NCBI GenBank assembly: GCA_016185945.1
Contig: JACPMR010000011.1
Location: 633-64,632 of the forward strand
DNA: 64,000 bases
Reading direction: 5' to 3'
DNA from: Candidatus Woesearchaeota archaeon
Lineage (GTDB): Archaea > Nanobdellota > Nanobdellia > Woesearchaeales > GW2011-AR4
Shown: piece after piece, positions 1-64,000 of the stretch
Numbering within the stretch: position 1 is the first letter of the stretch
Layout: each line of letters starts with the position of its first letter
The notes under the pieces: model-generated
Databases searched by the model: none
What the model was told of the DNA's origin: nothing
Seen by the model: the letters and a program-made list of their open reading frames with translations, nothing else
Program-made: the position numbers and the translations under genes

Positions 1-623
1 TGAGGATGCTTTTTTAAGCTATTCAGCAATAACTCCCGCCATCTCTTTAAATCATCAAGCAGCTGCTCATCAATCTTCTGCTTCTTTTTGCCTTTAAGCT
101 TCAGCAGAATTTCATTATTTTCCCCTTTTTGCTGCCATACTTCTTTGCTGAATGCCCATAAAATATCAAAATCCCCATCTTTTTGGCTTTCTAAGTCAAT
201 GAAAGCTACCTCAGCCTTCAAAGGCTCAGTAATAATCTCCGCATCCAATATGGCAAATTGCTTAAAATTTGTAAGAATGGCAAATTTTTTCTCTTTGTAT
301 GACGCATATTGAATAGCCTGCTGATAATATTGGTAATCTTTTCTTATATTGTGAGTTAGTGCTTTTGCTTCTATAACGAATTGAGTAACACCATTTAAAC
401 AAATCAGCATGTCGCTCCTTTTCCCACCCATACTGGTTTGAACCTTGAATTCAAGGGGATTGGTGGTGTCGTATCCTAATACAACATTAACGAATGGTTT
501 TATTAGGCTTTCAGCTATTTGGCTTTCATTTTTGCAGAAATCTTTATTGTCTTTAAGCCCTTCATACTTTTTGATTAAACCACTAAGATTTATTCTAGCC
601 TGTTCTCTTGTAAAATTGGCCAT
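1..623 (-). CDS. PD-(D/E)xK nuclease, type I restriction enzyme R-subunit N-terminal (HsdR_N)-like domain protein. Partial: ATG at 623, 3' end runs off the window start. Not in the ORF track because no stop lies inside the window.
   Basis: Manual minus-strand translation gives MANFTREQARINLSGLIKKYEG...DMLICLNGVTQFVIEAKALTH... with a D...E.K nuclease core typical of HsdR_N/Mrr-like domains. Confidence 0.45.
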   Translation of the reverse strand, partial: MANFTREQARINLSGLIKKYEGLKDNKDFCKNESQIAESLIKPFVNVVLGYDTTNPLEFKVQTSMGGKRSDMLICLNGVTQFVIEAKALTHNIRKDYQYYQQAIQYASYKEKKFAILTNFKQFAILDAEIITEPLKAEVAFIDLESQKDGDFDILWAFSKEVWQQKGENNEILLKLKGKKKQKIDEQLLDDLKRWRELLLNSLKKHP

Positions 624-663
624 AAATCAAGATTATCCTAAAACTCTATAAAAAATTTCCTCT

Positions 664-843
664 TTAGTGGCTCAGTTTAGCCTGCCTTTCACCCTTTTCT
701 TCCTTAATTGGCTTGCCTTTGTGCCATCCAGAATAATACATTATTGACTTTTCCTTTCTTACTTTAAAAATCGGCTTCTTTTTCTTTTTGGCTTTCTCTT
801 TTTCAACTTCCTTTTCCAGAATTTTCAAGAGATAATTGTCCAT
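664..843 (-). CDS. Small lysine-rich hypothetical protein (59 aa), immediately downstream of FTR1 on the same strand.
   Basis: Manual ORF: MDNYLLKILEKEVEKEKAKKKKKPIFKVRKEKSIMYYSGWHKGKPIKEEKGERQAKLSH. Below the 60-aa ORF-track cutoff. No homology recognised. Confidence 0.2.
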   Translation of the reverse strand: MDNYLLKILEKEVEKEKAKKKKKPIFKVRKEKSIMYYSGWHKGKPIKEEKGERQAKLSH

Positions 844-852
844 TGCTATAAT

Positions 853-1674
853 TTATGCACTAACCTTAACCCTAGAATTCTCAATCCTTCTAAATAGATA
901 GAATATAATTCCCAAATAAGAAGCATATGCAATCACTTCCAGCAGGCTTGGGTTTCCATTGTAGCCGAACAACCCTTTCAAAAAGCCTCCAATCAATCCT
1001 TTTTCGCTCAAGATATTGTTTATGTCAAACAAAGGAGATATTATGCCGCTTACTACTCCTGCTTCCTCAAACTCGTGGATTCCATGCGCCACTAATCCGG
1101 CTGCAAACAAAATAAGCAAAATGCTGCTGATGTTAAATAATTTTTTCAGGTTAATCTTTCTTGTGCTTACAAAAAACAAATAGCCAACGATAATGGCAGC
1201 AACAATTCCCAAAGTACCTCCAATGAGATTAATTCCGCTCGCATAATTAATCGCATTTAGGAAAATAACAGTTTCAATGCCCTCTCTTATGATTGCGATA
1301 AATATAAGCATGAATATGCCTATATGAGAAAATAATGGCTGTGTGCTCATCAGATGCTTCTCAACCTTTCCTTCAATCTCTTTTGCAATGTGCCTTTGCT
1401 GCATCATCCAAAGAATCATTGTCGTAAGCAAAAAAGCACCAATCAGCATTGTGATTCCTTCAAAAATCTCCTCTGCCTTTCCTTCAAAGCCGCCGGCAAA
1501 AAACATGAAAAGCATTGCAGCAATTATGCTTGCAAGAACCCCAAAAACAATGCCATAGTAAACTGTTTTCCTGTAATTTTGATTATTGGTTTTGTTCAAG
1601 TAAGCAAGAACTATGCCGACAACCAAGCTTGCTTCCAATGTTTCCCTTGATGTTACTAAAAATGATTCAAGCAT
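853..1674 (-). CDS. FTR1/EfeU-family high-affinity iron permease.
   Basis: Two REXXE motifs (SRETLEA, IREGIET) in a polytopic membrane protein. Start moved to the internal Met (MLESFL...) because the longer ORF-track N-terminus overlaps an upstream small gene in another frame. Confidence 0.75.
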   Translation of the reverse strand: MLESFLVTSRETLEASLVVGIVLAYLNKTNNQNYRKTVYYGIVFGVLASIIAAMLFMFFAGGFEGKAEEIFEGITMLIGAFLLTTMILWMMQQRHIAKEIEGKVEKHLMSTQPLFSHIGIFMLIFIAIIREGIETVIFLNAINYASGINLIGGTLGIVAAIIVGYLFFVSTRKINLKKLFNISSILLILFAAGLVAHGIHEFEEAGVVSGIISPLFDINNILSEKGLIGGFLKGLFGYNGNPSLLEVIAYASYLGIIFYLFRRIENSRVKVSA

Positions 1675-1684
1675 TGTGCCTCTT

Positions 1685-1858
1685 TTATTTGCGATATTGG
1701 TTTGAAAGTCTGTAGTGACTTGCGCCAGTAGCAGCGTCATAGCCAATAGAACCAGCCGCAGCACCTATAAAAGCACCTGGAATTCCACCAAATCCAGCAC
1801 CTATCGCCGCGCTTACTGCTACAACTGCAGCTTCGGCTAATGTTTGTTCTAAACCCAT
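1685..1858 (-). CDS. Small Gly/Ala-rich hydrophobic peptide (57 aa) with GxxxG-type repeats, directly upstream of FTR1.
   Basis: Manual ORF: MGLEQTLAEAAVVAVSAAIGAGFGGIPGAFIGAAAGSIGYDAATGASHYRLSNQYRK. Ends 10 nt before the FTR1 start. Confidence 0.35.
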   Translation of the reverse strand: MGLEQTLAEAAVVAVSAAIGAGFGGIPGAFIGAAAGSIGYDAATGASHYRLSNQYRK

Positions 1859-1995
1859 CTAAACCACCTTTACTTAACAATTGTTAATTTTGGAATAAGA
1901 AGCAATATTTAAAGCTTTCTGAGTGCTTTCCTATATACGTTCAGAATAGTGCGAAATTCGTTATAACAGAAAACAAATGATATGCAAATTAAATC

Positions 1996-2159
1996 CAAAC
2001 AACTTCGCTTCCCAATATCTGCAAAACTATAATGGGAACCCAGCTCAGGAAAGTATGCTTATTGTCTCGAATAAATAGGCGCGGAGGAGAAGCACAAAGG
2101 AATGCAATCTCCACGGCAGAATGCCGACGCGCAGTAAAGTTTGCCGCAGGCGGTTTGAA
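1996..2159. repeat. GC-rich MITE-like element, full-length copy in inverted orientation relative to the copy at 26316..26477.
   Basis: The reverse complement aligns at about 75% over about 165 bp with 26316..26477, with shared termini TTCAA(T/A)CCGCC...GAAGCGA(A/C)GTTGTTTG(A/G). Confidence 0.6.
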
Positions 2160-2177
2160 AAAATAAGATAATCAAAA

Positions 2178-2639
2178 TTACAAAGCACCCTTTAAAGTAT
2201 CCTTGATTATGGCAGGGCATATCCTTGTCACTCCATCAATCCCTTTTAATTTGTCAGAAACAGCCCTTAGTTCATCATCATTTTTTGTCCAAACCTCTAG
2301 CATGAACATATGATCTCCTGTTGTGGATGCAGCAAACTTTACTCCGTCAAATTCTGCCAGTTTCTTTGCCACATCAAGGTATTTTTCAGGCGTTACATCA
2401 ACGCCAATCAAAGCCCGGTGTGCAATACCTATTTTATTTGTATCAACAACCAAAGAATACTTCTTGATAATGCCTTCGTCCTCAAGCTTTGACACTCTTT
2501 TCCTTATTGTTGACTCAGAAACTTTTAGCTTTCTAGCTATCTCCATGAACGGTGTTCTGGAGTTTTTGGAAAGTGTTTCTATAATGCCTAAATCTAATTT
2601 ATCCACAAAACCACCCAAAAAATAAAAAAGTTTAATCAA
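2178..2639 (-). CDS. Lrp/AsnC-family transcriptional regulator.
   Basis: N-terminal HTH (LDLGIIETLSKNSRTPFMEIARKLKVSESTIRKRVSKLEDEGII) plus a C-terminal RAM-type ligand-binding domain. Confidence 0.8.
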   Translation of the reverse strand: MIKLFYFLGGFVDKLDLGIIETLSKNSRTPFMEIARKLKVSESTIRKRVSKLEDEGIIKKYSLVVDTNKIGIAHRALIGVDVTPEKYLDVAKKLAEFDGVKFAASTTGDHMFMLEVWTKNDDELRAVSDKLKGIDGVTRICPAIIKDTLKGAL

Positions 2640-3343
2640 GCAGCATGCTTGAACAAAACATATCTCTTGTCTACACTGACATAATCTGATTTTGTCCTCG
2701 CATCAAGCTTGTCAAGCAAAGTGTTTAATGCAATGAATGAAACAGTAATGCCGCCTGCAAACAACAATCTCTCAAAAATCACAACTGGGATTAAAGCAAC
2801 CCATGCTGCTGGTGTCATTGGCACTATGTAATTCCACATTGCACCTCCGACAGAATGCGCTGTAAAAGTTGCTCCCAAGCTTTTTAGGAATGCTCTTTCC
2901 CCGTACTTTTTCGGCAGCAATTTGATAATTATCGGTATTGTCCAGAACAATGTGAAGAACCAGACTTGCCTGCCGACTGGGTGAGCAACAAACAATATAA
3001 TTGCTGCAACTGGAACCAAGAAACTTACCTTGTCATATTTTTTAGTTCCAAAGTACCATGCTGCAAAAAGCATCGGCAATAACCTCAAGGTATTGACTAA
3101 AGTAAATGCTTTACCTAATAACAGATAACTAGACACTTCTGCAATCAAAACCGACAAAACTCCTACAACTGAGCCGAGAAACGCTCCTGCAACCGGGCCG
3201 AAAAACTGAAACAAAGTGAAGAACTGGTTTTCAGCCCCAACAAGCTTTGAGAAATTTATCCTGTCGCCAACAAAAACCAAAACGCTGAAAATAAGCAAAA
3301 ATATCAATCCCTTTGCCGTAATCAGTTTATTTAATTTCATCAT
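2636..3343 (-). CDS. Polytopic membrane protein, possibly a substrate-capture or ECF S-component-like transporter; 4-nt overlap with lrp.
   Basis: About 6 predicted hydrophobic helices. No diagnostic motif. Confidence 0.35.
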   Translation of the reverse strand: MMKLNKLITAKGLIFLLIFSVLVFVGDRINFSKLVGAENQFFTLFQFFGPVAGAFLGSVVGVLSVLIAEVSSYLLLGKAFTLVNTLRLLPMLFAAWYFGTKKYDKVSFLVPVAAIILFVAHPVGRQVWFFTLFWTIPIIIKLLPKKYGERAFLKSLGATFTAHSVGGAMWNYIVPMTPAAWVALIPVVIFERLLFAGGITVSFIALNTLLDKLDARTKSDYVSVDKRYVLFKHAA

Positions 3344-3367
3344 ACCACCAATGGCTTTGGTAAATAG

Positions 3368-4252
3368 TCAGTTTAAATAATTTTCTGTTTTAAAATCTGC
3401 AAGAAGGTTCACTAACTCTTTGGCCAATTCAAGGTTATGAAGCGTTATATACTCTATGTTCAATCCCACTGGTATTTTTACATCAATTCCATCAAGAAAA
3501 CTGAAAATTTTGTTTACTAATTCTATTATCACATTTATGGACTCTTTGCCTGTGTCATCTGCAAACCTTAATCTGCTTTCTGTTTTCTCCGTCATATGAG
3601 CTCCAAGCCATTTAATAAACGCAATGTCCTCAGAATTGGACACAGGCGAAAAGCTCAAATAAAATTTTGCAGGCTTTAAATTAAATTCATTACATTTTCT
3701 TGAGTATTCTTTTAGAACATTTACAATTTTATCTGACTCAAACAAAACCTGGCTGGTGAAAAAATTGCATCCAGAAGCTGTTTTGCTTATTAGCCTGTCA
3801 GCCTCATTATCCCTTTCAGGTATGAAAATGTTGCCAAAATTGATTTTTTTGTTCTTTGCAATTGAATTTGCTTCTATAATGCTTGGCCCAGGGTACTCAA
3901 AAGAATTGATTTTCTGCCCCACAAACACAAAGTTTTTGATTCCAAATTTGCTGATGCTTTCATCAAGCCATTGCTCAAATTTGTCTTTAGAATTGTGGTG
4001 CACAACAACTGTATTAATTATTATCTCTCTGCCGCATCTTTCCCTTAGCTTTAATCCAAACTCCCTAGTATCAATGTTTTTATAATAAGGCCGTCCAAGA
4101 TGATTTTCTTCAACTATTTCAGGAATGTTTAATGTTGTGACATTTTTCATGCCTTCCAAGGCATTCGTTATTTTGTCTATAATCTTTCTCGCATACGCCT
4201 CAGAGGCGCTTTTTGTGCATGGAATAACCTCAAAAACTATGCCTCCTTTCAT
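3368..4252 (-). CDS. Methylenetetrahydrofolate reductase (MetF)-like TIM-barrel protein.
   Basis: Length and the motif CNFFTSQVLFESD resemble MetF QFFFD. Sits next to metE. Confidence 0.4.
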   Translation of the reverse strand: MKGGIVFEVIPCTKSASEAYARKIIDKITNALEGMKNVTTLNIPEIVEENHLGRPYYKNIDTREFGLKLRERCGREIIINTVVVHHNSKDKFEQWLDESISKFGIKNFVFVGQKINSFEYPGPSIIEANSIAKNKKINFGNIFIPERDNEADRLISKTASGCNFFTSQVLFESDKIVNVLKEYSRKCNEFNLKPAKFYLSFSPVSNSEDIAFIKWLGAHMTEKTESRLRFADDTGKESINVIIELVNKIFSFLDGIDVKIPVGLNIEYITLHNLELAKELVNLLADFKTENYLN

Positions 4253-5421
4253 TTTTGTGATTCTTTTCTTGCCAGCTTTGCCCCTTCAACCATGCTTTGC
4301 AATTTGGCGAATGCAACTTCCAAGCTTCTTGTCCTTAATCCGCAATCAGGATTTACATATATCTTATCCTCACCTAAGACTTTAGAAGCATATAGAATTC
4401 TGTCTCTCACCAATTCAGGCGGCTCAATAAAATCTGTATGGACGTTTAGTACTCCTAAACCTATTCTGCCTGGCACATTATGCTCTTTAAACAAATCCAA
4501 AATCCTGTAGCCGATTCTTTTTTGTCTGTCCATGCCAAGATTTGTAGTATCGGCGTTTGCAAACTCCCATGCGTATTGATAGCAGTTCTTCATTTCAAGA
4601 ATGCCTGGGAAAAATACCTTATAGTCGCTGAAGCACATATGGATGCTTGCCTTTACATCCAAGCCTTTAACAGACTCATTGAAAGTTTCAACTACCAAAT
4701 CTACTTCATCTGGATAAGTAGTGGCAGCAGGCTCATCAATTTGCACCCATTTTGCGCCATTTTTGACAAGGGCTGCAATATTGGGCCTGATAACATTTTT
4801 TGCAAGCGCCAAAGCCATTTCCCTTCTGTCTGTTTTTTCAGAGCCAAACAGTCCAAAAATATCAAAATCCTTATTTTTCTCTCCATAAAACTCATTGTAA
4901 GACCATTCTGCCAATGTATACGCCCCCGTTATAGGCACTTTTAATTCATGCTCTGTCTTATCCTTCAAAAAAAGAAACTCTTCAAGATGATATGGGAGTT
5001 TGAATGACGGCTCTGCTATGCATGCTGCTTTCCTGTACTTCATTACATCAAATGACCTTACCAAACCTTTAAATTCAAAACCATCTACATCACTGATAGG
5101 ATCTTCATACATCTCAACCCTTGTTTGCTCTCCGTCATAAATGATGTCAAGCCCAGCCTTTTCCAAAAATCCAAGCGCAAATATCTGTGATTCTTCTTTT
5201 AATTGTCTCCTTAGTTCATCTTTATCTTTTTCCTGTCCGTTTTTTATTTTTTGTATGATATCAACTACAATTGGTATTCTACCTTGTAGATTCAGCTTTG
5301 TGCACCATTTTTTAAGCTCCTCAATGTCATTTTGAGTTGTCTTTCCTGTCAATCCTTTAACACGCCAAGACGGCTTTTGCAAGCTTCCGATTTCCTGTGT
5401 CGGGAATAAGGGCAATGTCAT
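4249..5421 (-). CDS. metE: Cobalamin-independent methionine synthase, archaeal short form (MetE C-terminal catalytic domain type).
   Basis: N-terminal PTQEIGSLQKP and the overall UroD-like MetE catalytic-domain pattern. Confidence 0.8.
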   Translation of the reverse strand: MTLPLFPTQEIGSLQKPSWRVKGLTGKTTQNDIEELKKWCTKLNLQGRIPIVVDIIQKIKNGQEKDKDELRRQLKEESQIFALGFLEKAGLDIIYDGEQTRVEMYEDPISDVDGFEFKGLVRSFDVMKYRKAACIAEPSFKLPYHLEEFLFLKDKTEHELKVPITGAYTLAEWSYNEFYGEKNKDFDIFGLFGSEKTDRREMALALAKNVIRPNIAALVKNGAKWVQIDEPAATTYPDEVDLVVETFNESVKGLDVKASIHMCFSDYKVFFPGILEMKNCYQYAWEFANADTTNLGMDRQKRIGYRILDLFKEHNVPGRIGLGVLNVHTDFIEPPELVRDRILYASKVLGEDKIYVNPDCGLRTRSLEVAFAKLQSMVEGAKLARKESQK

Positions 5422-5422
5422 T

Positions 5423-6412
5423 TTAGTCCCTCAATAAGTGTGCTGCCTTTGCCAAATTCTCGATTTTCTTTATCGCTATTTGCTGTGGAACTAACTCCAA
5501 GGGCCTGTTAGGCACCAATGCTAAACCTTCGGGATTTATTGTGTCTTGTATTTGTCTTGCATACTTAACGATGGCTTCAGGCTTCTCAATCAATGAATTT
5601 TTCGAATTTATTATTCCAATTTCAAGAAATTTTTTAGAATCTGCAAACTTTCGGATATTTGTTGCATAAGCATCAAAACCTATCCTGTTGACAGGCAGTT
5701 CAAGCAATTCTGGCAGAAATTTGGATACATCCCCATTGTATAAATGCAAACTTGTAATAGCTTTAACGTCTTTAGTCGCTATGCGCAAAGACTCGTTTAT
5801 AATGCTCCAAAATGATTTTGCTTCATCAGCGTATGCAATGCAAGGCTCGTTAAATTGCACAAAAGAGATTTTGCTTTCTTTCTCTAATCTATGTATTTCG
5901 TTATTTAGAATTTTTGCTATGTTTAATAACACCTCAGCAAAAATATCATTTTTTATTGTTCCATCTTCATTGCGATGAATGCCATCTGAAAGATATGCTA
6001 AAGCAAACGGGCTTGGCAGGATTATTTTTCTTTTTCCTTCTTGGGTTTTGTTTATAAATTCTGTATCGATGATTTCTTTGCCATTTCCAATTTTATTAAG
6101 AATTATGGGTTTCCTGTAAAAGGTATTTGTGTATATTTGCCTTGTTACAGGATTTTCATTGGCGTTGCTGTTCTCCCTGTGCAACTCAAGTGCAATAGCT
6201 ATTTGCCTCAGAAAATCATCCCAGAACAACTGCCCGTCTGTAACGTAATCAAGCCCAAGGTTATGCTGTAATTCTATAAGCTCTATAGTCTCTTTCTCAA
6301 GTATTTTATAGTAATCATCTTTTGTTACTCTCCCTTTTAGCCAGCTGCTTCCGGATTCCAATGCAAAATCGGATCTTGGAAATATGCCGTTTAGATATGC
6401 TTCTACATTCAT
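5423..6412 (-). CDS. MetE N-terminal-domain-like paralog, encoded as a separate gene.
   Basis: UroD/MetE-like fold signature (DGQLFWDDF...). Adjacent to metE. Confidence 0.55.
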   Translation of the reverse strand: MNVEAYLNGIFPRSDFALESGSSWLKGRVTKDDYYKILEKETIELIELQHNLGLDYVTDGQLFWDDFLRQIAIALELHRENSNANENPVTRQIYTNTFYRKPIILNKIGNGKEIIDTEFINKTQEGKRKIILPSPFALAYLSDGIHRNEDGTIKNDIFAEVLLNIAKILNNEIHRLEKESKISFVQFNEPCIAYADEAKSFWSIINESLRIATKDVKAITSLHLYNGDVSKFLPELLELPVNRIGFDAYATNIRKFADSKKFLEIGIINSKNSLIEKPEAIVKYARQIQDTINPEGLALVPNRPLELVPQQIAIKKIENLAKAAHLLRD

Positions 6413-6794
6413 ATATGGGTTATTTTAACTTCTCTATATAAATAATTTTGCCAAATTTATTCCTAAAGGAATATTTGAAATTATATTTTATTTTTTGATT
6501 AATAAAGTGAGAATCATTTCAAATTAATATTTTAAAAAATAATCAATTAAAAATATAAAATCAATCACTTGGTTTAAAACAATGATTAAATCATTTTTCC
6601 ATCACGTGGGCTTCCCTGTAACTGCTATTGTGATGAGGGAACCACAGCCTCTTATATCTGCACTTGATTGCTGGGATAAAAAGTGCCTCAGCAAAAGCGG
6701 TTTACTTTCTTTACTTATAATATATAAAAGTCGCTCTCCTGATTTTTGGATTTTTATTTATTATAATTGTTTTAATATATCTTAAAAATTAAAT

Positions 6795-7304
6795 TTAAAA
6801 ATTCTCTGTCAGATAAACAGAATAAGTTTTGCCTTTAGCTTCTCTTTTAACCAAATGCTTTTTCTCAAAATCTGTCAGTATTTGGCTTACTTTTGCTTTT
6901 GATAAGTCTGTCCTGTACCTCAAAGTTGATTGTGTAATACCACTCTGTTCCTTGATTGCCTTTAGCACCTTCTGCTCGTTTTCATCCATTGCTTTCAATA
7001 TCAATCCGAATTTATCCTCTCCTATCTTCATGTTCTTTTCGTCTTCCAGCCTTTTTAGAATTGCTTCCTCGCTTGTGCTGAAAAACAGCAGGTAAACACC
7101 CAATGCTGCAATAAAAGAAATCAAACCGACTGCTATATGGCTTAAGCCAAGCAATGACTCAACCCTCTGGCACTCGCTTGTTGGATAACACTGCAATGCA
7201 GTTGTCTGCCTGCCTAAAACACCCAAAAATCCAAATGCCAATATGGTTGCAACTATGCTGAATGACAGAATCACAAACCCCAGCTTCTTATTTTCCATCG
7301 ACAT
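6795..7304 (-). CDS. Membrane-anchored winged-helix (MarR/PadR-like) transcriptional regulator.
   Basis: Two N-terminal TM helices followed by a wHTH (SGITQSTLRYRTDLSKAKVSQILTDFEKKHLVKRE). Confidence 0.5.
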   Translation of the reverse strand: MSMENKKLGFVILSFSIVATILAFGFLGVLGRQTTALQCYPTSECQRVESLLGLSHIAVGLISFIAALGVYLLFFSTSEEAILKRLEDEKNMKIGEDKFGLILKAMDENEQKVLKAIKEQSGITQSTLRYRTDLSKAKVSQILTDFEKKHLVKREAKGKTYSVYLTENF

Positions 7305-7497
7305 CTGTTATATTTATTTTGCAGTATATAAATTTTTTGGAGGATTTAAGCAGATTGTGTTAAATGGGTTCCATCAAGCGGCATAAACCTTTAACATTTA
7401 GGGATGATATACCAGTATTGGTATACACAATACTGAATACCACCAGACAATAAAACCAGCACAACCTTTTTAAACCACTACTTTTTACGATGTGCGG

Positions 7498-9588
7498 GTG
7501 AAAAAATTCAGAACATTAAAAAGACAGAAAATACTAGTAACATCTGCATTGCCGTACGCCAACGGGCCGATCCACGTAGGGCACCTAGTTGAATACATAC
7601 AGACAGACATATTTGTCAGATTTCTAAGATTAATTGAAGAAGATGTTTTGTATGTCTGCGCTGACGACACCCACGGAGCGCCTATTGAAATAAAGGCAGC
7701 AGAGTTAAAAATAACCCCAGAGCAATTAATTGCAGATGTCTATAAGGAGCATGTTCAGGACTTCAAGGATTTCTCAATCAGCTTTGACAATTACTACACA
7801 ACAAACAGCCCGGAAAACAAGCATTACAGCGATTTAATATTCCTGAGATTAAAGAATAAAGGCTACATTTACACAAAAGACATTGAAGTTACTTATTGCG
7901 AAAACTGCAAGAGAACATTGCCGGACAGGTATGTCAAGTGAAAATGCCCAAAGTGCAATGCCCCTAATCAATATGGGGATGTTTGCGAGCAATGCAATGC
8001 AGCTTACAAAACCATTGATTTAATAGAGCCGTATTGTGCAATATGCAAAAACAAGCCAATCAGAAAAACTTCAACCCACTATTTCTTCCAATTAAGCAAA
8101 TTCTCAAAAAAGCTTGAGTCATGGCTGACAAAAAACAAAAACTTGCAGCCGGAAGTAAAAAATTTTGTCCTGAACTGGATAAAAAATGGATTGGAGGACT
8201 GGAACATAAGCAGGGACGGCCCTTACTTTGGCTTCAAGATTCCAGGGGAAGAAAACAAGTACTACTATGTTTGGCTCGATGCCCCAATCGGCTACATTGC
8301 AAGCACCGATAATTATTGCAAGAAGCACGGCTTGAAGACAGAAGATTACTGGAACAGCAAGGATGCGGGAATCTATCATTTCATCGGAAAGGACATTACT
8401 TACTTCCATCTCTTGTTCTGGCCTGCAATGTTGATGGGTGCTGATTTTGAATTGCCTCAAAGCGTTTATGTCCATGGCTTTTTGACAGTCAACGGCGAGA
8501 AGATGAGCAAAAGCCGGGGAACTTTCTTCACCGCAAGGGAATTTCTGCAAAAATACAACCCGGAATATCTTAGGTTTTACTATGCGAGTTTGTTGAGCAG
8601 GAATTTGTCGGATATAGATTTAAGTTTTAATGATTTCAGGAAAAAAATCAATAATGAATTGGCTTCAAACATTGGAAATTTCTGCTACAGGGTTCTGAAT
8701 TTCCTGAACAAGCATTTTGGCGGGCAGGTCAATGGCTTGGACAATAACAAGCAACTAACCAATGAAATCAAAGAAAAAATCAAAAACATTGAAAAAAATT
8801 ATCATGACTTGAATTTCAATGAAGCTGTCAAGGATATATTGCATATTTCTTCGCTCGGCAACAAGTATTTCCAGGAAAGCGAGCCATGGAAATTGATTAA
8901 AGAAGACAGAGAAAAAGTTAATAAAATTCTTGGCTTGTGCGTGAATATTGTCAAAAATTTAAGCATTTTAATACAGCCAATTCTGCCGGATTTTTCGTCA
9001 AAGCTGCAGCAGCAATTAAATCTCAAAAACCTTAACTGGAGCAGCCTTGGTTTTGAACTGAAAAAACATAAAATAGGAAAAGAGGAGATTTTAATCAATA
9101 AAATTGAGGAGGAAGGGCAAAAGCCGATATTCCCGCTTAATTTAAAAGTTGCAAAGATAGTTGAAGTAAGGCAACATCCGAATGCCGACAAGCTCAGCGT
9201 CTTGGATATTGACTTAGGCGCTGAAAAAAGGCAGATAGTTGCTGGATTAGTTGGACACTACTCAAATGAGGAATTGAAGAACAAAAAAATAATTGTAATA
9301 ACCAATTTGAAATATGCAAAGTTAAGGGGGGTTGAAAGCCAGGGAATGCTGCTTGCCGGCGACGACGGAAAGAATGTCGGCTTATTAACTGTTGAGAAAA
9401 GCAATCCCGGCGACAGGGTTTATTTTGAAGGGTACGAAACAGGCAGGGAAGAAACAAGCTTTGACAGCTTTCAGAAGATAAGGATGCATGTGCAGAGTGG
9501 CAAGGCATATTTTGAAGGCAGGGAATTGAAAACAGACAAGGAGATTGTAAAAGTGGAGAAAGCAGCAGACGGAGCAAGAGTCAGATAG
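7498..9588 (+). CDS. metG: Methionyl-tRNA synthetase with a C-terminal EMAP/Trbp111 tRNA-binding domain. The reading frame is interrupted by a single in-frame TGA at 7939..7941 (ORF-track fragments 7492..7941 and 8143..9588 are one frame).
   Basis: HIGH motif PYANGPIHVGH; KMSKS motif; zinc knuckle KCPKC...CEQC colinear with E. coli MetRS; tRNA-binding C-terminus. TGA aligns to the conserved Gly of VKGTCPKC. Confidence 0.85.
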
Positions 9589-10396
9589 CTTTTGATGCCT
9601 TTTCTATTTCTTTTTGAGTATATCCCTCCTTTAAAAGAGTGTCTTTTATTTGCTGCAAGGTAAATCCTTTCCTTATGCTTTCATCAAAATATTGCTTTAA
9701 AGAACTTATTATCTTGTTTTCTTTATTGATTTTCAAAAATAAGAAGATCAATGTGAGAATAACAATGCCGAACATTAAGAATATCCAATTCGGCATGTTT
9801 GGTGGTTGATTTGAAAACCCTGCTCTGTTTTCTGTATTTAATGAACTTATTTCAATCTCCATGACTTTTGAATTTTTTAAATTGTAAATTTCAATCCTGC
9901 CGGCATTATCGCTATGCGGTATATATACTTGATAATTTTTATTTTCCAAAAAGCTATAATAAAATGAATAGATGTCTGAGCCATCAATGGAGACTATCTT
10001 AACTAAATAGCCGGATTTATCAGGATATTCTGCTTTCTCATCGGATTCCATGACTTGGATTTTATTGAATGCGAGAGAGCCGTCATTGTAATTGACATCC
10101 AGCACAAAATATTTTTCAGGATTGCTTACTGCAAAAGCGGTTATTTTTTGTTGTTGATTTTCATCTAAGATTGAGTAAAACGAAAAAATTGAAACAATGA
10201 ATAAAAATGAAATTAAAACAGCATAATTTTTGACAAACTCCAATTCAGCGTGTTTTTTCACTAAAACACCAACATAATCTTCATCGTATCCGTAATCAAC
10301 CAAAACTTTTCTTACAGCATGCTTGGAGTAACCTTTACTTAAATGCTCCTTTATGTACATTTTCAGTTTTTTGTCTATCCTATTTTTGTCCAGCAT
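9581..10396 (-). CDS. Hypothetical membrane protein with a duplicated short alpha-helical GY-containing domain at both termini.
   Basis: N-terminal LSKGYSKHAVRKVLVDYGY and C-terminal IRKGFTLQQIKDTLLKEGYT repeats; 2 TM segments. Confidence 0.35.
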   Translation of the reverse strand: MLDKNRIDKKLKMYIKEHLSKGYSKHAVRKVLVDYGYDEDYVGVLVKKHAELEFVKNYAVLISFLFIVSIFSFYSILDENQQQKITAFAVSNPEKYFVLDVNYNDGSLAFNKIQVMESDEKAEYPDKSGYLVKIVSIDGSDIYSFYYSFLENKNYQVYIPHSDNAGRIEIYNLKNSKVMEIEISSLNTENRAGFSNQPPNMPNWIFLMFGIVILTLIFLFLKINKENKIISSLKQYFDESIRKGFTLQQIKDTLLKEGYTQKEIEKASKAI

Positions 10397-10543
10397 TTTT
10401 TAACAAAGAGACTAGGTTTTTTGACTTGCCGATGTATTTGACTACTTTCTGCTTTACCTTTCCATCCACTCTTGTGCTTTTTACAAGGTAATAATAGTAA
10501 TTGTTGTTGATTTTCTTGACTCTGAGGAATACCATAGATGATT

Positions 10544-10743
10544 TTAGGCATTACATATATTTAAATGTTGGTATTATTTTAGATTTTTAGGCATTACTTT
10601 AAATATAAGATTAGGCACTACTCAATTGGTTAAAGTTTTATCGAGTTAGGCATTACAGAAGTGTATTTGAATGTTTTAGGCACTACAAGAACACAAACTA
10701 TAATGATAGGATAAAAATGTATTTAGGCACTACAATAAAGATT
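10544..10743 (+). repeat. Array of six direct repeats TTAGGCA(C/T)TAC with irregular spacing, upstream of the DUF1858-IscA gene. Candidate regulator binding-site array.
   Basis: Motif starts at 10544, 10587, 10611, 10646, 10676 and 10733. Confidence 0.6.
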
Positions 10744-10793
10744 AAATTACCAACAAAAACATTTAAATATCAAAGCACTTAACAATTGTTAAC

Positions 10794-11375
10794 ATGGAAC
10801 AAGAAGCTAAACAAGTAAAACAAATCATAACAAAAGACATGACTATTGGTGATGTTGTAGCTAAATACCCAGCTTGCATAGAAGTATTGATGTCTGCAGG
10901 GGTTCATTGCGTTGGATGTCATGTTTCTTACTTGGAAACTCTTGAGCAGGGATTTAAAGGGCATGGAATGGCTGATGAGGAAGTGGATGCAGTAATTGCC
11001 AAGCTAAACGCAGCTGTTGAAGAGTCAAAGCTTGATGAAGGCAAAGATTTCATAATCACAAGCAAAGCAGCTGAAAAATTAAGGGAAGTTTTGAAGGAAA
11101 ACAATAAGGAAGGCAGTGGCTTGAGGGTTGAGATTGTGCCGGGCGGCTGTTCCGGTTTCCAATATGGCTTGGAGCTTGACGACAACACAACTGACTTGGA
11201 TTTGATTTTTGAGGAAAAAGGGGTAAAAATAATAGTGAACAAAGAAAACATGCAGTTCCTGAAAGGCGCAAAGCTCGACTATGTTGACAGCCTGCAGGGG
11301 GCTGGCTTCAAGATAAGCAATCCAAATGTCAAGAGCGGCAGCAGCTGCGGTTGCGGGCAGAGTTTTGAGTATTAA
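10794..11375 (+). CDS. Fusion of a DUF1858 (hybrid-cluster-associated redox disulfide) domain and a HesB/IscA A-type Fe-S carrier.
   Basis: N-terminal MTIGDVVAKYP...HCVGCHVS; C-terminal GGCSGFQYG and SSCGCGQSF signatures of IscA/ErpA. Confidence 0.7.
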   Translation: MEQEAKQVKQIITKDMTIGDVVAKYPACIEVLMSAGVHCVGCHVSYLETLEQGFKGHGMADEEVDAVIAKLNAAVEESKLDEGKDFIITSKAAEKLREVLKENNKEGSGLRVEIVPGGCSGFQYGLELDDNTTDLDLIFEEKGVKIIVNKENMQFLKGAKLDYVDSLQGAGFKISNPNVKSGSSCGCGQSFEY

Positions 11376-11395
11376 GGTTTAAAATTTCAATAAAC

Positions 11396-11575
11396 GAAAA
11401 ATAAATTTAAAAAAATCAATCCCGAGAGCGACTTTGAAATCTAAAGGCGATAAAAGTAAACCGCTTTTAATGTTATTAATGATAGGCGAGCTCCGAACAA
11501 TTGGCAGGGAAGTGAGGAGCGAGCACTAAAGTTTGTGAGCGTAGCGAACGGATAATTAACTAATAAATCAAGGTG
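11396..11575. repeat. GC-rich intergenic repeat block of the same family (GTCGCTCTCGGGATTGA module in reverse orientation, then GAGCGAG-rich segments).
   Basis: aatcaatcccgagagcgac is the reverse complement of gtcgctctcgggattgat seen at 30207..30225. Confidence 0.45.
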
Positions 11576-11580
11576 ATTTA

Positions 11581-12060
11581 ATGGGACAAAAAGGAAGGGA
11601 AATTTCAAAAGTTGACAAGAAATGGGTTTTGAATGAGTTAAGAAAAGCTTATGCTTTTGAATGGGTTGTTCACTATTACGCTGCATTGGCTTCTCAAATT
11701 GTTGCCGGACTAAGAACGCCTGTTTATGAAGAAATTTTTGAAGAAGCGGCAAAAGGTGAGTTTGAGCATGCAAACAAGATTGCAAAAAGGATTGCAGAGC
11801 TTGGCGGCGAACCTCCTGAAACAATGGCAGAGATAGAAAAGCTTGCCAGCTTCGGCAAAGTAAATTTTCCAAACGACAGAAGCGACATTAAGGGTTTCCT
11901 GAAAATTTTCTTGAAAATGGAGCAGCATGCAATTGAATTATATGATGATCTGGCGCAAAAAACCCATGGCAAGGATTTGGTGACGCATGAGCTTGCAGAA
12001 GATCTGCTTGCAGATGAAGTTGCTGAAGAAGAGGAATATGAGAATATGCTGAGGGAGTAG
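11581..12060 (+). CDS. Ferritin-like (bacterioferritin/Dps-type diiron) protein.
   Basis: ExxH motifs (EFEHANKIAKRI, MEQHAIELYDDL) spaced as in Bfr. Confidence 0.5.
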   Translation: MGQKGREISKVDKKWVLNELRKAYAFEWVVHYYAALASQIVAGLRTPVYEEIFEEAAKGEFEHANKIAKRIAELGGEPPETMAEIEKLASFGKVNFPNDRSDIKGFLKIFLKMEQHAIELYDDLAQKTHGKDLVTHELAEDLLADEVAEEEEYENMLRE

Positions 12061-12071
12061 ATTTTAGATTT

Positions 12072-12404
12072 TTATTTTACTATACTCCCTGCTGGAACTT
12101 CTTTTTCTGGATGCAGAAGAACAGGTTTTCCGTTAACATCTGCTGCCAAAATCATTCCTTCACTTTTAATTCCTCTAAACGTTTTTGGCTCTAAATTGAC
12201 TAATATTGGCACTTCTTTTCCAATAAAATAATCAGGCTCATAAAATTCTGCCATTCCCACAACAATCTGGCGTTTTTCAGTTCCTAAATCCACTAAAAGT
12301 TTGATTAGTTTATCTGAACTTTCAACTTTCTCTACAGATATAATTTTTCCTATTCTTATATCTAATTCTTCGAAATCTTCAAAAGTTATATTCATTTTTA
12401 TCAC
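12072..12404 (-). CDS. tRNA-binding protein (Trbp111/CsaA, EMAP-type OB fold).
   Basis: Homologous to the MetRS C-terminal domain (IGKIISVEKVESSDKLIKLLVDLGTEKRQIVVGM). Confidence 0.7.
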   Translation of the reverse strand: MIKMNITFEDFEELDIRIGKIISVEKVESSDKLIKLLVDLGTEKRQIVVGMAEFYEPDYFIGKEVPILVNLEPKTFRGIKSEGMILAADVNGKPVLLHPEKEVPAGSIVK

Positions 12405-12458
12405 CTGTTTCCTTTTTTATTCTATTAAAAAATGAAAAAATAAGTTTTTGAATCTTTA

Positions 12459-12758
12459 TTATTCTGGGGGTGTGTTTTGATGTCCCATCACCCTTGAGTA
12501 TAATGAGCATGTTTCTGCATACTTCATTGAACAGGGAGTAATAACTGAATCTTTTCCTTGTAACATGGGAATTATTTTGATTGGGGTTCCGCCTCTTGCA
12601 TTACCCCCATCAACACTACATCCATACACTTCAAAAGGCACTTCTCCTACTAAAATACCCATTACAACATCTTCTTTACCAATTAATGTAAATGGACATA
12701 CTCTAAAACCTAACATTTGCTCCAACCTACTTAATTGTTCAGATGTTATTGGCTTCAT
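12459..12758 (-). CDS. Hypothetical protein.
   Basis: ORF only; no motif recognised. Confidence 0.25.
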   Translation of the reverse strand: MKPITSEQLSRLEQMLGFRVCPFTLIGKEDVVMGILVGEVPFEVYGCSVDGGNARGGTPIKIIPMLQGKDSVITPCSMKYAETCSLYSRVMGHQNTPPE

Positions 12759-13285
12759 TTTATTATTCTCCGCGTTTTAAGTCCGCATGACTTTTTAGAA
12801 TAGAGTTTTCACTAATCGAAAACTCAAAACAAAATTTTTAACAGAATTATCTGGAAAACCAATAACCCGTCGAGATTTTGAATATTTTGATATCTAACAA
12901 AAACAAGAATTTAGAAACTCTGCCAAAGGCAATCACTCTGTTTCATAAAAATTAGAAAGCATATTAAGTATATAAAACTTTTTATTTTTTTCTGCAAAAT
13001 AAGTTTATAAAAAATAGTTTATCCTTCATGTCAAAAATATTTTCAAAAATTTTTCTAAATAATTGAAAAATTTAAATTTACAAAATATTTTCATACTCTA
13101 ATAAGATGCAAAGTTTTTTCTCAACTAAAGGATGCAAGAATAGAGATTTTATTTTCCATATAGCAAATAAATAAAATAATCAGTATACATTTCTCTATAT
13201 TAATATACAAAATCGGAACATTTAAATATAACTTATGAGCAGAAATGTTAAGCGGTTGTTTCTGTGTGTTAAAAGAGGTGATTTG

Positions 13286-14224
13286 ATGAGAAAGATTGCC
13301 ATATTCAACCAGAAAGGAGGTGTAGGCAAGACAACAACCGCTGTCAACCTTGCTGCAGGCCTTTCAAGAAACAGCAAAAGGGTTCTTTTGATTGACTTGG
13401 ATCCTCAGGGCGACATAAGCGCATGCCAAAACATAAACTCGCAATACAACATCTATCATTTCTTGATGGAAAACGCCGATTTGCAGGACTGCACAAGCAG
13501 GCTTGGCAAAAACCTTGACATTATACATGCAGACCACAAGCTAGCTGATGCAGAGCAGCAGATTGCAAAGGAAAAAGACAGCGTTAACTTTCTTAAAAAT
13601 AGGTTTTCCTTAAAGCTTGATTATGACTATCTACTACTTGATTGCCCTCCATCATGGAGGTTGCTTAACAAAAATGTTTTGCTTTATGCAAGCGAAGTGA
13701 TAATACCCACATCAGCTGATGTGCTCGGCTATGGTTCTCTGGAAAAGACGGTAAAAAGGATTACAGAATTCAACAAAATGAATGGACACAAAATTTTAGT
13801 CAGTTCTATCCTGCCCACAATGTTTGACAAAAGAAACAGGATTTGCAATGAAATATCGCTAAAGATGAAAAAGGAATTCACGCCATTGCTTGTTGCAGAG
13901 CCTATAAGGATTAATTCAAAGCTCAAAGAAGCGCCAAAAGCAAAGATGTCGATTTTTACCTATGACAAAAAATCAACAGGAGCAGAGGACTACTGGAAAT
14001 TTACAAAGTTAATTTTGGAAAACGAGCATATGTTTGACTTAAATCTGCCACAACCACAGCGAGAAAAGGCAATGAAAGAATACTTTATCGACGGCAAAAA
14101 AAGGGAGTTGATGATTGTTAACAACAAGGTAACTTTCGGATTCAAGTTTATAAATTTCGCAAACTCGATGAAAACCCACTTCGAAGAAAACCATAAAAAG
14201 CTGAAGAGGTTTGGATATGCTTAA
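13286..14224 (+). CDS. ParA/MinD-family ATPase with a C-terminal extension.
   Basis: Deviant Walker A KGGVGKTTTAVNLA. AGGTG RBS upstream of the internal ATG chosen as start. Confidence 0.8.
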   Translation: MRKIAIFNQKGGVGKTTTAVNLAAGLSRNSKRVLLIDLDPQGDISACQNINSQYNIYHFLMENADLQDCTSRLGKNLDIIHADHKLADAEQQIAKEKDSVNFLKNRFSLKLDYDYLLLDCPPSWRLLNKNVLLYASEVIIPTSADVLGYGSLEKTVKRITEFNKMNGHKILVSSILPTMFDKRNRICNEISLKMKKEFTPLLVAEPIRINSKLKEAPKAKMSIFTYDKKSTGAEDYWKFTKLILENEHMFDLNLPQPQREKAMKEYFIDGKKRELMIVNNKVTFGFKFINFANSMKTHFEENHKKLKRFGYA

Positions 14225-14359
14225 AAAAATAAGATTAATAATAGCTGTTGTTATTGGTTTTTTATGCTTGGGAATTTTTTACAAGCCAAATTACTACATG
14301 CTAAAGTCGCTTTTTGACATTATAAAGCACAAAATTTAAAGCGCAGAATTTTGAATTGG

Positions 14360-15682
14360 CTATCTGCCCTTGTTGTTCTTAAGCGCTCTTTCAACAACTC
14401 CAAGAAAAGCTTCTGATAAGGTTGGATGGGCATGGATGGTTCCGCTTATCTTCTCTAACGGGATGTTGTTTTTGATTGCCAAGGCAACTTCTGCTACCAG
14501 ATCAGACGCATGAGGCCCGATAGCGCAGAAACCTCTCAAGTAGCCATCTTCATAGTAAATTTTCACAAACCCGTCTGCTTCTCCCATTGCTCTTGCTTTT
14601 CCATTTTCCGCAAACCCGAATTTTGCGGATTTAAGCTCTGAATTGCGCACCCCGACAGAAGAAATTTCAGGAATCGTGAATATTGCGCTAGGAACTGTAG
14701 CCTCGTCAAATTCTGCCTCATATCCCATGATGTTCTTGGCTGCCACCTGCGCCTGCGCATAGGCATAATGAGCCAATTTTATCTTGTCAGTCACATCGCC
14801 AACTGCGTATATATTCTCAACAGAAGTTTGCATCTTGTCATTTACAATTATGCCCTTGCCATATTTTACTCTTAGGTTATCCATTTCGCTTCTGTTGAAA
14901 TACGGCTCAACGCCGACGGCAACCAGTATTTTGTCAGCCTCAACGTATTTTTCTGTTTTGTTATGTTCGAACTTTACCTTATTTCCGTTGATGTCAAGCA
15001 TTTTTGAACTTGTGAATATTTCTATATCTTGTCTCTTCATTATCCTTGCCAATTCTGCAGATATGTCTGCATCCTCATTATAAAGTATACTAGGCATCAT
15101 TTCCATCATTTTTACCTTCACACCCAAACTTGCGAATATCGAGGCAAATTCGCAGCCTATATAGCCGCCTCCTATGATGATTAATGACGACGGCAATTCC
15201 TTCAATTCAATCATTTCCGTGCTGGTTAACACTATGTCATTTAAAGAAAGTCCTGGAAGCATTCTGGGAACTGCGCCTGTTGCAATCACTATGTTTTTTG
15301 CATTAAGGGTTTGTCCTGAAACAGCAACTGTATGCCTGTCCTTGATTCTTGCTTCTCCGAGCATCATTTCCACATTCGCGTCGCTAAGCATTTTTTGGAC
15401 TCCTTTGGACATAATCCTGACAACACGGGCCTTTTTTTCCAGCATTTTTTTAAAATATTTTGATGGCAGCGGAACAGAAAATCCAGAGCTGATTTCCCTT
15501 TTAGCATCAGAAAAAAGCGATGCTGAAGCATGCAAAGTCTTTGTTGGTATGCATCCAGAATTTGTGCATGTTCCACCAAAACTATTTTTTTCAATTATTG
15601 CTGCTTTCCCCCCTGATTCTGCCACCCTTCTTGCGCATTCATAGCCGCCAGGACCTGAGCCAATCACAACTGCGTCGTACAT
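14360..15682 (-). CDS. lpd: Dihydrolipoyl dehydrogenase (L-protein).
   Basis: FAD-binding GSGPGG and the redox-active GGTCTNSGCIPTK motif. Confidence 0.85.
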   Translation of the reverse strand: MYDAVVIGSGPGGYECARRVAESGGKAAIIEKNSFGGTCTNSGCIPTKTLHASASLFSDAKREISSGFSVPLPSKYFKKMLEKKARVVRIMSKGVQKMLSDANVEMMLGEARIKDRHTVAVSGQTLNAKNIVIATGAVPRMLPGLSLNDIVLTSTEMIELKELPSSLIIIGGGYIGCEFASIFASLGVKVKMMEMMPSILYNEDADISAELARIMKRQDIEIFTSSKMLDINGNKVKFEHNKTEKYVEADKILVAVGVEPYFNRSEMDNLRVKYGKGIIVNDKMQTSVENIYAVGDVTDKIKLAHYAYAQAQVAAKNIMGYEAEFDEATVPSAIFTIPEISSVGVRNSELKSAKFGFAENGKARAMGEADGFVKIYYEDGYLRGFCAIGPHASDLVAEVALAIKNNIPLEKISGTIHAHPTLSEAFLGVVERALKNNKGR

Positions 15683-15696
15683 AGGTTTTTGCCTCT

Positions 15697-16494
15697 TTAT
15701 GTTTTAAGATTCCAAGTATCTGTCGAGTATTTTTCCTTCTTTAAAGTATCTGCCAGTTTCTTTTCCTCATTGGTTAATTCGTCCTCAAAAAAGTCGAATT
15801 TAAAATTCTTTTGGAAACCATGCTTAATTGCAGATACCATTTCATTGTAGCTGACATCAATGCCCAACTCGCGTTTAATCGAGGTTATCCTTTTTTTCAA
15901 GCCCTCTGCAAGCTCTTTCGCATTGTCTGAAGGGAATAGCATCGCATTTTTCTCATAATCAAAATCAATAAGCAAAGGACCGTGCTGTAGAATTTTTCCT
16001 TTTAATCTTCTTTGCGCAGAGCCGGATATTTTTTTATTGTTAACTGTTAGTTCATACCAGTTTGAGCTGTTGAAGCATATTGGAGTTGCTAATTTTTGCG
16101 GTTGTTTTTGTATTATTGCTTTGATTCCTATTGTTTCAAATGCAAGGACTAATGCCTGTGCAATTACCTTGTAGGACTTTAATATATCACGCGGCATTTC
16201 AAGCAAATTTTCAGGAAGTATGAAGCTGTAGGTAACCTCTTTATCATGAAGGACGGCTTTCCCGCCTGTTATCCTCCTCACGATTGGAACTTTATGTTTT
16301 TTGCAATTATCAAAATTTATCTCTTTGCCTACATTTTGGTTGTAGCCGACTGAAATTGAAGGAGCAGTCCATTGATACACCCTTAAAGTTGGCTTTTTAC
16401 AAAAATTCAAAATAGATTCATCTATAGCCATGTTAGTGTACGCATCTTTATGCCCCGTATCAATAAACCTGCATTTCATATTATTTAATCTCAT
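15697..16494 (-). CDS. lplA: Lipoate-protein ligase A (catalytic domain).
   Basis: RRITGGKAVLHD motif. Confidence 0.75.
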   Translation of the reverse strand: MRLNNMKCRFIDTGHKDAYTNMAIDESILNFCKKPTLRVYQWTAPSISVGYNQNVGKEINFDNCKKHKVPIVRRITGGKAVLHDKEVTYSFILPENLLEMPRDILKSYKVIAQALVLAFETIGIKAIIQKQPQKLATPICFNSSNWYELTVNNKKISGSAQRRLKGKILQHGPLLIDFDYEKNAMLFPSDNAKELAEGLKKRITSIKRELGIDVSYNEMVSAIKHGFQKNFKFDFFEDELTNEEKKLADTLKKEKYSTDTWNLKT

Positions 16495-16510
16495 AGCATT
16501 TAATTTTTAA

Positions 16511-17440
16511 TCAGCATTGAGCTGCTTGGTTTATTATTGCATTCAGCTTATCTGCCCTATAAGAACTCCTGACTAAAGGCCCTGCTTCAACGTGTTTAAA
16601 CCCAAATTCATAGCCAATCTTTTCCAGCACTTTAAATTCTTCTGGGGTATAGTATTTTTCAATTTTGACATGCTTAACAGATGGCTGCAAATATTGTCCC
16701 AAAGTTAAAAAATCAACATTATTTTGCCGCAACTCAACCATTGTCTGTTTTAGTTCGTCAAGAGTCTCATCAAATCCCAATATAATGCTGGATTTTGTCG
16801 GCATTTTTGAATTGATCTCCTTTATTTTGGCAAGCAGCCTTAGTGAAACATCATAATTGCCTCCTGGCCTTACACGAGTAAAAACTCTTCTCACAGCTTC
16901 TATGTTGTGAGCTAAAACATCGGGCTTTGCATCAATCACGGTTCTTAATGCATCAATATTTAACTCTCCCTCCCTTAAAACTTTGCCCGTCATTAGCTTA
17001 AAATCGGGTATCAGCAGTTCGACAGAGCAATCCGGAGCTTGTTTTTTTATCTGTCTCACAGTTTCTGCGAATATTGAAGCGCCGCCGTCAGCCAAATCGT
17101 CTCTTGTCACAGAGGTTACAACAACATACTTAAGACCCATCTTTCTAACTGCATCAGCTACCATCTCCGGCTCCTCTGGATTCGATTGGGAGGGCTTGCC
17201 TGTCTTGACATTGCAGTAACCGCACCACCTTGTGCATGTGTCTCCAAGAATCAGGAAAGTTGCAGTGCCATGGCTCCAGCACTCAGAAAGATTTGGGCAT
17301 TTGGCCTCTTCGCAAATAGTGTGCAGCCTATTTGTTTTTACCAAATTCCTTACTTTGATATAATTTTCTCCAGAAGGCAGTTTTATTTTCAGCCATTCTG
17401 GATGTCTTCTTTCCTTTTGTATTTGTATTGGCATAGTCAA
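16511..17440 (-). CDS. lipA: Lipoyl synthase.
   Basis: Radical-SAM CTRWCGYC plus an N-terminal Cys cluster CEEAKCPNLSEC. Confidence 0.85.
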   Translation of the reverse strand: MTMPIQIQKERRHPEWLKIKLPSGENYIKVRNLVKTNRLHTICEEAKCPNLSECWSHGTATFLILGDTCTRWCGYCNVKTGKPSQSNPEEPEMVADAVRKMGLKYVVVTSVTRDDLADGGASIFAETVRQIKKQAPDCSVELLIPDFKLMTGKVLREGELNIDALRTVIDAKPDVLAHNIEAVRRVFTRVRPGGNYDVSLRLLAKIKEINSKMPTKSSIILGFDETLDELKQTMVELRQNNVDFLTLGQYLQPSVKHVKIEKYYTPEEFKVLEKIGYEFGFKHVEAGPLVRSSYRADKLNAIINQAAQC

Positions 17441-17455
17441 TAGTGCGTCTTTTGT

Positions 17456-18937
17456 TTAATGCGTCGGCTCATTCAATGCCATCGTTCTTTCATATCTTAA
17501 GATTGGCTTTCTTGCAGCCAATACGCCATCGAGTCTGGAAACGGGAGTAGTTAATGGCGCTGATTTCAGAATTTCAGGATCATTAACGGACTCTTCCTTA
17601 ATCTTAATCATTACTTCCGCAAAAGCATCAAGGGTTTCCTTGCTTTCTGTTTCTGTGGGCTCTATCATGATTGCGCCATGCACGATAAGCGGAAAATATA
17701 TTGTGGGTGCATAAAAACCAAAATCAAGCAATCTTTTTGCCACATCATTTGTTGACACATCGTTGCTAAGGTATTTGTCAGTTAATACAAATTCGTGCTG
17801 GCATGTCCTGTTATAAGGGACATGATAATGCTTTTTCAATTTTGCCAACAAATAATTCGCATTCAGCACAGAATTTTCCCCTATAGCTCTGATGCCTTCA
17901 AACCCGTTAGATCTTATGTAAGTGTAAGCCCTTACTAAAATGCCGAAATTGCCGTAAAATGCCCTTACCCTTCCAATTGAATCCGGAAGATTGTAATTCA
18001 GCCTGTATTTTTTATCAACAACCTCAACGCTTGGCTTCGGCAAAAATCTCTCCAAATGCTTTTTGACCCCAACAGGCCCTGCACCTGGTCCGCCGCCGCC
18101 ATGAGGCGTAGAGAAAGTTTTGTGCAGATTAATGTGCAGGATATCAATCCCAAAATCGCCTGGCCTTGCAATGCCAAGCATGGCATTTAAATTTGCTCCG
18201 TCCATATAAACAATGCTGTTATTGTCATGCATTAATTTTGCCGCATCCAAAATTCTTCTTTCAAACAACCCCAAAGTATTGGGATTTGTAATCATTATAG
18301 CAGCTACATCCTTAGTGAGTTTGGATTTCAAATCGTCTAAATCTATCTCTCCCTCGCTATTGCTTTTGATTTCAACGCACTCAAACCCGCATAATGTTGC
18401 AGACGCAGGATTTGTCCCATGGGCCGAATCGGGAATCAAAATCTTAGTTCTTTTTTCATTCATGCTCTCAAAATATTTTTTGACAATCATAATTCCAGTT
18501 AATTCGCCATGGGAGCCTGCAGCAGGCTGCAATGTAAAAGCATCCATGCCGCTTATCTCCTTCAAATACTGCTGCAATTCATAAATAATCTGCAAAGCTC
18601 CTTGGGAGGATTCTTCCGGTGCATAAGGATGCAGCTGAGAAAAGCCCTCCAGTCTTGCCATATCCTCATTTATCTTGGGGTTGTACTTCATCGTGCAGCT
18701 TCCTAATGGATAAAAGCCATTGTCAACTCCAAAGTTTCTTCTTGATAATGCAGTATAATGCCTTATAACATCCAACTCGCTAACCTCCGGCATATCCAGT
18801 TCCTGCCTTATAAATTCTTCAGGGATTAAATTAGCCTGAAGCGGAACATCCAGTTTCGGCAATTCAACTGCTTTCCTCCCTTTCACGCTTCGCTCAAAAA
18901 TTAATTTCATTTTAATCAGAGGACAATGCCCCAACAA
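17456..18937 (-). CDS. gcvPB: Glycine dehydrogenase (decarboxylating) subunit 2.
   Basis: PLP-dependent P-protein C-terminal-half homolog. Confidence 0.9.
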
Positions 18938-20222
18938 GTTCGTCTACCTGTTCTTTTGTATGCATTTCAGTAATGCAAAAAAGCATCCTGTTTTTATGCT
19001 CGGGATAAAACTTGCCCAAGTCCAAGCCAGGCAATATGCCATTTTTAATCAGGTTCTCGCTTGCTTTTTTCAAATCCTTAACCTCGACAACAAATTCATT
19101 ATAGAAAGGAGCTGTGAAAACCCTCTTAATCCCCGCATTTTCCATGCTGTTTACAGCATAGTGTGATTTGTGCAAATTCTGGATTGCCAGATTCTTTAAC
19201 TCTTTTCCTAAAGTTGATAAGGTAATTGTGACAGCCAATGCATTCAAAGCCTGGTTAGTGCATATGTTTGAAGTAGCTTTTTCCCTTCTTATGTGCTGCT
19301 CTCTTGCTTGCAGAGTTAAAACAAATCCCCTGCGTCCTTCACTATCAACAGTCTGCCCTGCCAATCTGCCTGGAATCTGCCTGACAAATTCTCTTTTAGT
19401 TGCCATAAAGCCCACAAACGGGCCTCCAAAGCTGATAGGATTGCCAAATGAATGCCCTTCGCCCACAACTATGTCTGCATTGTAGCTGCCGGGGCTTTTT
19501 AATATGCCGAGAGATGTCGGCTCATTGACGCTAACAACAAGCAAAGCACCATTTTCATGGGCAAAATCAGAGATTGCATTTAAATCTTCTATAAGTCCAA
19601 AAAAATTTGGCTGCTGCACAAGTATGGCTGCAAAATCTTTATGCTCGCCAATTTCAGTGGTTCCATTGCTGCAGCCAACCTCAATCAACTCAATTGAATT
19701 TGCATTTGTGTATGTTTTAACAACCTCTCTGTGCTCCGGATGCACTGCCCTCGAGATTAAAATTTTATTTTTATTCTTTATTCTGCATGCCATAATCGCA
19801 GCTTCCGCCAAAGCGCTGCTGTTATCGTACATTGAAGCATTTGCAGCATCCATTCCTGTGAGGTTGCATATAATTGTCTGATACTCAAAAATGGCTTGCA
19901 GCATTCCCTGGCTTATTTCCGGCTGGTATGGCGTGTATGCTGTAAAAAATTCCCCCCTTAAAAGCAGATGATTGACAATTGTCGGTATGAAATGGCAGTA
20001 TGCGCCTGCTCCGAGAAAAGAAATCATGCCGGTATTGTTTTTCGCAGCTATGCTCTTGAGCAATCTCCCGACTTCCATCTCCGACAAAGCAGATGGAATT
20101 TTCAGTTTTTCTTTTAAGATGAGGCTTTGAGGCACATCTTTAAAAAGCTCGGATACGTCATTTGCTCCAATTACATCAAGCATCTCCTTTATCTGCTCTT
20201 CTGTATTTGAGACATAATGCAT
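18912..20222 (-). CDS. gcvPA: Glycine dehydrogenase (decarboxylating) subunit 1.
   Basis: P-protein N-terminal-half homolog. Confidence 0.9.
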
Positions 20223-20237
20223 TTTATTTTACAATAT

Positions 20238-20642
20238 TTAATGTTCTAATCCTTCGAGGTATTTTTTATATTCTTCAGCATTCATTAAATTCTTTACTTC
20301 GCTTTCATCAAAAACTTTGATTTTTGCTATCCACCCGATGCCATAAGGATCCTGATTCACGTGCTCTGGGTTATTGCTTAGGTTATCATTGACTTCAACA
20401 ACATCTCCGGAAACAGGGGCAAAAATGTCAGACACAGACTTTACAGACTCCACAACGCATAAAGGCTTGAATTGCCCTGCTTTTTTGCCTACTTGGGGCA
20501 ATTCCACAAAAACAATATCTGTTAAAGCATGCTGGGCATAATCTGTAATTCCTATTACCCCATGCGCACTTTCTATTTTAACCCACTCATGCTCCTTAGT
20601 GTACTTTAATTCTTCAGGTATTTTCCCAATATATTTCATCAC
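20238..20642 (-). CDS. gcvH: Glycine cleavage H-protein.
   Basis: Lipoyl-lysine motif ESVKSVSD. Confidence 0.9.
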   Translation of the reverse strand: MMKYIGKIPEELKYTKEHEWVKIESAHGVIGITDYAQHALTDIVFVELPQVGKKAGQFKPLCVVESVKSVSDIFAPVSGDVVEVNDNLSNNPEHVNQDPYGIGWIAKIKVFDESEVKNLMNAEEYKKYLEGLEH

Positions 20643-21748
20643 TTACCACCCTTATATTTGTAAAATGGTCTTTCCACTATAACCCCTTTATATTCTTTTC
20701 CTCTGATTAATACCGATATTTCACCACCGACATTATACAAATCAGACTTAATATAAGCCATGCCCAATCCTTTTTTGAATGTAGGCGAAAATGTCCCTGA
20801 ACTTACAAACCCGACATTCTCATTATCGACTAAGATTGGATAATTTTCTCTAGGAATAGACTTATCAATCATCTCAAAGCATACCAATTTTTTTCCTGTG
20901 CCGTTATTTTTTTGAGCTTGAAGTACCTCCTTTCCAATAAAATCTTTGTTGAGCTTAACAACAAAGCCAAGCCCCGCCTCAATTGGCGTTAAATTTTCGT
21001 TTATTTCATGCCCATAGAGGCTGTAGCAAGCTTCTATCCTTAATGTGTCTCTTGCTCCTAAGCCGCATGGCTTTATGCCAAATTCTTTGCCTGCTTCCAG
21101 CAGATTGTTCCACATCGTTACAGAGTTTCTAGGGCTAAAAAATAGTTCAAACCCGTCTTCTCCAGTGTATCCAGTCCTGGAAATAAGGATTTGCTCATCA
21201 ATATCCTTGACGCTAATCTTCTCGCATCTAAATCTTTTAATTTCGTTTAAATCAAAATCAGTCAGCTTTTGCATCGTATCATTTGCAAATGGGCCCTGCA
21301 CATCTATCTTCCCTATATTATCGCTTATATTCATTAAATCCACGTTATCCATCTTGTGATTTGCAAACCAGTTAAAATCCTTTTCAGTTGTTGACGCATT
21401 GACTACAATAAAATATTGTTTGTTATCTAACTTGTAAACAAAAAGATCGTCAACAACAGTTCCGTTTTCATAGCAAAGGCAGTTATAACAAGCCTGCTTT
21501 ATTTCCAGTTTGCCTATGTCATTAGTCACTAATTTTTGCAAAAATTCCTCAGAATTATTTCCTGACACAACAAATTCGCCCATGTGGCATATGTCAAATA
21601 TTCCCGCGTTATTTCTAGTTGCAAGATGCTCTTCTATAACGTTTGTATATTGGACAGGCATGTTCCAGCCGCCAAATGGAACCATAGAGGCACCTAACTT
21701 GATATGCTCGTTAACCAGAGGCGTGTTTTTTATTTCATTAGGACTCAA
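20639..21748 (-). CDS. gcvT: Aminomethyltransferase (T-protein).
   Basis: GcvT family. ATGA overlap with gcvH, with TGA used as the stop. Confidence 0.9.
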   Translation of the reverse strand: MSPNEIKNTPLVNEHIKLGASMVPFGGWNMPVQYTNVIEEHLATRNNAGIFDICHMGEFVVSGNNSEEFLQKLVTNDIGKLEIKQACYNCLCYENGTVVDDLFVYKLDNKQYFIVVNASTTEKDFNWFANHKMDNVDLMNISDNIGKIDVQGPFANDTMQKLTDFDLNEIKRFRCEKISVKDIDEQILISRTGYTGEDGFELFFSPRNSVTMWNNLLEAGKEFGIKPCGLGARDTLRIEACYSLYGHEINENLTPIEAGLGFVVKLNKDFIGKEVLQAQKNNGTGKKLVCFEMIDKSIPRENYPILVDNENVGFVSSGTFSPTFKKGLGMAYIKSDLYNVGGEISVLIRGKEYKGVIVERPFYKYKGGK

Positions 21749-21904
21749 AATTAAAACCCCCTTAAAGTTTCATTTCAATAACTTCTTTATATAAGTTTCG
21801 TATTTTAGGAATGGTAACGAATTATTCATAAAGGAAAGAGAATTCTGATATTTAAAATTTTCAAAAAACTGGCTCCCTAACATCTTTCCCAACTTTCATA
21901 GGGG

Positions 21905-22012
21905 ACACCGCCTCTGCAATTTGCACATGAACGCATGCTTTATAGTGCCTTCTGTAAAAGCTGGTCTCCTTTTTCACTTTTTAAATCAAAAGGACGCTCT
22001 CGTATTGGTTAA
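21905..22012 (+). repeat. Diverged copy of the GGGTGCCCCGCA...AAAGCAGGTTTCCT element plus an AAAGGACGCTCTCG module.
   Basis: ggggacaccgcctctgca...agtgccttctgtaaaagctggtctcct...aaaggacgctctcg aligns with 30066..30175 and 56693..56770. Confidence 0.4.
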
Positions 22013-22114
22013 ATTTTTATTGAATTTTATCGAAAATTGATATTTTAATATTTAACTTAATTAAACTTTATTATAAGCAACCTATTTAAATACTCTACCT
22101 ATACCAATAAAATC

Positions 22115-22936
22115 ATGGGCTTCAAGTTTGTTATAAAAAACGGAGAATTAATAGAGAAAGAAAAAGCAAATGTTTCGGTTTACAACAAATCATTATTTTT
22201 TGATTTTGCTGTTTATTCCAACTTGAAAATTATCCAAGGCAAAATGTTTTTGCCTGAGATAGAAATAGCAAAATTGCTCGAATCCGCGAAAGAGATTGAA
22301 TTAAAGCACAATTTTAAACAAAAACAAATTATTGAATGGGCTAAAATTCTAATCAAAGAAAATAATATTCAAGATGCCCTGATAAGAGTCTTGCTGATTG
22401 GCCCTGAAAAGGGTGCAGAGCCGTTGCTTTTCCTGTTTCCTCTTGGATTAACCTTCTATCCCGATAAGTTATACAAGCAGGGCGCCAAGGTAATAACATA
22501 CCATGGTGAAAGGTTCATGCCCGCATCCAAGACAAAAAATCTCCTTATGAGCTACATTGCATACCGCGAAGCAGAAAAAAATGGTGCAATTGATGCTTTG
22601 TTGATTGATAGAAAAGGCAACATAAGAGAAGGCACAAGAACAAGCTTTTTCGTGATAAAATATGATACATTGATAGCTCCTCCTAAAGAGAAAGTGCTGC
22701 CTGGAGTAACAAGAAAGGTTATTTTTGATATTGCACCAAAAATAATGAAAGTCAAAGAAGAGGATATACCATTATCAAAAATAAAAAACTATGATGAGCA
22801 CTTCATAAGCGGAACTACAATAAAAATCATGCCAGTTAGTCAAATAGATGATACAGTTTTAAGAAAAGGAGTCGGTGAAAAGGTTAAGATGCTGCAGAAG
22901 ATGTTTAAGGAGTATGTTGATGATTATGTTAATTAA
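22115..22936 (+). CDS. PLP fold-type IV aminotransferase (branched-chain/D-amino-acid aminotransferase or ADC-lyase family).
   Basis: EGTRTSFF and LPGVTR motifs. Confidence 0.7.
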   Translation: MGFKFVIKNGELIEKEKANVSVYNKSLFFDFAVYSNLKIIQGKMFLPEIEIAKLLESAKEIELKHNFKQKQIIEWAKILIKENNIQDALIRVLLIGPEKGAEPLLFLFPLGLTFYPDKLYKQGAKVITYHGERFMPASKTKNLLMSYIAYREAEKNGAIDALLIDRKGNIREGTRTSFFVIKYDTLIAPPKEKVLPGVTRKVIFDIAPKIMKVKEEDIPLSKIKNYDEHFISGTTIKIMPVSQIDDTVLRKGVGEKVKMLQKMFKEYVDDYVN

Positions 22937-23409
22937 ATATCCACCACAACAACCGCCTTCCACTTATTTTTTTCTTTTTTCACTTCAAACATATGCATAG
23001 TGACTGCCTTAATGTCATTCTCCAATTGTTGTTTTTGGGGATTGATTCCTTCGCCTTCAAGGACTGCTTTCAAATGATATTTTTTGTTTTCCTTTATAGA
23101 AACCTTAACTTTCTTAAAAACCATATATTTCGAATCCTTCAAGAAAAGAATTTCGGAAAGAAAATCATACAACAAATTTTCAATCTTATCATTTTCAAAT
23201 TCAAATTCAATTTTTTCCTTTGCATCAACTGTGTCGAGATTTGCGCTTAGCTCAAAAATCGCCATTGCAGCATTTTCAAACAATTCGTTCAAGTCCTTGC
23301 CGTATGCCTCATATGCTACGTCAGCGATTGCCACGTCTTCCAAGAACTTGTATTTTTTCCTGTCGTTGTTTATGTTCATTTTAATGCCCCTCAAAAAATC
23401 TGCCGACAA
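22933..23409 (-). CDS. Archease (RtcB activator).
   Basis: ADVAYEAYGKDLNELFENAAMA matches the archease N-terminal signature. Confidence 0.7.
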   Translation of the reverse strand: MSADFLRGIKMNINNDRKKYKFLEDVAIADVAYEAYGKDLNELFENAAMAIFELSANLDTVDAKEKIEFEFENDKIENLLYDFLSEILFLKDSKYMVFKKVKVSIKENKKYHLKAVLEGEGINPQKQQLENDIKAVTMHMFEVKKEKNKWKAVVVVDI

Positions 23410-24133
23410 ACCAGATAATAAAAATTCCTAAAACCATAAGCGCGAACTGTGCTAATGACTTGCTCAAATTTTTCTCTTTCTGTATTTCCGGAATCAAATC
23501 GGTGCTTGCTATATAAGTGAATGCACCAACTGTAAAAGCTATGATATATGTGCTTGAGTTTTCAACTGTGTTGGAATAAAAATAAGTTAGTAATGCTCCT
23601 GCAACAGCAGTCAATGCAGTCAAAAAATTATAAACCAATGCCTTTGCCCTTGAAAACCCGCCGTAAAGCATCACAGCAAAGTCTCCAATCTCCTGCGGTA
23701 TTTCGTGTGCGATAACCGCAATTGTAGCAACTATTCCCAGCGCTGTGCTGTTCAAAAAGCTTATTGCAATGACAACACCATCAAGGAAATTATGGATTGC
23801 ATCGCCTACTATGTTAAGATATGTAAAGGCGTGCACTTCTTCGTGCTCCTGCCCTACATGGTGATGATGCCAATATAGGAATTTTTCAAGAACGAAAAAA
23901 GACAAAATGCCGAGCAAGATGAATAATGGTATTGACTCCTTAAATCCGCCTTCAAGCGCTTCAGGCAGCAAGTCAAGAAAAGCCACTCCAAGAAAAGTTC
24001 CTGCTGCGAAGCTAACCAAGAAAAATAAAATCTTGTTCAGAATTTTTTGCTTTAGGAAAAGGAATATCCCAATAAGGGAAACCAAACTAACAATGGTGAC
24101 GGCGATGATTATTTGGAGTAGTATTGCGGGCAT
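23381..24133 (-). CDS. ZIP-family metal transporter (ZupT-like).
   Basis: His-rich loop HHHHVGQEHEEVH and the HEIPQEIGDFAV motif. Confidence 0.8.
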   Translation of the reverse strand: MPAILLQIIIAVTIVSLVSLIGIFLFLKQKILNKILFFLVSFAAGTFLGVAFLDLLPEALEGGFKESIPLFILLGILSFFVLEKFLYWHHHHVGQEHEEVHAFTYLNIVGDAIHNFLDGVVIAISFLNSTALGIVATIAVIAHEIPQEIGDFAVMLYGGFSRAKALVYNFLTALTAVAGALLTYFYSNTVENSSTYIIAFTVGAFTYIASTDLIPEIQKEKNLSKSLAQFALMVLGIFIIWFVGRFFEGH

Positions 24134-24155
24134 TTTAAAATTTGTTATTATTTTC

Positions 24156-24476
24156 TTAGTTTGTTATAATCCTAATTCCTGTCTTTTCAGGTATTATTGA
24201 AACTTCTTTTTCATTTTTTAATTTGTATTTCTCCACAAGCTCCTTTGGTATCCTAAGTCCCAAGCTTAAACCCCATTTTGAAAGCTTTACATTATATTTT
24301 TTTAATGTTCTATATCTTTCAGCTACTTCATGCAGTTGCTTCATATCTACTATCTCTTCCCCATCTTTCCTGCACTTATAGTAATTGTATTCGATACCTT
24401 CTGGGGTTTTTGATTTTAATTGCTGCATGAATCCACCACATTCTGCGCATTTTTTCATTTTAATTGCCCTCCTCAA
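24156..24476 (-). CDS. Zinc-ribbon plus AbrB/MazE (swapped-hairpin) domain protein, putative antitoxin or regulator.
   Basis: CAECGG...CRKDG ribbon followed by VKLSKWGLSLGLRIPKELVEKYKL. Confidence 0.5.
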   Translation of the reverse strand: MRRAIKMKKCAECGGFMQQLKSKTPEGIEYNYYKCRKDGEEIVDMKQLHEVAERYRTLKKYNVKLSKWGLSLGLRIPKELVEKYKLKNEKEVSIIPEKTGIRIITN

Positions 24477-24699
24477 TTGTTATTATTTTTAACTTATTTC
24501 CTATAAGCTCGCCAACACAAATTATAGTTCTTTTTGAACCTTTACTAACAAACTTTATCCCGTGCTTACCAAATCTTTTCATTTTTCCTTTCAATAAAGT
24601 ATCTTCAATCATGTCTGGATGTATACCACGCTGCAAAGCGCGTTCAAAGACATGCCTTTTAATCACTAAATCATATTTTGAAATATCCATTAATATCAA
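24460..24699 (-). CDS. DUF4258-like small protein, putative toxin partner of the downstream AbrB-type protein.
   Basis: IKRHVFERALQRGIHPDMIEDTL. 17-nt overlap with the downstream gene. Confidence 0.35.
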   Translation of the reverse strand: MILMDISKYDLVIKRHVFERALQRGIHPDMIEDTLLKGKMKRFGKHGIKFVSKGSKRTIICVGELIGNKLKIITIEEGN

Positions 24700-24763
24700 T
24701 ATATATCTTTTAATATTAATTAGTATATAAATTTATTGTTTTTTAAAAAGAATTACGATTAGC

Positions 24764-26266
24764 CTAACCCTTCACATTCCCCACGGGCTTCAATCCAACA
24801 ACAGGCATAGAAATTCCCGCCTCTGCAACCGCATTTATTACATCATTAATATTTTTGTATGCAAAACCAGCTTCTTCAGCCAACCCCGACATTGAGATTG
24901 CTTTCACGTAAATCCCTCTTTTCTCCATGTCTCTCTGCAACTGCTCGCCTCTGACTTGCCTTTTTGCAGCAGCCCTTGACATTGTACGTCCGCTCCCATG
25001 TGCCGTACTCCCGAAAGTCTCGTCCATTGCCTTTTGGGTTCCGACAAGCAAGAAACTTCCAGTTTCCATTGAGCCTCCTATTATTACAGGCTGCCCTGTT
25101 TCCTTGTAAAGTTTTGCAAGTTCAGGATGATGCGGGGGAAATGCCCGTGTGCTTCCTTTTCTGTGCACAACAACCTTTTTTTTGTGCCCGTCAATAACAT
25201 GCTCTTCAAGCTTTGCAATGTTATGCGCGACATCATAAACCATGTGCATCTCCAATTTTTCTGCTTCTGTCTTGAAAACTTTTGAGAATCCTTCCCTTAT
25301 CCTGTGCAAAATAACTTGCCTGTTAGCAAATGCCATATTGGCTGCGCACGCCATTGCCTTGTAATAATCCTGCCCTTCATTGCTCTGGAATGGAGCGCAT
25401 GCAAGCTCCCTGTCATAAACTTCAATGCCGTATTTTTTCATTGTTCCTTCAAAAATTCTTAAGTAGTCAGTCCCAATCTGATGCCCGAATCCTCTGGAGC
25501 CGCAATGCACCATAATAACAACCTGCTCTGGCTGGGTAATTCCAAATTTTTTTGCAAGTTCTTCGTCAAAAATGTTTTCTGCCTTTACAATCTGTATCTC
25601 AAGATAATGGTTGCCAGAGCCCAAAGTTCCTAATTGTTTAATCCCTCTTTCCATTGCCTTTGAGCTTACTTTCTCCGGCTCAGCCCAGTCAATCCTGCCA
25701 TAGCCTTCAGTTCTTTCCAAATCCTCTGTCCAGCCATAGCTGTTTTCAATACACCATTTTGAGCCATATGTCATTATTTCCTTGAATTGCGATCTGCTTG
25801 CATCCACAAATCCTCTTGAGCCGACACCGGCAGGAACTGTCCTGAACAAAGTGTCAACTAATTCCCTTAATTTTGGCTGTACTTCTTTGTAGGTTAGATT
25901 TGTTGTAACAAGGCGCATGCCGCAGTTGATATCAAACCCGACTAAGGTTTAAATTCCTCCGGGTGATATCACGCCAGTCTCAGCGTCAAAAGCTGCAACG
26001 CCGCCAATGGGAAAACCGTCAAGGGCTGAATAAGAGTTTTTACTTACTCAGAATCCCCAGTGCCCATCTGGCATGCAGAATGCATATTTCTGGATTCCTG
26101 GCAAACAAGCTACATTTGTTACCTGATTAAATACACCTTCATCCATTTCCCTAAGAAGTTTTTCGGTTGCATAAATACGTGCAGGAACAAGCATACCTTT
26201 CTTATAGCTCATAGGTATTTCCCACACAGTTTTATCTACCCGCTTCATAGGTGGAAGCTCTGCCAT
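24764..26266 (-). CDS. rtcB: RNA-splicing ligase RtcB. Frame interrupted by two small in-frame insertions, each introducing a stop codon (TGA at 26048..26050, TAA at 25949..25951). ORF-track fragments 26048..26266 and 24764..25918 are one frame.
   Basis: MPDGHWGF[*VSKNSYSALD]GFPIGGVAAFDAETGVISPGGI[*TLV]GFDINCGMRL... is colinear with the archaeal RtcB consensus once the bracketed 33-nt and 12-nt segments are removed. Confidence 0.85.
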
Positions 26267-26315
26267 AGTTCTTTACCTCCTTCTTGTTTAAATTGATTGT
26301 TTATTATTTTAATTT

Positions 26316-26477
26316 TTCAATCCGCCTTCGGCAAATGTTAGTGCGCCTCGGCATTCAAATGTTGAGGTTACTTTTTTGTACTTCTCCTCGGCGCAAATTT
26401 ATTGGGACTGTCAGCGACACTTTCCTGAGCTGGGTTCCCATTAATGCTTGCAGATGCTGGGAAGCGACGTGTTTGAA
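26316..26477. repeat. GC-rich MITE-like element, full-length copy.
   Basis: TTCAATCCGCCTTCGGCAAA...GCTTGCAGATGCTGGGAAGCGACGTGTTTGAA. Partner copy at 1996..2159 (inverted). Right-end module also at 32705..32733. Confidence 0.6.
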
Positions 26478-26645
26478 ATATTTTTTTTATTAAATGTTTA
26501 TTTTTATTGAAATGTAAATAAATCCATTTTTGCGTAGAATTTGCATTCCACGCACGCTCTCTGCAAGAACCATATTGCGAGCATGCGCAGTGAAAGATAG
26601 AATACTTACTACTTATTTAAAGGTTGTGGTTATTATTTTACTATT

Positions 26646-26906
26646 TTAGCCAAAAAGCAAAAATAACCCGAAGATTAAAAAAATTACAGAAAAAACAAAA
26701 GAAAATGCTAGACGAAAATTCCGTATAATAGGATTCTTATACTTATCTTTAGGAGCAAACATTTCTGTCTTGCCGCGCAATAAATAATAAAGTGAAACTG
26801 AACCGATTAAAGCAAAAATTATTCCCAGAATAATTTTGCCAATTTTGTCTCCAAATACGCTCTGGATTAATTTTATTATAGACTTAAATATCAACTTAAA
26901 AACCAT
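26646..26906 (-). CDS. Small membrane protein (2 TM).
   Basis: Hydrophobic profile; downstream of the SPFH gene. Confidence 0.3.
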   Translation of the reverse strand: MVFKLIFKSIIKLIQSVFGDKIGKIILGIIFALIGSVSLYYLLRGKTEMFAPKDKYKNPIIRNFRLAFSFVFSVIFLIFGLFLLFG

Positions 26907-26919
26907 TTTAGCTTAACAT

Positions 26920-27786
26920 TCATTTGCGCTTTATAGGCACAACTTTTTCTTCTCCAAACAGTATAATGGGCTGTATACCTTTTTCCGTTAGTATAATCTT
27001 TGAATTCCTCTTTAGACTTTCCTCTGTTACCTCAAATTGTTTTAGCAATTGAGCATTTCCTTTGAAATATTTATCAGCAGATTCATTTACTAATTTTATT
27101 GCCTCTGCTTTGGCTTTTGCCCCTATTTCCACTGCCTTCGCCCCACCTTCTGCAATTTTGATAGCAGCCCTTCTTTCACCATCTGCCTGTGTTTCTTTTG
27201 CGGTGGCAAAGTCAACTGCCGCTATTTTTTCATTTTCAGCTTTTACAACCTTATTCATTGTTTCTTGTACGTCCTTCGGAGGATCAATCTCTTTTAATTC
27301 TGTTCTAACGACTTCAATGCCCCAATTTTTTGTTTCGCGCATTAACGTTTGCATCAATTCTTTGTTAATCTGGTCTCTACCGCTATTTGCCTCGTTTAAG
27401 GTTAACGTACCTATGATATTCCTTAATGTGGTTCTTGCTAAATTTACAATCTGGTTTTCGTAATTAAATACATTATATTGTGAATCCTTTACATATTGTT
27501 CATTGTCTTTAACTTTGAAATATACCTGAGCATCAACTCTGGCATTAAGTTTATCTTTAGTAATGATTTCTTGCGGTTCTGCATTTACCATCCTTTCAGT
27601 TATATTGACTTTTATCATACGGTCTATCACAGGAATTATCCAGTTAAATCCTGAAGTTGCAAATTTTTTGTATTTACCAAGTCTTTCAATCAAACCCCTT
27701 TCAACTGGTCTTACTATCCTTATTCCAGCAAGAAAAATTACTGTTATAACTATTCCAATAAACCAGTAAACAATAGAATTTACCAT
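26920..27786 (-). CDS. SPFH/band-7 (stomatin/prohibitin-like) protein.
   Basis: N-terminal TM plus SPFH core and an Ala/Lys/Glu-rich coiled-coil tail. Confidence 0.85.
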   Translation of the reverse strand: MVNSIVYWFIGIVITVIFLAGIRIVRPVERGLIERLGKYKKFATSGFNWIIPVIDRMIKVNITERMVNAEPQEIITKDKLNARVDAQVYFKVKDNEQYVKDSQYNVFNYENQIVNLARTTLRNIIGTLTLNEANSGRDQINKELMQTLMRETKNWGIEVVRTELKEIDPPKDVQETMNKVVKAENEKIAAVDFATAKETQADGERRAAIKIAEGGAKAVEIGAKAKAEAIKLVNESADKYFKGNAQLLKQFEVTEESLKRNSKIILTEKGIQPIILFGEEKVVPIKRK

Positions 27787-28178
27787 TTTTTTACCCCCTA
27801 CAAAGACGATTATTATAACAACTATTTATTCTTTTCTATAATGAAAAATTTTTCAGTCTTGAAAATAAGGCACTTATTTTCAATATTGCAAACGAACTTC
27901 GCATTTCACTCGTAAATTCATTTCTTTCAATATTACCAATAATTATGATTTACGAGCTTTTTCGCAAGGCATTTAAATCAGATGGGATGAAAGGGATAAG
28001 CCGGCAATTGATTAAAATCAAGCGAGGTGTTATCAATGGCTAAGAAGAAAAAAGAACAGACAGCACAAGAGCAATGCCAGTGCTGATTTACTTCATAACT
28101 TAATTTATTTATTTTCTCTTTTTTTTATTTTTACATACTGCACAATATTTATATAATCCAAATGAAAGCTATAGCGTT

Positions 28179-28619
28179 ATGAAGGCAATTAATCTCAAGC
28201 CAATCGGCTACGTAAAAAATAATATTAAAAAACATAGGTTTGGAAACTTTGCAAATGAAGTTTCTGAAGTTATAGTTGATAAAAAATTTACTGAAGCATT
28301 GGATGGTATTGATGACTATTCTCATATTATAATAGTATATTGGATGGACAAAGTAAAAGATTATGTAATAAAGCATCAGCCCCAAGGCAATCCAAATGTC
28401 CCAGTAGTTGGAATCTTCGCATGCAGATGCCCCAGAAGACCAAATCCGATTGCAATTACAACGGTAAAACTATTAAGGCATAAAGGGAATAAAATAATAG
28501 TTAAGGGCTTGGATGTTTTGGACGGTACACCTGTGATTGATATTAAGCCTTATTGGCCGCAATACGATAAAGTTGAAAATGGTAAAATACCTGATTGGGT
28601 TAATAAATTAGATTTCTGA
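28179..28619 (+). CDS. trmO: tRNA (adenine37-N6)-methyltransferase TrmO/TsaA (YaeB family).
   Basis: UPF0066 signature (...RRPNPIAITTVKLL...GLDVLDGTPVIDIKPY). Confidence 0.75.
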   Translation: MKAINLKPIGYVKNNIKKHRFGNFANEVSEVIVDKKFTEALDGIDDYSHIIIVYWMDKVKDYVIKHQPQGNPNVPVVGIFACRCPRRPNPIAITTVKLLRHKGNKIIVKGLDVLDGTPVIDIKPYWPQYDKVENGKIPDWVNKLDF

Positions 28620-28644
28620 TTTGGATTGAAGCATAAATTTAAAT

Positions 28645-29091
28645 ATGAATAACCTAATTACAGATAAAATGCAGATAAAAGACTTAAAACCAAAGCAAGG
28701 CAATGTGGATATTGTTGTTGATGTTGTTGATGTAGGCGATGTCAGGGAATTCAACAAGTTCGGAAAGCCTGGAAGGGTTGCGACTGCAATCGCAAAGGAC
28801 GAAACTGGTGACATTAAGCTCACTTTGTGGAATGAAGACATTGACAAGGTGAAAGCAGGCGACAAAATTCATTTGGAAAACGGTTATGTAAGTGAATGGC
28901 AGGGGGAAATGCAGCTTACAACAGGAAGGTTGGGAAAGCTCGAAATTGTAGGAAAGGCAAGCGTTGATTTAAGCAAGGAAACAGATACGAAGATAAGAAC
29001 CAATATTCCATCGCAAGAGGATAAAGAAAATTTTGAAAATCTTAATGTCGAAGAAGAGGATATTGAGGATGGTAATGACGAGGAGATTTAA
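28645..29091 (+). CDS. OB-fold single-stranded DNA-binding protein (SSB/RPA-like) with an acidic C-terminal tail.
   Basis: Single OB fold followed by EEEDIEDGNDEEI. Confidence 0.65.
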   Translation: MNNLITDKMQIKDLKPKQGNVDIVVDVVDVGDVREFNKFGKPGRVATAIAKDETGDIKLTLWNEDIDKVKAGDKIHLENGYVSEWQGEMQLTTGRLGKLEIVGKASVDLSKETDTKIRTNIPSQEDKENFENLNVEEEDIEDGNDEEI

Positions 29092-29260
29092 AAAATAATT
29101 CTTATAGGAATAATTTTTTCAAAAGAATTTATATTATAGCAAATCACACTAACATTCGTATCTTTTCATTGTGATTTGCTTATTAGGAAATAATAAATGT
29201 ATACGAAAATTAAAGTTATTTCCTATAAATTGTTTTAAATAATACTTTAAAGGTAAAATA

Positions 29261-29773
29261 ATGTTGATAAGGCAAGCTACACAGCACGATATTGGCAGAT
29301 TAGTCGAAATTGACAGAGATGCTTATGGGCAAACAGGTGCTGACAAAAACTACTTTTCTAAAAAAATAAATTCTTTTCCTCAAGGAGTTTTAGTTGTTGA
29401 AGAAAACAAGCAAGTAACCGGCTTTATAGTTTTTGACATGCTTTCTGAAGGTAATATCCCAGAAGATTTTTGTGACATGCACATTTCAGAGCCAATCAAA
29501 GGAAAATGGATTTATATCGCTGCTTTTACCACAAAAACAAACTATAAGGACAAAGAATCAGATTCTAAATTGCTTTTGGCTGCTGAGAATGTTGCCAAGA
29601 AACTAGGCTGTGTTGAATCTTGCGTTCCATTGAGTATAGAGCATCCATACAAAAATAATGGTGTATTTGAGTTCTGGGAGATGAACGGCTACAAAAAAGA
29701 TGGAAAAATCAAATGGAAGGTAAATGAAGAGGAATTTGTCGAGTGTTGGTTTTATAGGAAAGAGTTAACTTGA
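29261..29773 (+). CDS. GNAT-family N-acetyltransferase.
   Basis: Fold-level resemblance (VTGFIVFD...IYIAAFTT). Confidence 0.5.
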   Translation: MLIRQATQHDIGRLVEIDRDAYGQTGADKNYFSKKINSFPQGVLVVEENKQVTGFIVFDMLSEGNIPEDFCDMHISEPIKGKWIYIAAFTTKTNYKDKESDSKLLLAAENVAKKLGCVESCVPLSIEHPYKNNGVFEFWEMNGYKKDGKIKWKVNEEEFVECWFYRKELT

Positions 29774-29816
29774 AACGAAACTATTTTAAATTATTGCTAG
29801 TTCTGTCTCTTTTAAT

Positions 29817-29989
29817 GGGGCAGTAGCTCAGCCTGGGTATTGAAGCAGGCTTAGCCGGGCTTTCCTTCAGGAAAGAGCACACAACTTTTCCAGTTGGCTT
29901 AAACGGCTGAAGACGGTATTTTGAGCAAAGAAATTTGCAATGAAATGTCCGATACCGTGGAGTCAGGAGTTCAAATCTCCTCTGCCCCA
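29817..29989 (+). tRNA. tRNA-Phe(GAA) with three introns: 36 nt in the D-loop (29838..29873), 22 nt in the anticodon-stem 5' strand (29883..29904), 41 nt in the anticodon-stem 3' strand (29915..29955). CCA not encoded.
   Basis: Joining the exons gives GGGGCAG-TA-GCTC-AGCCTGGGA-GAGC-A-CACGG-CTGAAGA-CCGTG-GAGTC-AGGAG-TTCAAAT-CTCCT-CTGCCCC-A, with all four stems pairing. ORF-track 29781..29990(-) is a spurious overlap. Confidence 0.75.
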
Positions 29990-30039
29990 CTCTTAATATT
30001 TTTGAATTTTTTTATTAATTATTTTAAATCAACCATCAT

Positions 30040-30230
30040 GCGACCCAATATCCGCACACTGAATTGGGTGCCCCGCAGTTATTGTTGCACTTGATTATGG
30101 AGGTAGATAGTGCCTGTAGCTAAAGCAGGTTTCCTTTATCACCTAAGAAATCTAAAGGACGCTCTCGTTATTGTTTGATTTATTTTTTATTTAATCAATC
30201 AATCTAAAAGTCGCTCTCGGGATTGATGGG
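30040..30230 (+). repeat. GC-rich repeat block: GCGACCCA...GGGTGCCCCGCA...AAAGCAGGTTTCCT element plus AAAGGACGCTCTCG and GTCGCTCTCGGGATTGA modules.
   Basis: Aligns with 56665..56770, 49393..49580 and 21905..22012. Confidence 0.45.
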
Positions 30231-30277
30231 TTTTTATGGTATTATAAGATTGATGTTATAAACTATTTAAATTATTT

Positions 30278-32485
30278 CTAAGCACTTAACGTAGCCGTCA
30301 ATATCCTTCCAGCAATTATGTTGAACAATAGCATCACAGCAGCGGATATGAAAACATAGAGTATTGTGCTTCTTATCAAATTGTTTCCAAGTTCAAATCT
30401 CTCGTTCAATTTATCCGAGCCGTTCTCAACGCCATTTGCAATAATAGTCAATATGAAAGTAATTTGCACCACATAAACACCGACTATTAGCTGAAAGTAA
30501 TAGGTTGGGATCCCCTCTCCAAACAAGCCCAGTATACTTGTAGGCGCTGCTGTGTCTGCTCCGCTGACAGACGCTGTGACCTGCTGCAATTGCCCGCTTA
30601 ATTTTCCAAGTATTGCTGTTATCATAGATGTTATTCCAATCACTACCCCTGCAATTGCAGGGGTCAAAAACTTAATCTGGGAGTGCATCGAAGCAATAAT
30701 GTCAGCCATCAAGTCCTTCAATCTTTCATTTACGCGATGAATTTCCTTAATATAACGTGCAACATTTGTCAATGCCTGCGCTGCAATCAATGGTCCTTTC
30801 TTAATCGCCTGCGTCAGGACTTTCATTGAGCTTTCAATCAGATTGCTGGGAAATGAAACCAAAGCGCCATGCATTGGGTCAAAAATCGCCTTTTCGATGC
30901 TCATTCCAAGTCTTCGTATATTCAAGCTTACCAATTGGAAAAAGCTTCCTGATACAGTTCCCTCCATAACATCAGCAACTTTGCCAACTGCTATCTCAAC
31001 AGGAAGATTATCGCCCAGTCTGTTGCCTAGCTGAAACAATGCATTTGCAAACTCAAGCTCAAGCTGCTTTGCCTTTTCCCTTATCTTTATGATGTTCTGC
31101 GATTTAAGCCTGTAATAAAACCCAAGCGCGACTCCCAACCCCAAAGGTATGAACAGGCTTGCAATAGCAGCCCCTAAGCCGTAAGGACCAAGCTCCTGGT
31201 TTGTTGTGGCGCTTGTCCTGTATTCCAAAAAGCAGTACCTCTGCTTGCAGGATGTTGTCAAATCTTCTCCTCCAAAACCAAAATCAGGAACGCCAATTGC
31301 ATGAAATATCAACGGGCTTGCTCCAATTAAAAACAATGCAGCGCAGACAAACACGCTAATAATTGCAGGAGTAACCTGCACTTCTTTTTTTCCGATTTTT
31401 ATCAGTATGTTCCTGTACTTCTTAAGTTCGGGATTTTCTTCTGCAATATCTGTATCTCCATAGCCAGTGGGCCTTGTTGAAAGAATATTCCTTCCCAAAT
31501 AATAAACAACCACAGTCAAAATAACATTGTAAATAACGGCAAGATGGTACCACTTCACGTCTTCCATAAAGCTCACGACAAGCGGCAAAATAACCAAGCC
31601 AAGAATCGGCAGGATAATTCCCAACATGTGCAGCATTGTAATGGGGTTCTGCAAATTGTGGGCGTAGTGCAGCATCTTTTCGTATGTTTCGTCAAGAATA
31701 ACGTCAAGCGCCTTGTCAAGCGCATTCAATCTTCTTGCCTCGTCTCCTTCATACAGAGAGCTTTCAATCAAGTGAAACGCCTCGATGAACTCAATATTCC
31801 ATTTCTTCCATGTATCAAGATAAAAGTCCAGAGACTCTTTTACAGAGGCGTATTTTTCAGTCTCGACATCCCAAAGCACTTTCTTCAAGTCAAGCGACAA
31901 AGGGGGCACAAGATGCTGGCTTGCAAACTCAATTGCCCTTTCAAGATTTGAGGTGTGCCTCATGTATGTAACAACATAAAAGATGCACAGCACCATCTGG
32001 TTGCTTGCCTTCAGGCGCCAGTTGTTGGCGATGAACTCGGGAACTCTTCCTAGAGGCTTTATAAGAATTACGGCACCAATTAAAAACAACAAAACAAAAA
32101 AGATGGATTGGAAAATTAAAAATGCAAGCAAAGAGCTGACTAAAGCCACAGCCAAAGGTATCAAAAGTGAGAATGAAACGGCTCCTGCTGGAGTGATGTT
32201 AAGATGCGTTATGTTGATTGATTCCTGCAAAACATCTGCGGTTTTTTTATCAGGCTTAATCTTAAGGATTTTTTCGCTTAAATTGCAGAGCTTCTCGTAC
32301 AAGCCCATGTGCTTTGGAAGAAATTCAGCCTTGAATTCCTGGTACTCCTTTGTTGTAGGCTGCTCCGGATGGCTTTCAAGCTTCGCTCCCAGCTCTTTCT
32401 CTAGGTGCTTCTTGTAAATCTCCATTAAAGACAACAACTTCTGCTTGTCTATTTCGGATGGCATTGTAGAAAAATTATTTTTCAC
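30278..32485 (-). CDS. Large polytopic membrane protein of the FlaJ/TadC/GspF platform family for archaeal type IV pilus-like machinery.
   Basis: 735 aa with multiple TM clusters separated by cytoplasmic helical domains; adjacent to the FlaI-like ATPase. Confidence 0.55.
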   Translation of the reverse strand: MKNNFSTMPSEIDKQKLLSLMEIYKKHLEKELGAKLESHPEQPTTKEYQEFKAEFLPKHMGLYEKLCNLSEKILKIKPDKKTADVLQESINITHLNITPAGAVSFSLLIPLAVALVSSLLAFLIFQSIFFVLLFLIGAVILIKPLGRVPEFIANNWRLKASNQMVLCIFYVVTYMRHTSNLERAIEFASQHLVPPLSLDLKKVLWDVETEKYASVKESLDFYLDTWKKWNIEFIEAFHLIESSLYEGDEARRLNALDKALDVILDETYEKMLHYAHNLQNPITMLHMLGIILPILGLVILPLVVSFMEDVKWYHLAVIYNVILTVVVYYLGRNILSTRPTGYGDTDIAEENPELKKYRNILIKIGKKEVQVTPAIISVFVCAALFLIGASPLIFHAIGVPDFGFGGEDLTTSCKQRYCFLEYRTSATTNQELGPYGLGAAIASLFIPLGLGVALGFYYRLKSQNIIKIREKAKQLELEFANALFQLGNRLGDNLPVEIAVGKVADVMEGTVSGSFFQLVSLNIRRLGMSIEKAIFDPMHGALVSFPSNLIESSMKVLTQAIKKGPLIAAQALTNVARYIKEIHRVNERLKDLMADIIASMHSQIKFLTPAIAGVVIGITSMITAILGKLSGQLQQVTASVSGADTAAPTSILGLFGEGIPTYYFQLIVGVYVVQITFILTIIANGVENGSDKLNERFELGNNLIRSTILYVFISAAVMLLFNIIAGRILTATLSA

Positions 32486-32526
32486 CTCTTTTTTTGATTT
32501 TATTTGAGTTTCCTAAATTCTAATTT

Positions 32527-32733
32527 TTTAATCCGCCTTCGGCAAAATTTATTGAATTATTTTTTATTTCTTCAATCCGTCGCTGTTGCTTGCGATTGAC
32601 ATGGCGAGTGAGTCTAGTGACATGTGAGCGAGTTCACTTCGCTCACTCGCATGCCACTCGAGCCTCACATGTCACTGCTCGCGTGCATGTCCCACATCAT
32701 GCTTGCAGATGCTGGGAAGCGAAGTTGTTTGAA
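32527..32733. repeat. GC-rich MITE-like element containing a long nested palindrome.
   Basis: TTAATCCGCCTTCGGCAAA ... gacatggcgagtgagtctagtgacatgtgagcgagttcacttcgctcactcgcatgccactcgagcctcacatgtcactg ... GCTTGCAGATGCTGGGAAGCGAAGTTGTTTGAA. Confidence 0.6.
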
Positions 32734-32802
32734 TTAATTTTTTGATTTTGTTTTTTATTGAATTTTTGTTGTTGATTTTAAATATTGTATTTATTTTATT
32801 AA

Positions 32803-35106
32803 TCATAACTTGCTGTGAAAATCCATTTTCTTAACATGCCTTTTCAGCCATTCGTTCCAGTCAAAAAATATCCTTTTTGAGTCGAGAGTTCCAATCTCTT
32901 CCCTTATTTTTTCTGATATTTTATGGAACTGGTCATTGCTTTGTATTACAAAATCAGCTTCAAGAAGCCATGGCATGTTCTGCTTTGTTGCAAAATCGAC
33001 AAGCGCTTGCTTTGTATTAGCCCTAAGCATTACGTTGTCCCATACAGCATCCCAGTTGCCAGCCCATTCTTTTACATTGCCTGCAACTGCCTTAAGTATT
33101 TCAGAGTCGCCATTAATCAATTCCTCGCTTGCCTCTAAAACATCCTTTCTCGAGTCATATTTCATCAAATCAACAAAACCCTTTTCAACCAATGGATCTT
33201 GCTCCCAGTGCTTTCTTACCTCTGTAATTTGAGTGACTCTTCTCCATCTGTGCAGTCCGTCTGCGCTTCTTACGGGATTTGCAACCACAATAACATCAGT
33301 TGCCTTGAAGCTTGTCCTTGGAACTTGCAAATCATTAACAACCCTGTCAAAAACCCCGTATGGTGAATCACCATGAATAGTGCCTGCAACAACATTTGCC
33401 AACGCCCCCACTCTCATTGCCTCGTATAAAGCAAGCGCTTCTTTGCTTCTTATCTCTCCAATTATCAAGGCAGAATCCCCCATCCTTAAAGTTGTCCTTA
33501 TTCCTTCATCTGCTGGCACTTCAGCAGTGCCTTTTGTCAAGGCAGCAGCGACCTTCAGTGACTGAATGTTATAGCCAAGCTTTCTTAACGCAGATGTTGG
33601 TAATTCTAAAGTGTCTTCAATCGTAATCACTCTATACTTCCTCATCAATTCAACCAACACGGCTCCAAGCAAGCTGGTTTTGCCTGCGCTTCTTGTTCCT
33701 GCTATCAAAAGCGTCCTTGAGCCGTCAATCAAAAAGCTCATAATGCCTGCTGCCAATGGATTCATCATCTTGTTTTGTATGAACAAAGGCAATGTCCATG
33801 GCTTGTCTCGATGCCTTCTGAAGGCAAAAGCCAATCCGCTTGGATTCAGAGGAGGAGCAACGACAGCAATTCTTGAATTTGCGCCTGGAATTGCAAGCTC
33901 TGTATCCAAAATTGGATTTGCCTCATCCAATGGCCTGCCAGAAATCAACCTTAACTTAGACGCCCATGACTCTGCTTCTGGGGTCGTAGGTATGATGTTT
34001 GTCTTGCAATCACCATAGTCCTGATGAACTATAAACATGGGAGTTTCTCCAAGAGGCGAGTTTATTGTTATGTCCTGAACCTTTTCATCCTGCAAAAGAA
34101 CCTCTATCAATCCAAATCCGACTGTGTATCTTATAAGGATTTTAGCCATTTCATCGATGTCAGATGAGGACAATCTCAAGTTCCTGTAATTTGCAAGCTC
34201 GCTAATCAAGTCAGAGCCGATGTTATAGAACACCTGCCTCATCCTGTCCGGGTCAATGAATTCCTGTCTTGTCGGCTTGTGCTCTGTCATTATCTTCCTT
34301 GCAGTGTCAAGAATCTCATATTCCTCTTCGCTTAGCTTGAACTCCGGCGGAATCAAATGATACAAATATTGCACATTATCCGGAAGTTCAAATATGGTTA
34401 CTTCTGTATTCTTGTCAAGTGTGTAGCTGTCGATCTCCTCTCCTTCAGGCGGATAAGAAGCCATCAGCTTTGTGAACATAAAGTCAGGCCTTATGTCAGG
34501 AGTGAATATCCTCCTGTAAACACTTCTGTCGCCTAGCTTATATCCGGAGAGATATTGCTTTGCAGCTTCAATCAGCTTTGTTTTTTCCAGCAAGCTCATT
34601 AAGTATTGCAGAACAGCGATGTATTTCTTTGCGCATCCAATGTAATTTTCATCTAATGTCCTGTCAGTCTTCATTCTTTCGTCTCTGATTGTTCTCTTTA
34701 ATTCAACATACGCCCCTATGGGATCCCTTTTTAATAAATCAGAAGTAATATTTTGAGTTGTTGCATACCATTGCGCAGCCCATCTCGTGCATTTTGGGTC
34801 GGCAAGCAGATTGCCATATCCAAATAAGTCCCTTCTTTTTACTAATTGGGCATACAGCTTTGCAACTTCCTGCATCATCGATGTTTGGTTGTAATCATAC
34901 TCGTAATTTCTTTTTTGCGTATAAATAATCTTTGTAATGCCGCTTGTCTCTGCAAGAATATCAATAGTCCTTGACATGCTTACTGGATCATCTTCAAGGG
35001 AGGGTATTTGGGGGTATTGCTCTAAATCAATCATCAAAATTGTTTCCTCGCCTTCTTTTACAATGTCGTAGCTGAATGGTTTTTTTGTCTCGCCGAATAA
35101 TGCCAT
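32803..35106 (-). CDS. FlaI/PilB/VirB11-family secretion or pilus-assembly ATPase with a long N-terminal extension.
   Basis: Walker A IAGTRSAGKTSLLGA; Asp/His-box region ALIIGEIRSKEA. Confidence 0.8.
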   Translation of the reverse strand: MALFGETKKPFSYDIVKEGEETILMIDLEQYPQIPSLEDDPVSMSRTIDILAETSGITKIIYTQKRNYEYDYNQTSMMQEVAKLYAQLVKRRDLFGYGNLLADPKCTRWAAQWYATTQNITSDLLKRDPIGAYVELKRTIRDERMKTDRTLDENYIGCAKKYIAVLQYLMSLLEKTKLIEAAKQYLSGYKLGDRSVYRRIFTPDIRPDFMFTKLMASYPPEGEEIDSYTLDKNTEVTIFELPDNVQYLYHLIPPEFKLSEEEYEILDTARKIMTEHKPTRQEFIDPDRMRQVFYNIGSDLISELANYRNLRLSSSDIDEMAKILIRYTVGFGLIEVLLQDEKVQDITINSPLGETPMFIVHQDYGDCKTNIIPTTPEAESWASKLRLISGRPLDEANPILDTELAIPGANSRIAVVAPPLNPSGLAFAFRRHRDKPWTLPLFIQNKMMNPLAAGIMSFLIDGSRTLLIAGTRSAGKTSLLGAVLVELMRKYRVITIEDTLELPTSALRKLGYNIQSLKVAAALTKGTAEVPADEGIRTTLRMGDSALIIGEIRSKEALALYEAMRVGALANVVAGTIHGDSPYGVFDRVVNDLQVPRTSFKATDVIVVANPVRSADGLHRWRRVTQITEVRKHWEQDPLVEKGFVDLMKYDSRKDVLEASEELINGDSEILKAVAGNVKEWAGNWDAVWDNVMLRANTKQALVDFATKQNMPWLLEADFVIQSNDQFHKISEKIREEIGTLDSKRIFFDWNEWLKRHVKKMDFHSKL

Positions 35107-35385
35107 TATTTCCTTGCCTCTTTTTTTAATGATTCCAAAGCTATTTCTATAAGGTGGGATTTGTTCCTGTATTTCTTAGTTTCATTTACTTCCTTTTCAA
35201 TCCAATCAATCAATTCTTCGTCAATTGTTGCGCTGATTGGTTTTTTCATGAATACCAACTAGATTATAATATATATTTTATATTATTTCCTATAGATTAT
35301 ATTATATTATAATATAAGTGATATTTAAGGTTTGCGGTTTTGGTAAACGATAAAAATTAAAAAGAATCAAAATATACTATTAACT

Positions 35386-36237
35386 ATGCCAAAAACTAAA
35401 ATCTGCGCCATTCAATTTCAAGTATCTCAAAATTTCAATAAAAACATATCAAGAGTAGAGCAATTCTTCAAGAAAGCCAATAAAAATGATTGTGACATTA
35501 TCTGTTTTCCTGAGATATTCCTGACAGGCCCATTAAACAAGGAAAAATACAATCCAAAGGTTCCAGTTCAATCAAAAAAATTGTTTTCTAAATTGTCAAA
35601 AAATTATGGAATGTTTTCTATTATGGGCTCTATAATTGAAAAAATAGACAATAAATTCTGTAATATAAGTTATTTGTTCGACGATAAAGGAAACATTGTT
35701 GGGAACTATAAGAAAAATCATCTTGTCCAAAAATCAGAGGCAAAATATCTGACTGCAGGCAATGAAGTTTCTGTTTTCAAGACAAAAATCGGCAATATTG
35801 GCATTCAGATTTGCAGGGATTTGCTTTATCCTGAAATATCAAGAAAGTTAATGCTAAAAAAAGCAGACATTATATTCTGCCCAAGTTTCTGGAGCGAGAA
35901 ATCCTCTTCCTACGACTGGATTTACAACAACAAGTATTTCAAGACTAAGCCGCCAAGGGAGGTAGATGTTTTAGTTTCAGCACGCGCAATTGAAAGCGAA
36001 GCAGTTTTTGTTTATGCAAACGCAGCAGGTGATTTTATAGGAAATGGAATTAAAGACGAATTGCTCGGAAGAAGCCAGATTGCGCTGCCGTTTTATGGGA
36101 CAACAGATATTTTAAACCGCAACAAAGAAGGTACTTTAATGAAAGAAATCGATTTGAGCATTGTAAAGGACGCAAAAATGGTTTATAAAATTGAGAGGGA
36201 TTTAAAGGATTACTATAAGGGAATTAACAAAGTTTAA
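35386..36237 (+). CDS. Carbon-nitrogen hydrolase (nitrilase superfamily).
   Basis: E-K-C triad context (FPEIFLTG ... K ... QICRDL). Confidence 0.8.
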   Translation: MPKTKICAIQFQVSQNFNKNISRVEQFFKKANKNDCDIICFPEIFLTGPLNKEKYNPKVPVQSKKLFSKLSKNYGMFSIMGSIIEKIDNKFCNISYLFDDKGNIVGNYKKNHLVQKSEAKYLTAGNEVSVFKTKIGNIGIQICRDLLYPEISRKLMLKKADIIFCPSFWSEKSSSYDWIYNNKYFKTKPPREVDVLVSARAIESEAVFVYANAAGDFIGNGIKDELLGRSQIALPFYGTTDILNRNKEGTLMKEIDLSIVKDAKMVYKIERDLKDYYKGINKV

Positions 36238-36380
36238 ATAATCGGTAATAAAAGGTTATTGTATTATTGTTTTTTGAAAAAATAATATTTATTGTAATGC
36301 CTCAATGTCTAAGGCAAGAAGAACTAACATATCAACTAAAGGATAACTTCAAATAAAACGTCATTAAAAAATAAACTAAT

Positions 36381-36462
36381 TTCAATCCGCTCGCTATGCT
36401 CGCAAAAGATAGCGCTCGGCAAAACTTTCCCTTTCAATCAGTTTTGCCTCGCCTATTCATTC
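36381..36462. repeat. Short GC-rich repeat copy (TTCAATCCGC...CGGCAAAAC module).
   Basis: ttcaatccgctcgctatgctcgcaaaagatagcgctcggcaaaac is nearly identical to 61393..61440. Confidence 0.5.
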
Positions 36463-36495
36463 AGTAAAAAATAAAATAATAAACCAAATAATAAA

Positions 36496-36942
36496 ATGCC
36501 AGTTCAAGAATCTACTTTACCACCGCCTCCAAAAAAGAATGAGGGAATTCTTAAATTCGGCAAGCAGCAGCAGCAAGCGCCTGACATAAGCGGAATAACT
36601 GAAGATGTAAGCTCACTGAGCAGGCGATTAAGGCTTCTTGAAGAGGGCTTCACCAATCTTAGAAGATTTTTTCAGGTTACAGAACAAAACGTGATTGCAA
36701 AAAACAAGCATTTCTCTGCCGAGATTAAAACAATAAATTCTGACATCATGGAGATAAGAAAGGAAATGCAAGAAATCAGGGACAAATTGATGCTTGTAAT
36801 AAGGGAGCTGCAAACAGTTGCAAGAAAAGAGGAAGTAAAAGTTCTTGAAAAGTATATAAACCTCTGGAATCCAATCAGGTTTGTAACGCAAAACGAGGTT
36901 GAGCAGATAATAAACGAAGTTCTTGAGAAAAAGCAGCAATAG
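36496..36942 (+). CDS. Coiled-coil hypothetical protein.
   Basis: Heptad-rich sequence; no enzymatic motif. Confidence 0.3.
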   Translation: MPVQESTLPPPPKKNEGILKFGKQQQQAPDISGITEDVSSLSRRLRLLEEGFTNLRRFFQVTEQNVIAKNKHFSAEIKTINSDIMEIRKEMQEIRDKLMLVIRELQTVARKEEVKVLEKYINLWNPIRFVTQNEVEQIINEVLEKKQQ

Positions 36943-36994
36943 AAAGCTTTAAATATATTCATTTAAAGTAGAACCTCAAAAGAGAGGTGTACTG

Positions 36995-37699
36995 ATGGTG
37001 TTCTTTAAATTTGGAAAGAAGAAGAGAGAAGAGCCATTAGATATGCCAATGCCCGAGATACAGCCGATGCAACCTCCAACTTCAGCGTCTCCTATCGAGC
37101 AAGTTCTTATGATGAAGCAGCAGGGCTACACAAATAATCAGATTGTGCAAGCCCTTCAAGGACAGGGTTTTAACACTTCTCAAATCTATGATGCAATAAA
37201 TCAAGCTGAATTAAGCGGTGGCTTTGGAGCAACTCCTCTGCCCCAGCAAGAGCAGATGGATATGGGCATGCAGGATTATGGGCAGGGCTACGAGCAACCT
37301 TCTTATCAGCAGCAGTCATTCCAGAGTGTTCAGCCGCCGAAAGAAACACAACCTGCTTCAGTAGATGAGGAAAGGATACAAGAAGTCGTTGAAGCGATTG
37401 TTGACGAGAAATGGGACGAGCTTGTAAAGGACATAAGAAAAGTAATTGAATGGAAGGACAGAAGCGAAGAAAGGCTGGCAAAGCTTGAGCAGCAAATCAT
37501 AGATATGCGCCTGAGCATTGACTCATTAACCAAGAGTGTGATGACAAAAATTTCTTCTTACGACCAGAACATTGTTGATGTGGGCACAGAAATCAAGGCA
37601 ATGGAAAAGGTATTCCAGAAAGTTCTGCCTTCTTTGACTGAAAGCGTCAATAAATTGGACAGGATGACTAAAGTAAGTAAAGAGCCGGTAAAGAAATAA
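36995..37699 (+). CDS. Hypothetical protein with an N-terminal UBA-like helical domain, a Q/E-rich linker and a C-terminal coiled coil.
   Basis: IEQVLMMKQQGYTNNQIVQALQGQGFNTSQIYDAINQA fits a UBA-like pattern. Confidence 0.3.
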   Translation: MVFFKFGKKKREEPLDMPMPEIQPMQPPTSASPIEQVLMMKQQGYTNNQIVQALQGQGFNTSQIYDAINQAELSGGFGATPLPQQEQMDMGMQDYGQGYEQPSYQQQSFQSVQPPKETQPASVDEERIQEVVEAIVDEKWDELVKDIRKVIEWKDRSEERLAKLEQQIIDMRLSIDSLTKSVMTKISSYDQNIVDVGTEIKAMEKVFQKVLPSLTESVNKLDRMTKVSKEPVKK

Positions 37700-37700
37700 G

Positions 37701-38225
37701 CTAACTTCTCCCAGCCAATAAAGCAATTGTAAAAACAGCTATTGCCAAAACTAGAACTGCTCCAAGGAATGTGGGATGAAAGATAAGGTTTACAGTTTTT
37801 GAAAGATCTGTCTGGGTTTCAGATATGTTAACACTCTCCCTAAACTTAACCCCTGCTGCAACGACAAGAATAATAAGAATAAATACCAAAAACACCCCCT
37901 TAAGTGCAGGAAATCCTTCTATGTCGCCGCCAAGCATCTGGGTTGCAACTGACACAAAGATAACGAACATAAACACAAGAGCTATGAAAGGAGCAGTACT
38001 TGCTATAATGTCTGTTGCAACCGGGCTTATCAGCACAAATATAGCAAGCAGCAACCCAACAAGAGTATGTACGAACTTATTGTCGCCAAAAACTTTTACC
38101 CATGACATGACAGCAAAAACTGCAAGCCACACAAACAAAAACACGAAAATGCTTGAGAAATGCTGCAGTCCTGTCACATCAAGAAATGTTGCCATCTTAT
38201 TTTTAATATGACTATTTCTTCCCAA
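37701..38225 (-). CDS. Membrane protein, member 3 of a tandem paralog triplet.
   Basis: Shares N-terminal ...F(L/D)DV(T/V)(L/M)...FLL(V/I)F...VF architecture and about 4 TM with the two upstream genes. Confidence 0.4.
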   Translation of the reverse strand: MGRNSHIKNKMATFLDVTGLQHFSSIFVFLFVWLAVFAVMSWVKVFGDNKFVHTLVGLLLAIFVLISPVATDIIASTAPFIALVFMFVIFVSVATQMLGGDIEGFPALKGVFLVFILIILVVAAGVKFRESVNISETQTDLSKTVNLIFHPTFLGAVLVLAIAVFTIALLAGRS

Positions 38226-38814
38226 ATAGCTTGCTAAAGTCCATGCCCAGTCTGTTGAGTATTGTCTTTGTCTCTGCTTCCTTTGAATCGCCTGTAACCC
38301 ATGCTATGATTATGCCAAAAGTCAGAAGCATGATGAATATAGCCACTCCGTCTGTGCCAAAAAAGTTCTCCAAAGTTTGTCCAAATCCGCTGTCCCACCA
38401 GCCTGCTGCCCCTCCAAATATTATTAAAATAACTGCAAAGGACACAAAGGAAATCCAGGCAGGCATTGTCATTCCTAGGAACACATAATCCTGTCCGAAT
38501 ACTCCAATCATTACAAGCAGGAAAACAATCGCTACAAGCACTATTGATACTTGAGGCAAGGCATTGTTTATTATCAAAACAGGATCCGCATTTTCAGGGA
38601 ATCTCCCAGTAACATGGGGTATAACAACAAGCAAAGCAACAACTATAGCCACAACTGCATTTAGGTTTTTCTTATCCTCGCCCAATATTTTTGTTTTTGT
38701 TAATATGGCGTAAACAATAACAAAAATTAGAAGGAATGGCAGCATAACATCTGTCAAGCCCCAGCTCTCCAAAACTCTGACAAAACCCTCGAGCTTGAAC
38801 GCCTCTACAGCCAT
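38212..38814 (-). CDS. Membrane protein, member 2 of a tandem paralog triplet.
   Basis: MAVEAFKLEGFVRVLESWGLTDVMLPFLLIFVIVYAILTKTKILGEDKKNLNAVVAIVVALLVV is paralogous to 38870..39430. Confidence 0.4.
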   Translation of the reverse strand: MAVEAFKLEGFVRVLESWGLTDVMLPFLLIFVIVYAILTKTKILGEDKKNLNAVVAIVVALLVVIPHVTGRFPENADPVLIINNALPQVSIVLVAIVFLLVMIGVFGQDYVFLGMTMPAWISFVSFAVILIIFGGAAGWWDSGFGQTLENFFGTDGVAIFIMLLTFGIIIAWVTGDSKEAETKTILNRLGMDFSKLFGKK

Positions 38815-38869
38815 TTTTGCACCTCTTTAGCTTTTTATTTAAACCATTAGTATATAAATTTTATGCAAA

Positions 38870-39430
38870 TTACGAATGCTTTGCTTCTTTTGATGGCTCT
38901 TTCATAGCGTAAACGACAAAAAAGACTATCAATGCCAGCAAAACGATAGAGCCTACCACTTCATCGCTGCCTGATCCTGCAAAATCTCCTAATCTTTCAA
39001 GCCATGTCCTTCCATCAGGGCCTTTTATGGCATCAAGGAAAATGCCGACTATTGCTATAAACACAATTATCATGAAGACAACCTTCCAACCGCCTTGAAG
39101 GTATATTGGTTCTCCTTCCTTGTGGAAAGAGCCAACCAAAAGCAAAAACAAGACCGACAAAAACAACACAATAACCGCGTTTGCTGATACCTTGGTTATT
39201 ATCTCAACAAGCTGCGAAGAGGCAACAACAAGGAATGCAATGACAAAAGAGGCGATTGCATTAAGGTTCTTTTTTGTATATTTCTTGCCATCAATATCTT
39301 CTGTGCCTAGAACCCTTGTCTTTTCGAATATTGCAAAAACAATTGTGAAAACAAGCAGAAATGGCAGTACAACATCAAATAATCCTATGCTGTCAAAGAA
39401 TTCCAGCACTTGCCTGAAAGGAGTAGCCAT
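38870..39430 (-). CDS. Membrane protein, member 1 of a tandem paralog triplet.
   Basis: MATPFRQVLEFFDSIGLFDVVLPFLLVFTIVFAIFEKTRVLGTEDIDGKKYTKKNLNAIASFVIAFLVV. Confidence 0.4.
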   Translation of the reverse strand: MATPFRQVLEFFDSIGLFDVVLPFLLVFTIVFAIFEKTRVLGTEDIDGKKYTKKNLNAIASFVIAFLVVASSQLVEIITKVSANAVIVLFLSVLFLLLVGSFHKEGEPIYLQGGWKVVFMIIVFIAIVGIFLDAIKGPDGRTWLERLGDFAGSGSDEVVGSIVLLALIVFFVVYAMKEPSKEAKHS

Positions 39431-39525
39431 GCTATTTTTTTCTTGAAAGAGGTATTTAAACTTTTTGTTTTTATTGAAAATTTCAATTAAAAACCTTTAT
39501 AAACAAAATATAATAATCAGTTGAT

Positions 39526-40095
39526 ATGTTCAACAAAAAGGAATTCTCGAAGATTAGGGAAGAAATTCATAATTTTGACGCCAAAAGGGAGGATGTAATC
39601 CAGCTTTCAAGGCACATCATAACCCTGTCAAAACAGGTAATTTATGCTGCTCAAAGGAATGACTTGAAAACGGCTGATTCTGCAATTAAAAAAATCAAGG
39701 ACAATGTAAAAAAATTAAAAAAAATCAACATAGCAACAGACACGAACATCAATTCAGTTGCATTCCAGGAGTATGTTGAGGCAGTTGCTTTCTATGAATT
39801 TGTCAAAAACAAGAGGATACCGACAAAAGCAAGCTTGGGGGTATCTGCAGAAGACTACTTGAGCGGGCTTTGCGACTTGACAGGGGAGCTTGTAAGGAAA
39901 GCAGTTTATGATGTCATCCATAAGAGATTTGACGAGGCGGTCAAGATAAAAGAGCTGGTTCATGACATCTATGGAGAATTCTTAAAGTTTCATTTAAGGA
40001 ATAGTGAACTAAGAAAAAAATCCGATTCAATAAAATGGAATCTGAAGAAATTGGAAGAAGTGATGTATGATATTGCCATTCACAAGAAAAAATAA
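39526..40095 (+). CDS. Translin-family protein.
   Basis: EDYLSGLCDLTGELVRKAV matches the translin DYLxGLxDLTGELxR signature. Confidence 0.65.
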   Translation: MFNKKEFSKIREEIHNFDAKREDVIQLSRHIITLSKQVIYAAQRNDLKTADSAIKKIKDNVKKLKKINIATDTNINSVAFQEYVEAVAFYEFVKNKRIPTKASLGVSAEDYLSGLCDLTGELVRKAVYDVIHKRFDEAVKIKELVHDIYGEFLKFHLRNSELRKKSDSIKWNLKKLEEVMYDIAIHKKK

Positions 40096-40335
40096 TATAT
40101 TGTTGCGAATGGCAAGATAGCCGCCAAAAACAAAACATGATTATTACTTTTTGGTCGGCTATATTTCTATGAAAGGAAGGAGTTAGTTTTGGTTTTTCGT
40201 TGATTGAAAAAATAATTGTTTATTGAAATGCCTTATTGGCATCGGCAGAAACGAAGTTTCTGACGAACTTAAAAATGTTAGTTTTTAAGTAGGGCAAGAA
40301 GCTCAAGAACATTAAATTCGTTAAATAATTAAATT

Positions 40336-40390
40336 TTCAATCCGCCTGCGGCGCATGTTACTGCTCGGTGGCATTAACCGCCTCGCCTAT
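40336..40390. repeat. Short GC-rich repeat copy.
   Basis: TTCAATCCGCCTGCGGCGCATGTTACTGCTCGGTGGCATTAACCGCCTCGCC shares termini and motifs with 26316.. and 58569.. Confidence 0.45.
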
Positions 40391-40508
40391 ATATTAAAAA
40401 TCGAAGATTTTTAAAATCCCGAAAATCTCGCGATTTTCGCGACATAATCGAAAATAAAATGCTTCTTAACAATAAACTTTAAATAACATTCTTCAAATCC
40501 ATGATCTC

Positions 40509-42743
40509 ATGAAAAGAACCCAGACTTGCGGAGAATTGACAGATAAAGACGTTAACAAAAAAGTAACTTTATGCGGATGGTGCTCGACAAGAAGAGACCA
40601 TGGCGGGGTTATTTTTATCGACTTGAGAGACAGGTATGGAATAACGCAAGTAGTTTTTGATCCTTCTTTTAATCTTGAAGCGCATAAAATTGCTGAAAAA
40701 TTAGGCAGGGAAGATGTGATTCAAGTAAAAGGCATTGTAAAGCACAGAAAAAAGGGCATGGAAAATCCAAAGCTTAAAACAGGCGCTGTTGAAGTTTTTG
40801 TTGAGAAAATAGAAATTTTGAGCGAGTCAGAAGCCCCTCCAATGGAAATTGATGACAGGATTCTTACAAGCGAAGACACGCGCTTGAAGTACAGATATCT
40901 TGACTTGAGAAAGCCGGGAATGCAGCACAACATAATAACAAGGCACAAATTTGTCAAAGCTGTCAGGGATTATTTTGACAGCCTGGATTTTGTTGAAATT
41001 GAAACTCCTATTCTTGCAAAAAGCACTCCTGAAGGCGCTAGAGATTATCTTGTGCCGTCTAGAATTCATGCTGGAAAGTTTTATGCTCTGCCCCAAAGCC
41101 CTCAGATATTCAAGCAGCTTTTGATGGTCTCTGGCTTTGACAGGTACTTTCAGATTGCAAGATGCTTCAGAGATGAGGATTTAAGGGCTGACAGGCAGCC
41201 GGAATTCACTCAGATAGATGTAGAAATGAGCTTCGTTGAGGAAGATGATATAATGGAAATTGTTGAAGGCATGCTCAAGCACGTCTGGAGAATTTTGTTG
41301 AACAAAGACTTAAAAACGCCATTTCCAAAAATAACCTACAATGAGGCAATCAGCAAATATGGCTTGGACAAGCCCGATACAAGGTTTGAGCTTCATCTTG
41401 TTGATGTAACCGATGTTGTCAAAAACTCGAATTTTGAGGTTTTTACAAAGGCAATAAAGCAAAAAGGAATTGTAAAGTGCATAAATGCAAAGGGCTGCGC
41501 AAGCTTCAGCAGGACTGTTATAGAGGAATTGACAAGCTTTGTTGCAATTTATGGTTCAAAAGGGCTTGCATGGATGAAAGTTACAGAAAAAGGGCTTGAA
41601 AGCTCTATTGTGAAATTCTTTGACGAGAAAATACAAAAGGAATTGCTCAAGGCAGCAAATGCTAAGAAAGATGACTTGTTATTTTTTGTTGCTGACTCAA
41701 GCCATAAAGTTGTAAACGATTCACTTGGTTATTTAAGAATTGAGATTGCCAAAAGATTGAATCTTATTGACAATAATCACTTTAGTTTTGTGTGGGTTAC
41801 TGACTTTCCATTGGTTGATTGGAGCGAAGAAGAGCAGAAATATGTTGCAGTTCATCATCCTTTCACAAGCCCAAAAGACGAAGATATAGGGCTGCTTGAT
41901 AAATCTCCGGAAAAGGCAAGGGCAAAGGCATATGATATTGTTTTGAACGGCACTGAAATCGGAGGCGGCTCTATAAGAATCCATAGAAGCAATATCCAGT
42001 CAAAGATGTTTTCTGTCTTGGGTTTAAGCAAGGAAGAGGCAGAGCAGAAATTTGGATTCTTGCTCGAGGCATTCAAGTATGGCACTCCGCCTCATGGAGG
42101 CATTGCCTTGGGAGTTGACAGGATTGTTGCTATGATAACTGGAAATGAATCAATAAGAGAAGTAATTGCCTTTCCAAAGAACAAGGCAGCAGAGTCATTA
42201 ATGGATGAGGCGCCAAGTGCAGTAAGCGAGAAGCAATTAGAGGAATTACATATCAAGTTTGATTTTGTAAAAGAGCAAGTAAATGTTGTGTTCGGCAAGA
42301 TAAGGGATGTCTTGAACAAGGAAAAGATTGAGCATGAAGTGCTTGAGCACAAGCCAGTTTATACGAGTAAAGAAGCAGCTCAAGTAAGAGGCACAGAGCT
42401 GAAGCAGGGCTGCAAGGCACTAATTTGCAAGACAGAAGAGGGATTTATCCAAGCAGTTGTCTCTGGTGCAAAGGAGCTTGACATTGGAAAATTGCAGAAA
42501 CTGACTTTGTACAAGAAAATCGAGCTGGCAAATGCAAAGGAAGTAAGGCAGGCAACTGGATGCAACATTGGCTCTGTGCCGCCGTTTGGAAATTTGTTTA
42601 ATTTAAAAACTTACTTTGATAAGTCAGTTGTTGAGAATGATATAATTGCATTTAATGCAGGCACGCATACAAGAAGCATCAAGATGAAAGCGAAGGATTT
42701 GATTAAGGTTGTTAATCCTGTGGTTGGGGAGTTTGGTAAGTGA
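40509..42743 (+). CDS. aspS: Bacterial-type aspartyl-tRNA synthetase (with GAD insertion) fused to a C-terminal YbaK/ProX-type aminoacyl-tRNA deacylase domain.
   Basis: Class II motifs and the anticodon-binding OB fold (residues about 1-590). The C-terminal 150 aa align to YbaK. Confidence 0.85.
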   Translation: MKRTQTCGELTDKDVNKKVTLCGWCSTRRDHGGVIFIDLRDRYGITQVVFDPSFNLEAHKIAEKLGREDVIQVKGIVKHRKKGMENPKLKTGAVEVFVEKIEILSESEAPPMEIDDRILTSEDTRLKYRYLDLRKPGMQHNIITRHKFVKAVRDYFDSLDFVEIETPILAKSTPEGARDYLVPSRIHAGKFYALPQSPQIFKQLLMVSGFDRYFQIARCFRDEDLRADRQPEFTQIDVEMSFVEEDDIMEIVEGMLKHVWRILLNKDLKTPFPKITYNEAISKYGLDKPDTRFELHLVDVTDVVKNSNFEVFTKAIKQKGIVKCINAKGCASFSRTVIEELTSFVAIYGSKGLAWMKVTEKGLESSIVKFFDEKIQKELLKAANAKKDDLLFFVADSSHKVVNDSLGYLRIEIAKRLNLIDNNHFSFVWVTDFPLVDWSEEEQKYVAVHHPFTSPKDEDIGLLDKSPEKARAKAYDIVLNGTEIGGGSIRIHRSNIQSKMFSVLGLSKEEAEQKFGFLLEAFKYGTPPHGGIALGVDRIVAMITGNESIREVIAFPKNKAAESLMDEAPSAVSEKQLEELHIKFDFVKEQVNVVFGKIRDVLNKEKIEHEVLEHKPVYTSKEAAQVRGTELKQGCKALICKTEEGFIQAVVSGAKELDIGKLQKLTLYKKIELANAKEVRQATGCNIGSVPPFGNLFNLKTYFDKSVVENDIIAFNAGTHTRSIKMKAKDLIKVVNPVVGEFGK

Positions 42744-42797
42744 CGAGTTTATTACTTGATAGAAAATTTATTATAGGCGTATACTTAAATTATAGAT

Positions 42798-43358
42798 ATG
42801 ATTGATAAAATACCTTATTTAGGAGATTCTTGGTTAGGCAAATTAATAGCTTATATAGTTTTGGTCTTCATTTATTATTTTTTATGGATGGCTCTAACAA
42901 TGATTTTGCTAAACAAAACTACCAAACACGCCTATTTGTATGGTGAATTATCTGTAGCCAAGAAGTCTGCAAGGGGATTAGTAATGCTATTTTTAATATT
43001 CGGATTTAATATGGCGATGTATGCTGTAGGATTATATAAACCTCCAACTGATGTAACCTTTTTATTCTTATTGAGCATGTTGTTTACATTCATGATAATG
43101 TCTATGATTGATATAATGGGTAAGAAATTCTCTGGAGGCGAAGAATTTTATGACACTATTATCACTTTTATCCTAACAGTAGGTTTCCTATCACCTTCAG
43201 CTGGATTATTAACTCTAGGACTTTTTGATAAATTATACCTCTTAGGTGGATTACTGGTTAATTCTTTTTTATTCACATTCAAATTTGTTAATGATTGGGC
43301 TGGAAATATTACTAGTAAAGTGATAAACTATATGGCACGCAATATAAAAATAAAATGA
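42798..43358 (+). CDS. Hypothetical polytopic membrane protein.
   Basis: Hydrophobic profile only. Confidence 0.3.
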   Translation: MIDKIPYLGDSWLGKLIAYIVLVFIYYFLWMALTMILLNKTTKHAYLYGELSVAKKSARGLVMLFLIFGFNMAMYAVGLYKPPTDVTFLFLLSMLFTFMIMSMIDIMGKKFSGGEEFYDTIITFILTVGFLSPSAGLLTLGLFDKLYLLGGLLVNSFLFTFKFVNDWAGNITSKVINYMARNIKIK

Positions 43359-43822
43359 TTAACCACTACTTCAACAAAAAAGGGCAAGCTCAACCATGGT
43401 TAATAATAATTATTGTCATTATTATTTTGTATCTTCTCTGGAAAAATGGTTATCTTTAAGTTGAGGAATAAATTAAGATTCTATCAACTAATAAATTTTT
43501 GATAATATTCCAAATCTTACTTTTATAATCTGCCTATATCCATCAGAATTTTTCTCCTTTTATCTATATAATTAAGCATTTCTTCGATTTCTTTTATACT
43601 TGAATCTAAATGCAATTCATCTTTTAAATTCTCTAATTTCTCCTGTTTTGAGCCAATTTTTGATTTCTTCATCTCAGTTCTGGTCTATCCGCTTTCTTTA
43701 CCTTTATTTCTTTGAGTATTATTTTGTTAAATTCTATAATTTCCTGTGATGTAGGATACTTAAACCTAGTCATTAGCTTATTCAATAACTATCGAAAGAT
43801 ATAAAAGTTTCTAAATAAAAAA

Positions 43823-44404
43823 TCAAAACTTAACCTCAGGCGCTTCTTCAGCCCCGGGCTTTGCCTCGAAGTAAGGCTTGTCAGCATACCCAATCTGCTT
43901 TGCAACTATATTTGTCGGGAATGTCTTGATTCGGGCATTGAAATTCCTTACAGCCTCGTTATATCTGCCTCTTTCAACTGCAACCTTGTTTTCTGTGTTT
44001 GCAAGCTCGTCCTGCAAGGCCTGGAAGTTCTTTGTTGCAGTCAGTTGGGGATAGTTCTCTGCTATAAGAAGAAGTCTTGACAAAACTGTTTCAATTTGAT
44101 TGGCGGTTTCCACTCTTGCATTGACTGTTGCAGATGTCTGCCATTGGCTTCTCAATCGTGTAATTTCCTCCAAGGTTGATTTCTCAAAGCCGGCTGCGCC
44201 TTTCACAGTATTCACAAGGTTCGGAATCAAGTCAACCCTTCTTTGATATTGTGTTTCAACCTGAGCCCATCTGTTGTTTGTCTCTTCATTAAGCCTTATC
44301 AAGGAGTTGTAAGTTCCAATGTACCACAAAGCAATCAGCAGAACAACAGCTAATGGAATTCCTATCCCGAATAGCAATTTTTTATTCATTTTGCTTCTGC
44401 CCAT
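43823..44404 (-). CDS. lemA: LemA-family protein.
   Basis: N-terminal TM followed by NSLIRLNEETNNRWAQVETQYQRRVDLIPNLV. Confidence 0.8.
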   Translation of the reverse strand: MGRSKMNKKLLFGIGIPLAVVLLIALWYIGTYNSLIRLNEETNNRWAQVETQYQRRVDLIPNLVNTVKGAAGFEKSTLEEITRLRSQWQTSATVNARVETANQIETVLSRLLLIAENYPQLTATKNFQALQDELANTENKVAVERGRYNEAVRNFNARIKTFPTNIVAKQIGYADKPYFEAKPGAEEAPEVKF

Positions 44405-44408
44405 TTTT

Positions 44409-44624
44409 TCATCCTCTTTTCTTTCTTTTTGAAAAATTATAAAGCAGCTTCACTTCGTTCCTGTCGAGCCACATGCCTCCGCAATGGCCGCATACATCCA
44501 AAATAGCTCTGGAAGGGTGCTTGATTTTTCGCATGAATTTTTTCCGCCAAATTCCCGAGCATCTTGGGCAGTGGATTTTCTTCATATTAGGCGTATGTTG
44601 ACTTCTATTTTTAAGTTTTACCAT
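44409..44624 (-). CDS. Zinc-ribbon (zf-TFIIB-like) small protein.
   Basis: CPRCSG...CGHCGG cysteine pairs. Confidence 0.45.
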   Translation of the reverse strand: MVKLKNRSQHTPNMKKIHCPRCSGIWRKKFMRKIKHPSRAILDVCGHCGGMWLDRNEVKLLYNFSKRKKRG

Positions 44625-45391
44625 CCTCCTGAATGCCCGCCGCCTCCAAATCCTCCTCCGCCTCCGCTAAAGCCGCCAAATCCCCCTGCGCCTCCTCTCC
44701 CAAAGCCTCCTGAAAAAATCCCGCCAGCAGCTCCTCTGTAAAAACTATCGGTTGTTTTTTTATATTTGGAGGATTTGCTTAATTTTTTGGCTTTATTAAA
44801 TGCCACGAACAAAACAAAGAAAATAAATATTATTAAGAGAATACCAAAAATAATGCTCAAATTATCCGTCTTCATATTATTTTCATTTTTCAATGCAACA
44901 ATATCAGGGTCGTTAGAATTCAATAACAATCTTTTTACAACATCAGCTGCCTTTAGGATTCCTGCCTCATAGTCTCCATTCCTGAAATTTGGAACAAGGT
45001 AGTCCCGTGAAATTCTTCCCAGCAATGCTGCATTCAAAGTGCCTTCAACGCCATAACCTGTTTCCCACCTGTAAGCTTTGTCATTGACAGCTACGTAAAG
45101 CAATACTCCGTTGTCATTGCCCTTTTTCCCTATTCTGTTTTTCTCGGCGATTTTTAACGTATATTCTTCCAAAGAATACTCTTTGGGGTATTCATTTTCA
45201 ATGTAAATGGCGAATTGCACTCCATTTGTCTGTTTTTCCAGGTCCCTTAATTCATTCTCAAGGTTCAATTTTGCCGCAGAGGCAAGAATTCCTGCATTGT
45301 CGGTAACATAAGAGCTTATTGCAGGTATCTGGGCAACTGCAAATTGCGCAGTCATTAAAATCACAGCTATAATCAAAAATAATTTTTTCAT
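44618..45391 (-). CDS. TPM-domain protein with a C-terminal TM and Gly-rich tail.
   Basis: TPM_phosphatase-like N-terminal domain and a GGFGGFSGGGGGFGGGG tail. Typical LemA-TPM neighbourhood. Confidence 0.75.
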   Translation of the reverse strand: MKKLFLIIAVILMTAQFAVAQIPAISSYVTDNAGILASAAKLNLENELRDLEKQTNGVQFAIYIENEYPKEYSLEEYTLKIAEKNRIGKKGNDNGVLLYVAVNDKAYRWETGYGVEGTLNAALLGRISRDYLVPNFRNGDYEAGILKAADVVKRLLLNSNDPDIVALKNENNMKTDNLSIIFGILLIIFIFFVLFVAFNKAKKLSKSSKYKKTTDSFYRGAAGGIFSGGFGRGGAGGFGGFSGGGGGFGGGGHSGGW

Positions 45392-45446
45392 AAATATAGC
45401 TTAACTATAACAATATATAAATATAACCCATTTATCAGCAAAACAA

Positions 45447-46019
45447 ATGAAAAGGTCCAGATTAACAATCAACTTCATCACATCCAACAAAGGCAAAGTA
45501 AAGGAATTCAAACAAATTCTTGAGCCTGAAATAAAAGTAAACCATATTAAAATGTCTTATCCTGAGCTGAGAAGCGATAATCCTGAAGAGATTGCAAGAG
45601 CATCAGCAGAAATGCTGGCTAACAAATTAAAAAAGCCAGTTGTTGTCGAAGACTCTGGTTTGTTCATCAAAGCATTAAATGATTTTCCAGGCACTTGCTC
45701 TGCCTACATCCATAAAAGAATTGGATTAAGGGGAATAATTAAATTAATGGAAGGTATAAAAGACAGGGGATGCACTTACAAAAGCGCTGTTGCCTACTGC
45801 GAGCCAAGCAAAAAACCAATTAGTTTTCTTGGAGAGGAAAAAGGCAATGTTGCAGAAAGCATAAGAGGAAGTCATGGATTCGGGCACGATCCAATCTTCA
45901 TTCCAGAAGGCAGCAGCAAAACATACGGCGAGATAAAAAACTGCGAGGAAATAAAGAAATTCAGGAGAAGGGCTGTTGAAAAATTGAGAAAATATTTGTT
46001 AAAAAAGAAAAAATTATAA
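45447..46019 (+). CDS. Non-canonical purine NTP pyrophosphatase (Ham1/RdgB family).
   Basis: ITSNKGKVKEF...VVEDSGL...GFGHDPIF motifs. Confidence 0.8.
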   Translation: MKRSRLTINFITSNKGKVKEFKQILEPEIKVNHIKMSYPELRSDNPEEIARASAEMLANKLKKPVVVEDSGLFIKALNDFPGTCSAYIHKRIGLRGIIKLMEGIKDRGCTYKSAVAYCEPSKKPISFLGEEKGNVAESIRGSHGFGHDPIFIPEGSSKTYGEIKNCEEIKKFRRRAVEKLRKYLLKKKKL

Positions 46020-46043
46020 ATCCATAGAAAATCTCTTTTCTCT

Positions 46044-46619
46044 ATGTTCCAAAAAATAAAGAACTTAATGAAACTAAAAGAGGAGATTGATGTAATAAAC
46101 AAGAATGTAGAAGAAAACAATAAAATTATTTCTGAACTTAAGACAGAGCTTGAATCGTTGAAAAAAGATTTGGTAGAAAACAAAAAATTACAAAGTGAAT
46201 TTCTGAAGGATTTCAAGGAAAATCTAGGCATAATACAAAACCTAAGGGAAGATTTTGCAAAGGAGATATATGAGTTCAAGCTGTTAAAAGCGCAGATGCA
46301 GAGAAAGATTCTTGAGAAATTTGAGGAAGAACTGCAAAAAGACTTGAAAATCAATAGAGAAGCATTAAGTAAAGACACAGAAGATTACAATGAGTTAAGG
46401 AAAAAGGCTGCTGAGATCCTATCGAGATTAAACTTAACAACAGAAGAAATCAACAAGTTCATTGAAATAAGCAAAAACATCAAGAAAGAAGATTTCGAAT
46501 TAACTAAATTTGCAAGGCACTTGATTGAAATGGACAGGGAAAAGCTTGAATTAATGAGAAAGATTGATACTTTGGAAAGGCTTGTTTCTAAGATACGAAG
46601 AAGGGAATTAGTTAGATAA
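46044..46619 (+). CDS. Coiled-coil hypothetical protein.
   Basis: Continuous heptad-like K/E-rich sequence. Confidence 0.3.
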   Translation: MFQKIKNLMKLKEEIDVINKNVEENNKIISELKTELESLKKDLVENKKLQSEFLKDFKENLGIIQNLREDFAKEIYEFKLLKAQMQRKILEKFEEELQKDLKINREALSKDTEDYNELRKKAAEILSRLNLTTEEINKFIEISKNIKKEDFELTKFARHLIEMDREKLELMRKIDTLERLVSKIRRRELVR

Positions 46620-46689
46620 TTTAAAAAATTAGTGGATTCTTTAAAAAACAATAAATTAAAAATAAAACAAAAACTTAGAACGACTTTTT

Positions 46690-46830
46690 AAAGTAAGCGT
46701 GATAAAAGTGAACCGTTTTAGATGAATGTGCTATTTTTCATAACAATCCAGCACAACAGATGTGGCAGGTTTCCTATTATAGTCGGGAGAGAGCCTAGGA
46801 AGCCTCGGGATTGAAAAAATTTATTATTGA
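46690..46830. repeat. GC-rich repeat fragments (GCAGGTTTCCT and GGAAGCCTCGGGATTGAA modules).
   Basis: Matches module ends seen at 49595..49614 and 30124..30140. Confidence 0.35.
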
Positions 46831-46844
46831 AAACTTATCTATCT

Positions 46845-49226
46845 TTATTTTAACCTTAACTTAGCAGTCAAATCAGGCCATATCTGTTCGGGATTTACAC
46901 TAGTAAATGAGCTTCCTTGAGCAAGAACATAATAGTTATTGCCTTCCTTCTTGCATGAAACTCCTGATGCAACATCTTTTCTTGCCTCGCTGAACTTATT
47001 CGTAAAGCCGCATATGTCAGCGTCAAAACCAGAGTACTCAACAACCGCGTTCTTGAAATTCTTTCCTTCTATAGAGCCTTTGATTGTTTTGCCTGCCTGC
47101 TGTGATAAATAAAGTTTATCAAATTTCTTCATTCCCTTTACATAAGACTCGTCAAAAGGCGGGCTTGTTATTAATCTTTTGATTGAACTGATAATGCTTT
47201 GTATCAGGCTGCCGAAGAATGTTGTTGTTTCCTGCTCTGAAGGCACGGTTATTGCGCTTTGGCTGTAAATGAAGCTTTTCAGTCTTTTATTGTACCATAC
47301 TTTGTTTGTTGTGTCGCACGCATGATAGTTGCCGTCATCAATCAATGCTTTATCGCAGCTTGTGATGCCGAGTATGTTAAGGGCGGTTGCTGGCGCTTCT
47401 TCAAGGTTTTTGTTGATAGAGGTTGCTGCTGTTATTCTGCTGCCTGCTTTCAAAACGCAGAAATTATTAGTCTGTATATTTGAAAGTACGTCTGAAATAA
47501 GCTCGTTTGAATCAGTCAGATACTGCAGGTTGTTTAACGAATTTTCTCTTGCATCGCAGAACAATGTGTAATCTCCGCTCTTAAGTTTTAACAATTTCAG
47601 TGCCAGCAGCTTTGTCCTTGTAGTCCACAGCCCATTCTCACAATAATTGTCGTTCACATACTCTCCAGATTCGATGCATTGGTTTGTCTGCCCAAATACA
47701 CTTGAAAGGCATTGAGACTGCTTGGGGCAAAAGCCGGAAATATCCTCATCAGGTGTAAATTTCAAGGCTGAAGTTGTCCAGTTGCCGTCTATGCATCTTA
47801 ATCCATTGACCGGTTGCGCCAACGGCTTGTTTCTCTGATTTTCAGCGCATATTGTGCCATCCCAGCACTCATCTTGAGCGCAGCATTCTGCTGCAAGATT
47901 TGGATTTGCCACAGGGGCAAAGCTCAAGTGGCTTTTGTCGTTGCCATTTGTCAAAATCCATTTTTCTGTGAATGAGCAATAATAATTGTTCTCAGGGTCT
48001 TTAAAGCAATAATCGTGGTTTGTTATTAAAGGAACTCCTGACTTATCTGACAAGCCCAATAAGTTATCATTGTCCTTATTGAAATTTATCTTGTCAATTG
48101 CACAGCCATGGAATGAGCCCTGGTAGTTTATAACCGAGTCGTCTGTGCCTTTGACAACATCAATACTTCTCACAAATTCCTTGTTCCAGCAGCCTCCTAT
48201 CACACCGGCATCATTATAGTATTCGTTTGAATCGTCTGCCTCGCTGCAGCATTTTGTGCCAGTCCACTTGAAGCCTGCTTTCTCGCATGTTGACTTGTCC
48301 TTTGTGTCCAAATCTGTTGTAAATGTTTTGTCTGATGCGCAGTAATAAACTTTATTGCTGTAGTTTACCGATTGTCCTGCTGCCAATCTTTTGCCGTCTG
48401 TGCTTGACTTGCAGGAGCTGCTGCCGCAGCATTCAACAATTGATTCTTTGCCCTTTCCAGTGCACATAAACTCGTTGCCGCTTACTTTTGTCTGCCAGAA
48501 TGCACCATCGCAAGCTTTCCACGCGCTTCCATCTGCTATGTATTCCTTGTCAGCGCAACCAAGATATTTTATGTCGCCTTTCAACTCAGAAGACTGCATC
48601 CAGAATGGAGTTGTTCCTTCTGCATCAAGATGGCAAATTCCCCCTTTTGCCTGCAATGCACAATCAGTCTCGTCGTCTCCGCAACAGCCACCATCACTCC
48701 AGTCTCTTGAACCGGCATTGTTGCCAACTGGGCAGCTAGTGCACGAGACTGCACTCCAGTCTGGTTCGTCTTCTTTGTCATCTCCGCAGCATTTGCCTTG
48801 CTCATTGTCCCACACCCTTCTGCCTGAGTTGTCTCCTATCTTGCAGCTTGTGCAAAATAATTCCCTTTTATCAGGGTCGTCTTGCTCTATGCTGTCATCT
48901 CCGCAGCATTCCGCATCCCAAAAAGTGTCTTTTAAGCAAGCGCATGCCCTTTCATCAGAATCAGGCTCGAAAATACTTGTTCGTTTATAGTCCCCGCCAG
49001 GATAATAGCCGCCAAAGTTGTCTTTGCTCAAAGAACCTCCTGGAACAGGCCTTACGTCAGGGTTTGGCTCTGTGCCTTTTGGATAGCATCCAATCTGGGC
49101 AGAGCTTCCGCCGCCACCGCCGCAAGCAGCTATAAAAATAAGCAATGTCAAGCATGACAAATAGAAAATTGTTTTTCTTCTTATTTTTACCATCCTCTTT
49201 TTTGATATGTTATTTTTGTTATGCAT
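46845..49226 (-). CDS. Large secreted Cys-rich repeat protein, probable lipoprotein or surface protein.
   Basis: Signal peptide with lipobox-like IAACGGGGGSS. Recurrent CCGDD and SCTSC modules. 793 aa. Confidence 0.5.
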   Translation of the reverse strand: MHNKNNISKKRMVKIRRKTIFYLSCLTLLIFIAACGGGGGSSAQIGCYPKGTEPNPDVRPVPGGSLSKDNFGGYYPGGDYKRTSIFEPDSDERACACLKDTFWDAECCGDDSIEQDDPDKRELFCTSCKIGDNSGRRVWDNEQGKCCGDDKEDEPDWSAVSCTSCPVGNNAGSRDWSDGGCCGDDETDCALQAKGGICHLDAEGTTPFWMQSSELKGDIKYLGCADKEYIADGSAWKACDGAFWQTKVSGNEFMCTGKGKESIVECCGSSSCKSSTDGKRLAAGQSVNYSNKVYYCASDKTFTTDLDTKDKSTCEKAGFKWTGTKCCSEADDSNEYYNDAGVIGGCWNKEFVRSIDVVKGTDDSVINYQGSFHGCAIDKINFNKDNDNLLGLSDKSGVPLITNHDYCFKDPENNYYCSFTEKWILTNGNDKSHLSFAPVANPNLAAECCAQDECWDGTICAENQRNKPLAQPVNGLRCIDGNWTTSALKFTPDEDISGFCPKQSQCLSSVFGQTNQCIESGEYVNDNYCENGLWTTRTKLLALKLLKLKSGDYTLFCDARENSLNNLQYLTDSNELISDVLSNIQTNNFCVLKAGSRITAATSINKNLEEAPATALNILGITSCDKALIDDGNYHACDTTNKVWYNKRLKSFIYSQSAITVPSEQETTTFFGSLIQSIISSIKRLITSPPFDESYVKGMKKFDKLYLSQQAGKTIKGSIEGKNFKNAVVEYSGFDADICGFTNKFSEARKDVASGVSCKKEGNNYYVLAQGSSFTSVNPEQIWPDLTAKLRLK

Positions 49227-49382
49227 ATAAAAACTTTTTGATATGGTGGATATAACCTATGCTTACTTCAAGATAATTCTTATACTGAGGGCGTCCCGTT
49301 CACTTCATGGAAGCGCAGTGGTCTCCAATTGTTTTTTTGAGATTTTATTTATGTAATAAGCACATTTCAATAATATATAAAT

Positions 49383-49614
49383 TTCAATCACGAGGCGACC
49401 CATCGACACAACCAAGTGAGTGACTTGTGAGCGAGTTCGCTGTTGCTTGCGAGAAAAGCTCGCAAACTCGCTTTTCAGGTCGAACGAAGCTCACTCGCAT
49501 GCCACTGGGTGCCCCGCAATAACAGAGGCACTTAAATGCAGCGATAAAGTGCAACATAAGAGGCTGTGGCTCCCTTATCACTAGGACATTGACAGGGAAG
49601 CCTTGGGGATTGAA
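49383..49614. repeat. Composite GC-rich repeat: TTCAATC terminus, GCGACCCA, a nested GAGCGAG palindrome, the GGGTGCCCCGCA element and a GGGGATTGAA terminus.
   Basis: Termini TTCAATCACG ... CCTTGGGGATTGAA form an imperfect terminal inverted repeat. Internal modules are shared with 30040.., 56655.. and 32590.. Confidence 0.6.
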
Positions 49615-49681
49615 TAAAAGAAGTTAATGAGTCAAATAAATAAACTTTAACAAAATATATAAAAACAGCCCAAGATTAGCC

Positions 49682-49972
49682 ATGGTTATGGAAGTGGACA
49701 GGAAGCTTTTGGAGCATGTTGCTGAATTGGCACGGTTAAAGCTCAGCGAAGAGGAAATCGGGAAATTCCTTCCTCAACTTAAGGAAGCACTTGAGTTCTT
49801 TTCAAAGTTAAAGGAAGTTGACACAGACAATGTAAAGCCTAGCTTCCAGCCAGTTGAGATAAAGAATGTTATGCGCGAAGACAAAGAAGAGAAATGCCTT
49901 TCTCAGGACGATGCATTGTCTTTGACAGAGCACAAAAAAGACGGCTATTTCAAGGGGCCGAGGGCTGTTTAA
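49682..49972 (+). CDS. gatC: Asp/Glu-tRNA amidotransferase subunit C.
   Basis: GatC-like 96-aa protein immediately upstream of gatA. Confidence 0.75.
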   Translation: MVMEVDRKLLEHVAELARLKLSEEEIGKFLPQLKEALEFFSKLKEVDTDNVKPSFQPVEIKNVMREDKEEKCLSQDDALSLTEHKKDGYFKGPRAV

Positions 49973-49973
49973 A

Positions 49974-50522
49974 ATGCACAAGCAATTAAGGCTTTTTTTA
50001 ACGGCAAATTCCTTTTTTGCGCTGGCGGCAGGAATGCTTGGGCCTATATATGCATTATTTGTCAAGCAGATTGGAGGGGATGTGCTGGCAGCTAGCGGTG
50101 CATGGGCAACTTTTATGATTGTTTCAGGACTTGGCATATTTTTAATGGGCAAAATCCAGGATAAAATAAAAAGAGAAAAGCCAGTTATAATAATTGGGTA
50201 TTTCCTGCAGAGCTTGGGTTTTCTTGGATATTTTTTTGTTTCCAATATTGTTCAGTTATTTATAGTGCAGGTGATATTGGGGGTTAGCTTAATGATTCAG
50301 ATTCCGGTTTTTAATTCATTTTATACAAAGTATCTTGAAAAGGGAAAATATGCTTCCCAGTGGGCTGCTTGGGAAGGGTTGTATTTCACGATTACGGGCA
50401 TCGCGGCGCTTATTGGGGGGTTTGTAGTGAAATTTTTTGATTTCAAGTTTTTATTTTTGATGATGTTTGGCTTGTCTTTAATTGGATTGGCATTGTCTAC
50501 TCAGTTAAAAGAGGAAAAATGA
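49974..50522 (+). CDS. Six-TM membrane protein resembling half of an MFS transporter, translationally coupled between gatC and gatA.
   Basis: Starts 2 nt after the gatC stop and overlaps the gatA start (ATGA). Confidence 0.45.
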   Translation: MHKQLRLFLTANSFFALAAGMLGPIYALFVKQIGGDVLAASGAWATFMIVSGLGIFLMGKIQDKIKREKPVIIIGYFLQSLGFLGYFFVSNIVQLFIVQVILGVSLMIQIPVFNSFYTKYLEKGKYASQWAAWEGLYFTITGIAALIGGFVVKFFDFKFLFLMMFGLSLIGLALSTQLKEEK

Positions 50523-51958
50523 GCATTCATGATTTCATCAAAAAAGTAAAAAACAATGAAATTGATATTGTTGAGCATACACAAAAAGTTATAGAGGAAT
50601 GCAAGGAAATAAACACAGAATATAATTATTTCAACACAATTTCTGAAGAATTAGCATTGCAACAGGCAAATAATATTCAAAAACTAATTAAAAACAAAGA
50701 CAAGCCATTAAAGAACAAAAAATTGCTTGGAGTTGTTATTTCTGTTAAAGACGGCATCTGTGTCAAAGATGTTGAAAGCACTGCTGGCTCAAGAATACTC
50801 CAAGGGTATAAGCCGTTGTTCGATGCTTTTGTAATTCAAAGAGTGAAAGAAGAAGGAGGCATTATTATTGGAAAAACTTCACAAGATGAGTTTGGATTTG
50901 GAAGTTTTTCTGTCAATATCGGGGTTGGCTACAAAGTTCCAAAAAATCCCATTGACAAGGAAAGAAGCTGTGGTGGCTCTTCAGGAGGAGCGGCAGGCAT
51001 ATCAAAAAAGGCATCTTTTCCGCACATTTCATTAGGAGAAAGCACAGGCGGCAGTATTGCGGAGCCAGCTTCTTTCTGCGATGTTTTTGGATTATGCCCA
51101 ACTTATGGCAGGGTTTCAAGGTATGGTTTGATTGATTTCGGCAATTCGCTTGATAAAATAGGCCCAATTGGAAGAACAATTGAAGATGTTGCATTATTAA
51201 TGGATGTTATTGAAGGCTATGGCAAGAATGACAGCACTTCCTTGAATGTTAAAAATGAGGATTATTCAAAATATCTAAAAAAATCAATCAAAGAAATGAA
51301 GGTTGGCATAATAAAAGAAGCATTTGCAGAAGGCGTTGAGCCGGAAGTTGAAAAAAATGTCTATAATGGAATTGAAGAGCTTGAAGAGGAAGGTGCAAAA
51401 GCTGAAGAAATTTCTTTGGAGCTGCCTATAAAATACGGGCTTGCAACATATTACATGATTGGAACTTCTGAGGCAAGCACAAACCTTGCAAAATACTGCG
51501 GCATGCGTTATGGCATTAGCGAAAAACTGGAAGGCAGCTTTAACGAATATTTTACAAGGGTAAGAAGCAAAAATCTTGGTGATGAAGCAAAAAGAAGAAT
51601 TATTCTTGGTACGTTTGCAAGAATGGCTGGCTACAGAGATGCTTACTATATAAAGGCAATGAAAGTCAGGACTTTGATGATTCAGGAATACAAAAAAGCC
51701 TTCAAGAAGTTTGACGCATTAGTTTCTCCAACTGTTCCAATTCTGCCACCAAAGTTTTCTGAAATAGAAAAATTGACTCCATTGCAGAACTACATGATGG
51801 ATGTCATGCTTGTCGGCCCAAATGTTGCTGGCTTGCCCCATTTAAACGTTCCAGTCGGCTATGAAAAAAATCTTCCAGTTGGAATGTTATTGATAGCAGA
51901 CCATCTGCAGGAAGGGAAATTGATACAATTGGGAAGTGCTGTAGAGAAGGGGAAATGA
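50519..51958 (+). CDS. gatA: Glu/Asp-tRNA amidotransferase subunit A (amidase signature family).
   Basis: GGSSGGAAG amidase signature and a Ser-cisSer-Lys context. Confidence 0.9.
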   Translation: MSIHDFIKKVKNNEIDIVEHTQKVIEECKEINTEYNYFNTISEELALQQANNIQKLIKNKDKPLKNKKLLGVVISVKDGICVKDVESTAGSRILQGYKPLFDAFVIQRVKEEGGIIIGKTSQDEFGFGSFSVNIGVGYKVPKNPIDKERSCGGSSGGAAGISKKASFPHISLGESTGGSIAEPASFCDVFGLCPTYGRVSRYGLIDFGNSLDKIGPIGRTIEDVALLMDVIEGYGKNDSTSLNVKNEDYSKYLKKSIKEMKVGIIKEAFAEGVEPEVEKNVYNGIEELEEEGAKAEEISLELPIKYGLATYYMIGTSEASTNLAKYCGMRYGISEKLEGSFNEYFTRVRSKNLGDEAKRRIILGTFARMAGYRDAYYIKAMKVRTLMIQEYKKAFKKFDALVSPTVPILPPKFSEIEKLTPLQNYMMDVMLVGPNVAGLPHLNVPVGYEKNLPVGMLLIADHLQEGKLIQLGSAVEKGK

Positions 51959-52152
51959 AAATTAAAGAACTATTTGAAAGTTGGATTGTTGATTTAGTAT
52001 CAAGTGTATTAGGTGTAGCTATGGTTGTATACTCTTTTGAAATAAAGCAACAAAATCCGTACTGGTGGATAGCTTTCATTTCTGGACTAATTTTTCAAAT
52101 TCCATTAATTTATTTCAAGATTTGGAAATTTATAGAAGAAAATTTTGGTTAA
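51955..52152 (+). CDS. Small 2-TM membrane protein between gatA and gatB.
   Basis: Overlaps the gatA stop (ATGA); hydrophobic. Confidence 0.3.
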   Translation: MKIKELFESWIVDLVSSVLGVAMVVYSFEIKQQNPYWWIAFISGLIFQIPLIYFKIWKFIEENFG

Positions 52153-52154
52153 AA

Positions 52155-53570
52155 ATGAAACACTTCACTAGCAACATTGTGATTGGACTTGAAATCCACA
52201 CAGAGCTAGACACCAATACAAAACTCTTTTGCAGCTGCCCAACCAAAGGAAACGAAGAGCCAAACACTAGAACGTGCCCTACTTGCTTGGGAATGCCAGG
52301 CTCAAAACCAGTTCTTAACAAAAAAGCAGTCGAGTTTGCTCTAAAATTATGTCTTGCTTTAAATTGTGAAATATCTCCAGAATTAATTTTCTCAAGAAAA
52401 TCATATTTCTATCCAGACATGTCAAAAAACTATCAAATTTCTCAATATGATATCCCTCTTGGGAAAAATGGCAGTTTAAGATTAAGGGATGGAAAAGAAA
52501 TTGGTATTATAAGAGTTCATTTGGAAGAAGACCCTGCTTCTCTAATACATCCTGCTGGATTGAAAGAAAGCCAATATGTTTTGGTGGATTACAACAGAAG
52601 CGGAAATCCTCTTGTTGAGATTGTAACAGAACCAGATTTAACATCTCCAGACGAAGCAAGAGATTTTATGAAGCAGTTGATTACAGTGCTTAACTATTTA
52701 GAGATTTTTGATATAAATGAAGGAATCATAAAGGCGGATGCAAATGTTTCAATAAAAGAAAGTGATTATGCAAGAGTTGAAATAAAAAATATCACGGGCT
52801 TTAAAGAAATTGAAAAAGCGTTAGTTTATGAAGTCAACAGGCAAAAAGAAGACACAAAGCTTCATAAAAAAATCGAGCAGGAAACAAGGGCATGGGATTC
52901 AGAGAAAGGAGTTACATTTACTTTGAGAAAAAAAGAAACTGAAGAGGATTATGGCTATATTATAGACACTGATTTGACTATTGTTGAGATAACTGACAAA
53001 TGGGTTAAGGAAATCAAAAAGGAAATGCCGGAATTGGCACAGGACAAAGTCAAGAAGTTTGTTGAAAAGCACAAGATAAAGAAAGAAGATGCAGAAATTC
53101 TTGCAGCAGAAAAAGAATTAGCAGAGATGTTTGAGAAAGTAGCAGAAGAAATTAATCCAGTCCTGGCAGCAAAATGGCTGAGAAGAGAACTTGTTAGGGT
53201 TTTGAATTACAACAAAAAAGAATTGCGTGAAGTTGAGATTGATGAAAAGCACATGATTGATTTATTAAAATTAGTTGAAAACAAAAATATAACTGATAAT
53301 GTTGCATCTAAAATTCTTGAAAAACTGATTGAAAAACCGTTTAATGTCAATGAATATGTGAAGAAAGAAAAATTGGAAGCAGTTTCTGATACTTCTGAAC
53401 TGGAAAAATACTGCAGGGAAGCGATTGAGGAAAACCCACAAGCTGTTGAAGATTATAAGAAAGGAGAAAAAAGGGCACTGAATTTCATTGTGGGAAAAGT
53501 TATGGCTAAAACCAGAGGAAAAGCAACTCCGAAAGAAGTTAATGAGATTATTCTGAGATTGATTAAATAA
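52155..53570 (+). CDS. gatB: Asp/Glu-tRNA amidotransferase subunit B.
   Basis: MKHFTSNIVIGLEIHTEL N-terminus typical of GatB/E and a C-terminal YqeY-like domain. Start moved to the internal ATG at 52155. Confidence 0.85.
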   Translation: MKHFTSNIVIGLEIHTELDTNTKLFCSCPTKGNEEPNTRTCPTCLGMPGSKPVLNKKAVEFALKLCLALNCEISPELIFSRKSYFYPDMSKNYQISQYDIPLGKNGSLRLRDGKEIGIIRVHLEEDPASLIHPAGLKESQYVLVDYNRSGNPLVEIVTEPDLTSPDEARDFMKQLITVLNYLEIFDINEGIIKADANVSIKESDYARVEIKNITGFKEIEKALVYEVNRQKEDTKLHKKIEQETRAWDSEKGVTFTLRKKETEEDYGYIIDTDLTIVEITDKWVKEIKKEMPELAQDKVKKFVEKHKIKKEDAEILAAEKELAEMFEKVAEEINPVLAAKWLRRELVRVLNYNKKELREVEIDEKHMIDLLKLVENKNITDNVASKILEKLIEKPFNVNEYVKKEKLEAVSDTSELEKYCREAIEENPQAVEDYKKGEKRALNFIVGKVMAKTRGKATPKEVNEIILRLIK

Positions 53571-53579
53571 GAATAATGA

Positions 53580-53963
53580 TTATTTCACAAATTCCACATT
53601 TTCCATGTCTTCAAATTGATTATCCCCAGTCAGAAACTTTATTTTGTTTTCTTTGGCAAAAACATATCCGATGCAGTCTACATAACTCAAATCCTTGCTT
53701 TTATTTTCTGCCTTGAATATCATGGCTTTTTTAATTAATGAATCATCAACTTCAATTACAAACGGCTTATATTTTTGATAGTAGAATTCGGCTTTGTCAA
53801 TCCCATGCAGTATGTATAAGCGATAATACAATTCCATTAAATTCAGTTTTGTTGTTGCAATGCCTATATTTTTTAAATAACCCTTATAATTCGGATTGCC
53901 GTTAATTATTTCAAGGAATGCATAAGTATCATAAAATAGGATAATCTCTTCTTCCATGCGCAT
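53580..53963 (-). CDS. vapC: PIN-domain toxin (VapC-like).
   Basis: Acidic residues at FYDTYAF, MELYY, SYVDCIGY and LTGD. Confidence 0.7.
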   Translation of the reverse strand: MRMEEEIILFYDTYAFLEIINGNPNYKGYLKNIGIATTKLNLMELYYRLYILHGIDKAEFYYQKYKPFVIEVDDSLIKKAMIFKAENKSKDLSYVDCIGYVFAKENKIKFLTGDNQFEDMENVEFVK

Positions 53964-54194
53964 TTATCCCTTCCTGAATTTTCTGTCGGAAGAGCTTTCC
54001 CAATCTCTTCTAGATAAATCTTTAAGCTGCTGCCCAGTAAGTTTTGTTTTTAGAGTTCCAAAAGTATCGCTTAAATCCCCCTTTTTGAATATACTTATAA
54101 CTATTTCATCGCCTTCCTTGATATTTTGCTTCTGGACAATTTCTCTTGGGATTATAACCCCAATCGAGCTGCCCCATTTCTTTGCAGTTACCAT
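53964..54194 (-). CDS. vapB: AbrB/MazE-type antitoxin (VapB-like).
   Basis: MVTAKKWGSSIGVIIPREIVQKQNIKEGDEIVI swapped-hairpin fold. Confidence 0.6.
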   Translation of the reverse strand: MVTAKKWGSSIGVIIPREIVQKQNIKEGDEIVISIFKKGDLSDTFGTLKTKLTGQQLKDLSRRDWESSSDRKFRKG

Positions 54195-54266
54195 GTGCTA
54201 CTCACTTAGTTATATTTTTAGTTAACTAGAAGTTATATTTAAATGTTTCGGTTGCAATAATAGAAA

Positions 54267-55535
54267 TCACAACTCCAATTCCAAAATCCTGCTAACTTCC
54301 TCTTTAACCCTCCTTTCAAAATCAGGCACTATTTCTCCTTCCTGCTTTTCGGTTACTAGAATCCTCATCAGATTTTTTATCAATTCTTCCTCCTTTTCCA
54401 GAGTCAAATTTTCCAGTTTTATCTGCCCCAAATGCTCTTTTATCAAAAACGATTCAATATCCTCGACATTTCTTGCATCAGTCTTCACTTCTTCAAATTC
54501 CTTTGAGCTTACAGCATGCGAGCTTTTCATCACAAAATATGCTGATTTGTTGTAAAGATATTCAAAAATTTCCTTGAAATCTATGTCGCTTGGCTTGCCA
54601 CTTTCCAAGGTGCCATTCAATCTTATCAAAACAAGGGTATTATTCAATTCCTTGTTTTTGAAATGCTCCAAAATTTTGTTTTTTACCCCATCAGGGCTTA
54701 AATGGTTGCAATCAACTTCTAATTTCTCAACATTATAGATTTGTATCGGCTCCCATTTAACATTTTCGTCTTCAACAATAAAAAAGCCGCCTCTCTCAAG
54801 CTTTTCAAGCTCTGCAAAGCTGTTCGGGAACAAAGGCCCGGGATAAGCAATCCTTCCATAGCCCTCAATCTGCTTGTCGTCAACAATATGGACGTGCCCG
54901 CCTGCATAATAGTCAAAGCCCTTTGGCAGCAATGATAATGGCTGCGATAGTATATTCTCCATTTCCTTCGGCTTTAATTCATCAATTCCAGAATGAAACA
55001 AGAATATTTTATAGCCGTCTTCTTTTTCAAGATGCTCGGTAATCAATTTTTCATAATATGTTTTTTCCAAAGCACCTCTTTTGCCCAAAATTCCCGTGAT
55101 TTTTGCTCCTGTGTTCTTGTCGATTGTAAAATTCAGCTTTAATTTTCCGTTCTCAACAGTTCCTTTAAAGACATTAAAGAACAGTCCAGCTTCTTCCAGA
55201 ACATCAAGAATCGTCTTGCCGCTTGGGCTATAGTCATGGCTTCCTGGAACAATGTAAACTGGAATGCCTAAATCCTTTAATTGCTTGAATTTAGAAACAA
55301 CTGTCTTTAGATTGTCTAATCTTGGAAATGAAGTATTAAATAAATCGCCTGCTATAAGAATGAAATCTATCTTTTCCTTTATGCATTTGTCAATTGCCTT
55401 GCAGAAAGCCAAAGTGCTTATATCCTTCAGCTTTGGATCTCTCCAAGAGCCGATATGGCAGTCTGCTAAATGGGCGAATTTCATAAGATAAGGTAAGGTA
55501 TAATGATTTTTAAAGGTATTTATACCACTGGACAC
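54267..55535 (-). CDS. mre11: Mre11 DNA double-strand-break repair nuclease (calcineurin-like phosphoesterase).
   Basis: Motifs FAHLADCHIG, IAGDLFN and GSHD. Confidence 0.8.
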   Translation of the reverse strand: MSSGINTFKNHYTLPYLMKFAHLADCHIGSWRDPKLKDISTLAFCKAIDKCIKEKIDFILIAGDLFNTSFPRLDNLKTVVSKFKQLKDLGIPVYIVPGSHDYSPSGKTILDVLEEAGLFFNVFKGTVENGKLKLNFTIDKNTGAKITGILGKRGALEKTYYEKLITEHLEKEDGYKIFLFHSGIDELKPKEMENILSQPLSLLPKGFDYYAGGHVHIVDDKQIEGYGRIAYPGPLFPNSFAELEKLERGGFFIVEDENVKWEPIQIYNVEKLEVDCNHLSPDGVKNKILEHFKNKELNNTLVLIRLNGTLESGKPSDIDFKEIFEYLYNKSAYFVMKSSHAVSSKEFEEVKTDARNVEDIESFLIKEHLGQIKLENLTLEKEEELIKNLMRILVTEKQEGEIVPDFERRVKEEVSRILELEL

Positions 55536-55565
55536 TGGACATCTTTGGCTGAAGTATTTAAAGGA
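55501..55565 (+). promoter_or_regulatory. Copy A of a duplicated approximately 65-bp intergenic element: ATGATTTTT-TATTTATA-ACTGGACACTGGACAT-TTTG-TGAAGTATTTAAAGG (tandem TGGACA half-sites plus a BRE/TATA-like box).
   Basis: Aligns with 62524..62600. The TATTTAAA box sits about 30 nt upstream of the tRNA-Leu-like fragment. Confidence 0.4.
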
Positions 55566-55594
55566 AGAATTCTATCCTTAAGAATAAAGAAGAA

Positions 55595-55649
55595 TGGCCG
55601 AGTCTGGCCGATGCACTAACCTAAAATCCAGTTGACATCTACCCGCAAG
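55595..55649 (+). other. Degenerate tRNA-Leu-like 5' fragment (D-arm, anticodon-arm-like and variable-arm-like segments) directly upstream of the intact tRNA-Leu.
   Basis: TGGCCGAGTCTGGCCGATGCACTAACCTAAAATCCAGTTGACATCTACCCGCAAG parallels GGCAGAGTTCGGCTTAATGCGCTGGACTTAAGATCCAGATGACACTACCCGTGTCA but lacks a pairing anticodon stem and a 3' half. Confidence 0.35.
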
Positions 55650-55692
55650 AATAATCATATTAGTGAAGTATTTAAACTTTGCTATCGGCAAA

Positions 55693-55803
55693 GCCAGGGT
55701 GGCAGAGTTCGGCTTAATGCGCTGGACTTAAGATCCAGATGACACTACCCGTGTCACGCGGGTTCAAAGTCATCATGGGATGCTGGAAATCCCGTCCCTG
55801 GCG
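55693..55803 (+). tRNA. tRNA-Leu(TAA) with an approximately 21-nt intron inside the T-loop (about 55769..55789).
   Basis: Acceptor GCCAGGG/CCCTGGC; anticodon arm CTGGA-CTTAAGA-TCCAG; variable arm TGACAC-TACCC-GTGTCA; T-stem GCGGG/CCCGT flanking TTCAAA[gtcatcatgggatgctggaaa]T. Confidence 0.7.
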
Positions 55804-55886
55804 CCGAAAAATATTGGATTTATAATTTAATGGGAAGGTGTAGTTTACAGAAAAGCTTATAATAAATCTTTTTATTCTTTATTTTA

Positions 55887-56129
55887 ATGAAATCCAAAAA
55901 GTGGTGGCAAGCTCGATATTTTGGAGAAAGAATATATACCCCTTATGAATATCTCTATGGTTCTGGGGTGTCAATAATTGTTATTGGCATTATTTTTCTT
56001 TTAATAACTATTTTTATTAACTTAAATATTAAAAATTTAATTTTTTCAGGTTTTATAATATTTTTAGGTTTGGCTGTTGTCGTAATCTTGAAAATATTGA
56101 AAAAAATATTTGTAGATAATAAGAAATAA
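55887..56129 (+). CDS. Small membrane protein (2 TM).
   Basis: Hydrophobic ORF only. Confidence 0.3.
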   Translation: MKSKKWWQARYFGERIYTPYEYLYGSGVSIIVIGIIFLLITIFINLNIKNLIFSGFIIFLGLAVVVILKILKKIFVDNKK

Positions 56130-56302
56130 CATACCAAAAATTAAAAAAAACATTTAGGAACCGCATTTCTCTGCATCCATCACCTCCGTTTGTTTGCAAA
56201 AGAATACCTATTGCTTCAGGTATTCGCTAGGTGATTCCGGATTTCCCAAACTTGTTTTGTTGTCGTTTGAGGAGCTGGAGTGCAGTCCCTAAATGAATAT
56301 GA

Positions 56303-56539
56303 TTAATCTGTAATTTCAATGATTTCCGGCTCAATCCATTCTTCCCTGAAGCGCTCGTTTTCCTCCAATTTCTTTAATCTTGGATTGTAAATCTGCTTCA
56401 TGAATTTGTTTAGGGTTGCCTGTCCTTCTTTATCCATCGGCTGCCTGTACCTCGGCTTTGAAAAAGTGTTAATCATTATAGGCAGCGCTTTTCTTTTCTT
56501 CTCCTCATAGAGTTCTTTAAAAGTTTTCACTACACCCAC
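56303..56539 (-). CDS. Hypothetical basic small protein.
   Basis: ORF only. Confidence 0.25.
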   Translation of the reverse strand: MGVVKTFKELYEEKKRKALPIMINTFSKPRYRQPMDKEGQATLNKFMKQIYNPRLKKLEENERFREEWIEPEIIEITD

Positions 56540-56654
56540 CCCTAGTTGCTATATAAGTAAAAGAGGTATATATAATTTTTGCATATGATATATATAGGTA
56601 TATAGGACTCAAGATAATAAATAACTTAACAGAATTAAATCTTAAATTTTTTTC

Positions 56655-56790
56655 AAAAACTAACAGGCGACCCAAGCACTGCTCGCTAGAATGGGTGCCC
56701 CGCAGTGCTTCTGGCGCTATAAACCATGACTTAAAGTGCCACTGCAAAAGCAGGTTTCCTCTATCATGCTTATATTCAGAGGAAGCTCTT
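56655..56790 (+). repeat. Copy of the GCGACCCA...GGGTGCCCCGCAG...AAAGCAGGTTTCCT element.
   Basis: Near-identical segments to 30066..30140. Internal complementarity between gcgacccaagcactg and cagtgcttctggcgc. Confidence 0.45.
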
Positions 56791-56855
56791 GTTATTGTTT
56801 GAATTTTGATTTATTGTTTCTTGAATTTAATTTTATTCTAATAAAAGATATAGAA

Positions 56856-58385
56856 TCATCCCAACTCACTAAACTCCATAACCACTTCTTCCTTTCCCTT
56901 TAATGTCTTTTTAACTACATCCTCAAAATAAGGAATGCTTATCGGAGTCACAAACCTTGCAAAATTGCTTGTTATGATTGCTTCTCCTATGTCAAGTGAT
57001 GCAATTGTCCTGTCGTCATCGCTTAAGTCCTGTGAGGCGCTCTCAATTATTGCCTGCCTTTCAGGCTTCATCTCAATTCCCAAAATTATTTTTGTGTTCA
57101 TATTTGCCAGTATTTCGCGAGGAATCAATGAAGGCAGTTGTGTTATTGCAGTCAATCCAACTTTGAACTTTCTTCCTTCCCTTGCAATCGTGGCAAATAT
57201 ATTTGGCCCTGCCTCAAGCACTTCTTTTCCTAAAACTCTTGGCGCTTCTTCAAGCACGATTGAAACAACCGGCTTTGAGTTAAGTAACCCATTCATTTTA
57301 TAATACTTATACTTGTTAAAAATCTCGTTTGCGATTAAGCTTCCAATCAATAATTCAACTGCGCCGGAAAAATTTGATGTGTCAACAATAACAATTCTTC
57401 CCTCCTCAAGATGTTTGCAAATATCACTAATTGTTGTAAACCCAGAATTAAGCTGAAATACTCCGTTGCAAAATAACTGATTGTTTGCAAACTCCAAGTC
57501 AAGAAGATAAAGCAGTCTTCTCCTCACAACAATCAATGTCTCTGCCCGAAAAGCACTTTCAATGCTTAATGGCTTCTCTAAAATTATCGCTTCTATCCAC
57601 TTATCGCCAAATTCCTTGTAGTACAGGCTCATCGCCTGCTTCTGCGCATCGCTGAAATCAACTACACCATCAAAATGATGTGGCTTTATGACGTCAAGAT
57701 TTATTCTTAGAGTGTTTGTCCCTATCGGTGCATTTTTTGACGTGTAATAAACAATGTTTTCCTTGATTGGATGCTCCTTTAATCCAATTTTGTTCCTTCC
57801 ATAATACTCATCATGCGGGTCCAAAACAAGAATGCCAAAATTCCTTCCAAAAGAGTTCCAAAGCAAATTAGAGACAAGCACGCTTTTGCCCCTTCCTGTT
57901 GTTCCGGCAATCAAAATATGGTGGGAAAAAACCTTTTCCCCGTCAAGATAAATCGGTACATCAAGCACTTTTGAGCCGCTTCTCAAGTTGCCAACAAACA
58001 AAGCATTTTTTGGCTTTGTTAAAAATGATAAATCATCCTCTTTTATCTCCCTTACTTCAGAAAACACATTCGGCAATGATTTGCTGACAATCGCATTCCT
58101 GTCTCTGATTGTAACTAATGACTTCATCATTGCAAGCATATAATTTCTCAAGTTCGCATCAAAAAGCTCAAAATCAGTTCCTTCCTCAAGCTTCATTCCC
58201 GAAATCATCTCAAGGTTCTGCTGGGATATTTGGCTTCCATAGATTAAGTCATAAACCTGCAGCAGGATTTTTCCATTTGGCGAGTCAGCAACAAGCAATT
58301 CTCCAATCTCAATCTCTGCTTCTGATTTCTGCCTTGCAATAATCTTGCCAAACTCCCCAGAAATAACCTGTCCCTTAATCAACAC
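56856..58385 (-). CDS. herA: HerA-type ATPase (FtsK/HerA superfamily, DUF87).
   Basis: Walker [14 protein letters not shown], an N-terminal HAS-barrel-like region and a C-terminal helical domain. Confidence 0.75.
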
Positions 58386-58568
58386 ATACCACCCAAAAGT
58401 AAAGAATCAAGTTTTGTATATAAAAGTTGCTGTTAAAAAAATATTTTTGAGTTTTTTGAATTTAAATTTTGATTAATGTTTATGCCCCAATGTCAAAAGC
58501 AAACAGTCAGAAATGTAAGAGCTAAAGGAAAACTTGAAAGAAAACATATTAATATAAAAATCGAATAA

Positions 58569-58710
58569 TTCAATCCGCTCGCTGTTGCATGCGAGGAAAG
58601 CTCTGTTGCTTGTGAGCGTGCTCACAAGCTCGCACGCATGTCGCATGCTCGCTTTCCATGTCGCTCGCAAATTTTACCCTCGCAAGGCATTAACCTTGCT
58701 CACTATATAT
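58569..58710. repeat. GC-rich repeat with the TTCAATCCGC terminus and GCATGCGAGG/CTCGCAAGC palindromic blocks.
   Basis: Shares the gcattaacc and ctcgc/gcgag modules with 40336.. and 61241.. Confidence 0.5.
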
Positions 58711-58718
58711 TATAAAAA

Positions 58719-59819
58719 TCACTCACCTTTAGGCGGCATTAATGACTTTTTTCTTGCAAACCAATAAACAAAAATTACTGAAATTAAAGTTGTGCCGAGC
58801 ATGATTAGTAATTGAGTACGCCATTCAACATGCTCCCCAACTGGTGTACCAAAAATAGTAGCTATTGTATTTGGCACTATAAATGCAGTACCAATCACAG
58901 CCATCCAGACTGCCAAAAGTGACATCCTGTTATTTAATATTGTTAACTGGTTATTGTAAATGCTCTGCAGAACCTCTAATCCAGAAGCTAATACAGTTGA
59001 CATCTGCTCGCTTATTGAAATTTGTCTTGTCAAGTCAGTTGTGAGCATGCTTATCTTTTGAAGAATTATGGGATCGTCTGTTATTATCTCAGCATCTCCA
59101 TATCTTAAATAATGTACAACATCAAGAGTTGCCCATAATGCCTCAAGGTAAGAAATCAAAGCATGCTTCATCTTGTAAATGTCGCTTCCAAGCTCCTGCC
59201 TTGGCGCAGATGGCTGAATAAGATATTTGCTTATCTCTTCGCCCTGCTCCTGTATGGAGCGTATGCCGTCAAAGTTTCTTTCATTGTTTTCATCTAAAAT
59301 CCTGATTAGAACCAAAGAAATCTTGTCAACGTCCTCAAGATTCTTTGGCACTTTTTTGAAGAAAGTGACAGCATATCTTGCAAACTTCACGATTCTTGTG
59401 ACATGCTCGCCGTGGATAGTCACAATCAAGTTGGTTTTCATCAAAATTATAAGCTTGTTTATTTCGACTTCAAGCTCACTTACCCTGACTGCAGGCAGCA
59501 GCAAGCCAAGCTCTGTTGTGTGGTCTTCATAGCCGGAAAATCTTTGCTTGACAAGTTCATCTATTATCATAGGATTAAAACCAAGCATTGAAGCTACTTC
59601 TCTTCCATCTTTTTCCAAGTCACCAACCTGTACGTTAACCCAAGCAAAATCAGAGTCCTTGATTGTCTGTAGAAATTCTTTGACTTCGCCCTCAAGCTTT
59701 ACTGTGCTGCCGTTCTTCAGCATTGCAACGCAGAAAGTTGGGCTTTGGTTATTGGCAGTTTTTGTCAATGTGACTTCTAGTTTTGCTTCTGCCTCTGCTT
59801 CATGCTCATGCTTTTTCAT
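58719..59819 (-). CDS. CorA-like divalent-cation transporter family protein; canonical GMN motif replaced by GTP.
   Basis: N-terminal CorA-type cytoplasmic domain (AWVNV...EVASMLGF) plus two C-terminal TM helices. Start trimmed to an internal Met to remove overlap with the upstream gene. Confidence 0.55.
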   Translation of the reverse strand: MKKHEHEAEAEAKLEVTLTKTANNQSPTFCVAMLKNGSTVKLEGEVKEFLQTIKDSDFAWVNVQVGDLEKDGREVASMLGFNPMIIDELVKQRFSGYEDHTTELGLLLPAVRVSELEVEINKLIILMKTNLIVTIHGEHVTRIVKFARYAVTFFKKVPKNLEDVDKISLVLIRILDENNERNFDGIRSIQEQGEEISKYLIQPSAPRQELGSDIYKMKHALISYLEALWATLDVVHYLRYGDAEIITDDPIILQKISMLTTDLTRQISISEQMSTVLASGLEVLQSIYNNQLTILNNRMSLLAVWMAVIGTAFIVPNTIATIFGTPVGEHVEWRTQLLIMLGTTLISVIFVYWFARKKSLMPPKGE

Positions 59820-60505
59820 TTTGTCTCTATTCTCAGTATCTGCTCTATTTCTTCCCTTGACACCGCGCACCCGTTTAGTTTTACTCCCCATAAGACGCTT
59901 TCCAGCAGGTTTTTCCTTGCATCGGGTATTTTTGTAACATAGCTGTCCAAAAATCCATGCTCGTATGCAATTGCAGCCAACTCGACAGAGCGTATCGCCC
60001 TTATCCCATCCACAGCATTTCTAAACTCTTTTAAATTACTTTCGTTTACATTTATCGGAGTATGCAATGTTTTTTTAAGAATTTCAAGGATTATCCTGGG
60101 ATTTTCAACCAAAAGCCGTGTTGTTTTTTCGTCAATGACAATTGCATCAGAGCCAAGTTCCAGCGCAGCTGCTATCACGGACATTTCGGCGTAATGGACA
60201 ATCTTCATGTAATTTCCAAATGCCTTGAATATTTCATTCGCCGTACTTAACAACATTGGCGTTTTCTGTCTTATCGAGATGTTGTCCACAACTTCCAATA
60301 TTCCCCTTTCTATCAGTGTCTCGACTTGTATAGCCTCAAACTTGAATTTTCTTGTTTCAAGAGGCCTGTCAACCAATTCCCGCCTTACAGCATCAGTAAT
60401 ATAAAACTCTCCATCAAATTTTTTCTTCAGTGGCTCAAGAATCCAAAGCAGGTTGTTTGTTGCCAGGCTTATTATCGGTCCTGCATCAAATATTAATGAT
60501 TTCAT
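59816..60505 (-). CDS. PIN-domain-like predicted nuclease.
   Basis: N-terminal MKSLIFDAGPIISLA acidic beta-strand and downstream conserved Asp/Glu positions. Confidence 0.4.
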   Translation of the reverse strand: MKSLIFDAGPIISLATNNLLWILEPLKKKFDGEFYITDAVRRELVDRPLETRKFKFEAIQVETLIERGILEVVDNISIRQKTPMLLSTANEIFKAFGNYMKIVHYAEMSVIAAALELGSDAIVIDEKTTRLLVENPRIILEILKKTLHTPINVNESNLKEFRNAVDGIRAIRSVELAAIAYEHGFLDSYVTKIPDARKNLLESVLWGVKLNGCAVSREEIEQILRIETK

Positions 60506-61104
60506 GAAAATAATCCTCTCGTGAATTTTAACCTGCTTGTAACATTAACCGGCTCGCTGAACTGGTCTATTATGGTTGTTTTGCCGAGGTAATGCATAAG
60601 CTCCCATTGCGAAATGCCTAAAACTTCTGCTGCCCTTGCAACGGAAATGCCGTGCTCGCAGAGCTTTGAGCCCTTTTTTATCTGGGCCTGATTTATGACC
60701 TCATGGATATATAATTTTAATTTTTCATCCATTGTCCGTATGAAATTAAATATGTTTTTTATTGATTTTCTGAATTGTTCGTCTTCATTATTATTTAAAC
60801 TTGAAATGCAAGAATTTAGCATGTCCAAGACTTTTCCATAATCCAAATCTTTCTGTTTTCTGTCTATTATTTTTGACAAAGCATAAATAAGAATAGCCAC
60901 AGAAATGGAGTCTTCGTCCTGAAAAACGCTTGCATTATGAATTACATGATTGCTTAGTTTCTTTACTTCAACAACATCAGTTTCTTCCTTTACTTTCAGG
61001 ATTTCAACAAGCTCGTTCAAGACAGCCAATATGTCTCTTTTGATTATGTCATGCATCGGAGAAATTCTTGAAATATTGTTTATATAAAGCTTTCTATAAA
61101 ACAA
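60502..61104 (-). CDS. Hypothetical protein with a C-terminal HTH; overlaps the PIN-like gene by 4 nt (possible antitoxin or regulator partner).
   Basis: GISVARAAEVLGISQWELMHYLGKT helix-turn-helix. Confidence 0.35.
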   Translation of the reverse strand: MFYRKLYINNISRISPMHDIIKRDILAVLNELVEILKVKEETDVVEVKKLSNHVIHNASVFQDEDSISVAILIYALSKIIDRKQKDLDYGKVLDMLNSCISSLNNNEDEQFRKSIKNIFNFIRTMDEKLKLYIHEVINQAQIKKGSKLCEHGISVARAAEVLGISQWELMHYLGKTTIIDQFSEPVNVTSRLKFTRGLFS

Positions 61105-61240
61105 TTTATTTTTTTGTTTGCTGTCTGGAAATTATATTATTGAAATGGCTTATTGTCAAAGCCAAGAAGCACTAAGAGGATTATAGTAAAGGCAACAAAT
61201 AATTGAGCATAAATTATTGCCTTTACTTGTCAAAAATCAG

Positions 61241-61476
61241 TCGAATGGTGAGCGAGGCGAACCTCGCATGTCACTGATTTTTGTCCAGTGACATGCGAGA
61301 GCTCGCTGTTGCTTGCGAGAACGCTCGCAAGCTCGCGTTCATATCTCGCTCGCTCAACTCTATAAGCATGAAATGCATTCTATAAACTAAAATTCAATCC
61401 GCTCGCTACGCTCGCATAAAATAGTGCTCGGCAAAAATTCTTCTGTCATTGAATTTTGCCTCGACTGTTTATTGAA
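61241..61476. repeat. Two adjacent GC-rich repeat units: a nested palindrome (61241..61370) and a TTCAATCCGC...CGGCAAAAA unit (61393..61476).
   Basis: tcagtgacatgcgag/ctcgcatgtcactga inverted repeats. Second unit nearly identical to 36381..36462. Confidence 0.55.
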
Positions 61477-61484
61477 TTATTTAA

Positions 61485-62363
61485 TTAAATTGAAATCCCT
61501 AAAAGCTTCATCACATTCTTCTTTACTTCTTCCTTTCCCTGAATTAATAATTTTCCGTTCTTGTAAAGAACCACGGTGCATGGGCCTTTCATGACTGCCA
61601 GTTCGTGCTCTGACTTTGGAGTTTCAAAGTGAAAGCCGAATTCTTCCAGTTTCTTCAAATCTTCTAGAGTATGGCTTTTGTGCTTTTGCTCTTCTTTTAG
61701 GAATTGCGTGAAATCGCCCAGGCTTTTCTGGAATTTCTGGTTAAGCAAGTCCTTGTACGGAAACCAGCTTTTTCTGAACAAGTCAGGATAATTTTCAAAA
61801 TTATTTTTCAGGAACTCAACTGTCTTTGGGTCCGTCATGTAGCCCGAGCCGAAGTCAATGCCGATTTGTTTTTTCAATTTTTCAATCTCATTGTCTCTTG
61901 TGACTTTTGCAAGGATTGAAGCAGCAGAAACAACTGGATAATTTACATCTGCCTTATGCTCGAGAATCAGCTCAATATCTTTGTTGTTTACAAATTTTGA
62001 TAAATATTTTTTATAGCTTTTTATGTTGTTGCTTGGTGTATCTATGATTGCTTTGTTCGGATTTAGTTCATTTAGGATTTCTGCAGATTTTCTTGCTTCA
62101 AGCTTGTTCAGATTCAAGCCATCGTGGTAATGCACAGCCCTGTCAATCTCCTGGGGATTTATAACAATAATCTTATGCCTTTTAGAAACATCCTTGATTT
62201 TGTCAAATAAAAATTCTCTTTGTTTTCTTGTTAATAGCTTAGAGTCTTTAACTTTCAATCTAACTAATTCCTTTTCATCCTCTTCCTTGATTAATAAACC
62301 GCACATCACTAGAGGACCGATGACTGGACCACGACCCGCTTCATCAATGCCGCAAATTAACAT
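61485..62363 (-). CDS. rnhB: Ribonuclease HII with a C-terminal extension.
   Basis: ICGIDEAGRGPVIGPLV catalytic N-terminus. Confidence 0.85.
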   Translation of the reverse strand: MLICGIDEAGRGPVIGPLVMCGLLIKEEDEKELVRLKVKDSKLLTRKQREFLFDKIKDVSKRHKIIVINPQEIDRAVHYHDGLNLNKLEARKSAEILNELNPNKAIIDTPSNNIKSYKKYLSKFVNNKDIELILEHKADVNYPVVSAASILAKVTRDNEIEKLKKQIGIDFGSGYMTDPKTVEFLKNNFENYPDLFRKSWFPYKDLLNQKFQKSLGDFTQFLKEEQKHKSHTLEDLKKLEEFGFHFETPKSEHELAVMKGPCTVVLYKNGKLLIQGKEEVKKNVMKLLGISI

Positions 62364-62523
62364 TAAAACACCTTTTTACTGGAAAAGAATTAGTGTTGAT
62401 TTATAAAAATGTTGTGGAAGAATGAATAGCGGGTTTATCTAACCTTTTAAACATACAATACTTAATTTTAATCAAATTCCTTTTATTTTTAAACCACCTT
62501 AAACATTGTCTTAATTACCAAAT

Positions 62524-62600
62524 TATGATTTTTGGTTCTCCAATATATAGTTTGTTGTAGCAATGGACACTGGACATTTCTGTGTGAAATATTTAAACCA
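62524..62600 (+). promoter_or_regulatory. Copy B of the duplicated intergenic element (ATGATTTTT...TGGACACTGGACATTTCTGTGTGAAATATTTAAACC).
   Basis: Aligns with 55501..55565. TATA-like box about 50 nt upstream of the LAGLIDADG ORF. Confidence 0.4.
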
Positions 62601-62646
62601 GAAAATCATTTACATAGTTTCAACCCATAAATCTCGGTGATTTAAA

Positions 62647-63248
62647 ATGGAATTTAATTTAGATTCATTAAGTAATGAAAGGTTAGAGATATTGACTAGA
62701 ATACACGCCCATTTATGTGGAGATGGTAATTTGTGCTTCTATAAAACTTCTGAGAAAGACAGGATAAATAGGGCTTCTATATCTTATTTTAATACAAACA
62801 TAGATTTAATTAATTCTTTTAGAACAGATATGAATAATTTATTTGGGGTAAAAATGACATATATTCCTAAGCTAACAAGAGTATCAGTTCAAAGTTTAAG
62901 AATTGCAAGAGTATTATCTAAATTAGGAGAGTATGGGGCAAGAGACTGGAGAATACCTAGAATAATAAAAATGCTAATAGAAATATTAGATTAGAGTGGA
63001 TTAAGGCTTTTTGTTATGATGAAGGATACACTCCTAAAGGTAGGTCAATTATTAGAATAAAATCAATGAATATTAATGGTTTAAAAGATGTCAAAGGTCT
63101 TCTGCATTCTATTGAAATTGATTCATGGATTACAGGTATAAATTGTGATGATTCAGGGTATTTAAACATTAGAAAAATGAGAGAGTTAGAAGATTTCTAT
63201 AAGAAACCATCAAGAAAAAAGATAATAGCGGGAGGAAGACTTCCCTGA
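62647..63248 (+). pseudogene. Double-motif LAGLIDADG homing endonuclease, disrupted by a -1 frameshift near 62990.
   Basis: Motif 1 RIHAHLCGDGNL in frame A (62647..62994). Motif 2 WIKAFCYDEGY in the next frame, open from 62961 to 63248. Confidence 0.5.
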
Positions 63249-63380
63249 GCATTGCTCATTTTGAACTTCCGACCTTTCTCCCTAGCTTTTGGCTAGTATG
63301 GGTGTCTAGAGCTGATAGGCTATATGAGCCCATCGGGCAAACAGGCACTATTAAGTGTCTCCTGGCTGCCCTATCCCGCT
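63226..63380 (-). tRNA. Initiator-type tRNA-Met(CAT) (A1:U72), apparently carrying four introns: D-arm (about 19 nt), anticodon loop 37/38 (about 19 nt), 43/44 (about 22 nt) and T-loop (about 20 nt).
   Basis: Minus strand reads AGCGGGA-TA-GGGC-AGCCAGGAGA[..]GCCC-G-ATGGG-CTCATA[..]A-CCCAT-[..]AGGTC-GGAAG-TTCAAA[..]T-CTTCC-TCCCGCT-A. 155 nt total = about 75 mature + 80 intronic. Each intron has its own hairpin. Confidence 0.6.
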
Positions 63381-63433
63381 ATAGTAACTGAGAATAAAAC
63401 GCGCTTTATAAACGTTGCTGAAAAATATGCAAA

Positions 63434-64000
63434 TTAGTATTCCAGCTTTTCAAGAATTTCTTCTCTTGTTAATTGCCTGAATTCCCCGGCTTTTAAATCT
63501 CCAAGCTGCAAGCCGCCGATTGAAACTCTTTTTAAATAAACTACTTTGTTGCCGATTGCCTCAAACATCTTCCTTATCTGCCTCTTCCTGCCTTCTGATA
63601 TTGTTATGTAGGATTCTTTTTCTCCGGCAATTTTGATTTTGCATGGCTTTGTTGTGTATGTCTCGCCATCAATTTCTATCTTTACACCTTTTTCCAATGA
63701 TTTTATCCTGCTTTTGTCAGCAGGCTTTTCAAGAATTGCATAATATTTCTTTCCAATTTCATTCTCAGGCTGCAGTATTTTGTCAGGCAGCCTGCCATCA
63801 TTTGTCAAAATCATCAAGCCTTCTGTATCCTTGTCCAATCTTCCTACCGCAAACAATGATTTAATTGATTCTTTTGACAGATTAAGTTTTTCCAGCAAAT
63901 CATAAATTGATTTTTCATTGCCAGATTTTTGGGACAAATAACCTGCTGGCTTGTTCATTAAGAAGTAAAGTTTTGTAATTGGCTTAATTTTTTCATTTTC
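63434..64000 (-). CDS. RsuA/RluB-family pseudouridine synthase, 5' partial (N-terminus lies beyond the window end).
   Basis: LMNKPAGYLSQ catalytic-domain start. The frame stays open upstream to position 64000. Confidence 0.75.
   Translation of the reverse strand, partial: ENEKIKPITKLYFLMNKPAGYLSQKSGNEKSIYDLLEKLNLSKESIKSLFAVGRLDKDTEGLMILTNDGRLPDKILQPENEIGKKYYAILEKPADKSRIKSLEKGVKIEIDGETYTTKPCKIKIAGEKESYITISEGRKRQIRKMFEAIGNKVVYLKRVSIGGLQLGDLKAGEFRQLTREEILEKLEY

Follow-up and report, generated by a model that had tools for sequence, protein, structure and literature searches.

A mosaic family of GC-rich hairpin elements in the intergenic regions of a Woesearchaeota-like archaeon

The recurrent structured element at position 56655 of the analysed DNA (a stretch of 64 kb, hereafter the window) is best explained as one architecture, which we call class A, of a high-copy mosaic family of GC-rich hairpins that populates the intergenic regions of an AT-rich genome. 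We estimate at about 0.55 the probability that these elements make up a repeat family, mobile or recombining, in a DPANN (Woesearchaeota-like) archaeon, akin to REPINs, BIMEs or foldback MITEs. The organism was also traced to the runs SRR12113420, SRR12113422 and SRR12113431. A class-A unit consists of two homologous, diverged arms, inverted around a central hairpin, H2, and each arm is itself a bulged hairpin. Bacterial REPIN/BIME elements and foldback MITEs have this organisation.

Elements of the family in the window

The element at 56655 was scored with a covariance model that was built from related copies and then run across the window. It obtained 120.8 bits at 56653-56807 of the plus strand. 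The copy opens with an A-rich 5′ flank, TTCAAAAACTAACAG (56652..56666), which is the inverted counterpart of its 3′ tail. Next comes hairpin H1, or alpha arm (56667..56703), with the outer helix GCG/CGC, the 3′ bulge GCCC and the inner helix ACCCA/UGGGU. The central hairpin H2, GGCGCU...AGUGCC (56713..56740), was identified by folding and covariation, and is followed by H3, an inverted delta arm (56749..56787) with the outer helix AGC/GCU, a 5′ bulge and the inner helix UUUCCUCU/AGAGGAA. The 3′ tail CTTGTTATTGTTTGAA, recognised by tail match, and a T-rich run (56788..56807) complete the element, all of it on the plus strand.

An earlier note had described four copies in one orientation that share several sequence boxes. 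The repeat is real and beyond chance, as indicated by box counts in shuffled sequences and by covariance model scores. The first box, GCGACCCA, occurs exactly three times in the window (30040, 49395 and 56667, all on the plus strand), while shuffles contained a mean of 0.47 and none of 100 reached three. The second, GGGTGCCCCGCA, is exact at 30066, 49507 and 56693. Hence, both boxes are shared by three of the copies; the fourth, at 21905, has neither and displays instead the compensatory variant GGC-UCCCUA...UAGGGG-ACACC-GCC. The proposed spacing of 15-25 nt between these boxes holds for two copies (17 nt each) and not for the 49395 copy, where it reaches 104 nt owing to a GC-rich hairpin module within the H1 loop. 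The third box, AAAGCAGGTTTCCT, has exact matches at 30122 and 56747 and one with two mismatches at 21957; the 49393 copy lacks it and has GAGGCTGTGGCTCCCTTATCA in its place. Tails resembling GGACGCTCTCGTTATTG were found at 21992, 30157 and 56781, against an expected number of 0.09.

All four loci were scored by the covariance model, but the number of copies did not hold: the model revealed seven class-A copies, on both strands. The copy at 30026..30183 (plus strand, 111.5 bits) combines an alpha arm, H2 and an inverted arm. An intron-containing tRNA gene precedes it by 48 nt, and a second tail module, AAAAGTCGCTCTCGGGATTGATGG (families D2 and D3), follows at 30205..30229 on the same strand. 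The copy at 21858..22018 (plus strand, 60.6 bits) is the one with the divergent left arm given above. At 49383..49618 of the plus strand (53.3 bits at 49487-49618), an alpha left arm is combined with an inverted beta right arm, and the module in its H1 loop is a GCGAG-rich hairpin unit of about 100 nt (about 49403-49505, family D13) that recurs at 61294-61321 and 58570-58597. The copy at 6596..6755 (plus strand, 52.8 bits) carries the beta arm on its left, as GGC TTCCCT..AGGGAA CCACA GCC at 6608-6649, and an inverted gamma arm on its right. Two copies are located on the minus strand: 46659..46817 (65.2 bits), with the left arm GGC UUCCUA..UAGGAA ACCU GCC, and the partial copy 11407..11488 (36.3 bits), a solo right arm with its tail, AAAAGCGGTTTACTTT..AAAGTCGCTCTCGGGATTGATTTT.

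Six further related elements, either class B or GCGAG-rich, were found on the minus strand, and four of these carry the hairpin of the class-B module. The class-B element at 26311..26468 has an H1 variant, GUCGC UUCCCA..UGGGAA CCCA GC, along with GA-containing hairpins, a GCCGAAGGC hairpin and a GGATTGAAAAATT tail. The same H1 variant is present at 32522..32724, a class-B element with a large GCGAG-rich insert and two tails, GGATTGAA/GGATTAAA. Solo class-B modules occur at 36378..36456 (family D5), which comprises the hairpin GGCGAGGC..GCCGAGC and GCGAGCGGATTGAAATT without H1, and at 40332..40443 (family D4), where a GUCGCGAAAAUCGCGAG hairpin precedes the module. The element at 61283..61465 (families D5 and D13) joins a solo class-B module (61389-61465) to a GCGAG-rich hairpin module (61283-61357). 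Finally, 58564..58705 (family D13) is composed of GCGAG-rich hairpins and a GGATTGAATTATT tail, with neither H1 nor the class-B module hairpin.

In total, the 64 kb contain at least 13 elements or modules on both strands, about one per 5 kb and in roughly one of two intergenic regions. They range from 80 to 235 nt, with about 150 nt for the type at 56655, and are non-coding: the only ORFs within them are short (under 60 aa) and overlap the hairpins.

Conserved hairpins and inverted arms

The note had proposed a structure conserved by position, naming covariation and Rfam searches as checks, and this proposal was borne out. In an alignment of 89 sequences, 76.3% of the cells were paired, compared to 66.2% in shuffles, and the covariation score was 0.210, compared to 0.103 in shuffles; none of 500 shuffles reached 0.210, and slid controls scored 0.035-0.079. 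Double compensatory changes were observed in each of H1, H2 and H3. In H1, 98% of the cells are paired, with changes of CG to AU (six times), GC to UA (five times) and CG to UA (seven times), and in H2, 80% are paired, with GCAC/GUGC alternating with UUGC/GCAA and AUGC/GCAU. The pairing of gcgacccaat with attgggtgc reported for the 30040 copy is the conserved H1 helix. Meanwhile, the pairing of AAGCACUGC with GCAGUGCUU reported for the 56655 copy does belong to the minimum-energy fold of that copy, where it competes with H1, but it is not conserved among 60 other copies.

Left arms and reverse-complemented right arms display a common architecture. On its own strand, each arm runs from an A/T-rich end and CGAnn into an outer helix of 2-3 bp, then through an inner helix of 5-7 bp with its loop and a C-rich 3′ bulge of 4-5 nt, and finally through the closing half of the outer helix and a short linker into GCAC. 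Examples include GCG ACCCA..TGGGT GCCC CGC, GGC TTCCCT..AGGGAA CCACA GCC and GCG ACTTT..AAAGT AAAC CGC. The beta arm, found on the left in one copy (6608-6649) and inverted on the right in the 49393 copy, is 80% identical between the two, linker included. The consensus ends of the family are likewise inverted, the left one reading ..CGAnnGCGAC and the right one being the reverse complement of GUCGCnnUCG.. (e.g., TTCAATCACGATGGCGAC vs TTCAATCACGAGAGCGAC), and every class-A locus, when reverse-complemented, also fits the covariance model, with 39 to 15 bits.

Three structural proposals were dropped. For a closing stem, a copy-specific RNA helix between the 5′ flank and the tail, cognate and non-cognate pairs barely differed, and cognate ends were no more alike than non-cognate ones (p = 0.11 in one test of end similarity and p = 0.03 in another). 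A pseudoknot or alternative helix that would pair the H1 loop with the stretch following GCCCC reaches 9 bp in the 56655 copy and is not conserved. Conserved G-U pairs at the base of H3 had been taken as proof of the plus strand, an argument that fell once the mirror-image pairing (outer GCG/CGC plus 5′ bulge) was recognised.

The upkeep of the hairpins by compensatory change, together with 20 invariant nucleotides of H1 across many MAGs, shows purifying selection. This counts against a purely selfish repeat, which would not need such selection. The bulged hairpin that each strand can extrude would be the selected feature, probably as the recognition site of a candidate enzyme.

No known RNA family accounted for this structure, so the description as structured and not previously catalogued stands. 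Rfam 15 gave no matches at gathering threshold in the window, and E-value searches (E up to 10) on 29700-30300 and 56560-56860 returned only noise. Nor did the element match a family at that threshold in 47 related loci, and in the DPANN, CPR, peat and other bacterial loci Rfam hit only tRNAs and one group II intron fragment outside the element. The latter (RF01999, in locus L130) is situated past the MITE end and a search for reverse-transcriptase ORFs was negative, and a group II intron was rejected. So were a tRNA or split tRNA, of which ARAGORN found none; the tRNA-like 3′ end at 29960-29992 belongs to the intron-containing tRNA upstream. The CGAG...CGAG helices are symmetric tandem G-A motifs without the 3-nt bulge of a K-turn, and inspection found no C/D or ACA boxes.

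Mosaicism, gene context and alternative roles

H1 units, right arms and class-B modules are each found solo. The GCGAG-rich module nested in the 49393 copy has, relative to its host, the opposite orientation to that of the copy at 61.3 kb, and a given arm type can be the left arm of one copy and, inverted, the right arm of another. Between orthologous loci whose flanks are nearly identical, the internal modules differ (L077 vs L162, L027 vs L175, and L159 vs the window at 6596). In a single case, an element between two convergent genes (L137:1670-1831) is absent from the orthologous site of the window, where the corresponding genes overlap by 8 nt (9581-9588) and the flanks are 89% identical. 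This filled and empty pair gave no clear target-site duplication at its AT-rich junctions. The L137 copy is also 92.6% identical to the L181 copy, whose flanks are unrelated. Most DPANN copies are old; just one pair exceeds 85% identity over 100 nt.

We infer from these patterns a mode of mobility in which the family would spread and reshuffle at the DNA level, by insertion, by ectopic recombination or gene conversion between copies, and by nesting of modules; the nature of the enzyme and any effect on transcripts are likewise matters of interpretation. Transcribed units would fold into stable multi-hairpin RNAs, usually with an oligo-T tract next to them.

No transposase or integrase was found among 20 ORFs of the window or adjoining the copies in related loci, and no transposase near the elements, in a 2.5 kb insertion in L177 or between paired peat MITEs. 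A long element bounded by the same termini was not detected in about 440 kb of related loci, nor was a Y1 transposase (RAYT) among the ORFs checked in the window and related loci. GTAG is absent from the foot of the hairpins. There is no TnpB-like ORF, the window ORFs of 384-390 aa being CorA, MetE-like and RtcB, and the arms are inverted rather than direct, unlike the same-orientation LE/RE hairpins of IS200/IS605, TnpB omega-RNA or PATE. A scan of viral contigs gave zero matches.

Abundance, structure, strand symmetry, mosaicism, the insertion polymorphism, the link to MITEs and the gene context all count in favour of a repeat family. On the other side we count the lack of a transposase or integrase in the window and beside related copies, the lack of a defined target-site duplication, the age of the copies, the purifying selection on the hairpins, terminal-flank pairing that is not copy-specific, and the oligo-T after two thirds of the copies, as would be found for an RNA gene.

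Indeed, the elements may be an independent family of genes for putative trans-acting small RNAs, a possibility that we take seriously and consider rather unlikely. Transcription would proceed from an upstream A/T-rich promoter, start near GCGAC, yield the H1-H2-H3 fold and end at the oligo-T, with the conserved H1 as a protein-binding handle and the variable parts as determinants of specificity. The three covarying helices are consistent with such genes, as are the conserved apical loops of the class-B hairpins (AAUGGCAGAAA) and the occurrence of elements in all types of intergenic region and in either orientation, as expected of self-contained genes. The flanks also point in this direction: positions -18 to -3 form an A/T-only stretch that is free of G in 61 copies, a TATA-like box is present near -26 to -18 in some subfamilies, and 28 of 42 copies have at least five consecutive T after their 3′ end, compared with 15% in the background. 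However, information content at -30 to -22, the expected site of an archaeal TATA box, is at most 0.16 bit, so that no promoter in fixed register is apparent. In addition, modules occur solo, nested and in both orientations, loops and helices are swapped between orthologous copies, and the right arm mirrors the left on the opposite strand, which is unneeded for the function of a single-stranded RNA. The density of one element per 5 kb is also far above that of any known sRNA family. The earlier note had left the choice between a module of a larger GC-rich repeat family and an independent ncRNA gene family. We favour the former because the elements are a mosaic of reusable modules that occur in both orientations, solo or nested, without an apparent fixed promoter register and without an orientation preference relative to neighbouring genes.

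It is improbable that the elements act in cis as bidirectional terminators, insulators or 3′-end stabilisers, like REP of Escherichia coli, and are kept as separators of packed genes. Such a role would fit the A-tract upstream of 18 of the 42 copies and the T-tract downstream of 28, on either side of GC-rich hairpins, the solo H1 units that in L112 and L136 directly adjoin the stop codons of convergent genes, and the insertion between convergent genes in L137. Yet gene context gives it no support: convergent regions hold only 4 of 37 elements (background 20%), which is no enrichment, and divergent promoter regions hold 11 of 37 (background 19%), so that elements are if anything more frequent there. 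Archaeal termination needs oligo-T rather than hairpins, and U-tracts are absent around the bacterial homologues of H1.

A hairpin shared with bacteria and comparison with known systems

An identical 20-nt H1 signature, GCGACCCA..TGGGTGCCCCGC, occurs in the DPANN elements, in CPR loci and in at least two bacterial MITE families. In CPR bacteria it lies in short mini-insertions beside tRNA genes. The MITE families, from Acidobacteria-type peat bacteria and from Longimicrobiales, have clear terminal inverted repeats (TAGAGCGTTCCGCAAAAT; TAGGAGGGTGATCGGAAAGGGG) that are unrelated between families, and TA/CTAG-type flanks. Tandem G-A and GAA-loop motifs are shared as well, and the order of motifs looks permuted, as GUCGCUC comes before H1 in CPR copies but after it in DPANN copies. 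This recurrence across repeat families is far beyond chance, and the conservation across domains is unexplained.

We speculate, with considerable doubt, that H1 and the GA-containing helices are a cross-domain functional module that marks an undescribed system. If so, the system might consist of a transposase or recombinase of a new, hairpin-specific class, or else of a new RNA, catalytic or protein-recruiting, that travels as cargo of mobile elements in both domains. The sharing of H1 between MITEs and CPR tRNA sites points to a recognition module, and presumably an enzyme, that has passed between the domains or been kept in both within groundwater and soil communities.

The odds are long that H1 and the GA-rich helices are specifically the core of a widespread functional RNA, carried by mobile elements across Bacteria and Archaea. 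Such an RNA might cleave itself as a ribozyme, or offer a handle to a universal enzyme of RNA processing. The identity of the signature among repeats with unrelated termini, the permuted order and the common G-A and GAA-loop motifs would suit such an RNA. Against this, searches with E up to 10 matched no Rfam ribozyme, most of the invariant bases are in helices rather than junctions, and DPANN variants of H1 differ in stem and bulge. Moreover, both orientations of one module work, which argues for recognition at the level of DNA rather than RNA.

Degenerate solitary type I-B/I-C CRISPR repeats, processed by a Cas6/Cas5d-type enzyme in the manner of crRNA-like or CreA-like RNAs, are a highly improbable source of the tails: these (GUCGCUCUCGGGAUUGA and GUCGCGAAGCGAC-GGAUUGAAAAU) are similar to type I-C repeats, e.g., GTCGCTCTCCTCACGGAGAGCGTGGATTGAAAT (PMC4521832), and some copies have two tails 22-30 nt apart, but the likeness was noticed after the fact, the intervening "spacers" are AT-rich and alike between copies, no array was found in the window (TRF) or in about 440 kb of related loci (k-mer spacing), and there was no cas gene among the window ORFs tested.

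A REPIN/BIME-like mosaic repeat family, our preferred reading, would have implications for genome evolution in DPANN archaea, whose genomes are very small. To our knowledge, no mosaic hairpin-repeat system of this kind has been described in Archaea. It would be the first such archaeal system, and would provide streamlined symbiont genomes with recombination and regulatory variation. Furthermore, scans based on GC content or structure will misread these GC-rich islands as ncRNA genes.

A close likeness is to the REP/BIME/REPIN repeats of E. coli and Pseudomonas. These are also short, GC-rich, imperfect palindromes of high copy number in intergenic regions, combine a few hairpin types into mosaics of alternating orientation, form inverted doublets around a spacer and keep their hairpins by compensatory change. 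The palindromes of 20-40 nt in inverted doublets that define REPs and REPINs have their counterpart in H1 (about 37 nt) and in the right arm, an inverted hairpin of H1 type. The present elements differ in their archaeal host, their larger units (about 150 nt with three hairpins) and their signature, in which a C-rich bulge on the 3′ side separates a GC outer helix from a CCC/GGG inner helix. The 5′ GTAG and the RAYT (Y1 HUH transposase) of REPs were not found here, and divergent promoter regions are not avoided.

Correia/NEMIS of Neisseria, BOX of Streptococcus pneumoniae, the SM MITEs of Sulfolobus and haloarchaeal PATEs are likewise non-coding and under 500 bp. The present family shares with MITEs its many copies, modular build, terminal inverted similarity (..CGAnnGCGAC / GUCGCnnUCG..), one insertion polymorphism and an H1 that is homologous to the cargo of bona fide bacterial MITEs. 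It differs by having neither a defined target-site duplication nor a partner transposase, by its old and diverged copies with internal hairpins under selection, and by arms of different types instead of a single inverted repeat.

Structured GC-rich islands in AT-rich DNA are also formed by Rfam families such as tRNA, C/D and H/ACA sRNAs, ribozymes, HEARO/omega RNAs and the cobalamin riboswitch, none of which the present element matches. The tails share with type I-C repeats a 5′ GUCGC(UCUC) and a 3′ GGAUUGAAA(U), whereas arrays, unique spacers and nearby cas genes are lacking and the hairpin of the repeat is either absent or has shrunk to a GAA triloop. Finally, the yeast mitochondrial GC clusters, the Rickettsia palindromic elements and the RHEs of sponge mitochondria (PMC2800124) are GC-rich hairpins that invade compact AT-rich genomes. 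They also nest module within module, as in the 49393 copy. Their sequences are unrelated, and the present family has a defined two-arm architecture and a hairpin signature shared with free-living bacteria.

Four copies and a larger, mosaic family

The repeat element at 56655 is real, structured, and not catalogued. The observation of four copies in one orientation (21905, 30040, 49393, and 56655) was itself sound, but its description was only partly correct. The first 5′ box, GCGACCCA, occurred exactly three times (30040, 49395, and 56667), a count reached in 0 of 100 shuffles (mean 0.47), but was absent from the 21905 copy. The same was true of the second box, GGGTGCCCCGCA, which was exact at 30066, 49507, and 56693, and in the 21905 copy both are replaced by GGC-UCCCUA...UAGGGG-ACACC-GCC. 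The AAAGCAGGTTTCCT box was exact at 30122 and 56747 but had two mismatches at 21957, while the tail, a 3′ module resembling GGACGCTCTCGTTATTG, recurred at 21992, 30157, and 56781. A spacing of 15–25 nt between boxes does not hold for the 49395 copy, where a GC-rich hairpin module nested in the loop extends it to 104 nt. Finally, the 9-bp pairing cited for the 56655 copy appeared in the minimum-energy fold of that copy, but was not conserved.

Nor is the family limited to four copies. Direct-repeat analysis and a covariance model revealed further class A copies, made of an arm, a central hairpin, and an inverted arm, at 6596-6755 (+) and 46659-46817 (−), together with a solo right arm at 11407-11488 (−). 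Class B elements were present at 26311-26468 (−) and 32522-32724 (−), and modules devoid of the left hairpin (H1) at 36378-36456, 40332-40443, 58564-58705, and 61283-61465, all on the − strand. The family is therefore mosaic and much larger than four copies, with at least 13 units in 64 kb, on both strands. Class B combines H1 or a variant of it with a long hairpin that bears a symmetric tandem G-A motif (GGCGAGGC...GCCGAGC). Its other features are a conserved apical loop (AAUGGCAGAAA), a hairpin closed by a GAA triloop (GCCGAAGGC or GUCGCGAAGCGAC), and a tail (GGAUUGAAA). Long hairpins rich in GCGAG either sat within the H1 loop, as in the 49395 copy, or adjoined class B modules; the nested modules had the same orientation on the + strand, with host elements opposite.

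Some elements displayed double tails, 22–30 nt apart (window 30153-30229 and 32522-32589 (−), and related loci L159, L180, and L171). Each tail module was similar to both ends of a type I-C CRISPR repeat (GUCGCUCUC...GGAUUGA), and the "spacers" between them were AT-rich and alike between copies.

Covarying hairpins and mirror-image arms

The covariance model, a check put forward in the earlier note, was built from 20 class A copies and yielded 89 matches in the window and 64 related loci, with three hairpins supported by compensatory changes. In the 89-sequence alignment, standard pairs filled 76.3% of cells compared to 66.2% in column shuffles, and the covariation score was 0.210 compared to 0.103, with 0 of 500 shuffles as high, figures that are biased toward structure since the alignment was fitted to the model. 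When 3′ partners were slid by 1–3 columns, the score fell to 0.035–0.079.

In H1, the outer helix pairs GCG with CGC and the inner helix ACCCA(U) with (A)UGGGU, leaving four bulged nucleotides (GCCC) on the 3′ side; both helices show double changes (CG to AU six times, GC to UA five times, and CG to UA seven times). Its inner-helix variants in the window were UUCCCA/UGGGAA, UUCCCU/AGGGAA, UCCCUA/UAGGGG, and UUCCUA/UAGGAA, with bulges CCCA, CCACA, ACACC, and ACCU, respectively. Pairs of the central hairpin (H2) switched among GCAC/GUGC, UUGC/GCAA, and AUGC/GCAU, and those of the right hairpin (H3) among ACUUU/AAAGU, UCCUCU/AGAGGA, UCCCU/AGGGA, and ACCUAU/AUAGGU. The G-U pairs conserved at the foot of H3 were discarded as evidence for the + strand, because mirror-image pairing of H3 removes them. 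Pairing between 5′ flank and tail was a family-wide inverted consensus in which no copy-specific covariation was found.

The reverse complement of every class A locus also fitted the class A model (39.3, 27.9, 26.4, 23.5, 21.9, and 14.6 bits), and comparing left ends with reverse-complemented right ends revealed a single arm plan: an A/T-rich end, CGAnn, outer helix, inner helix with loop, C-rich bulge, outer helix, linker, and GCAC. Four arm types follow this plan, namely alpha (GCG ACCCA..TGGGT GCCC CGC), beta (GGC TTCCCT..AGGGAA CCACA GCC), gamma (GCG ACTTT..AAAGT AAAC CGC), and delta (GCT TCCTCT..AGAGGA AACCT GC). The 6596 copy has the beta arm on its left and the 49393 copy has it, inverted, on its right, with identity at 47 of 59 positions including the linker into H2. 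A class A element is therefore one arm, a central hairpin, and a second arm inverted.

Insertion, module exchange, and relatives

The window has a G+C content of 33–43%, high coding density, and archaeal gene content, including HerA adjoining an Mre11-type phosphoesterase, RtcB, RNase HII, glycine-cleavage T protein, and GatA. The family also occurs in MAGs labelled Woesearchaeota, and metagenome contigs are syntenic with the window (flanks 80–89% identical); on these grounds the host is most likely a DPANN, Woesearchaeota-like archaeon. ARAGORN found no tRNA in the window, missing a tRNA gene with a large intron at 29817-29992 (+). This intron is at a non-canonical position (5′ part GGGGCAGTAGCTCAGCCTGGGTA, about 120 nt, then GGAGTTCAAATCTCCTCTGCCCCA), and Rfam returned only a weak tmRNA-clan match. 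Inspection by eye of about 55693-55806 (+) suggested a second candidate, a tRNA-Leu-like sequence whose T-loop holds an insert, which ARAGORN also missed. Two large proteins of 735 and 793 aa (30278-32485 and 46845-49226, both −) had no Pfam match and were not similar to each other. The former, apparently embedded in the membrane, is encoded downstream of a T2SSE-type ATPase of 767 aa (32803-35106, −); this may be a locus for a pilus or for secretion. At 40509-42743 (+), the aspartyl-tRNA synthetase combines a GAD insertion of the bacterial type with a YbaK-like aminoacyl-tRNA editing domain at its C-terminus, a fusion unusual in an archaeon. The RtcB ORF (24764-25918, −), about 400 nt downstream of a class B element, matches its Pfam profile only from position 52 on, perhaps through a miscalled start or an unusual N-terminus.

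Two convergent genes of the window (8143-9588, +; 9581-10396, −) have an 8-nt overlap at the stop codons (9581-9588). Locus L137 shares 89% identity with the window in its flanks; there, an interval of about 205 nt that holds a class A element separates the two genes, and both C-termini are conserved in the two genomes. This copy shares 92.6% identity over 162 nt with that of L181, which has unrelated flanks; no other pair of copies exceeded 85% over 100 nt. Orthologous loci with near-identical flanks differed in whole modules, such as the H1 loop and H2 (L077 and L162) or the long hairpin (L027 and L175). The left arm is alpha in L159 and beta at the orthologous site of the window (6596), and L174 has a class A element at the place of class B units in the window. 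Modules are thus gained, lost, and swapped within the family, yet most copies are old.

When one genome per species was scanned for a sequence pattern, the element turned up in low-GC archaeal MAG loci, alongside many bacterial matches. A stricter pattern in metagenomes returned 80 loci, of which about 50 were archaeal contigs rich in AT and about 30 were copies of a bacterial element rich in GC, and viral contigs gave no matches. In a peat metagenome, the exact 20-nt H1 signature lay within an element of about 400 nt, which is bounded by terminal inverted repeats of 18 nt (TAGAGCGTTCCGCAAAAT), has flanks of the TA/CTAG type, and neighbors unrelated bacterial genes where it is inserted. This MITE (GC-rich subset of L108-L187, e.g. 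L118:1220-1620 and L126:2870-3270) had many near-identical copies in varied gene contexts, sometimes with H1 twice, and a GGCGAGGACU...AGUCC helix. Directly downstream of one copy was a group II intron D1-D4 fragment (L130:3563-3659; RF01999, 74.8 bits), near which no reverse-transcriptase ORF was found. In Longimicrobiales MAGs, H1 lies just inside another terminal repeat, TAGGAGGGTGATCGGAAAGGGG, of an element that is also mosaic and carries a CCGAAGG hairpin. This second MITE family (L044, L061, L063, L075, L079, L092, and L097; Longimicrobiales/Gemmatimonadota) spans 250–330 nt, with CTAG/CTAA flanks (IS5-like), H1 immediately inward of the left repeat, and internal modules that are present or absent from copy to copy.

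In CPR bacteria, H1 was found in 70–130-nt insertions adjoining tRNA genes and flanked by duplicated tRNA 3′ ends, which look like miniature integrative elements targeting tRNA T-loops. In a Nomurabacteria MAG (L043:3816-4560), each of three successive tRNA genes precedes such an insertion and then a duplicate 3′ end, from the T-loop on, with a 20–57-nt trailer. In one of the insertions the H1 signature is exact and runs antisense to the tRNAs; the rest have in common ACGAGCG..GGCGAG motifs and a GTGAC end. Related insertions occur in L083, L116, L125, and L127. Shorter palindromes with the same flanks were multicopy in Acidobacteria, Planctomycetes, Syntrophorhabdales, and others. None of these bacterial elements had an Rfam match. 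By a rough estimate, a 20-nt match across several unrelated repeat families is far beyond chance.

Gene context and possible roles

Upstream of the copies, positions −18 to −3 were nearly G-free, and −30 to −22 held no information content. Runs of at least five T followed 28 of 42 copies (background 15%), and runs of at least five A preceded 18 of 42 (background 11%). The oligo-T tracts and the conserved loops speak for a family of trans-acting sRNA genes, which we regard as less probable than the repeat family favored below. It is not obvious why an RNA acting from one strand would need a 3′ hairpin mirroring its 5′ hairpin on the other strand. By crude gene calls, tandem genes flanked 22 copies (9 in sense and 13 in antisense orientation), divergent genes 11, and convergent genes 4, compared to a background of 204, 62, and 67. 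Copies thus favor neither an orientation nor 3′ UTRs, which speaks against a dedicated terminator role; the context fits self-contained units or insertion wherever space permits. Less likely still are a terminator or stabiliser acting in cis, a ribozyme or handle carried as cargo, and CRISPR-repeat-like processing. The tails of family elements resemble type I-C repeats; no cas gene was found among the window ORFs tested.

Our preferred reading, at a probability of roughly 0.55, is that this is a REPIN/BIME/foldback-MITE-like family in which the bulged hairpins are the selected feature, each probably a recognition site on single-stranded nucleic acid. We favor it because of the density and mosaicism of the family, its mirror-image arms, the occurrence of one arm type in both orientations, nesting, module exchange, insertion polymorphism, and kinship with the cargo of bacterial MITEs. 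Since no transposase, RAYT, or cas genes were found among the ORFs tested in the window and related loci, we can only infer how the family would spread. The layout of class A elements is symmetric at the DNA level, as it is in REPINs and foldback elements.

Follow-up and report, generated by a model that had tools for sequence, protein, structure and literature searches.

The window analysed here, a 64-kb stretch of DNA from a Woesearchaeota (DPANN) archaeon with 35-40% G+C (~37%), carries on its minus strand at 63380..63226 a 155-nt locus that reads as an initiator tRNA-Met(CAU) gene. Its layout on the minus strand is AGCGGGATAGGGCAGCCAGGAG-[19]-TGCCCGATGGGCTCATA-[19]-ACCCAT-[22]-AGGTCGGAAGTTCAAA-[20]-TCTTCCTCCCGCTA, with insertions totalling 80 nt and a mature form of 75 nt. 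In precursor numbering, the exons occupy positions 1-22, 42-58, 78-83, 106-121 and 142-155, separated by introns of 19, 19, 22 and 20 nt. Exon 1 (63359..63380, 22 nt; this and all following parts are on the minus strand) comprises the acceptor 5' strand AGCGGGA, U8 and A9, the D-stem 5' strand GGGC and the D-loop sequence AGCCAGGAG, and it matches the uninterrupted orthologs L008-L013 exactly. It is followed by the 19-nt intron 1 (ACACTTAATAGTGCCTGTT, 63340..63358) in the D-loop at ~20a/21 and by exon 2 (63323..63339, 17 nt), which holds U21, the D-stem 3' strand GCCC, G26, the anticodon-stem 5' strand AUGGG and the loop sequence CUCAUA with the anticodon CAU. The 19-nt intron 2 (TAGCCTATCAGCTCTAGAC, 63304..63322) lies at the canonical 37/38 site and precedes exon 3 (63298..63303), a micro-exon of only 6 nt made up of A38 and the anticodon-stem 3' strand CCCAU. 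Intron 3 (22 nt, ACTAGCCAAAAGCTAGGGAGAA, 63276..63297) sits at 43/44, with 44/45 being equally valid, and exon 4 (63260..63275, 16 nt) contributes the variable loop AGGUC, the T-stem 5' strand GGAAG and the T-loop sequence UUCAAA. The 20-nt intron 4 (ATGAGCAATGCTCAGGGAAG, 63240..63259) interrupts the T-loop at 59/60, and exon 5 (63226..63239, 14 nt) completes the gene with U60, the T-stem 3' strand CUUCC, the acceptor 3' strand UCCCGCU and the discriminator A73; no CCA is encoded at the 3' end. A TATA box, TTTATAAA, can be read on the same strand at 63405..63412, 25-32 nt upstream of the mature 5' end, and the promoter motif aacgTTTATAAA is found at equal distance in nearly all orthologous loci. 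A run of six T residues (63215..63220, minus strand), which probably serves as an archaeal-type oligo-T terminator, begins 6 nt downstream of the gene. The earlier note had described a minus-strand locus of 155 nt at 63226-63380 with the acceptor pair AGCGGGA/TCCCGCT containing A1:U72, the D-stem GGGC/GCCC, the variable loop AGGTC, the anticodon loop CTCATA[19]A and the T arm GGAAG-TTCAAA[20]T-CTTCC, and each of these elements is read directly in the sequence, the full anticodon arm being ATGGG-CTCATA[19]A-CCCAT.

After splicing in silico, the 75-mer was identified as tRNA-Met(cat) by ARAGORN and, folded alone, adopted the cloverleaf as its minimum free energy (MFE) structure (-32 kcal/mol, z = -2.95). 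Orthologs in the same slot were collected by a scan of a genome collection and by look-ups around RNase HII homologs. All 29 distinct spliced ortholog sequences were likewise called tRNA-Met(cat). Across these 29 sequences the cloverleaf was 99.8% paired with 50 double-sided changes, and its covariation score of 0.258 compared with 0.10 in shuffles (0/500 reaching 0.258) and with at most 0.094 in slid controls. The T-stem showed double changes between GGAAG/CTTCC, AGAGG/CCTCT, GGTGG/CCACC and GCTGG/CCAGC, and the acceptor stem varied between AGCGGGA/TCCCGCT and AGCGGAG/CTCCGCT. The combination of A1:U72 with three consecutive G:C pairs low in the anticodon stem is the signature of archaeal and eukaryal initiator tRNAs. 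Indeed, position 1:72 was A:U in 29/29 distinct orthologs, and the anticodon-stem pairs 29-31:39-41 were each G:C in 29/29. The CAT anticodon is shared with elongator tRNA-Met and with tRNA-Ile2, in which CAU is later modified, and the ARAGORN label says only 'Met', so that a real gene for one of these two species has to be considered; the invariance of the complete initiator signature argues against it and makes it highly improbable. The identity proposed in the earlier note, an initiator tRNA-Met, is thus borne out by both the spliced 75-mer and the invariant signature.

We then compared the junctions with the canonical bulge-helix-bulge (BHB) motif, in which an outer helix and a 4-bp central helix are followed by a bulge of 3 nt, where the cut comes behind the second nucleotide, and by an inner helix with a loop, mirrored on the 3' side. 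All four junctions defined by homology fell exactly in the BHB register. The D-loop intron forms AGC-CAGG-[AG^A]-CACT(TAAT)AGTG-CCTG-[TT^T]-GCC, with a complete central helix (4/4), an inner helix of 4 bp and an outer helix of 2 bp. At 37/38, the arrangement ATGGG-CTCA-[TA^T]-AGC(CTATCA)GCT-CTAG-[AC^A]-CCCAT has 2/4 central pairs, 3 bp in the inner helix and the 5-bp anticodon stem as its outer helix. The 43/44 intron, GAC-ACCC-[AT^A]-CTAGC(CAAAA)GCTAG-GGAG-[AA^A]-GGT, also has 2/4 central pairs, together with an inner helix of 5 bp and an outer helix of 1 bp in register, or GAC:GUC with a 1-nt offset. At 59/60, GGAAG-TTCA-[AA^A]-TGAGC(AAT)GCTCA-GGGA-[AG^T]-CTTCC shows 3/4 central pairs, 5 inner pairs and the 5-bp T stem as the outer helix. 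Because only two of the four central pairs form in each, the 37/38 and 43/44 introns are regarded as relaxed BHBs. When the intron interiors were shuffled, the observed BHB score was reached in 3/20000 cases for intron 1, 381/20000 for intron 2, 55/20000 for intron 3 and 88/20000 for intron 4. No slid junction pair beat introns 1 and 4, and a few tied in score for the weaker introns 2 and 3.

Further support came from alignments of each intron class across loci, anchored at the junctions. For the D-loop class, whose site is also occupied in L034, L062, L071 and L080, 98% of cells were paired in register; the corresponding values were 79.7% for the 37/38 class (36 distinct sequences), 80.6% for the 43/44 class (17 distinct sequences) and 84.5% for the 59/60 class (11 distinct sequences). 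Slid registers of these classes gave 15-61% paired cells, compared with 80-98% in the BHB register. Moreover, compensatory changes were found at 4/4 inner-helix pairs in each of the three larger classes, and the central helices are usually better in the relatives than in the window, with GGGT or GGGC opposite ACCC and TGAG opposite CTCA.

Orthologs with fewer introns provided an independent view of the exon-intron structure. The orthologs L008-L013, 120 nt long, have two introns (29/30 and 37/38), and their D arm GGGCAGCCAGGAGTGCCC and T arm are uninterrupted. In L002, CCCATAGGTC is contiguous, i.e. the 43/44 intron is missing, and exon 3 runs directly into AGGTC in such orthologs (e.g. L002 and L008). 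Similarly, GGAAGTTCAAATCTTCC is contiguous in L006, which does not have the 59/60 intron, and the T arm of L008 is also uninterrupted. Since these intron-less orthologs read straight across, all four junctions are fixed without any splicing rule, and since each intron is singly absent in some ortholog of otherwise identical sequence, the four insertions are separable units. A different organization, with fewer or larger introns, trans-splicing or a permuted gene, might draw on the one-nucleotide ambiguity of the 43/44 junction and on the slid junction pairs that tie the BHB score of the two weaker introns. However, such a structure is extremely unlikely in view of these single absences, of the exon order, which is colinear with the mature tRNA, and of the anticodon stem, which requires a 6-nt exon between introns 2 and 3; a parse with fewer, larger introns fails because that exon, ACCCAT, is the anticodon-stem 3' strand. 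These data agree with the four insertions of 80 nt in total and the 75-nt mature form put forward in the earlier note, and with its observation that each insertion has a small hairpin of its own, the inner helices being 3-5 bp long in all four. Two of the findings that it had named as able to overturn its reading, junctions incompatible with BHBs and a simpler fold, were not obtained: all four junctions are in BHB register and no fold with fewer introns works. The four sites that it had assigned also hold, except that the intron placed in the 'D-arm' separates nucleotides 9 and 10 of the D-loop (~20a/21) and is not in the stem.

A scan of metagenomes added 74 further loci. The search pattern demanded a 37/38 intron, and therefore genes without one were not sampled. 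Four marine matches to the pattern (L016, L039, L070 and L075) contained no recognisable tRNA and were excluded. With a spliced-alignment script, 64 distinct good precursors were mapped. These related genes, on ~60 other metagenomic contigs whose sources include groundwater and sediment of the Hainich and Rifle type, contain 1 to 6 introns each: one intron in 10 distinct precursors, two in 13, three in 22, four in 14, five in 4 and six in 1. The occupied sites are 7/8, 13/14, 15/16, ~20a/21, 29/30, 37/38, 43/44, 53/54 and 59/60, and each of the six introns of L007 passed the BHB check. The exact mature sequence of the window occurs in 25 loci (24 besides the window), which represent 22 distinct precursors with 11 intron sets; at most pairs of sites all four combinations of presence and absence are found, and the set 20a/21 + 37/38 + 43/44 + 59/60 was seen in the window only. 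Genes that differ in intron presence but share identical exons are an uncommon resource for testing models of how introns are gained and lost.

These comparisons also bear on whether the locus might be a decaying pseudogene, that is, a dead tRNA copy that has collected insertions while a functional initiator gene resides elsewhere in the genome. In favour of decay, the locus is recognised by neither ARAGORN nor Rfam, two of its BHBs are weak (central helix 2/4), and a second, less interrupted initiator gene is possible given that 64 kb of the genome is visible. In contrast, 75/75 exon positions are the same in the window and in 24 other loci, whose introns differ in sequence, the insertions are non-random in that each shows BHB geometry and compensatory changes, the promoter is conserved, and the gene occupies the same syntenic slot as the sole initiator gene seen in relatives. 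Decay is consequently considered very unlikely. Taken together, the sequence comparisons indicate that this Woesearchaeota archaeon very probably has its genuine initiator tRNA-Met(CAU) gene here, in the conserved syntenic position and interrupted by four BHB introns.

Folded in silico, the precursor gave -63.9 kcal/mol (z = -4.84). The MFE structure includes the acceptor stem, the T stem, the helices of the D-loop BHB and the intron 3 and intron 4 hairpins. In this structure, the GAC at the 3' end of intron 2 pairs with G46-U47-C48 and forms the outer helix of the 43/44 BHB. The 37/38 BHB is absent; in its place, GAUGGGCU pairs with AGCCUAUC from the intron. These two BHBs are mutually exclusive, because C39-C41 are part of the central helix of the 43/44 BHB and are also needed by the 37/38 BHB for the anticodon stem. 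Among the mapped precursors, a 37/38 intron ending in GAC was present in 27/30 that also have a 43/44 intron compared with 1/34 without one (Fisher p = 1e-13), an association that may be due in part to shared ancestry and not to function. From the mutual exclusivity of the two BHBs and the GAC:GUC outer helix, we infer that splicing at 43/44 precedes splicing at 37/38. In the pathway that we propose, transcription from the gene's own TATA promoter would yield a precursor of ~155 nt plus short flanks. The archaeal splicing endonuclease, EndA, would recognise the BHB or relaxed BHB of each intron and cut two nucleotides into each 3-nt bulge, at eight sites in total, with intron 3 (43/44) leaving ahead of intron 2 (37/38). 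The acceptor, D, anticodon and T helices would keep the exon pieces of 22, 17, 6, 16 and 14 nt in place until ligation by RtcB with Archease, and CCA would be added later. To process this gene, DPANN EndA would have to accept a substrate with a 6-nt micro-exon and with mutually exclusive neighbouring BHBs, a requirement that is open to testing.

The gene lies in the order pseudouridine synthase - tRNA - RNase HII - two small ORFs - CorA - HerA, which is kept in relatives. Relatives of the RNase HII are labelled Woesearchaeota or Nanoarchaeota, and an exact-protein look-up for the neighbouring pseudouridine synthase found none on record. The ORF at 62647..62994, inserted between the tRNA and RNase HII, was considered as a possible LAGLIDADG homing endonuclease, a reading rejected because it has no Pfam match. 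Two components of the proposed pathway are encoded in the window: the tRNA-splicing ligase RtcB (24764..26266, minus strand; Pfam RtcB, E 2.8e-143) and its activator Archease (22933..23409, minus strand; Pfam PF01951, E 5e-41). No tRNA_int_endo match, and hence no EndA, was detected among the 58 ORFs scanned in the 64-kb window. The RtcB gene is itself broken by two BHB introns into three exons (26266..26053, 26019..25954 and 25941..24764, minus strand), and its spliced product of 485 aa gives a gap-free alignment with P. horikoshii RtcB (1uc2; E 2.6e-183). Introns in this mRNA would make expression of the ligase hinge on the splicing pathway that RtcB completes.

Apart from the initiator gene, the window contains a second tRNA gene, a hidden tRNA-Phe with three introns, which was parsed by hand. 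When introns were allowed, ARAGORN reported this locus as 'tRNA-Leu(taa) with 77-nt intron', which is spurious. With default settings, ARAGORN called 0 tRNAs on the genomic sequence of the whole 64-kb window; Rfam gave no tRNA match on the genomic sequence at gathering thresholds, nor around the initiator locus at E <= 10. A scan with promoter and acceptor-stem patterns for further hidden tRNAs recovered the initiator gene only, and a search of the entire window with a generic, strict BHB pattern returned 494 and 601 matches per strand compared with ~343 in shuffles, which is too unspecific for locating further introns. Both tRNA genes of the window are thus missed by ARAGORN and the Rfam tRNA model. 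DPANN genomes may therefore seem to lack essential tRNAs, the initiator included, when the genes are merely heavily interrupted, and such hidden genes matter directly wherever reduced archaea are claimed to be missing tRNAs and to depend on a host.

A search for transposition between sites with blastn-short among 134 intron sequences gave only two borderline cross-class matches (E ~0.04); introns this short provide evidence neither for nor against such movement. We tentatively suggest, as an idea with somewhat less than an even chance of being correct, that BHB introns in this Woesearchaeal clade turn over on population timescales by gain, loss or recombination, and that they also enter the RtcB mRNA at no fewer than two sites. 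If this is true, no other known tRNA system would match that of this clade in intron density, and the clade would offer a natural setting for work on the spread of protein-spliced introns.

In reviews and in the tRNAscan-SE 2.0 paper, the archaeal maximum is stated as three introns per tRNA gene. Closely comparable genes are those of the Thermoproteales (Pyrobaculum, Thermofilum and Caldivirga; Sugahara et al. 2008, cited in PMC4033280 and PMC8450103). As far as that work is represented in these two papers, they resemble the present gene in that their introns are short, are of the BHB or relaxed-BHB kind and occupy non-canonical as well as canonical sites (D arm, anticodon stem, variable region and T loop), in the sequential removal that neighbouring introns need and in being missed by standard tRNA finders, whereas their stated maximum is three introns compared with four here and five or six in the relatives. 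The hosts also differ, since Thermoproteales are hyperthermophilic crenarchaea with an (alpha-beta)2-type EndA carrying the crenarchaeal loop, whereas the host here is a low-GC, presumably mesophilic DPANN archaeon and the window is without an EndA gene. Nuclear tRNA genes of Cyanidioschyzon merolae likewise have ectopic BHB introns, located in the D loop, D stem, variable arm and T loop, with up to three introns per gene and an order of removal established by experiment (PMC3728597); this organism is, however, a eukaryote with a maximum of three, and some of its genes are permuted.

In three Asgard genomes, 92-95% of tRNA genes contain introns (Valentin-Alvarado et al. 2024, PMC11291895), and Atabeyarchaeia and Freyarchaeia resemble the present case in that most tRNA genes have introns and over half have several. 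Four-intron genes, including Arg-TCT and Ile2-CAT, are listed in Supplementary Data 4 of that study. The initiator tRNA there has three introns compared with four here, in a different superphylum (Asgard versus DPANN), and genes with five or six introns are not among the entries in the portion of the table covered here. The main text of the study does not take up the four-intron genes, for which it presents neither a BHB nor a comparative analysis. The earlier note's view that three introns are the archaeal maximum thus matches the reviews and the tRNAscan-SE 2.0 paper but not these Asgard entries. Four introns are therefore rare and barely described, yet not a first, since the four-intron Asgard tRNAs were already listed in 2024. 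For DPANN, Kaneta et al. 2018 (PMC5829648) reported that tRNA disruption is raised, including in a Woesearchaeota genome with an alpha4 EndA carrying the L3 loop, and took incomplete tRNA sets as a sign of unidentified disrupted tRNA genes. The present locus is one such disrupted gene, of a kind, with at least four introns, for which their study contains no gene-level account. Our literature search found no comparable report for DPANN, for an initiator tRNA with four introns, or for any gene with five or six. With four introns here and five or six in the relatives, the documented load extends beyond the maximum of three given in reviews, and this high load is found in a new superphylum and in the tRNA that every cell needs for the start of translation. 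Thus, the locus is a further multi-intron BHB tRNA gene, with an intron number in the upper part of the known range, in a lineage where such genes were only suspected before.

Among the orthologs of the initiator tRNA-Met(CAU) gene, the largest number of introns was seen at locus L007 (3074..3297, + strand), where a 224-nt gene carries six bulge-helix-bulge (BHB) introns at 13/14, 29/30, 37/38, 43/44, 53/54 and 59/60, all six with at least three of the four central-helix pairs formed. Five introns were found in each of the orthologs L001, L003, L034 and L071. Intron size varies as well: the T-loop intron at 59/60 is 80 nt long in the initiator genes of L025 and L050, compared with 14-36 nt in other loci, and its central helix remains 4/4. 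Four loci on marine contigs (L016, L039, L070 and L075) also fit the search pattern GGCTCATA..ACCCAT..AGGTC.....TTCAAA, with no recognisable acceptor or D arm at these loci and with tandem AAGGTCTTCTTTC-like repeats following the match. Either these matches arose by chance, or the loci represent something far more disrupted.

In the initiator gene of the window, the 5' half of the 37/38 intron (AGCCUAUC; intron at 63304..63322, - strand) is complementary to the G26-U33 segment (GAUGGGCU; 63323..63334, - strand), and the minimum free energy fold favours the helix between these two segments over the anticodon stem. This helix might act as a folding switch, releasing C39-C41 of the 3' strand of the anticodon stem for the BHB at 43/44. 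The 5' half of the intron (AGCCUAU) is also present in L057 and is absent from most relatives. The gap between the initiator gene and its conserved neighbour RNase HII (window 62364..63225) measures about 860 bp and is a lineage-specific insertion, the relatives seen having far shorter gaps of about 30-700 bp; it contains a 115-aa ORF (62647..62994, + strand) for which a Pfam search returned no match. In public gene calls, an 82-aa ORF (L009, 3522..3770) directly overlies the unrecognised tRNA gene at 3494..3613, as is likewise the case in L010 and L013. These ORF calls are annotation artefacts, because a tRNA gene is hidden at each of the loci.

A second multi-intron tRNA gene, tRNA-Phe(GAA), lies at window 29817..29989 (+ strand). 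This 173-nt gene, for which neither default ARAGORN nor Rfam gave a match, contains three BHB introns, namely a 36-nt D-loop intron (29838-29873), a 22-nt intron at 27/28 (29881-29902) and a 41-nt intron at 37/38 (29913-29953), all on the + strand. The 27/28 intron is parsed as GAGC-[AC^A]-CAACT(TTTCC)AGTTG-GCTT-[AA^A], where ^ denotes the cut site. When introns are allowed, ARAGORN wrongly calls the locus tRNA-Leu. Splicing of the locus yields a 74-mer which was identified as tRNA-Phe(gaa). Therefore, both of the tRNA genes found in the window are multi-intron genes.

The methionyl-tRNA synthetase (MetRS) gene of the window (7492..9588, + strand) is one reading frame with a single in-frame TGA (7942..7944, + strand), located where the zinc-knuckle motif DRYVK(G)xCPKC has its conserved Gly. 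The motif does not differ in length from the E. coli motif, so the TGA does not mark an intron. Candidate explanations are nonsense mutation, sequencing error, and read-through or recoding. The aspartyl-tRNA synthetase of the window (40509..42743, + strand) has a bacterial-type GAD insertion and an aminoacyl-tRNA editing domain (PF04073) fused at its C-terminus, an architecture that is unusual in archaea.

The gene for RtcB, the tRNA-splicing ligase that joins exons (window 24764..26266, - strand), has two BHB-type introns of its own. Both contain an in-frame stop and have a 4/4 central helix: one of 33 nt (26052..26020, - strand) with an inner helix of 9 bp and one of 12 nt (25953..25942, - strand). 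Once both are taken out, HWGYGFPIGG and SPGGIGFDINCG are regained, and the spliced protein of 485 aa gives a gapless alignment with the RtcB of P. horikoshii (E 2.6e-183). The closest relatives (L088, at about 960-1000, and L089-L092), with 90-92% identity, have gene calls that are cut short, at 384 or 446 aa. They lack the 12-nt intron and carry a different 33-nt intron, also with an in-frame stop, which is inserted between His and Trp (MPDGH|WGYGFPIGG), 7 nt upstream of the site in the window. This intron fits the BHB geometry, and its inner helix shows compensatory changes (TTGTT/AGCAA, TTGC/GCAA and TCGTA/TGCGA). In most other relatives, RtcB is uninterrupted and 485-491 aa long. Production of the ligase from the interrupted gene of the window would hinge on the splicing pathway that RtcB itself completes. 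Within the literature searched, Cbf5 was the sole protein-coding gene for which a BHB intron had been described.
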